A program made the translations under genes and the position numbers. The notes beneath the pieces were generated by a model. The model saw only the letters and a program-made list of their open reading frames with translations. It made no database searches and was not told the DNA's origin. From IMG/VR virus record IMGVR_UViG_3300006925_002811: a DNA stretch of 20,000 nucleotides. One strand, written 5' to 3'. This stretch comes from an uncultured virus (IMG/VR IMGVR_UViG_3300006925_002811). Its lineage: Duplodnaviria; Heunggongvirae; Uroviricota; Caudoviricetes. Each line of letters begins with the position of its first letter. The stretch's first letter is position 1. Below are positions 1 through 20,000 of this stretch, piece by piece.

Positions 1-1
1 A

Positions 2-3000
2 TTGGGTACTCCGGCAGACGGCAAATACTTTATTACACCTAACATTGACGGAGCAAGTGGCTCTGCAATTAGACAAAGTGCTATTACATCTTTAGATTCC
101 AGCACAACTGTTACTGAAGCAATTGACAAACTTAACGAAGCAATGCTAAATGTACAAAACGACACTTTCGTACGTGACGTTTCTGTTACAGTTGATACCG
201 CAGTAGGTGGAGCACCGTTAACAAGTACATTAACAATCGCCACAGAAGGCTCACCTAACAGATATACAATTGACTGGGGTGATGGTAGTTCAACAACTGC
301 TACAACAGATAGTACACCAAGTCATACTTATACAGATAATTCAAACTCACCGTTTGATGTTGTGGTTACAGCATTCAATAATTTAGGTGCAGGAGAAGGT
401 AGTACAGCAAGTATTACTAAAACAGATTTTATTACATTATATACTGCTAACCCAGTTGTAGCATTTGATATGTATGCCGCTTCAAGTGGCGGCTCAGCAG
501 TTACTTTTGTCGACGATGGTGTTGCATTATACTTAGACAACAATACTACAAATGTAAATGGTATAGCAGATGCTAGTTACGAAATACAATGGGGTGACGG
601 TTCAGCAAATAGTTCAGTTACAGATAACGACTATCCAGGTGGTGCAAATGGTTCAAGACTAGCACACACTTATGCAACTGCAACTGAAACAGAGCAAACG
701 TTTACAACTAAACTAAACATGCTTACGCATAGTACAGCAGATCCAAGTCAAGTTCCTCAAGAAGTATCAAAAACAATCAAAGTATACGATACGCATACTC
801 CAACAGTTGCAACAAGTAGTACAAGTGGTATTAACGAAACAGGAACAAACGGACACCCAGTAACGTTTACAAACAATACTGAAAACACAATTGGTAGTTA
901 TGCCGCATACGGAATACAATATAGATACACTTGGGGAGATGGAACAACTACAACTGTAAATACAGGTAGTGGTGCCGCAGGTGATACAGGTGGAACAATT
1001 GATCACACTTATCAATTAAGCAATGGACAACAATCAAGTGGTACAGCAGTAGATTACACAGGTAACTTAAGAGTGTTATCAGAACATTCAAGTTCACCAT
1101 TTATAAGTAGTGACTTCACAATCCACGTTGAACCAGATGTTAGAGCAAGTATTACGGCATCAGCAGTAAATTCAAGTTTAAATGATGCTAGTGGTGACAA
1201 CATAAGAACAGTTTACAAAGGCACAGATTTAAGTGGTAACAATAGAGCAATAGTAACTGTAGACAATACTACACAAAACGGTGATAGTTATGTTTACACA
1301 TGGGGTGACGGTGATAACTCAGGAACAGTTAATGAGTCCGGTTCACCAGCAGGTTCTGTAGCAGGTGCTAACATTACGCATGATTACAATAGTGCAAGTG
1401 CAGGAAACTACACATTATCATTTTCAACTAGTGGAACACCAGATATAACAGCACAAACTGATACTGATTCAGAAACAATAGTTGTTAAAGCAGTTCCAAC
1501 TGCTCCACAAGGATTAAGCAGTAAGTCTCTATCATGGAATACTAACTACGATCAAGGTGGAAGATTAGCCTCAGGTGCAACAAACAATACAGGTACTACA
1601 CCTCCAAGTGCAGGTGATTCATTACAGTCAAGTACATTAAGAAGATTTGAATCAGGAACAGTACAAAGTAGTACAGTAAGTAATGCTTACAGAAGTGATA
1701 CAGGAACATTATCTGCGTTATTAAATGATAGTGCCGATGGTGCAAAAACATTCAGTACATCAACAGGTGAAACAGGAACATTTGATTCATTAGTGATTTC
1801 ATCAGAAGGTGATGCTAGAAGCGAAATAGGTAGCAGTTACCCTTCAAACTTTTATCAAGTGTTTAGTGCTAGAGCAAGTAAAAGCATTACTAGTTTAGCA
1901 AAAGGTATACACAAACTTGAACTAAGTCATAGCACAACAGGTAACACTAACGAAATACAATTTGTTAAAGATAATGTTACAACTGTTCCTACATTAAACG
2001 TAGGTAGTGCTACAGTAACACAAGTTAGTGCAGGATCACTTAGACATATTTCAGGAATACCTTATTATAACACAGGTTCACCTCAAATTAGAATATCAGG
2101 ATTAACAGTAGATAATTTAGTTGGAGAAGCATATTACGATGGAAGTCAAATTTTACAATTTACTTCAGGTACTAATTATGAGAGTACATCAGATAGTGCT
2201 ATAAGTACAACTAACTTTAGTTATACAGATATAGACGGTGCGAGTACAATGCTAAGTAGCGGTGTACCAATTGCACAAACAGGTGTTGCTAGTGCTTATG
2301 CATTAGGTGACATTGATATTACTTTAACTAGTAGTGGTGCTAAATCAATAGAAACTATTAAAGGTAGAATACAAAACTTAATGGGCTACAGTAATTACGC
2401 AAGTGACTTAGGTACTAAGATACAAGTGCATACAGATGCTCCAAGTGGTTTTGTAGAAGGTGCCATTCCAGTAGCAGACAGTTTGGGTGCTACACATGAC
2501 GATGATGGGTTGAGAATTACAGGCTTTAGTGGTGCAAGTGATACACCGGCTATTGCAGGGTCAACAAACTTCTATACAGCAAATGCATGGAGTGGTGCTG
2601 TTACAGTAGCAGGAACATCAGAAGCAATAGTAAGACTAGGCACACTACAACATTATACAACAGATTTAAGTTCAGGATACTTGCCAGCAGGGCCAGACTT
2701 GAACACAGGCAGAAGTGGATCACAATACTTTACTTTTGCATTTAGAAGAACAACAATGTCTAACTTCACTGTTACATTAACTGGTACAATAAGCGGAATG
2801 TTTATTGCCGCACCAGGTACTGACATCGACGATGCAAGTACAATTAACGGTTGGTTAGATTGTACATCGACATACGCAGGAGCAGGAACACCAGGTGCTG
2901 ATACAAGTAATGGTGGTAATGGTTCAAATGGTTGTGCGTTTACGTCAGGAGACCGAATTATAGATGGAACTAGTATGAGTAGCGATAGTTTCACATTTAC

Positions 3001-3100
3001 ACTAGGTGACCAAAACGGTACTGGTGCAACAGGTAATAACATACTAGTAAGAATTAAATTGGAGTCAGGAGACTCCTTAACAGCAGTGAGTATAGCATAA
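2..3100 (+). CDS. Large Ser/Thr/Gly-rich virion structural protein with four PKD-like (Ig-fold) repeats; probably 5'-truncated by the window edge
   Basis: 1032-aa ORF open from the first full codon; four WGDG motifs (IDWGDG, IQWGDG, YTWGDG x2), each followed later by an H-x-Y motif (SHTY/AHTY/DHTY/THDY), typical of PKD domains; beta-rich low-charge composition like tail/baseplate proteins of large myophages. Confidence 0.75.
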   Translation: MGTPADGKYFITPNIDGASGSAIRQSAITSLDSSTTVTEAIDKLNEAMLNVQNDTFVRDVSVTVDTAVGGAPLTSTLTIATEGSPNRYTIDWGDGSSTTATTDSTPSHTYTDNSNSPFDVVVTAFNNLGAGEGSTASITKTDFITLYTANPVVAFDMYAASSGGSAVTFVDDGVALYLDNNTTNVNGIADASYEIQWGDGSANSSVTDNDYPGGANGSRLAHTYATATETEQTFTTKLNMLTHSTADPSQVPQEVSKTIKVYDTHTPTVATSSTSGINETGTNGHPVTFTNNTENTIGSYAAYGIQYRYTWGDGTTTTVNTGSGAAGDTGGTIDHTYQLSNGQQSSGTAVDYTGNLRVLSEHSSSPFISSDFTIHVEPDVRASITASAVNSSLNDASGDNIRTVYKGTDLSGNNRAIVTVDNTTQNGDSYVYTWGDGDNSGTVNESGSPAGSVAGANITHDYNSASAGNYTLSFSTSGTPDITAQTDTDSETIVVKAVPTAPQGLSSKSLSWNTNYDQGGRLASGATNNTGTTPPSAGDSLQSSTLRRFESGTVQSSTVSNAYRSDTGTLSALLNDSADGAKTFSTSTGETGTFDSLVISSEGDARSEIGSSYPSNFYQVFSARASKSITSLAKGIHKLELSHSTTGNTNEIQFVKDNVTTVPTLNVGSATVTQVSAGSLRHISGIPYYNTGSPQIRISGLTVDNLVGEAYYDGSQILQFTSGTNYESTSDSAISTTNFSYTDIDGASTMLSSGVPIAQTGVASAYALGDIDITLTSSGAKSIETIKGRIQNLMGYSNYASDLGTKIQVHTDAPSGFVEGAIPVADSLGATHDDDGLRITGFSGASDTPAIAGSTNFYTANAWSGAVTVAGTSEAIVRLGTLQHYTTDLSSGYLPAGPDLNTGRSGSQYFTFAFRRTTMSNFTVTLTGTISGMFIAAPGTDIDDASTINGWLDCTSTYAGAGTPGADTSNGGNGSNGCAFTSGDRIIDGTSMSSDSFTFTLGDQNGTGATGNNILVRIKLESGDSLTAVSIA

Positions 3101-4170
3101 TGGCAATATCAGATAGTCAAAAAGTTGACCTACTTTGGAAAAAAGTTGGTTTTGGTAAAGCCAAAACTGATACTAATGCAAATAAAAAAGCACCAAACGA
3201 AGGTACATCATCCGATTTTATTATTAAAGTTGATCAAATTTGGGCTCAGAGTGCCAGCATACCAGGAGTTATACCAACAGCGAATTCAAGCATTGTAACA
3301 GTTTACAGTGACGCACTAGGTAAGGCACACAAACTAACAGAAGATGCTACATCCTCTGATAACAGAACATGGACAACAGGTATTACTAATTGGATTGCTC
3401 CAAGTTTTGGAGCAACATATCAAGTTAAAGTTTATGCAAGTGCGGCGGATGACACTGATCCACAAACAAGCGGAACACAGTTATTTGAAACAGGTTCTGG
3501 TAGTGACGACCAATGGTACTTCGATTACCAATCAGGTGTACTACACTTTATAGGTAATAACTTACCAACAGCAATAGGCACAGGTACAGCAAATGTTATA
3601 TACATGGCAGGTGCTAAGTATTCAGGGGCAACAGGTATTGGTGCAGATGCCTCCGGAGCAAGTGCTTCGTTTAGAAAGGCTAACATGACAGCAGTATTTG
3701 CCGATAACACAATTAACGAAGGTGACATTATTGAAGTTACTGATGTTGGTGATGGTGAGTATGGTGTTTACCTGGCTAAGCAAGATAATCCTACTGCTAC
3801 TGGACACTTAACATTAATTAGTACTCAAGACAGTTCAGGTACTGATGCACAAACATTAAGTGCAAGTGCTACATACGATGGCGGTACACAAACATTAGGT
3901 GGTATAAGTGCTTCAACTAAACCAATGCAAGTAATGGTTAACGTTACAACTGCATTTGATGGTACTAGTACACTAACTGTAGGTGATGATAACAATAACT
4001 CAAGGTTAATGAGTACTACATACGTTGATTTAAGTGAAACTGGTGTGTATGTTACTAACCCAAGTTATGTTTATACTAATGCTTTAGATGCCGACAATAC
4101 GTTAAAAGTATATACTACGCAAGGTACGTCCTCACAAGGTGCGGCTACTGTATACGTTAGTTACGCATAA
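3100..4170 (+). CDS. Putative virion structural protein
   Basis: 356-aa ORF coupled to the upstream gene (TAATG overlap); same Thr/Gly/Ser-rich composition; MAISDSQKVDLLWKK start and W-x-FDY-x-SG-x-L-x-F motif resemble myophage structural proteins. Confidence 0.6.
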   Translation: MAISDSQKVDLLWKKVGFGKAKTDTNANKKAPNEGTSSDFIIKVDQIWAQSASIPGVIPTANSSIVTVYSDALGKAHKLTEDATSSDNRTWTTGITNWIAPSFGATYQVKVYASAADDTDPQTSGTQLFETGSGSDDQWYFDYQSGVLHFIGNNLPTAIGTGTANVIYMAGAKYSGATGIGADASGASASFRKANMTAVFADNTINEGDIIEVTDVGDGEYGVYLAKQDNPTATGHLTLISTQDSSGTDAQTLSASATYDGGTQTLGGISASTKPMQVMVNVTTAFDGTSTLTVGDDNNNSRLMSTTYVDLSETGVYVTNPSYVYTNALDADNTLKVYTTQGTSSQGAATVYVSYA

Positions 4171-4833
4171 TTAACTAAACAACACTTCCCAATCGTTTTC
4201 AATAATATCTGGTTCCTTCTCGAACTCTACTGGTCTATTATACTTTTGTGATTGGTCTCTATCTTCTAGCCAAATTATTTCTTTTTTATGTTCACTACGC
4301 AACCAACTATGTGGAGTATTTTTCCAAATATGTACAACCTCAACATTAGATGCATACATTTGTCGTTCACATGTACGAACTAGTTTTCTAGTCTGATCAT
4401 TATCTGGAATTATTAAAGTTTCGTCCCAACTATGATGGAAATTAACATCGCCTTGCATAGTTTTATAAAAGGCAACTACAGCACTCTTAACCTGTGCTTC
4501 TAAGTCTCGTCGAAGTAAGTAGTAGCATTCGTCAGCCTCACTCATTAAGTCCTGCAAAAATGTCTCTTTGCGCCAAGGTGATAATTGCTCTCTTAACATC
4601 AACGGAAATACTTTAACACAATTAGACTGTGTAGGATCGTTCCAGGCCCTCATTACTTGTTTGAATTGTGCTTTTCTTTGTGCATCTGTCTTTGGAAATG
4701 GTTCATACCCGTGCCCAAGAGTTCTAAGATCCTCTCCCCAGTTGTGCATACCAGGATTAGCAGTTGCTATATTGTGTAAGAATGTTGTGCTACCGCATCT
4801 CGGTGATGTAATAAGTATTGCATTTTTTGACAT
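4171..4833 (-). CDS. Sulfotransferase-like protein (P-loop, Stf0/Sulfotransfer type)
   Basis: N-terminal ILITSPRCGSTTF resembles the 5'-PSB PAPS-binding loop; LLRRDLEAQVKS resembles the 3'-PB motif (R-x7-S). ATG at 4833 preferred over TTG at 4839. Confidence 0.65.
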   Translation of the reverse strand: MSKNAILITSPRCGSTTFLHNIATANPGMHNWGEDLRTLGHGYEPFPKTDAQRKAQFKQVMRAWNDPTQSNCVKVFPLMLREQLSPWRKETFLQDLMSEADECYYLLRRDLEAQVKSAVVAFYKTMQGDVNFHHSWDETLIIPDNDQTRKLVRTCERQMYASNVEVVHIWKNTPHSWLRSEHKKEIIWLEDRDQSQKYNRPVEFEKEPDIIENDWEVLFS

Positions 4834-4862
4834 AATCAACGCCTTTTTTTACTCTTAAAAGT

Positions 4863-4879
4863 TATTTATCTAGTAAATA
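4863..4879. promoter_or_regulatory. Back-to-back T4-type late promoter cores serving two divergent genes
   Basis: ATAAATA on - strand (4863-4869) and TAAATA on + strand (4874-4879) in the short divergent intergenic gap. Confidence 0.6.
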
Positions 4880-4885
4880 TAGCAT

Positions 4886-5350
4886 ATGAACGGTTTCAAG
4901 GTACAGTTTGAAGAGATAAGAGCAGTTTGGGAAACCAAACTTTGGCCTCATCGCGAAAGTGCAATAGAGCCAATGAGTGTAATGACTTGGCCTTTTGAAG
5001 GCGACCCTGATGAATATGATATGAGTATATTAGACAAGTATACCCCTACATTCTTTGGAGTAGCAAAAGACCGTAAACTAATAGGTGTGAACTCAGGACA
5101 CAGAACATCAGATATGCATTATCGCAGTAGAGGTATTTGGGTTGATCCTAAGTATAGAAAATCTGGTGTTGCACAATATCTATTTAATGTAACTGAGTTA
5201 CAAGCAAAAAAAGAGAACTGTGAAATGATTTGGAGTTTACCAAGAGAAACCGCCTTAAGTGCTTATACCAAATTTGGCTTTGAAACTGTCGGCGGCTTTA
5301 TTAAAACTGAGACTTCAGAGTCTAATATTTATGTTAGGAAGATTCTGTAG
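4886..5350 (+). CDS. GNAT family N-acetyltransferase
   Basis: Acetyl-CoA motif A (RGIWVDPKYRKSGVA) and motif B-like ALSAYTKFGF. Confidence 0.85.
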   Translation: MNGFKVQFEEIRAVWETKLWPHRESAIEPMSVMTWPFEGDPDEYDMSILDKYTPTFFGVAKDRKLIGVNSGHRTSDMHYRSRGIWVDPKYRKSGVAQYLFNVTELQAKKENCEMIWSLPRETALSAYTKFGFETVGGFIKTETSESNIYVRKIL

Positions 5351-5894
5351 ATTCCTGTGCTTTGGCTCTTGCTTCTCTAACATCTGATAAGTATTGTACC
5401 ATAGTATCAGCATCACTAACTTGGAATGGATCGCCATCTGCGTTATCATCAAAACCAGGTTCAATAAACATTTGTTCTACAATACCGTTATCAATAACCA
5501 TACTGTATCTCCAACTTCTATAACCAAATCCAATATTAGATTTATCAATTAGGAAACCCATTTTTCTTGTAAACTCGCCGGCTCCATCTGGAACAGGTTT
5601 TACATTTTCTACTGATAGGCTCTTAAACCAAGAGTTCATAACAAAACTATCGTTTACACTGATACAATATACTTCGTCGATATCTAAATCTGTGATATCG
5701 TTATACGCGGCTTCGTATCCTGGTAAATGTGTACTTGAACAAGTTGGTGTGAATGCACCTGGTAAAGCAACAAGTACTACTCGTCTGCCAGTAAACATTT
5801 CACTAGTAAGCATATCTTTCCAAGCAAATCCAGGTGCTTCGTCAATTTGAATTCTAGTTTTAAATGTTACGTTAGGTGTTGTTACATAAAACAT
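5334..5894 (-). CDS. Peroxiredoxin (Prx5/type II, redoxin family)
   Basis: PGAFTPTCS peroxidatic-Cys motif, SVNDSFVMNSW, RSWRYSM; SD-like AAGGA upstream. Confidence 0.93.
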   Translation of the reverse strand: MFYVTTPNVTFKTRIQIDEAPGFAWKDMLTSEMFTGRRVVLVALPGAFTPTCSSTHLPGYEAAYNDITDLDIDEVYCISVNDSFVMNSWFKSLSVENVKPVPDGAGEFTRKMGFLIDKSNIGFGYRSWRYSMVIDNGIVEQMFIEPGFDDNADGDPFQVSDADTMVQYLSDVREARAKAQESTESS

Positions 5895-5922
5895 ATTTTT
5901 TCCTTTATAATTATACGGGTAT

Positions 5923-7128
5923 TTATTTTACCTTTACTAGTGCTTTGGCTAATTCTTGGCAAAGTTTTTTACAATCTGCATCATCGTTATATGGAGCATA
6001 CGATATTCTTACTATACCTTTACCTCCGCTTATTCTATCTACTATAGGGTGAGCACATACTTTACCAGTTCGTATAGCAACGTCTGTGTTTGACATTAGT
6101 TGTCCTACATCAGCACTATGTCCTTTGATAGGTATTAAACTTATTACATTTGTGTCAAATCCTAGTTCAGGATATACTCTACAATTAGGTAATACATCAA
6201 CACCATAACTAAGTAAACTCTGTAGTACATCTTTCTCTTGTAAATATATAGTAGGATAACCTACATATCTTATCATTTCACAAGCAACACCGAAGCCAAT
6301 AATGTTTGCAATATCCGGTGTTCCTGGACAATGTTTTGCTACACCTTGTTTTAGTGATACACTATCAAACGACACTGAATCAACTGCGCCACCGCCATAG
6401 TAAAGAGGAACTAAGTCTTCAAAATCAAATGACGTATATAATGCTCCAATGCCAGTTGGTCCATACATTTTGTGTGAACTAAAAACTGCAAATTCAACTT
6501 TTGTTTTTGTTAAGTCTATTTTTTTGTGTGCTACAGTTTGACAAAAATCTATACATACACTAGCACCGTATTTGTGTGCTAAGTCAGTTATGGCTTCCCA
6601 TGGTTGTGTAACTCCTGTTACATTACTTGTAGCACAAAAACTTACTAATAAATCTTGCCAACCTCCAGCATGTTTATCTAGTAGTTTTTCTAGTTCGTAT
6701 AAGTCAATTTCACCATTAAAATCATTTATAGGCATAACAGCAATACTATCGTCTGACGTACTTTTACCTTGTGTTAGCCAAGGAACAATATTAGCATTAT
6801 GTTCTGCTTCTGTTACAATAACAGTTTTCTTATCTCTCATCCAACGTGCTATCATGTTTAAGCCTTGCGTTGTACCAGCGGTAAACATTAGTTGACTTGC
6901 AGGAACATTAATAAGGTTTGCTACTTGTTCTTTTGCGGTTTCTACTGCAACAGCAGTTCTCTCGCTGATAGCATATTCGCCTCTGTTTGTGTTAGAGCGA
7001 AAATGTTCGTAGTATTCATTCATTGCCTTTATTACTGACTCATGTGTTTGAGTACTGGCGGCGGAATCGAAATATGCTAATTCTGGGTTGTTGGCAAGAG
7101 TAGGGAATGATCTCTTTAGGTCAAGCAC
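5923..7128 (-). CDS. sufS: Group II (SufS/CsdA-like) PLP-dependent cysteine desulfurase, divergent
   Basis: YFDSAAST, SSHKMYGPTGIG (PLP lysine), catalytic Cys in IRTGKVCAHP (canonical RxGHHCA); GTG start overlapping the clpS stop. Confidence 0.85.
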   Translation of the reverse strand: MLDLKRSFPTLANNPELAYFDSAASTQTHESVIKAMNEYYEHFRSNTNRGEYAISERTAVAVETAKEQVANLINVPASQLMFTAGTTQGLNMIARWMRDKKTVIVTEAEHNANIVPWLTQGKSTSDDSIAVMPINDFNGEIDLYELEKLLDKHAGGWQDLLVSFCATSNVTGVTQPWEAITDLAHKYGASVCIDFCQTVAHKKIDLTKTKVEFAVFSSHKMYGPTGIGALYTSFDFEDLVPLYYGGGAVDSVSFDSVSLKQGVAKHCPGTPDIANIIGFGVACEMIRYVGYPTIYLQEKDVLQSLLSYGVDVLPNCRVYPELGFDTNVISLIPIKGHSADVGQLMSNTDVAIRTGKVCAHPIVDRISGGKGIVRISYAPYNDDADCKKLCQELAKALVKVK

Positions 7129-7424
7129 TATAGTTCTTCTGTAATAATCTGTAAAGGATGTCCTGCGTGACGAGATACAACCGTTGCTTCATGTACTTTT
7201 TGTTCGGCTATCTCTAATGAATAAGTTGCGACTATACTTTTACCTGACTCATGAATTTGTACAGTTATATCCTGTGCTTCTTCAATGTCCTTATTGAATA
7301 CTTCAATAAGCAAATGTATAACAAACGGCATAGGAGTAAAGTCGTCATTGAGGAAAATAACATTATATCTTTTAGGAAATGTTATCTCCGTTGCTGTTCG
7401 CTGTTCTGTTTTAGTTTGTGCCAT
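7128..7424 (-). CDS. clpS: ATP-dependent Clp protease adaptor ClpS
   Basis: YNVIFLNDDFTPMPFV, QIHESG, EIAEQK and HPL motifs of the N-degron adaptor. Confidence 0.93.
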   Translation of the reverse strand: MAQTKTEQRTATEITFPKRYNVIFLNDDFTPMPFVIHLLIEVFNKDIEEAQDITVQIHESGKSIVATYSLEIAEQKVHEATVVSRHAGHPLQIITEEL

Positions 7425-7429
7425 ACATC

Positions 7430-7437
7430 TATTTATA
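7430..7437 (-). promoter_or_regulatory. T4-type late promoter TATAAATA for clpS-sufS
   Basis: Exact TATAAATA on - strand, 5 nt before the clpS ATG. Confidence 0.75.
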
Positions 7438-7452
7438 TATGTGATAGTGTCA

Positions 7453-7476
7453 GGCGACTATCTTTTGGTAGCCGCC
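7453..7476 (-). terminator. GC-rich stem-loop after hsp20 (terminator or mRNA-stabilising hairpin)
   Basis: GGCGGCTACC-AAAA-GATAGTCGCC 16 nt after the hsp20 stop; no U-tract follows, so termination is uncertain. Confidence 0.5.
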
Positions 7477-7492
7477 CAACTACGTTACAGTT

Positions 7493-7951
7493 TTAGGAAA
7501 TGTCAATTGTTTTAGGTTTCATTGCCTCTGGCACGTTCCTAAACAAATTAACCCTTAGTATGCCATCTTCTAGTTTGGCACTTTCTACTTCTACATAATC
7601 AGCAAGTTTGAAAGTTCTTGTAAAGTTCCTTTCAGCAATGCCTTTGTGTAAAAATTCAACTGATTCGTCAGTATCTATAATGTTGGTTTTTCCTTCAACT
7701 TTAAGAGTACCATCTTCAATTGAGATGTCTATGTCCTTCTTTGTAAATCCTGCAACTGCTAAGGTAATAGCATACAACGGCTCTTCTTGTCCTTCAACCA
7801 TTTGTTTTGTAATGTTGAAAGGTGGGTAACCTGTTTGTGCAGTAGCAAATGATGGGTCATTGAAAAACTGGTCTGCTAGTCTATCAAAACCGATGCTCAT
7901 TTTATATAGTGGGGATAATGATTCAGATGTGAATCGTAATTGCTTTGTCAT
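7493..7951 (-). CDS. hsp20: Small heat-shock protein Hsp20 (IbpA-like)
   Basis: SIGFDRL, YPPFNI, LAVAGF, FLHKGIAERNFTRTFKL, AKLEDGIL and C-terminal I-x-I motif; AAGGAG SD. Confidence 0.95.
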   Translation of the reverse strand: MTKQLRFTSESLSPLYKMSIGFDRLADQFFNDPSFATAQTGYPPFNITKQMVEGQEEPLYAITLAVAGFTKKDIDISIEDGTLKVEGKTNIIDTDESVEFLHKGIAERNFTRTFKLADYVEVESAKLEDGILRVNLFRNVPEAMKPKTIDIS

Positions 7952-8012
7952 TGTTTTCTCCTTTATTAAGCAAGTTATAATACTTTTTAAACCCTATTGG
8001 CGAATAAAAAGT
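7952..8012 (-). promoter_or_regulatory. ROSE-like RNA thermometer in the hsp20 5' UTR
   Basis: mRNA reads CUUGCU-UAAUAA-AGGAG-AAAACA-AUG, with the U(U/C)GCU motif placed to pair with the SD; upstream hairpin ACUUUUUA...UAAAAAGU (7982-8012). Confidence 0.65.
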
Positions 8013-8014
8013 TC

Positions 8015-8500
8015 GCGGATCAGAGGAGCATTCGTTAGTGTGTGTCCTGTTCCTCTGTTCTACTTGGTAAACTTCTTCGTGTCTTTAAGTGTTGCCATCT
8101 AAAGCCGTTTGTTGGTTACCCCAAAAACCTAAAGCATTTATGTATTTCTACACCTATGTCTAGGGTGATTTGTATCAGAGCGTCTACTTGAATTTGATTC
8201 TCTCTCTTATCTGTGATATGCTATACATTACTGCGGAACATATCTGATCGTAATACAATCAATTTTGTTTATTTCTAAACTTGGTCTGTTAAACCCGAGC
8301 TGTACAGTAACTTAATACCGAGCTCTTTTGAAGATTTAACTTCCCTTTAAGTTAGTTAGTCGTCCTGACCAATCATTCGGTTTGTTTCACTTACGATTCA
8401 CTTACCTTGTATTAGAAATTCTTTCTTCCTAACTGCTTCTAAGTTCTACAGTAGACTTTTGTTACTTACGTTTCAATTGCCCTTGTAGTTCTTTTCTGCA
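8015..8500 (-). ncRNA. Large structured non-coding RNA, ROOL-like (~490 nt)
   Basis: No ORF >60 aa on the - strand in a ~600-nt gap of a tightly packed genome; starts just after an ATAAATA late promoter; at least ten stems, including GNRA-capped hairpins (GUUUA-GAAA-UAAAC, GUGUA-GAAA-UACAU, CCUA-GACA-UAGG); motif order resembles ROOL RNA as recalled, not searched. Ends approximate. Confidence 0.75.
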
Positions 8501-8514
8501 AAGATATTTATCTT
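8501..8514 (-). promoter_or_regulatory. T4-type late promoter core driving the ncRNA (and possibly hsp20)
   Basis: ATAAATA at 8505-8511 inside a short inverted repeat AAGATA-AA-TATCTT. Confidence 0.65.
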
Positions 8515-8560
8515 CTGGTGTTAATAATATGGTACTTTTTGGGTAAAAAATAGACTATTT

Positions 8561-8839
8561 TTAAGAAAAACTAAAAGATCTTAGTGATTCCAGTGGTAAA
8601 TCATTAAAACTTAGTTCAAATAGGCCTGCGTCAGTGGGTTGGTTAAATTGTGCTTCTATTATAATTTTAGGCGTGTAGCCGTCAACGTCCCAGGTACGCA
8701 CAAACTCTACATTAACTTCCTTATTAGAACTTTGCCATTTAAAGAAAGGTCGCAATGTAGATTGTACCATATCATCTAATATCCAATCTTCTACAGAATC
8801 GTTATATCGGGCATCAAGTATTTTAACTCTTGTTTTCAT
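8561..8839 (-). CDS. Hypothetical protein
   Basis: 92-aa ORF overlapping the upstream gene, co-oriented with the - strand block. Confidence 0.7.
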   Translation of the reverse strand: MKTRVKILDARYNDSVEDWILDDMVQSTLRPFFKWQSSNKEVNVEFVRTWDVDGYTPKIIIEAQFNQPTDAGLFELSFNDLPLESLRSFSFS

Positions 8840-9023
8840 ACTTCTCTAATTTTTCAAACTCGCTAACATGTATGTAGATGTTTCCTTCAGCATTTACAAA
8901 TGTATGATACTGTTCTAATCTAAAGTTTTTAGTACGCTCATCAAGTAGGCCTACATTAAATTGTCTCATTACAAAAGAATGAAATTCATGTACTGTTAAT
9001 GCTTTGTAAGTTTCAGTTTCCAT
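8823..9023 (-). CDS. Hypothetical protein
   Basis: 66-aa ORF, TAATG-coupled to the upstream gene. Confidence 0.7.
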   Translation of the reverse strand: METETYKALTVHEFHSFVMRQFNVGLLDERTKNFRLEQYHTFVNAEGNIYIHVSEFEKLEKYENKS

Positions 9024-9451
9024 TACACTATTACCTTTACTAAGTTCATCATAACTGCCGTACCACTTATAGCACTACCAATCATAATTGCTTTGTCGTT
9101 CCAGCAATGTCCTACATACACCCAGGATATGGCGGCTAATAAATATGCAATTTGTCCTATTGTACTAAAGCCTGCACTCATTATAAACACACCTAATACT
9201 CCAAACACAGTTGCTACCCATTTTACATAACTGTCAACTGTTCCTGTTGGTGTTGCAGGTTTTAAGTCATCAACTTCAGTTTGTAGTACATCCATCTCTT
9301 CTTTGAGACGTTTACGTTCAGCATTTAATTCTAGAGCAAGACGTCCAGCACGACTCATTGTACTGTCTTTAAATTGCTCCTGTACGTCAGAACTTAATTT
9401 AGATTCTACTACTTCTTGTTCCACCTTACTCATCTCACTCATAACATCCAC
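9023..9451 (-). CDS. Small 3-TM membrane protein with N-terminal coiled coil (DUF6552-like); paralog of the adjacent gene
   Basis: ATP...YVKWVA...W-x-x-VG-x-x-W-x-D-K-A pattern shared with 9439-9759; three hydrophobic segments; start could be 9442. Confidence 0.7.
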   Translation of the reverse strand: MDVMSEMSKVEQEVVESKLSSDVQEQFKDSTMSRAGRLALELNAERKRLKEEMDVLQTEVDDLKPATPTGTVDSYVKWVATVFGVLGVFIMSAGFSTIGQIAYLLAAISWVYVGHCWNDKAIMIGSAISGTAVMMNLVKVIV

Positions 9452-9759
9452 GGACCTATATAATCCCTAAATAATGTTCTAGCAAAAAGCATTATGCCTA
9501 CGCCATTTAAAAGCATTAATGCTCTATCTTTCCAAAGTATACCTACAATCATCCATCCTGTTACACCAACTAAACTTAATACAAGATCATAAAACTGCAA
9601 ACCATCAATGCCTCGCAAACTCATACTTGACAGTATAAAACAACTGGCTATCCATTTGATATACCAACTTGCATCATACTTAGGTGTTGCACTTTTATAA
9701 ATTCTATTACTGTTAGCAATCTCTTCTGGATGAAATGTATTACCTTTCTTGTTTTTCAT
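9439..9759 (-). CDS. Small 3-TM membrane protein (DUF6552-like)
   Basis: SATPKYDASWYIKWIAS...GWMIVGILWKDRALMLLN; three hydrophobic segments; ATG at 9759 (MKNKK) preferred. Confidence 0.75.
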   Translation of the reverse strand: MKNKKGNTFHPEEIANSNRIYKSATPKYDASWYIKWIASCFILSSMSLRGIDGLQFYDLVLSLVGVTGWMIVGILWKDRALMLLNGVGIMLFARTLFRDYIGPWML

Positions 9760-9919
9760 AATTCTCTGTTCCACTTGGTGGATTCCTATCAGTTCCGTTT
9801 GAACCTTTGTGTTCTTTTTTCTTACCCCAAATGCGTTCCCAACTATCTGCGTACTTGTCTTGGTCCTTGCTTATTTTTGACTTTATACTGTCTCCAGTTA
9901 TGTCATTCTTACTTGTCAT
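9740..9919 (-). CDS. Small hypothetical phage protein
   Basis: MTSKNDITGDSIKSK...YADSWERIWGKKK; start at 9919 overlaps the end of the upstream Zn-finger ORF. Confidence 0.65.
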   Translation of the reverse strand: MTSKNDITGDSIKSKISKDQDKYADSWERIWGKKKEHKGSNGTDRNPPSGTENYEKQER

Positions 9920-10082
9920 TTTCCGTTTGATCCTTTTTAGCATTTAACTTTTCGAATGTTTTAGAATACCATTCGTTGCTACAATATGCATCACAGAAAA
10001 CATGCTCCTGATCAGCAGTATAGTATTTAACATTATTTAAGTCAACTATTTTACCACATGTTGAACATGGTAATTGCCTCAT
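9909..10082 (-). CDS. Small Cys4 metal-binding protein (TRASH/YacG-like finger), 57 aa; not in the ORF track
   Basis: Hand translation MRQLPCSTCGKIVDLNNVKYYTADQEHVFCDAYCSNEWYSKTFEKLNAKKDQTENDK; CxxC...FCxxxC; ATGA overlap with the upstream ORF. Confidence 0.75.
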   Translation of the reverse strand: MRQLPCSTCGKIVDLNNVKYYTADQEHVFCDAYCSNEWYSKTFEKLNAKKDQTENDK

Positions 10083-10237
10083 GCTAAATTTTCTGTATCT
10101 ACAGTAACAGGAGCATCATAATACATTTCTTGGAATGTATCTAGTGTCCTGTTTGCTTTGCCTGAGATATAGCCTCCAGCAATTATTATTGCTATCAGTA
10201 AAATTATAATTATTTTTTCTGTTGTAGTTGCGTTCAT
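10079..10237 (-). CDS. Small single-TM protein, 52 aa; not in the ORF track
   Basis: Hand translation MNATTTEKIIIILLIAIIIAGGYISGKANRTLDTFQEMYYDAPVTVDTENLA; TAATG and ATGA coupling at both ends. Confidence 0.7.
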   Translation of the reverse strand: MNATTTEKIIIILLIAIIIAGGYISGKANRTLDTFQEMYYDAPVTVDTENLA

Positions 10238-10689
10238 TATTTTCCTATGTGCTTAACTTCGTTTTTGGGTACTACTTGATATGCACCTTTATTGTATGCT
10301 GGTGCAATAGTGTATGTAGAACTAATCTTTTGTTTTTCTCTCTGCCACTCTGCATTCTCACCGTCACCTTTGCTACTAGTCGGCATAGACCCACTCATAG
10401 GATATTTAGCATTAAACTCTTCTATGCGTTGTTGTGCATATGACTTCTGAGGTCTGTAATGTGTCCTATCTGCCCTGACATCTTTCTTAGGCTGTAAACC
10501 GTAACAATACTCTATGTACTGATCTAGTGTCTCGTACCTAAAGGCATGCATGTTATTGCGTTTACAATGTTTGTTATGTTTGCGCCACCTTAGTTCAAGC
10601 TCAGCCATTTTAGCCTTAGTCATCTTAGGCAACTTGCGTGTTTTACGAGTGTTTATGGTACTCAAACCTTGTTGCAAATGCATAGTCAT
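10237..10689 (-). CDS. Basic hypothetical protein of large myophages
   Basis: 150-aa Lys/Arg-rich ORF with C-terminal TIAPAYNKGAYQV motif; AGGAG SD and its own sigma70-type promoter. Confidence 0.8.
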   Translation of the reverse strand: MTMHLQQGLSTINTRKTRKLPKMTKAKMAELELRWRKHNKHCKRNNMHAFRYETLDQYIEYCYGLQPKKDVRADRTHYRPQKSYAQQRIEEFNAKYPMSGSMPTSSKGDGENAEWQREKQKISSTYTIAPAYNKGAYQVVPKNEVKHIGK

Positions 10690-10693
10690 AAAA

Positions 10694-10741
10694 AAACTCC
10701 TGTTACAGCATATAGTATAACAGGAGTTTAGTGTTTGTCAA
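10694..10741 (-). promoter_or_regulatory. Sigma70-type promoter overlapping a 12-bp inverted repeat that contains the RBS
   Basis: - strand TTGACA-16 nt-TATACT with extended -10 TG; inverted repeat AAACTCCTGTTA/TAACAGGAGTTT (10694-10729) followed by a T run. Confidence 0.75.
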
Positions 10742-10744
10742 GTA

Positions 10745-10906
10745 TTATTTTATTAGAATAGAAACAGTAAACATTAATAATGATACTGTCCCTAAAAAAA
10801 TAATAGCGACAAGGAGTGCAAAGAACAGTATTCCGCCAGGGCTAATATTCTCAGGCTCTCGTTTTTTGCCGACGCCAAGTACGGCACTAATTGCTTCTTT
10901 AATCAA
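10745..10906 (-). CDS. Small membrane protein, DUF2970-like, 53 aa; not in the ORF track
   Basis: Hand translation from TTG: MIKEAISAVLGVGKKREPENISPGGILFFALLVAIIFLGTVSLLMFTVSILIK; TTGA overlap with the upstream stop. Confidence 0.6.
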   Translation of the reverse strand: MIKEAISAVLGVGKKREPENISPGGILFFALLVAIIFLGTVSLLMFTVSILIK

Positions 10907-11082
10907 AATATTATTTGATTTAAGCCCATCACAGCCAACATCATTCCAAATACTAATAATTGAACTACTGCTGGTATTACCACAAACATCACCAATGGAT
11001 TAAAATCCATTCGGTTCCAATAATCTTCTTCTCTCCAGGCTATTGCTTCTTCTGGAGTTGCATCACGTACTTCATATCTCAT
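10903..11082 (-). CDS. Small single-TM protein, 59 aa; not in the ORF track
   Basis: Hand translation MRYEVRDATPEEAIAWREEDYWNRMDFNPLVMFVVIPAVVQLLVFGMMLAVMGLNQIIF. Confidence 0.7.
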   Translation of the reverse strand: MRYEVRDATPEEAIAWREEDYWNRMDFNPLVMFVVIPAVVQLLVFGMMLAVMGLNQIIF

Positions 11083-11083
11083 A

Positions 11084-11182
11084 TTATAATCCTGTAGGCG
11101 TGAGTGCTAATATACTAACAAAGAAAGTTAATGCTAATGTAAAAACTTCTAAGTTCTCTTTTAATTTTTCTAAATTTAACAT
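11084..11182 (-). CDS. Micro-protein with one TM helix, 32 aa; not in the ORF track
   Basis: Hand translation MLNLEKLKENLEVFTLALTFFVSILALTPTGL; tiles between its neighbours. Confidence 0.55.
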   Translation of the reverse strand: MLNLEKLKENLEVFTLALTFFVSILALTPTGL

Positions 11183-11301
11183 ATTACAAATAATCGAGTT
11201 TCATGACCACGTTGTTCTAAATCTCGTAGAGCACGATTCACTCCTGCAACATCATACTGAAGAGCGAATAAGAGTACTGACATACAAATAACTCGTGACA
11301 T
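11176..11301 (-). CDS. Putative micro-protein, 41 aa; not in the ORF track
   Basis: Hand translation MSRVICMSVLLFALQYDVAGVNRALRDLEQRGHETRLFVIC; downstream of ATAAATA at 11353-11359; no clear SD. Confidence 0.45.
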   Translation of the reverse strand: MSRVICMSVLLFALQYDVAGVNRALRDLEQRGHETRLFVIC

Positions 11302-11407
11302 GAAAACCCAAGGTTTATGATATACAGAATTGTTATATCATTTTATAAACGATATTTATGACAGGATAACAGATATGTTAAGTAAACAGGTTCGTTTTAG
11401 TCTATTT

Positions 11408-11836
11408 TTATTTTGGGGGATTGTTGTGGAGGCGATGTGTTTTCTTTTCGCCCCAATTTTCAATGGCTTCTTTGATTGACTCTTCTGCTAGAATTGAACA
11501 ATGTAGTTTCAATGCAGGAAGTTCTAAGGCATCTGCTATGTCTTTGTCCTTGACTTGTTGTGCTTGTTCGATTGTCATGCCTTTAAGCATTTCAACAAAC
11601 ATAGTCGAACTTGCAATAGCACTACCACAACCATATGTTTTGAATTTTACATCTTCAATAACATCTGTGTCAGGATTAATTTTCAAGTCCAACTTCATTA
11701 CGTCACCACATGCTGGTGCGCCAGTCATGCCAGTAGCAACATTTGGATCTTTTGGATCAAACCTACCAACACCATGTGCTTCAGGATTATGAAGTACATT
11801 TTTAAATCTGTCTACAACTTTATTTGAATATGCCAT
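11408..11836 (-). CDS. iscU: Fe-S cluster scaffold protein IscU
   Basis: MAYSNKV, GAPACGDVMKL, FKTYGCGSAIASS, KLHCSILAE: all three Cys plus Asp and His ligands present. Confidence 0.96.
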   Translation of the reverse strand: MAYSNKVVDRFKNVLHNPEAHGVGRFDPKDPNVATGMTGAPACGDVMKLDLKINPDTDVIEDVKFKTYGCGSAIASSTMFVEMLKGMTIEQAQQVKDKDIADALELPALKLHCSILAEESIKEAIENWGEKKTHRLHNNPPK

Positions 11837-11851
11837 AATAATATTTATCTA

Positions 11852-13123
11852 TTAGTGTGCGTTCCATTTAACTTTACTAAAATCAACACCGTCTAAATAC
11901 ATATCCCATAAAGGTGATAGTATTCTAAGTTTTTCAATAACATTGAGCATTGTTTCGGCAACACTATCAACTTCTTCTACAGTAGTTGTTCTTCCAAAAC
12001 TAAACCTAATACTACTGTGTGCTAACTCGTCATCTCTGCCAATAGCTCTAAGTACATAACTGGGCTCTAAACTAGCACTTGTACATGCACTACCACTGCT
12101 TACAGCAACGTTGTCTAGTGCCATAATCAAAGACTCGCCTTCTACAAAGTTAAAACTTATGTTGAGTATGTTTGGTACTTTGTGATCTAATGAGCCATTA
12201 ATATATGTTTCTTCTATACCTATAAGTTTTTCTAGTAATCTATCATGCAACATTTTAACATGTTGTTTATTTTCTTCCATTTCAAGCCTAGCATACTTAA
12301 ATGCTTCACCCATTCCTACAATTTGATGTGTAGGTAATGTTCCGGACCGCATACCTCTTTCGTGTCCACCACCGTGTATTTGTCCTCTTAATCTTACTCT
12401 TGGCTTTTTTCTAACATACAATGCACCAATACCTTTTGGACCGTATGTTTTATGAGCAGATAAACTCATTGCGTGTACTGGCAGTTCTTGTAAGTTGAAG
12501 TCTATTTTACCAGTTGCCTGTGCGGCATCAACATGAAACATAATTTTATTTTCAAAACAAAACGCACCAATCCCTTCAATATCATTGATTGTGCCCATCT
12601 CATTATTGATATACATAATGCTAACAAGTATAGTATCGTCTCTAACAGCATCTATAACCATTTGTGCTGTAACTATACCATCTTCATTAGGATCTAAGTA
12701 TGTAACTTCAAAGCCTTGGCGTTCTAATTCTCTGCAAGGATCTAATACTGCTTTATGTTCTATTTTACTGGTTATAATGTGTTTGCCATTAGTTTCATAA
12801 AATTGTGCTATACCTTTAACAGCAAGATTATCTGCTTCAGTGGCTCCACTAGTAAAAATTATTTCTTTAGGATCTGCACCAATTAAGTCTGCTACATTCT
12901 TTCTAGCAGTTTCAACGGCCTCATCTGCTGTCCAACCAAAACTGTGACTTCTACTTGCTGGGTTACCAAACTCTCCATCTTCAGTCATGTACTTAACCAT
13001 AGATTCAACTACACGTTTATCGCAAGGTGTAGTAGAAGCATAGTCCATGTAAATTCTATCCCCAGTAGGCTGGGCCTTGGTGTCTATTGTTGCTGTTATA
13101 TCTCTATGTTGTTTATGATCCAT
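11852..13123 (-). CDS. iscS: Group I cysteine desulfurase IscS
   Basis: [26 protein letters not shown] (PLP Lys), SSGSACTS catalytic loop, proteobacterial-type C-terminus [18 protein letters not shown]. Confidence 0.97.
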
Positions 13124-13124
13124 G

Positions 13125-13565
13125 TTATCCGAAGTCTTTTAGCATTTTACGAATTTCTAGAGCATGTTGCTCTTCCATTCCAATTTGGCCTCTTGCATAT
13201 TCTTCTAACATTATACTTGCATCAGCAACTTCTGTCAATAACTTTTTATACATTTCAACTGCTGACACTTCGTGATCTAAACTTTCTTGCAATATCTGTA
13301 ACACACTATGATCATGATTTTCTTCAATGTGTGCAATTTTTTGACTTGGGTGTCCACCAAAGCCTGTGATGTATTCACCTGCTTGTAAGGCGTGTGCTAA
13401 ACTTTCGTTTGCTTGTTCTTGCAGGAATGCCACAATAGGAATTCTGTTAGGCCCTGTAATCATTAATGAACTATGAGCATATCTAACTACTCCAGCCATT
13501 TCTAACTCTACTATTTTATTTAGTATATCGCATACTGCGGTTGTATTCAGGTCTCTCAATTCCAT
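13125..13565 (-). CDS. Ferritin-like / bacterioferritin-family protein
   Basis: Four-helix-bundle pattern ELE...ESLAH...GGHP...DHE...EEQH. Confidence 0.85.
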
Positions 13566-13571
13566 GTATCC

Positions 13572-14021
13572 TTATTTTCCCGGTAAGCCTGCTTCTATAA
13601 ACTTACCTATTGTTTCTATATCTTTATCAGACAACATGCCGGCCTGTGCCCACATAGTGGAACTCATTGCACCTACTTGTCCTCTGTTCTTGTAAGTGTT
13701 AAGTCTGTCCACAATATATGCTGAACTTTGTCCAGCAAGTTTTGGGAATACTGCCATACCTTCACCTGCCTGTCCGTGACATGCGGCACAACCTGCCCAT
13801 AAACTTCTGATGTCACTAAACTCGTCTAAGTTAGCCAATGCTTGTTTGCGTTGTTCTATCTCAGATGGTGTACCGTTAAGTGCTACATAATCTACATAGC
13901 ATTGTCCAGTACAACTACTATTGCTGGATGCTCCAGTGTATTCTAAATTTGGATATACTTTAGCAACAAAAAACATACTTATTGCTAGACATCCTAATAA
14001 CGTCATTCCTAATTCTCTCAT
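13572..14021 (-). CDS. Membrane-anchored or exported mono-heme c-type cytochrome (c553/c4-like)
   Basis: N-terminal hydrophobic helix, CAACHG heme motif, FPKLAGQ, distal Met region MSSTMWAQA, LSDKDI. Confidence 0.9.
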   Translation of the reverse strand: MRELGMTLLGCLAISMFFVAKVYPNLEYTGASSNSSCTGQCYVDYVALNGTPSEIEQRKQALANLDEFSDIRSLWAGCAACHGQAGEGMAVFPKLAGQSSAYIVDRLNTYKNRGQVGAMSSTMWAQAGMLSDKDIETIGKFIEAGLPGK

Positions 14022-14797
14022 TTCTCTCCGTCGTAATACTCAAGACGTTCAATATCGTCTTCAGTTGTTTCTTCGCCATATTGTATTTCTATAATATGAC
14101 ATGGTCCATCAGTTTTATTTATTACCTGATGCCAATCTCCACGTTTAACTGTAAAAGAATCATCAGTTTTTAATTGATGTATTGTAAAATGCTCAGGTTC
14201 TCCCGGGGAATATTTAATTTCACACTCGCCTTTGCTGATAAACCAAGATTCACTACGTTTAAAGTGTCTTTGATAACTTATCCCTTTACCTGGTTCTATA
14301 ATTAGTTCTTTTACTTTTACTGCCGTGTCTTGGAACAAGTCTGAAAACTCTCCCCACACACGGCGCTCGGTTGGATACTTCCACTCTTTCAAGATCCAAC
14401 TACTGCTGTTGGCTTTGTTATCTCCACCAACTGCAAATTCGAAACTGTAACCTTCAACTGACATTTCTGGAATGTTGTCTTTCTTTCTATCACCTCCGTT
14501 ACAAAAGACATATTCGTGATGTTGTCCGAATGCATTCCTGACATCTATCAAGCCTTTGGTTACACTTCCGTCTGCATCGTCTACCCCGTACACATTATCA
14601 ACCATGTCCATACGTTGTAGGATTAAAGCACGTTCTTCAAAAGGCATAAAAGGTCTGCCTTTCTTTCTTGTTAGCCAGTCATCACTGTTTACTAAAACAA
14701 CAAGTTTTTCACCATACGCTGATGCTGACTCTAATAAATTAATGTGTCCACTATGTAATGGATCAAAGCCGCCGCTGACTACAACGATCTTTGACAT
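14018..14797 (-). CDS. Cytidylyltransferase-like (HxGH) domain fused to a cupin (mannose-6-phosphate isomerase type II-like) domain
   Basis: SGGFDPLHSGH, NSDDWLTRKKG, NGGDR, NSSS; C-terminal RVWG...SYQRHFKRSESW...WHQ...IIEIQYG...EDDIER. Confidence 0.88.
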   Translation of the reverse strand: MSKIVVVSGGFDPLHSGHINLLESASAYGEKLVVLVNSDDWLTRKKGRPFMPFEERALILQRMDMVDNVYGVDDADGSVTKGLIDVRNAFGQHHEYVFCNGGDRKKDNIPEMSVEGYSFEFAVGGDNKANSSSWILKEWKYPTERRVWGEFSDLFQDTAVKVKELIIEPGKGISYQRHFKRSESWFISKGECEIKYSPGEPEHFTIHQLKTDDSFTVKRGDWHQVINKTDGPCHIIEIQYGEETTEDDIERLEYYDGEK

Positions 14798-15223
14798 TTA
14801 TCGTAAACCGGATGATCTAAGATGTCTATCAACAGCAGACTTCTTATCTGAATACTTCCTTCTCTTACGTTTGGATTTCATAAACGCAAACCCTGATACT
14901 TCTTGTAGTGGTGCCTCACCTGAGTAGATTTTTTTGTTCTCTTCTCGTTGTGTTCTTTTGATTGCGGCATCTTTTCGTCTTTTACGTTTAGCACTAGGCT
15001 TTTCGTAAAACTCTCGTTTTGCTAATTCTTTTTGCCTATCTGCATTTTCTAAAATTTTCTTTAGTTTTCTGATAGCACCATTAACATCACCGTTTCTAAC
15101 TTCAACACTAGCACCCTTGAACTTATCTAAAAAGTTCTCTTCTTTTCTAGGACCTTTCTTATTATTGAACGACTTTTTAAAGTTGTTCCCGGTGTTCTTG
15201 CCCCAGTTATTTTTGTTTGCCAT
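14798..15223 (-). CDS. rpsU: Phage-encoded 30S ribosomal protein bS21 with long basic N- and C-terminal extensions
   Basis: Core VEVRNGDVNGAIRKLKK...ELAKREFYEKPSAKRKR matches the bS21 pattern. Confidence 0.88.
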   Translation of the reverse strand: MANKNNWGKNTGNNFKKSFNNKKGPRKEENFLDKFKGASVEVRNGDVNGAIRKLKKILENADRQKELAKREFYEKPSAKRKRRKDAAIKRTQREENKKIYSGEAPLQEVSGFAFMKSKRKRRKYSDKKSAVDRHLRSSGLR

Positions 15224-16484
15224 ATATTCCTCGGTATATTCTATAGTTAGTGTCTATCACTGTTTGTCCATTATCGTATTTTAATAATGGAAAATTTTGT
15301 TCTTCTACTGGATATTTATGAAACTCTATCTCATTCACACCCTGTTTTCTGAGTAGTGGTGCCCTGTACATTATACTCAATAATGTATTCTCTATCAACG
15401 TCTTAAGTCCTCTAGCACCTAACTCCGACCTGCTGGCAATCTTTGCCACTTCGTCTAAATACTCTTTACCTATGTTAAGATTTATATCATCAAGACTTAT
15501 AAGTTCTTTGTATTGATCAACAATATTGTTATCAACTGTATCTAATATTTGTCGTAAATGTTGTTGGTTTAATTCCTCAAGTACTGCTATAACAGGTACC
15601 CTACCAACTAGTTCAGGTATAAGACCATATTGTACAATGTCTTGAGGTGTTGTTTGATTGAGTATAGTATTCTTTTCTTCGGTTGTAATAAGTTTGGAGC
15701 CAAATCCTATTTGAGAATTTTTAGTTATGTTTTTAGAAACAATTTTGTCTAGTCCTACAAACGCACCACCTAATATAAACAATACGTCTTTTGTATCAAA
15801 TTCTATTGTGCTGTCTTGAAACTTAGTATTAGACTTACTTGTTTTAATCTTAACTATAGTACCTTCTATCAGTCTTAAGAGTGCTTGTTGTACTCCCTCA
15901 CCACTAACATCGCGTGTAGAGGAGTTAGATTCGCTCTTACGGGCCTTTTTATCTATCTCGTCTATGTAAACTATACCCTTTTGTGCTTTATCGAGGTCCC
16001 AGTCAGCAATGCTCAGCAGACGCTCTAAGACGCTCTCTACGTCTTCTCCAACGTATCCTGCTTCAGTTAGTGTAGTTGCATCAGCAATAGCGAACGGTAC
16101 TTGTAATTTTTTAGCAAGTGTTTTAGCAAACAATGTTTTACCTGTTCCTGTTGGACCAACTAATAGTACATTTGTTTTATCTATTTCAATTGATGTCTGT
16201 CCTAGTATTCTTTTATAATGATTATAAGCACTAACTGATAACAGTTCTTTGGTATCGTTATGTGCAATTATATGTGAATCTAGAAACTGTTTAATATCTT
16301 GTGGATTAGGAAGGTCCTCTAACTTTAATGAATTTTCATTTGTTTCACCTGCTGAAACTACAATATCGTAACTCAATATGATACATTCATTGCAAATGTA
16401 AACATTTGGACCTGCAATAAGTTTGTCTACGTTGTCTCTATTTTTTCCGCAAAAACTACATTGCAGATTTTTATTATCTGGCAT
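15207..16484 (-). CDS. clpX: ATP-dependent Clp protease ATPase subunit ClpX
   Basis: Zn-binding CSFCGK...ICNEC, Walker A GPTGTGKT, pore-1 GYVG, Walker [24 protein letters not shown] loop, GARGL. Confidence 0.96.
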
Positions 16485-16508
16485 TTATTCATTAACCTCT
16501 GTTTTTAT

Positions 16509-17282
16509 TTACCTTTTCTTTCCAGTATACTTTTTGTTTGTCGGTTGCCCTTCATCTGTAGGCAGAGGCATTGCCCAGAAGCCAATTTTACGTTTAACTT
16601 CTTCTTCGGATTCCTTGATTAAAAGATTATAGATTTGTTTTTCTGTGAGGTCCTCTTTGTTCAACTCACTCTGTGACATAAGTCTTGCGGCTTCATGTAA
16701 GTCTTTTGTAGATGCTGATTCAATTACCTGAGGCGGCTGATCTACGAACTCTGTTACTGGTACTTCTACTATAACTTCCTTTTCGACTATCTTAACTTCA
16801 GGCTTACGTTTTTTTAGTTTTTGTATTTCTGCTGACAAAACTAAATTCTGTTGTTTAAGTTTTGCATCCTCTGGGTTTACAACTTCTACTACTCGCTCTG
16901 GTCCAGGGACTTCCACTCTCCTTTCTGGTCCGGGGACCTCAACATTAACGATTCGCTCTGGTCCTGGGACTTCCTTTTCGACAGTGACCACTGTCTCCTT
17001 TTCGACCTCGACTGGGACTTTAACTTCGACAATCTTCTCGACGATCTGTTCAACTTCAATCTCCTTAGTAACTATTACTTCTTTAATAACTTCAACTGGG
17101 ACTTCTACTTCTACTTCTACTATCTTTTCTACTTCTCTATCTACTATAACTTCTTTTGGTTTTTTGTCAAGTTCTTTTTTTAATGATTCTATGTTATCCA
17201 ACGCATCAACAAGCATCTCCATTGTGTGTTGATATTTTGCATAAAGTTCGTCGAACTTATCTTTAACTTCTTGTTCCGTCAT
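16509..17282 (-). CDS. Glu/Val/Lys/Pro-rich repeat protein (alveolin/articulin-like repeats)
   Basis: EKIVEVEVEVPVEV-type repeats and three EVPGPER-x-V units between predicted coiled coils. Confidence 0.75.
   Translation of the reverse strand: MTEQEVKDKFDELYAKYQHTMEMLVDALDNIESLKKELDKKPKEVIVDREVEKIVEVEVEVPVEVIKEVIVTKEIEVEQIVEKIVEVKVPVEVEKETVVTVEKEVPGPERIVNVEVPGPERRVEVPGPERVVEVVNPEDAKLKQQNLVLSAEIQKLKKRKPEVKIVEKEVIVEVPVTEFVDQPPQVIESASTKDLHEAARLMSQSELNKEDLTEKQIYNLLIKESEEEVKRKIGFWAMPLPTDEGQPTNKKYTGKKR
16885..16975 (-). repeat. Intragenic imperfect tandem repeat encoding EVPGPER-x-V three times
   Basis: TCTGGTCC-N-GGGAC recurs three times on the + strand at 27- and 33-nt spacing, in frame. Confidence 0.85.
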
Positions 17283-18621
17283 CGTCTAATTTCTTCTTAA
17301 GTTTTTTTTCAAGAGCCTTTACTGCTCTAGGAGTTTTAATAGCATTCATATCAATTTCTTTTTCAACTTCCTTTTCTATTATAACTTCTTTTTCTACTAT
17401 AACTTCCTTGACTTCGGGAACATCTGGCATATTGTCGCCATATATTTTTCTAGATTGAGTTTCAAAATCATCATCGTCGAGTATCTCATCTACAAAATGA
17501 GGATCTGGTCCTGTTTTTTCTAAGTTGATTCCGTAACGTAACAACGTCTGGTTGGCCGCAATAAGTAACATAACTGCTAATGGATCAAATACTACAACAA
17601 GTAATATTATAAACAAACGTATTGCTTGTCCTAATACTTCTTCCCCGCTTTCACCATATATAAGTTCGGCAACATATTTGATTGGTCCAACTTCCTTCTC
17701 TATGTTTCTAACAACACTTTCTGCTTCAAACTTCTCATCTTTGATTACTACAATGTTTGCATATATTGTATCTATTTGATTATTGTAATCATCTATTTTT
17801 ACAAGTATCTCATCTTGATCTGTGCTACTGTTTTCTCTAAGCCTGTTAATCTCTGCATTAGCATTGTTTATGTCTGCCTGTGCTTGTTCTCTATACTTGT
17901 CTATGTTTGCTTGTTGCTTGTCAATATCTTCTTTGATATCTGCACGTTGTTGTGATTGCTGTTCAAATAGTTCATTTGCCTGTGCAACATAATCGATGGT
18001 TTCTGTTTCGGCACGTCTGAACGTTCCACCTGCATCAGTTTCTATAACTTCAACACCTTTGTTTCTTAAATCGTTTACTGCTTTATCTAATACTGCTAGT
18101 TGGTCTCTGAGCCTATCTATTTGTCCTTGTGCGTAATCAATATCGCCTTGTACTCTTTCCCATGCGCCATCTCTTATAGATACTTGTTGCTGTATACTTG
18201 AACTAACATCTAATCCGCCACCAGTTTGTAAACTAGTAATACGGTCTTCTAGTATGTCTATCTTATTTTCTTCTCTTAGTATTTGTCCATCAATTCTTTC
18301 TACTACAGCAAATGCATCTGCACTACTGCCAGATACTTCCTGGTGTGCTTTACTGAGATAGCCAAATATACCTATGCTTGTAATAAGCATTAAAAATAGT
18401 ACTGCCGTAGACAAATACATCTTAACCAGTAATGAAGTTTCTTTCCAATACCTATATAGCCAACTTACTGTTACTAATTTGCCAACTTCAAGTGTACCGG
18501 CCATAACAGCAATACTCATAGCCGCTCCTTGGAAGAACGTCATAAGACCTACTATACTGAACCATGCGGCTACACCGGCAATAGCCAAGGCTGTAAATAA
18601 TGTTAATAATCCGAATAGCAT
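17263..18621 (-). CDS. Multi-TM membrane protein with a long central coiled coil
   Basis: Three N-terminal hydrophobic helices (LEVGKLV, SIGIFGYLSKAH), long heptad-rich region, EVGPIKYVA, further TM with VFDPLAV, C-terminal EVKEVIVEKE repeats. Start revised to 18621 because ATAAATA lies at 18627-18633 and the longer ORF would overlap the divergent gene. Confidence 0.8.
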   Translation of the reverse strand: MLFGLLTLFTALAIAGVAAWFSIVGLMTFFQGAAMSIAVMAGTLEVGKLVTVSWLYRYWKETSLLVKMYLSTAVLFLMLITSIGIFGYLSKAHQEVSGSSADAFAVVERIDGQILREENKIDILEDRITSLQTGGGLDVSSSIQQQVSIRDGAWERVQGDIDYAQGQIDRLRDQLAVLDKAVNDLRNKGVEVIETDAGGTFRRAETETIDYVAQANELFEQQSQQRADIKEDIDKQQANIDKYREQAQADINNANAEINRLRENSSTDQDEILVKIDDYNNQIDTIYANIVVIKDEKFEAESVVRNIEKEVGPIKYVAELIYGESGEEVLGQAIRLFIILLVVVFDPLAVMLLIAANQTLLRYGINLEKTGPDPHFVDEILDDDDFETQSRKIYGDNMPDVPEVKEVIVEKEVIIEKEVEKEIDMNAIKTPRAVKALEKKLKKKLDDDGTRS

Positions 18622-18689
18622 ATACATATTTATCCTATATTGATGCCAGTAGTCAAGAATTCTAGTATATGTTAATGCTAAATATAGGC

Positions 18690-19871
18690 ATGATACACTT
18701 AGAAAAGATATCAACAGCAAGATCAGAAACATACAACACTTTGGAATATGCTTTCAGTGATGCAATGGATCACCCAGGTTTGATAGGTATTTTCTATAAC
18801 AATCCAGAATTTGGCAATGTTATAAAAAGACAATGCAAAGAAAGAGGACTAGCATTTGGTGAAAGGTTTGGTGCAAAAGGTATATCAGTAGATGCGTTAA
18901 TGCAAGTTACAGAACCACTAGACAACTTTTGGTTTGAAATTTGTGCAAGTGACTTCATGGAGTTATCTGCTAAAATTAGAGAAACACTGATAAGTGTTTA
19001 TAACATCATTGTGTATGATTATATAGACGGCGGGTACCATGTAGAACATTTTTTACCTAAAGTATTAATAAATGATAACAGAATATTAAATGCCAGTGGC
19101 GCATTTGATGAGTTTGGTAACGAAACAATGTGTATGCACATATTTCCATTGATTACATATATGGAGGCTGTGCGAACAGGAAACATAGTACCAGAAAGTA
19201 TCATAGACAACAAAAAAATTAAGAGATGTTTATTTCCAAATCATAAACCTAGGCCTGGTAGACTTGCAACATTGGCTAGACTTGCTCAACTAGAATTACT
19301 AGACCACAACGTAGATTGGAGTTTAACTGTTAACTTTGATGAAGATGGTAAGTTGGGTGATTACTTTAAAAGTCCTAACGTTGGGTTGGGCAGATATGGA
19401 CATTCACTTGTACAATCCGAACTTGTAGAAAAGTTTGTTAGATCATACAGACATGAGTTGCCTAAGGTATTGCCTAATAGCACAATAGAATTATTTAAAG
19501 ACTGCATTCCTCTAAACAAAAGATACGCAGGAAACTACACTTGGAAAATTGCGTGTGAAACTTATCCTCACATAAAATTTAACACTGAAAAAACATTTAA
19601 AGGAATGATGGCAGGAATGCCTGTACTCACAATAGGTCCTGCAGGACTAAACAATGCATTAACTGATGTAGGTTTTATAATGGAGTACACAGAATTGTAT
19701 GACAATTTAGAATTTGGTCCAGAGCGTATAGAAGCAGTTATAGATGTTATGGTTTCAAAGGAACCTAATTTAGAAATTGTTAGACATAACTATAAATTAT
19801 CACATGACGTAGAGTTTCTAGCAAGTTTAGTCACTAAACCCCTCACAGAGAGGCTAGTAACTAAAAACTAA
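18690..19871 (+). CDS. Hypothetical protein, possibly glycosyltransferase-like
   Basis: ORF with C-terminal IACETY...FNTEKTFKGMMAGMPVLTIG, resembling the E-x-x...TEK...P motif of GT10-like folds; start revised to 18690, 5 nt after TAAATA (18679-18684). Confidence 0.55.
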   Translation: MIHLEKISTARSETYNTLEYAFSDAMDHPGLIGIFYNNPEFGNVIKRQCKERGLAFGERFGAKGISVDALMQVTEPLDNFWFEICASDFMELSAKIRETLISVYNIIVYDYIDGGYHVEHFLPKVLINDNRILNASGAFDEFGNETMCMHIFPLITYMEAVRTGNIVPESIIDNKKIKRCLFPNHKPRPGRLATLARLAQLELLDHNVDWSLTVNFDEDGKLGDYFKSPNVGLGRYGHSLVQSELVEKFVRSYRHELPKVLPNSTIELFKDCIPLNKRYAGNYTWKIACETYPHIKFNTEKTFKGMMAGMPVLTIGPAGLNNALTDVGFIMEYTELYDNLEFGPERIEAVIDVMVSKEPNLEIVRHNYKLSHDVEFLASLVTKPLTERLVTKN

Positions 19872-19876
19872 AGTCT

Positions 19877-19892
19877 CCCTTACGTCTAAGGG
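19877..19892. terminator. Stem-loop at the convergence of the last CDS and the tRNA transcript
   Basis: CCCTTA-CGTC-TAAGGG, extendable by AAGT/ACTT; T-rich sequence follows on the - strand. Confidence 0.55.
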
Positions 19893-19979
19893 AAAACTTC
19901 ATATTCGACACTTTTTCTCATAGTCATTGTATTGACAGCATTCGTTCGTCAACTAGGCCACTGTCGGGACCTATGTAAC

Positions 19980-20000
19980 TGGCGGAGAGTGAGAGATTCG
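19980..20000 (-). tRNA. 3' end of a tRNA, most likely tRNA-Ser (anticodon outside the window)
   Basis: - strand reads CGAATCTCTC-ACTCTCC-G-CCA: end of T loop, T stem, acceptor 3' strand (implies 5' GGAGAGT), G discriminator and encoded CCA. Confidence 0.85.

Follow-up and report, generated by a model that had tools for sequence, protein, structure and literature searches.

The window, a stretch of 20,000 nucleotides of DNA from an uncultured member of the Caudoviricetes, carries the following genes, together with a long gap on the 5' side of the gene for a small heat-shock protein.

5334-5894, minus strand: prx, a Redoxin-family peroxiredoxin (Pfam Redoxin, 1.6e-23)
5923-7128, minus strand: sufS, a SufS-family class-V aminotransferase/cysteine desulfurase (TIGR01979 sufS, 295 bits against a cut-off of 475)
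7128-7424, minus strand: clpS (Pfam ClpS, 4e-26)
7493-7951, minus strand: hsp20, an IbpA-type small heat-shock protein (Pfam HSP20, 1e-17; PHROG 432)
7952-8560, minus strand: the gap 5' of hsp20, 609 nt

The best NCBIfam match of the Hsp20 protein is IbpA, at 115.9 bits, under the cut-off of 212. A sequence-only reading of this DNA had placed clpS, the sufS-like gene and the peroxiredoxin gene co-directionally behind hsp20 with small gaps or overlaps. The coordinates agree: all are on the minus strand, with a 68-nt gap between hsp20 and clpS, a 1-nt overlap of clpS with sufS and a 28-nt gap between sufS and prx. The same reading saw in these genes a proteostasis and oxidative-stress run headed by a large RNA, and this view holds in part. 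The order RNA-hsp20-clpS is constant among relatives, with clpS after hsp20 in all 33 loci that have enough flanking sequence, whereas sufS and prx follow clpS in near relatives only. More distant relatives instead carry an L33-like ORF, ClpS, SufB/D and a SufC-like ATPase; prx (Redoxin) was also found in one further locus, L002. Because an 8-bp hairpin (7453-7476) and the only TATAAATA of the window (7430-7437) lie between hsp20 and clpS, clpS may be transcribed from its own start, and the run may comprise more than one unit.

No ORF of at least 50 aa occupies the sense strand of 7952-8560, and no small ORF in the gap is conserved across 33 relatives. Relative to 20 shuffles each, the minus strand folds with a z-score of -3.76 and the plus strand with -1.25. 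Relatives were collected with a DNA pattern from the 5' domain of the RNA (hairpin P2, below), which lies at least about 300 nt from hsp20 and does not touch it; the search reached 42 loci in metagenomes and 10 in viral contigs, the two sets having some contigs in common, and yielded 34 unique full-length copies. Compensatory changes affect 27 of 49 predicted pairs in the full alignment, as compared with 6-11 in slid controls, and its covariation score was attained by none of 500 shuffles. Taken separately, the 5' domain has compensatory changes in 19 of 34 pairs (3-9 with slid partners) and the 3' domain in 24 of 45 (7-11 with slid partners). The 3' domain appears to be under selection: its median identity to the window is 79.5%, against 71% for the coding DNA of hsp20. 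A covariance model of the 5' domain found a single copy each in G000 and G001 and had no match in two near-complete phages with a short-form leader or in pelagiphage Mosig. Scanning the region with the whole Rfam library (4227 families) returned no family at gathering score. Conservation and covariation thus bear out the earlier claim of a large structured RNA directly 5' of hsp20: the gap holds a real structured RNA, and the upper limit of 8514 that had been proposed for it agrees with an invariant ATAAATA at 8505-8511. This motif is followed by roughly 450-520 nt of conserved helices around a variable centre and then by the thermometer-like 3' end. From 5' to 3', the parts are as follows.

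8512-8556, minus strand: conserved block 5' of the late-promoter-like motif; many relatives have a sigma-70-like TTGAnn-N16-19-TATAAT here, which is degenerate in the window
8505-8511, minus strand: ATAAATA, an invariant T4-type late-promoter-like motif
8434-8500, minus strand: helix P0' (8500-8495 with 8439-8434) enclosing P1, from RNAalifold on the 5' domain
8443-8491, minus strand: hairpin P1 with a C-GUAA-G tetraloop; 10 of 15 pairs changed on both sides
8368-8416, minus strand: hairpin P2, CAAGG...GAAUCGUAAG, with a C-GUAA-G tetraloop; 6 of 13 pairs changed on both sides
8121-8367, minus strand: variable centre with optional hairpins, from the alignment of copies
8066-8120, minus strand: helix P3 with inner hairpin P3a (loop AUGGCAAC); 9 of 15 pairs changed on both sides
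8015-8063, minus strand: hairpin P4; 10 of 13 pairs changed on both sides
7982-8012, minus strand: hairpin P5; 4 of 8 outer pairs changed on both sides
7958-7977, minus strand: predicted thermometer hairpin, UAACUUGCU (7977-7969) in imperfect pairing with the ribosome-binding site AAGGAG (7963-7958)

The layout of P2 resembles that of P1. In the window, helix P0' has 3-4 pairs and is weak; among the copies it occurs as GCAAU/AUUGC, ACAAU/AUUGU, GCUAU/AUAGC and GUAAU/AUUAC, with changes on both sides in 3 of its 6 pairs. The distance from ATAAATA to the ATG ranges from 398 to 588 nt, the centre being the part that varies in length, and the window and its nearest relatives have some 150 nt extra there. 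As read from the alignment by eye, repeated UCUUCAAAAGnGCnCGGG units in the centre form pairs among themselves; some copies match GAGCAC to GUGCUC, others GAGCUC to GAGCUC. The best-conserved loop of the RNA is that of P4, ACACACACUAAC, whose 10 nt are strictly conserved. P5 starts within a few bases of P4. The sequence-only reading had missed the probable thermometer at the 3' end of the RNA.

In T4-type late promoters, a TATAAATA-like box precedes the transcript start by a fixed, short distance. The motif of the window, GATAAATA, shares 7 of 8 letters with the T4 consensus. Of 38 copies, 37 carry ATAAATA on the 5' side of the collection pattern, at a distance of 90-124 nt, and in all 33 aligned copies it occurs once before the ATG, at the 5' end; over the entire window its count of 11 is not above chance (mean 9.1). 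The RNA presumably starts about 6 nt downstream of it, near 8499. A strict sigma-70-like expression matches the upstream block in 18 of 38 copies, the copy in the window not being among them. Between the RNA and hsp20, no second promoter motif was recognizable in any of the 33 copies, and the minus strand had no terminator-like call, in keeping with the earlier view that the two lack a separate promoter.

The leader, which ends at the start codon, forms the 5' untranslated region of hsp20, a small heat-shock gene. In its last ~65 nt it resembles the ROSE-like RNA thermometers that regulate ibpA/hsp genes in cells, here with two hairpins. Published accounts give as the hallmark of ROSE elements a U(U/C)GCU that pairs imperfectly with the ribosome-binding site, within two to four hairpins that span 61-62 nt in Pseudomonas (PMC3669281, PMC11182007). 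In the phage RNA, UAACUUGCU and TAACTTGCT of this hairpin are invariant in 33 of 33 copies; pairing reaches 93.8% in the predicted CUU-G-CUU/AAGGAG stem (helix 8), where a single pair has changes on both sides (UA in 18, AU in 12). P5 aligns to hairpin I of Rfam ROSE_3 (RF02523) and is the counterpart of hairpin I in short ROSE-like leaders. The ROSE_3 model scores the window at 14 bits, with the architecture as in the model, and L019 at 30.1 bits over its full length, both below the gathering score of 43. The model seems narrow, since two cellular ibpA loci that bear the motif (L105 and L110) also had no match at Rfam gathering scores. Folding in silico predicted a modest opening with temperature that differs between copies. 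In four of them the probability that GGAG is unpaired was 0.02-0.25 at 5 °C and climbed to 0.27-0.46 at 45 °C. It stayed near 0 in two others, including that of the window: in the segment cut out for folding, the strand released from P4 pairs with the site.

Elsewhere the thermometer appears without the large RNA. Of 33 more distant phage hsp20 loci, 28 have ATAAATA 59-66 nt upstream of the start codon and 30 have U(U/C)GCU no more than 70 nt from the start; among 79 cellular IbpA relatives, 65 carry U(U/C)GCU with the ribosome-binding site downstream of it. Judged from these leaders, which in distant phages have the short form only, the large RNA is a clade-specific insertion into a thermometer leader. 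The short form has probably been seen before. Among candidate structured RNAs from IMG/VR, PMC10690425 gives 19 that are placed 5' of HSP20 genes at a distance of no more than 25 bp, most of them from marine Caudoviricetes; all are 29-93 nt long and none is large. The main text of that paper nowhere mentions 'heat shock' or 'chaperone'. These candidates probably take in the short thermometer and, by position and length, may overlap the 3' end of the large RNA.

Since only one clade has the insert and others do with the short form, and since its centre varies in length and its distribution is mosaic, it might be a passive passenger, either the relic of a mobile or selfish RNA or DNA element or a mere 5' stabiliser that only protects the message. 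We consider this improbable in view of the purifying selection and the many compensatory changes on at least nine helices. Moreover, the loops are invariant although the Hsp20 proteins of RNA-bearing copies are only 54-60% identical, and the insert showed neither repeats nor ORFs of the sort typical for mobile elements.

The proposed linkage of the RNA to hsp20 proved to be conserved. Of 42 metagenome copies, 37 are followed by hsp20 and the remaining five are cut by the contig end, making 37 of 37 evaluable; the same holds for 10 of 10 viral-contig copies, so that the RNA was away from hsp20 in none of 47 evaluable places. At two loci (L004 and L005) the gene upstream of the RNA is on the opposite strand, which argues that the element travels with hsp20. 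In ocean RNA libraries, contigs of four out of four libraries, from four studies, cover 8022-8491. Contigs also bridge the 3' domain and hsp20 (X1 record 2, 7408-8036; X2 record 17, 7578-8088; X7 record 23, 7752-8020), in line with the suggested co-transcription.

The same data bear on a second reading, which we hold to be possible though rather doubtful: that the insert is a stable large noncoding RNA acting in trans, a functional analogue of ROOL or GOLLD, which would merely share the strong late promoter with hsp20, be cut in the P4 loop and act on a host or phage partner. Small heat-shock protein oligomers would be a candidate partner, and their binding would disturb IbpA feedback on heat-shock control. 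The size and ornateness of the RNA, its two GNRA-capped hairpins and the strictly conserved 10-nt loop would suit such a role, and IbpA has been reported to bind structured leaders (PMC10474464). In three studies library contigs end inside the P4 loop, at 8034 (X7 record 26, followed by adapter letters), 8036 (X1 records 2 and 3) and 8038 (X15 record 10). This hint is weak. The contigs stop where a block conserved between strains has its borders, and assembly graphs branch at such places. Contig depth was higher over the RNA than over hsp20 in four of four libraries, as would fit a separate stable RNA, but the tool itself warns against using such figures to rank parts of a gene. Modules also seem to have been exchanged independently of hsp20: L081 has 86% identity in the 5' domain and 68% in hsp20, L078 64% and 84%. 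Against a trans-acting RNA stand the absence of any copy away from hsp20 and of a terminator, and the start of P5 within a few bases of P4, which means that insert and thermometer are physically integrated.

We therefore favour, at a probability of roughly 55%, the view that the gap is one long hsp20 leader of two origins, with late transcription running through the RNA and the insert acting in cis. Its last ~65 nt would be the thermometer common to other phage hsp20 and cellular ibpA genes, shutting the ribosome-binding site in the cold and opening with warmth or chaperone titration, by analogy with those leaders. Between the ATAAATA motif and this thermometer, the clade would have gained a compact RNA of 330-520 nt (P0', P1, P2, the variable centre, P3 and P4). 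Acting on the hsp20 message, the inserted domain might govern message stability or thermometer folding, or might offer a larger structured surface for sHsp-mRNA feedback of the kind known for IbpA. It is possible that the RNA is processed out of the hsp20 leader, part of the insert then persisting as a stable fragment of its own once the P4 loop has been cut. A cis role leaves unexplained why 330-520 nt, two GNRA-capped hairpins and a strictly conserved loop should be needed. The imperfect promoter motif of the window, the sub-threshold ROSE_3 scores, the modest predicted opening, the contig depths and the non-cationic K98 equivalent (below) also weigh against this view.

To our knowledge, feedback of a small heat-shock protein on mRNA is known only from IbpA of gamma-proteobacteria. 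IbpA has been described to bind its own thermometer leader through an essential arginine, R93 in E. coli and R94 in Vibrio, together with neighbouring cationic residues (PMC10474464). Mapped via Vibrio homologues in which it is residue 94, the aligned arginine is present in 47 of 47 Hsp20 proteins of the clade, within GIAER or, in two, GIGER. These proteins also have the equivalent of R97 and the aromatic residue of GYPP(F/Y)N, whereas the equivalent of K98 is T or S and not cationic. A bolder proposal, which we regard as unlikely, is that the insert, a fold of ~450 nt, represents a new class of stable large phage RNA that would be cut from the hsp20 leader in the P4 loop, bind phage or host IbpA oligomers and uncouple the host's aggregate-sensing feedback; the cut would also reset the control of hsp20 translation by the thermometer hairpin.

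In conclusion, this marine phage appears to control or accompany hsp20 with an unusually elaborate RNA leader. Reports of RNA thermometers cover only a handful of phages; PMC11182007 counts those of lambda cIII, SPbeta blyA and the sigma-70 gene of one gut phage. A ROSE-like thermometer would seem to be the standard hsp20 leader in many marine phages, right behind a late-promoter motif, and one clade has built into it a strongly covarying RNA that lacks an Rfam match and occurs in ocean RNA libraries of several studies. The anatomy of this RNA is new and makes it a well-defined candidate for structural work by cryo-EM and probing. Furthermore, the leader offers a handle on how phages tune a chaperone in late infection, and lets one ask whether viruses use or subvert sHsp-mRNA feedback.

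With ROOL and GOLLD, the RNA shares a general likeness as a large, elaborate, phage-encoded RNA. Those RNAs often adjoin tRNA islands in phages and prophages, which is typical but not obligatory. The label of ROOL or GOLLD member given by the sequence-only reading fails, and true membership is highly improbable. ROOL (RF03087) had no match at its gathering score of 99.1 bits, nor any with E <= 1 in the whole 62.6-kb record, 14 control genomes being likewise without a match; GOLLD, for which the whole-library Rfam scans (4227 families) were the sole test, gave nothing; and the few weak matches listed for 7700-8900 and 8040-8512, up to E = 10, include neither. ARAGORN found no tRNA in the 20-kb window, and the RNA, unlike ROOL and GOLLD, is always fused to an hsp20 leader. 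The system shares features with the self-regulation of IbpA in E. coli and Vibrio, in that an IbpA-type protein which has the aligned counterpart of the essential arginine and the GYPP(F/Y)N aromatic stands behind a thermometer leader; it differs in the far larger leader and the non-cationic K98 equivalent, and RNA binding by the phage protein is putative. It also resembles ROSE_3-type ibpA/hspA thermometers, being the 5' leader of an IbpA-type gene in which a stable hairpin precedes the U(U/C)GCU-ribosome-binding-site hairpin, and the ROSE_3 model aligns with it end to end. In contrast to ROSE elements, it is phage-encoded, lies behind a late-promoter motif, scores below the gathering threshold and is 5-8 times longer than those described in PMC3669281 and PMC11182007. 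ROSE elements have two to four hairpins; P5 and the ribosome-binding-site hairpin fit the two-hairpin form, but the phage leader carries at least seven further helices.

The 62.6-kb IMG/VR virus record that carries the window on its reverse strand has an estimated completeness of 27%. Around hsp20, four genes on the minus strand follow a long non-coding stretch, a layout that the sequence-only reading had described correctly.

Genes of the hsp20 run and the stretch before them
5334-5894, minus: Redoxin-family peroxiredoxin (prx)
5923-7128, minus: SufS-family class-V aminotransferase
7128-7424, minus: ClpS
7493-7951, minus: Hsp20, with IbpA as the top NCBIfam match
7952-8560, minus: 609 nt 5' of hsp20, free of sense-strand ORFs >= 50 aa

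That reading had the RNA heading a run of the form ncRNA-hsp20-clpS-sufS-prx. The part that stands is the link to clpS, found 3' of hsp20 in 33/33 loci with sufficient flank, and to a Suf-type neighbourhood. The latter persists in less closely related carriers of the RNA (L004-L006), where the order is hsp20, an L33-like ORF (67 aa; 25.6 bits, cut-off 25), ClpS, SufB/D (486 aa) and a SufC-like ABC ATPase (L004:4493-6463, L005:6496-7191). The exact run, however, is not kept beyond near relatives, the only ones with sufS and prx after clpS. In the window, an 8-bp hairpin (7453-7476, minus) lies downstream of the hsp20 stop, and the window has its only TATAAATA at 7430-7437 (minus), 5 nt upstream of the clpS start codon (7424). 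With 2.7 expected, a single occurrence does not exceed chance. Late transcription of clpS may start separately, giving a message with almost no leader.

Further host-like genes form a dense group at 11408-16484 (minus).

Host-like genes in the same window
11408-11836, minus: IscU/NifU
11852-13123, minus: IscS, 680 bits, above its cut-off
13125-13565, minus: ferritin-like protein
13572-14021, minus: cytochrome c
14018-14797, minus: cytidylyltransferase/mannose-6-phosphate isomerase fusion
14798-15223, minus: ribosomal protein S21
15207-16484, minus: ClpX, 501 bits

The Fe-S assembly genes of this phage are of both the Isc and the Suf type, the SufS-family gene included, and ClpX is present along with ClpS. 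At 9023-9774 (minus), two adjacent overlapping ORFs of 142 and 111 aa each match DUF6552 and look like tandem paralogues.

The stretch before hsp20 folds better than shuffled sequence on the minus strand (7952-8560, z of -3.76, compared with -1.25 on the plus strand; 20 shuffles each). When 33 copies were aligned, RNAalifold gave 49 pairs, 27 of them with changes on both sides, a number that fell to 6-11 when partners were slid by 1-3 columns. The covariation score of 0.358, as against 0.03-0.08 for slid partners, was reached by 0/500 shuffles. Separate alignments agreed, with both-side changes in 19/34 pairs of the 5' domain (slid, 3-9) and 24/45 of the 3' domain (slid, 7-11). One locus, L091, whose first ~770 nt are an unrelated, eukaryote-like ORF, was excluded from alignments A3 and A5 and retained in A4.

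In the 5' domain, helix P0' encloses hairpin P1 and is followed by hairpin P2; P1 and P2 share a common layout, each with a C-GUAA-G tetraloop. The centre is variable, with optional hairpins, and the span from ATAAATA to the ATG ranges from 398 to 588 nt, the window and its nearest relatives having ~150 additional nt in the centre. The 3' domain consists of P3 with an inner hairpin, P4 with the strictly conserved loop ACACACACUAAC, and P5. A long-range closing helix between 5' GCAA and UUGC of the thermometer motif, proposed by RNAalifold on the full alignment, showed no both-side changes; it was rejected as the main fold because its 5' strand covaries with a nearer partner, in P0'. Likewise, an alternative hairpin GCGAA/UUCGC is lost in copies with GCGAU or GCGAC, and P5 is supported in its place. 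No conserved ORF was found in the RNA, and a 12-codon frame from the P3a loop was dismissed as coding sequence, being missing in the L060 group.

P5 is followed by UAACUUGCU, invariant in 33/33 copies. The helix that RNAalifold forms between it and the AAGGAG of the ribosome-binding site contains a G-U pair and a bulged G. ROSE-like thermometers of small heat-shock genes are recognised by such pairing, according to PMC3669281 and PMC11182007. On the window, the alignment to Rfam ROSE_3 covers the entire model, with P5 as its first hairpin and ACUUGCU...AGGAG as its second, and scores 14 bits against a gathering score of 43. At the distant phage locus L019, where the leader has a short, thermometer-only form, the full model reaches 30.1 bits, again below that score. 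Of 33 phage hsp20 loci further removed from the window, 30 have the motif at most 70 nt from the start codon, and 28 have ATAAATA at a fixed 59-66 nt before it. Of 79 cellular IbpA relatives at 44-51% identity, drawn mostly from gamma- and alphaproteobacteria, 65 carry U(U/C)GCU upstream of the ribosome-binding site; two motif-bearing cellular loci gave no Rfam match at gathering scores, so the ROSE_3 model is narrow. We had considered that UAACUUGCU might be an enhancer like the 'epsilon' of T7 gene 10 or a MotA box; this was dropped because the ROSE_3 alignments, the distant phage loci and the cellular relatives all support a ROSE motif. To judge from these comparisons, the 3' end of the RNA is a ROSE-like thermometer. 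In-silico melting is only suggestive of thermal opening of its hairpin.

Since the short-form loci share both the motif and the ATAAATA spacing, the common form of the leader is a late-promoter motif, hairpin I, the thermometer hairpin and hsp20. In the window's clade, ~330-520 nt of folded RNA separate ATAAATA from hairpin I. There ATAAATA (window 8505-8511) is present in 37/38 copies and is the sole one before the ATG in 33/33. Over the whole window the total of ATAAATA is not above chance; 10 of the 11 motifs (span 4863-18633) share the minus strand with most of the genes, and several precede a gene start by 6-26 nt (4863-4869; 5920-5926, prx; 11842-11848, iscU). A 5.6-kb viral contig with hsp20 and a short thermometer leader, L010, also bears a glutamine riboswitch aptamer (RF01739, L010:994-1042, minus; 53 bits, gathering score 35).

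The RNA goes with hsp20. Among 40 hsp20 loci fetched from viral contigs, only 4 had the 5' and 3' blocks of the gap in common with the window, and in 2 of these the gene upstream runs the other way, which ties the element to hsp20. For a scan independent of that gene we used a pattern from the P2 hairpin, ~300 nt or more away from it. On viral contigs all 10 matches were true and all were followed by hsp20. On metagenome contigs a loosened pattern gave 44 matches, of which 37 were followed by hsp20, five end before its expected position and two (L093, L103) were dropped as GC-rich chance hits. A 3' pattern gave eight matches, three of them (L046, L048, L049) dropped as chance. Linkage is thus conserved in 37/37 evaluable metagenome and 10/10 viral copies; some of these loci are the same contigs, and unique full-length sequences number 34. 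A covariance-model search for the 5' domain gave a single copy each in the window's record and in the 119-kb record of a relative, and none in two near-complete short-form phages or in pelagiphage Mosig. The 3' domain has a median identity to the window of 79.5%, as against 71% for hsp20 coding DNA, and in one relative (L081) the 5' domain is 86% identical but hsp20 only 68%; lineages thus exchange the modules.

The RNA had been taken to be like ROOL or GOLLD, which form oligomers; our searches do not support that label. Against Rfam 15 (4227 families) the window gave no match at gathering scores, ROOL (RF03087) had zero matches across the whole 62.6-kb record, and no tRNA was found in the window; GOLLD is excluded solely by the whole-library Rfam scans. 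The properties of both RNAs used for comparison come from PMC12286853 and PMC5737381. A search of 7700-8900 and 8040-8512 to E = 10 returned weak scattered matches only, none to a large bacterial RNA. Those to PsrR1 (plus strand) and freshwater-2 (17-19 bits, gathering score 49.9) were put down to chance or to the ribosome-binding region. The freshwater-2 matches (window 7949-8009, minus, 17 bits; L019:3918-3997, 19.2 bits) come mostly from the AAGGAGAAAAC-AAUG end, and leaders of this type might have their freshwater counterpart in that family. By blastn against 50,697 phage records, the sole match of the region was the hsp20 coding part of Mosig, and at that sensitivity no cultured phage in that set has the RNA. 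Mosig, a T4-like member of the Kyanoviridae, has a similar ClpX-like/S21/hsp20 order with merely a 117-nt gap before hsp20. Comparing the gap with 80 cellular ibpA loci by nhmmer gave nothing at E <= 1.

In 13 runs recorded as RNA, 30-45% of sampled words of 7300-8700 were present, and the contigs of four RNA libraries, each of a different study (X1, X2, X7 and X15), cover 8022-8491. Three contigs bridge the 3' domain and hsp20 (X1 record 2, 7408-8036; X2 record 17, 7578-8088; X7 record 23, 7752-8020). Upper ends at 8482-8491 fall a few bases below the start at ~8499 inferred from ATAAATA. Contig cover is absent from 8522-8700 in all four libraries and from hsp20 in X15, such gaps being evidence neither way. 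Co-transcription of the RNA with hsp20, as earlier proposed, is supported by the anatomy and the bridging contigs but not proven. In L091:1-780 and X1 record 6, the RNA (window 8485 onward) is joined to an unrelated 180-aa ORF that looks eukaryotic, its start resembling a signal peptide and its end rich in lysine; the junction letters recur as a loose end in X1, and the join probably arose as a chimera, in the cDNA or in assembly.

The data show a covarying fold that is fixed in the hsp20 leader, has the ribosome-binding site within a ROSE-type hairpin and is present in RNA libraries. Late transcription would run from ATAAATA through the entire leader into hsp20, and the last hairpin would be opened by heat or in a chaperone-dependent manner, as in cellular ibpA. 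That the inserted domain acts in cis we put at roughly 55%; it could set message stability or thermometer folding, or widen the structured surface for sHsp feedback. The main rival reading, in which the leader releases a stable RNA that acts in trans, would accord with contigs ending inside the P4 loop in three studies (8034 in X7, then adapter letters; 8036 in two X1 records and 8038 in X15, neither with a loose end). These ends hint only weakly at processing in the loop, their position also being the edge of a strain-shared block, where assemblies break. Another weak pointer is contig depth, 12-2900 over the RNA versus 0-14 over hsp20 in all four libraries, although such depths, counted per contig with relatives included, cannot rank gene parts. 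With the constant company of hsp20 on the other side, we regard release and action in trans as less likely than a role in cis.

Action in cis has a parallel in IbpA of E. coli and Vibrio, which represses its own translation by binding the thermometer leader via an essential arginine, as given in PMC10474464. The aligned arginine, residue 108 of the phage Hsp20 and mapped via Vibrio homologues (residue 94 there), is present in 47/47 Hsp20s of the clade, within GIAER or, in two, GIGER; unlike in IbpA, the K98 equivalent is not cationic. Only three phage thermometers are counted in PMC11182007. The supplementary tables of PMC10690425 list 19 candidate structured RNAs at most 25 bp upstream of IMG/VR HSP20 genes, all of 29-93 nt and mostly marine; 'heat shock' and 'chaperone' occur nowhere in its main text. 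These candidates, compared by table entries rather than by sequence, probably include the short thermometer form, and we found no prior description of the large RNA in the literature. The earlier observation is confirmed, and the RNA is a new large structured family grafted onto the ROSE-like thermometer leader of phage hsp20.

Follow-up and report, generated by a model that had tools for sequence, protein, structure and literature searches.

A multi-domain RNA family absent from Rfam 15 and joined to ROSE-like hsp20 leaders in uncultured marine phages

Several described systems resemble parts of the locus analysed here. In ROSE elements the motif U(U/C)GCU masks the SD by imperfect pairing, and two to four hairpins are present, the 5' ones being stable (ROSE passages of PMC3669281). 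The small heat-shock protein IbpA of E. coli is a translational repressor that binds stem-loops in its own 5'UTR, and it is also an RNA-binding repressor of rpoH (IbpA passages of PMC10410725). Among large ornate RNAs, ROOL (RF03087) is often phage-borne, its function is unexplained, and its described context is tRNAs and prophages (ROOL section of PMC5737381). The Fremin catalogue includes marine viral contigs from IMG/VR, with an unnamed candidate RNA at most 25 bp from an Hsp20/IbpA gene; the six entries looked up are 53-86 nt long, with none of about 480 nt among them (PMC10690425). In the main text of that catalogue 'heat shock' occurs 0 times and no thermometer reading is offered (PMC10690425). 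Its Hsp20-adjacent candidates, compared by description only, probably overlap the short leader reported below (PMC10690425).

The window, the whole 20,000-nt stretch of DNA analysed from the IMG/VR virus record IMGVR_UViG_3300006925_002811, contains a gap of 609 nt (7952-8560) between a 92-aa ORF (8561-8839) and an hsp20 gene. The gap is composed of a putative ROSE-like thermometer (7952-8011) and a multi-domain ornate RNA (about 8015-8498), both proposed to lead the hsp20 mRNA. The features of the locus, in the direction of transcription, are as follows.

8505-8511, minus strand: ATAAATA, a T4-late-promoter-type motif; the window reads GATAAATA
8015-8498 (ends approximate), minus strand: ornate multi-domain RNA with a 5' domain, a variable middle and a 3' domain, from fold, covariation and RNA contigs
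8012-8020, minus strand: linker of constant length with a conserved GCGA, from alignment A3; RNA-library contigs end here
8005-8011 with 7983-7989, inner part 7999-8002 with 7992-7994, minus strand: P_D, the stable hairpin I of the short leader, from covariation
7958-7973, minus strand: hairpin II, UUGCU (7969-7973) against AGGAG (7958-7962), closed by U7968-A7963, from 90 distinct rows
7493-7951, minus strand: hsp20, 152 aa (PF00011, E 1e-17; phrog_432, E 6e-36)

An earlier note, made from the sequence alone, had described the gap as gene-free, and no minus-strand ORF of at least 40 aa was found between the 92-aa ORF and hsp20. Hidden coding was not indicated either: the longest ATG ORF had a median of 29 aa in sense and 20 aa in antisense over 67 leaders, and measured 14 and 11 aa, respectively, in the window. 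Neither promoter-like nor terminator-like sites were found on the minus strand between the ornate RNA and hsp20. A regulon of further genes preceded by AACUUGCU and an SD was considered and rejected, the context being unique to the hsp20 site in the 62.6-kb record. The RNA lies in a large marine phage, a more distant relative of which has a T4-type capsid gene.

The short leader next to the gene is, judged from its pairing pattern, a putative short ROSE-like RNA thermometer, in which warming would expose the SD and increase translation. It lies in the 5'UTR of an sHsp gene, its U(U/C)GCU motif is imperfectly paired with the SD in the 3'-proximal hairpin, and a stable hairpin precedes it. In hairpin II, the pairs U.G, U-A, G.G, C-G and U-A were invariant in 90 distinct rows and the closing pair was U-A in 51 and A-U in 39 of them; UCGCU variants of the UUGCU motif occur in two relatives (L349, L357). 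P_D comprises 10 pairs, 98.8% paired, 5 of them with changes on both sides, and is predicted to be formed from 10 to 45 C. The ViennaRNA fold of 7940-8014 lacked the UUGCU:AGGAG hairpin, the G.G pair of which is beyond its scoring, and paired CUUGCU with AAGCAA in codons 3-5 as an alternative. A further hairpin, GCGAA/UUCGC (8012-8016/8000-8004), was rejected: its 5' arm varies uncompensated and the competing P_D covaries.

The Pseudomonas-type ibpA ROSE element is alike in being an sHsp-gene 5'UTR with a stable and then a weak hairpin, a non-standard pair and a leader of about 60-70 nt, the length of the whole leader in distant relatives of the window's phage (PMC3669281). Unlike it, the window's leader is phage-borne and below the Rfam ROSE cut-offs, with ROSE_3 at 7946-8009 scoring 14 bits (E 4.5) under a gathering score of 43. 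Of 35 more distant hsp20 loci in phages, 30 have the same two-hairpin leader straight after the promoter. Since these relatives manage with the short leader alone, the ornate part is unnecessary for basic hsp20 expression. The window's family has 290-520 nt of extra conserved structure 5' of the thermometer leader, and we know of no described ROSE element with such additional upstream structure.

The T4-type late promoter has the consensus TATAAATA at -10, with the start a few bases downstream. ATAAATA was located 280-600 nt 5' of the ATG in 67 of the 72 full-length family sequences and was invariant in alignments A1, A2 and one further alignment, which supports the proposal of the earlier note that the RNA begins just downstream of a late-promoter-type motif. 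For the family consensus, the stretch between promoter motif and ATG measures about 290-630 nt. Just 5' of ATAAATA, many relatives also have a sigma-70-like TTGATT-N18-TATAAT. RNA-library contigs extend up to 8491, toward ATAAATA, and transcription presumably starts a few bases past the motif.

The minus-strand fold of 8005-8505 had an energy of -112.9 kcal/mol, which none of 100 shuffles, at -93.2 +/- 5.2, equalled (z -3.77), and the plus-strand fold had a z of -0.26, with 38 of 100 shuffles as good. Because only the minus strand folds better than shuffles, the structured RNA was placed on it. The proposed large ornate non-coding RNA on the minus strand was thus borne out by this strand-specific fold together with covariation: homologs upstream of hsp20 contained strong compensatory changes in both domains. 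In the family consensus, covariation supports at least nine helices, distributed over two domains with a variable middle. The ornate RNA of about 480 nt carries two GUAA tetraloops, together with several invariant loops and unpaired A-rich segments. Its elements are the following.

8496-8499 with 8435-8438, minus strand: P0, which closes the 5' end; a weak helix in the window, where 2 of 4 pairs are standard
8447-8487, minus strand: P1, irregular long hairpin whose tip is the GNRA tetraloop GUAA (8466-8469), from covariation
8429-8434 with 8350-8355, minus strand: P2, long-range helix around P3 and two small hairpins, one of them variable
8371-8413, minus strand: P3, hairpin module, P1-like in sequence, in which C8395-G8390 closes the second GUAA loop (8391-8394)
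8297-8334, minus strand: middle module UCUUCAAAAGAGCUCGG (8318-8334) with helix 8321-8325/8297-8301, from the relatives' alignment
8140-8280, minus strand: clade expansion of small hairpins (8267-8280, 8246-8260, 8215-8244, 8151-8167, 8140-8153)
8116-8120 with 8066-8070, minus strand: P_A, 5 of 5 pairs covarying, 99.8% paired, enclosing P_B
8099-8107 with 8078-8088, minus strand: P_B, conserved loop UGGCAAC, inner helix with 6 of 6 pairs covarying
8021-8057, minus strand: P_C, hairpin whose 17-nt loop (8031-8047) is nearly invariant, 8 of 9 pairs changed on both sides

In the 5' domain, compensatory changes were found in 24 of 34 pairs, and 91.6% of the cells were paired versus 77.0% in shuffled and 29-36% in slid alignments, a level reached by 0 of 500 shuffles. 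P0, although weak in the window, had changes on both sides in 4/4 pairs in the family (94.4% of cells paired). In P1 this applied to 8 of the 13 pairs, and the strand of P1 is fixed by its G-U pairs, one of which was G-U in 58 of 58 rows, in agreement with the earlier observation that G-U pairs favour the minus strand. All six pairs of P2 covary (AUGUAG/CUACAU, CGUUUUA/UAAAACG, AACCUUU/AAAGGUU and others). P3 is swapped for a P1-like copy in three relatives (L067, L213, L060).

Several stems drawn from the single sequence had to be replaced in this domain and in the middle. The stem at 8445-8455 (UCUAC/GUAGA) was redrawn as the 3' strand of P1, and those at 8412-8432 and 8337-8354 overlap the covarying P2. 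The long-range pairing of UUGGUC (8367-8372) with GACCAA (8281-8286) was abandoned, the 5' partner being missing in the nearest relatives L214 and L266 and 8371-8375 belonging to P3. For the stem at 8297-8325, the GAGCU/AGCUC part held (GAGCAC/GUGCUC in relatives) and only that part was confirmed. A pairing suggested by RNAalifold between CGUAAGU, the GUAA-loop motif, and ACUUGC near the SD was dropped, the motifs being tetraloop hairpins.

The 3' domain had compensatory changes in 25 of its 32 pairs. Its cells were paired at 90.9%, compared with 72.4% in shuffled and 28-47% in slid alignments, and its score of 0.507 versus 0.175 was reached by 0 of 500 shuffles. The stem noted earlier at 8021-8057 is P_C, confirmed with compensatory changes, whereas the hairpin proposed at 8112-8124 (UUGG/CCAA) gave way to P_A, as its loop GGUAA (8116-8120) instead pairs with 8066-8070. 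CsrA-type GGA sites in the P_C loop were considered and set aside; a second clade does not conserve them.

Relatives were found at 106 loci of marine metagenomes and in numerous viral contigs, and an hsp20-like ORF follows directly downstream in 98 of 99 non-identical copies. A context-blind pattern of the P_C loop gave the same picture, with 14/14 loci running on to the hsp20 ATG, as did every true match of two 5'-domain patterns. In separate viral scans, six loci, seven loci and most of 114 loci were judged to be chance or unrelated matches. The scan of 185,579 prokaryote genomes gave 4 pattern matches, about the chance number, 0 of which were confirmed by model R1, and blastn of the gap against 50,697 GenBank phage records gave no match. 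Full-text literature searches gave no description of the ornate RNA, the marine psRNA groups of Shi et al. 2009 lying outside the comparison.

The building blocks of the ornate RNA turn up again in hsp20 leaders of other marine phages, where their order and number differ. One of them, the twin UCUUCAAAAG-GAGCUC module, has a degenerate second copy in the window; at 55 of the 101 loci scanned, this module makes up a leader of about 170-200 nt ahead of another hsp20 type. L355 and L361 each carry two P1-like GUAA modules. The ornate family, absent from Rfam 15, is both joined to hsp20 leader RNAs and shares modules with them; the two simpler hsp20 leader types are absent from Rfam 15 as well.

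The preferred reading, to which we give a probability of about 50%, sees in the ornate RNA a platform that regulates hsp20 in cis from within the same transcript, possibly with the sHsp itself bound to it. The ornate RNA and hsp20 would be transcribed together from the late-type promoter, in relatives also from one of the sigma-70 type. The RNA may then set the amount of Hsp20: it could steer the thermometer hairpin or override it, bind an oligomeric protein, or do both, and would afterwards last as a stable 5' fragment. The structure, its conservation, the strict hsp20 linkage, the ROSE-type pairing and the occurrence in RNA libraries are observed, and any such processing and every regulatory effect of the ornate RNA are inferred. 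To our knowledge, no sHsp leader has a comparable size, GNRA loops and invariant loops, which counts against this reading. The best candidate for a ligand protein would be the sHsp, as with E. coli IbpA on its own leader, and autoregulation of the IbpA type would explain the repeated modules and the strict hsp20 linkage. A candidate pairing between the P_B loop (GGCAA) and UUGCU, like the proposed sHsp binding, is beyond covariation because the bases are invariant. The E. coli ibpA 5'UTR is alike in being an sHsp leader with several stem-loops whose structure is needed for control; unlike it, the ornate leader is five to eight times longer (PMC10410725). If the cis-regulatory reading is true, this would be the most elaborate heat-shock gene leader known, built by phages that reconstruct a host-type thermometer.

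A discrete trans-acting RNA, which borrows the strong hsp20 promoter and is cut or trimmed just 3' of P_C, is a tentative explanation. Among 23 listed runs from nine studies, 17 recorded as RNA held 0.42-0.63 of the sampled words, and contigs of four RNA libraries covered 8014-8491. In X1, a 454 RNA library of 10.4 million letters, a 464-nt contig equals 8015-8478 exactly, and a second contig ends at 8014 and continues with a T run, as expected of a tailed 3' end of a minus-strand RNA, and adapter-like letters. In X2, separate contigs lie at 8034-8491 and 7752-8020, and no listed contig of the window's own genotype bridges 8020-8034. These ends at 8014/8015, within the conserved GCGA linker of constant length, and the lack of a bridge fit a released RNA at least as well as a cis leader; contigs, however, cannot reveal RNA ends, strand or level, and a structured leader that had decayed to a stable remnant would give the same ones. 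The four RNA runs had no contigs on 8520-9100 or 7300-7726, which carries no evidential weight. A relative's X2 contig (record 11) spans P_C, P_D and about 500 nt further, crossing the junction into hsp20, which speaks against separation.

A trans-acting RNA is favoured by several features: the relatives' short leader is complete without the ornate part, both GUAA tetraloops are conserved, some loops are invariant, modules are repeated, and the palindromic GAGCUC could also pair between molecules. Such an RNA could be a protein sponge or scaffold, a ribozyme or a self-assembling RNA. It could also be a decoy for host sHsp/IbpA that lifts the repression of the host heat-shock response, IbpA repressing rpoH by RNA binding (PMC10410725). 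Equally tentative is the reading that a large RNA of a new class is released from the hsp20 transcript and works in trans as a multivalent sHsp decoy or scaffold, or as a self-assembling or catalytic molecule. A free-standing RNA, however, needs no strict coupling to hsp20 across divergent phages and two hsp20 types, and no second copy was found elsewhere in the 62.6-kb record. If true, uncultured marine jumbo phages would reprogramme the protein-quality-control response of their hosts with a new phage RNA aimed at host proteostasis, and this RNA would be among the commonly detected phage RNAs of ocean metatranscriptomes.

A purely passive part for the ornate RNA, as an mRNA stabiliser or folding aid that protects the hsp20 5' end and helps the thermometer to fold without sensing and without a partner, is unlikely. 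In all three hsp20 leader types the predicted transcript start lies at the base of a helix, and the 5' hairpins of ROSE elements have been discussed as folding or stability aids (PMC3669281). However, one hairpin suffices in relatives, and the invariant unpaired segments, loops and two tetraloops persist across about 100 divergent copies, which implies specific contacts.

Large size, multiple helices, many GNRA loops and carriage by phages are common to the ornate RNA and ROOL. A shortened ROOL RNA or a ROOL sister class, as first suggested from a series of ordered motifs, is highly improbable, as there was no covariance-model match to ROOL, GOLLD or OLE, the context is hsp20 with 0 tRNA genes in the 20-kb window, and the family is marine and viral without a confirmed prokaryote match. 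The ROOL model RF03087 (574 positions, cut-off 99.1 bits) matched neither the gap nor the 62.6-kb record even at E<=10; in the search of the 62.6-kb record the control genomes were also unmatched, so that it had no positive control. ROOL, GOLLD and OLE gave no match at the gathering score in the 20 kb or in the 20 and 16 relatives' loci, and none at E<=10 in 7900-8620. Over this interval, the matches to Rfam 15 numbered only six, all at chance level (E 0.17-5.9) and all to unrelated small families, and HEARO and all other Rfam 15 families gave nothing relevant in the 36 relatives' loci. The RNA is also not shortened: few members of its family exceed the approximately 560 nt that separate its promoter motif from the ATG. 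ROOL differs further in its tRNA context (PMC5737381), in its sources, which are Firmicutes, Fusobacteria and rumen or gut communities, and probably in its helices, none of which could be aligned with those of the ornate RNA. ROOL is also reported to form multimeric cages of RNA only. The other large bacterial RNAs of Rfam 15, GOLLD and OLE among them, resemble the ornate RNA in size class, in having GNRA tetraloops and in surrounding conserved cores with a variable periphery, although their models do not match it. We know of none among them that is fused to a gene leader.

The absence of a ROOL match together with strong covariation therefore indicates a new RNA class, the outcome that the earlier note had named as its fallback. 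Few large structured RNAs show so much covariation, and for most of those known no function has been assigned. In the case of the ornate RNA, the constant fusion to a thermometer-like sHsp leader, the reshuffled modules and the presence in RNA libraries of nine studies make the function directly testable.

The expansion at 8140-8280, which also holds a helix around 8176-8206, is present only in the close relatives L214, L266 and L250, and partly in L201. Variation among relatives was uninformative for the hairpins at 8246-8260 and 8151-8167. Single compensatory changes were found in several of the stems predicted earlier: GAAAUG/CAUUUC at 8215-8244 and UGUU/AACA in the GAAA hairpin at 8140-8153, both in L250, and one compensatory variant (L067) in the GAAA hairpin at 8267-8280.

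The gene-free gap of the earlier note, between the 92-aa ORF and hsp20, measures 609 nt, and none of its − strand ORFs reaches 40 aa. The − strand RNA of 8005-8505 was predicted to fold at −112.9 kcal/mol, compared with −93.2 ± 5.2 kcal/mol for 100 dinucleotide shuffles (z −3.77, 0/100 as good); for the + strand, z was −0.26 and 38/100 shuffles were as good. The features of the gap, comprising the ornate RNA (about 8015-8498) with its 5′-domain helices (P0-P3) and 3′-domain helices (P_A-P_C) and a short leader (7952-8011) with P_D, are listed below.

Features of the hsp20 upstream region (window positions)
8561-8839, − strand: 92-aa ORF, bounds the gap upstream of hsp20
8505-8511, − strand: sequence motif ATAAATA
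8496-8499 / 8435-8438, − strand: P0, 5′-domain model, weak in the window
8447-8487, − strand: P1, 5′-domain model, GUAA loop 8466-8469
8429-8434 / 8350-8355, − strand: P2, 5′-domain model
8371-8413, − strand: P3, 5′-domain model, GUAA loop 8391-8394
8116-8120 / 8066-8070, − strand: P_A, 3′-domain model, encloses P_B
8078-8107, − strand: P_B, 3′-domain model, loop UGGCAAC
8021-8057, − strand: P_C, 3′-domain model, nearly invariant 17-nt loop
7983-8011, − strand: P_D, 3′-domain model
7493-7951, − strand: hsp20 (PF00011, E 1e-17; phrog_432, E 6e-36)

Homologs, whose collection the earlier note had proposed together with a covariation test, were recognized from an upstream gap common to 4 of 40 viral loci with relatives of hsp20. 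From there, scanning with patterns and profiles resulted in 17 distinct sequences, and a metagenome scan in 112 loci, 106 of them confirmed. An hsp20-like ORF lies directly downstream in 98 of 99 non-identical copies. Scans with patterns excluding the hsp20 leader led to the same conclusion: all 14 matches of the P_C-loop pattern continue to the hsp20 ATG, as does every true match of the 5′-domain patterns. Among 185,579 prokaryote genomes four pattern matches were obtained and none was confirmed as a family copy; no copy of the gap element was found in 50,697 GenBank phage records. Between ATAAATA and the ATG there are about 290 to 630 nt, and the 560 nt of the window are among the longest distances. 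The canonical 5′ domain is absent from 10 of 72 loci, and no conserved ORF was found within the family leaders.

Two covariance models were built from hand-curated helices and the family was realigned to both. In the 3′ domain (98 sequences, 90 distinct), 90.9% of the cells were paired versus 72.4% shuffled and 28-47% slid; both sides change in 25 of 32 pairs, and the score was 0.507 versus 0.175 (reached by 0/500 shuffles). The corresponding values of the 5′ domain (62 sequences, 58 distinct) were 91.6%, 77.0% and 29-36%, with 24 of 34 pairs changing on both sides and a score of 0.364 versus 0.135 (0/500), both alignments being fitted to the structure and thus biased towards it. Independent support comes from P_A, since many distinct compensatory variants were present before fitting (GGUAA/UUACC, GGUAU/AUACC, GUCCA/UGGAC, GGCAA/UUGCC, CCCUA/UAGGG and others). 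The − strand, favoured in the earlier note for its G-U wobbles, is borne out because the G-U pairs of the family would become C-A on the opposite strand. The two domains are separated by a variable middle, which in the window includes an expansion specific to its clade, a series of small hairpins (8140-8280); several of these show a single compensatory change in the related loci L250 or L067. That the ornate RNA is a real structured RNA is strongly supported. P1 and P3 resemble each other in sequence, which suggests a possible internal duplication; a P1-like copy takes the place of P3 in L060, L067 and L213.

The family model, R1, matches 30 of 35 more distant phage hsp20 loci, limited to the approximately 90-110 nt adjoining the ATG. 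These loci have a TTGACA...TATAAATA promoter, directly followed by a P_D-homologous hairpin, ACUUGCU and the Shine-Dalgarno sequence (SD). In the family, UUGCU lies opposite AGGAG as U.G, U-A, G.G, C-G, U-A in 90 of 90 distinct rows, the adjoining pair being U-A in 51 and A-U in 39. This arrangement matches ROSE-like thermometers as outlined in PMC3669281, where the defining elements are a 3′-proximal hairpin with imperfect pairing of U(U/C)GCU and SD, a stable hairpin before it and a downstream sHsp gene; short forms with two hairpins are described for Pseudomonas ibpA. With Rfam ROSE_3 scoring 14 bits on the window leader, below the cut-off of 43, and RNAfold preferentially pairing CUUGCU with AAGCAA in hsp20 codons 3-5 (7940-7976), the short leader is filed as putatively ROSE-like in mechanism, outside the curated model. 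The codon 3-5 pairing is inseparable from coding constraint, as the Lys-Gln codons are conserved at the protein level. The 5′-terminal UUGC is also able to pair with these codons. In jumbo-phage relatives, a short leader of hairpin, ACUUGCU and SD is found before one more gene, located about 2.2 kb upstream of hsp20; this small ORF begins with MSK, and its promoter is again of the TTGACA...TATAAATA type (L013 698-851, L014 692-846, L023 747-838, L024 757-863, L027 232-321, L030 766-855).

The middle motif UCUUCAAAAG-GAGCUC-GG was found in 101 viral loci: 27 of the ornate family, 55 with a simpler leader and 19 others. The simpler leader (L331, L338, L344, L346, L352, L367, L372, L396 and others), of about 170-200 nt, stands in front of an hsp20 of a different type (135-139 aa) in many contigs of marine viruses and consists of a promoter, an outer helix GAGAAC/GUUCUC, twin motifs on either side of an insert that varies, a P_D-like hairpin, U(U/C)GCU and SD. 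The GAGCUC boxes of the twin motifs pair mutually, with GAGCAC/GUGCUC variants. One insert variant is near-identical in dozens of contigs and turns up as a loose end in the RNA run X2. L355 and L361 (135-aa hsp20 type) combine the twin module with two P1-like AAGGG...GUAA...CCUAC modules in differing orders, which indicates that building blocks were shuffled between phage lineages. Given the twin module in simpler leaders and these mixtures, the window's RNA is the most elaborate in a mosaic set: a phage hsp20 leader enlarged by modules to giant size, with a ROSE-like switch at its end. None of the mosaic leaders was present in Rfam 15 when it was searched over the relatives' loci. Several contigs with the simpler-type hsp20 have a tRNA gene some hundreds of bases away from it: L349 (1147-1216), L352 (1141-1210), L360 (8-77) and L396 (619-688).

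The region 7900-8600 was partly present in 23 public runs from nine studies, 17 of them recorded as RNA (shares of 0.42-0.63). The four runs examined are contigs, so levels and ends are not readable from them; jointly they span 8014-8491. In X1, one contig of 464 nt is identical to 8015-8478, and another stops matching at 8014, after which come a T run and adapter-like letters; this looks like the tailed 3′ end of a − strand RNA. Two contigs of X2 correspond to 8034-8491 and 7752-8020, and a relative's 634-nt contig contains P_C and P_D and continues about 500 nt into hsp20. The contigs hint both at a fragment whose end lies just 3′ of P_C and at read-through.

The coupling to hsp20 is strict in divergent phages and for both types of hsp20, and no promoter- or terminator-like site was found on the − strand between the ornate RNA and hsp20. 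Together with the modular architecture, this makes a cis-acting hsp20 leader the best reading, with a probability of roughly 50%. E. coli IbpA represses translation by binding stem-loops of its own 5′UTR and also of ibpB and rpoH, and is titrated off by protein aggregates (PMC10410725). By analogy, the repeated, conserved modules upstream of the phage sHsp gene would suit binding of an oligomeric sHsp, and the P_B loop GGCAA could compete with SD for UUGCU; both proposals concern invariant bases. The main rival, a released RNA acting in trans, possibly as a decoy for the host sHsp, is a less probable alternative. A pure stabiliser is less likely and rather improbable. The RNA is not ROOL, and the ROOL kinship inferred in the earlier note is highly improbable: Rfam 15 at gathering scores gave 0 matches in the 20-kb window, the six chance-level matches at E<=10 in 7900-8620 included no ROOL, GOLLD or OLE, a search with just the ROOL model (574 positions, cut-off 99.1 bits), run without a positive control, gave nothing at E<=10 in the entire 62.6-kb record, and the window has no tRNA gene, whereas ROOL is described near tRNAs and in prophages (PMC5737381). 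The function of the ornate RNA is directly testable.

Full-text literature searches found no description of the ornate RNA. In a catalogue of candidate structured RNAs from viruses, published in 2023, at least 17 entries, all unnamed, lie no more than 25 bp upstream of Hsp20/IbpA genes; heat shock is nowhere mentioned in its main text (PMC10690425). The six entries looked up (supplements 3, 5) are 53-86 nt long and marine; by length, habitat and position, an overlap of the entries with the short leader is probable.

The window belongs to a 62.6-kb viral record with an estimated completeness of 27%, in which genes of proteostasis and redox functions abound: ClpS, ClpX, a ClpP-like protease, peptide deformylase, two class-V aminotransferases and peroxiredoxin. 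The T4-like jumbo phage of the earlier note is plausible as a large T4-like phage, since two family records are 110-119-kb fragments estimated to be 30-32% complete and T4-type Gp23 occurs in a more distant, complete 337-kb relative, evidence from outside the window's own record. Host-like proteostasis and redox genes are dense around hsp20 (window 5334-7424, 11852-13123, 15207-16484; in G000 numbering 553-1059, 52346-52933), and the two aminotransferases near hsp20 are cysteine-desulfurase-like. A glutamine riboswitch (RF01739, 53 bits) is located at 16-64 (−) of L010, a viral contig with a distant hsp20. In the window, two neighbouring small ORFs (9023-9774) match DUF6552 (E 7e-9, 2e-19).
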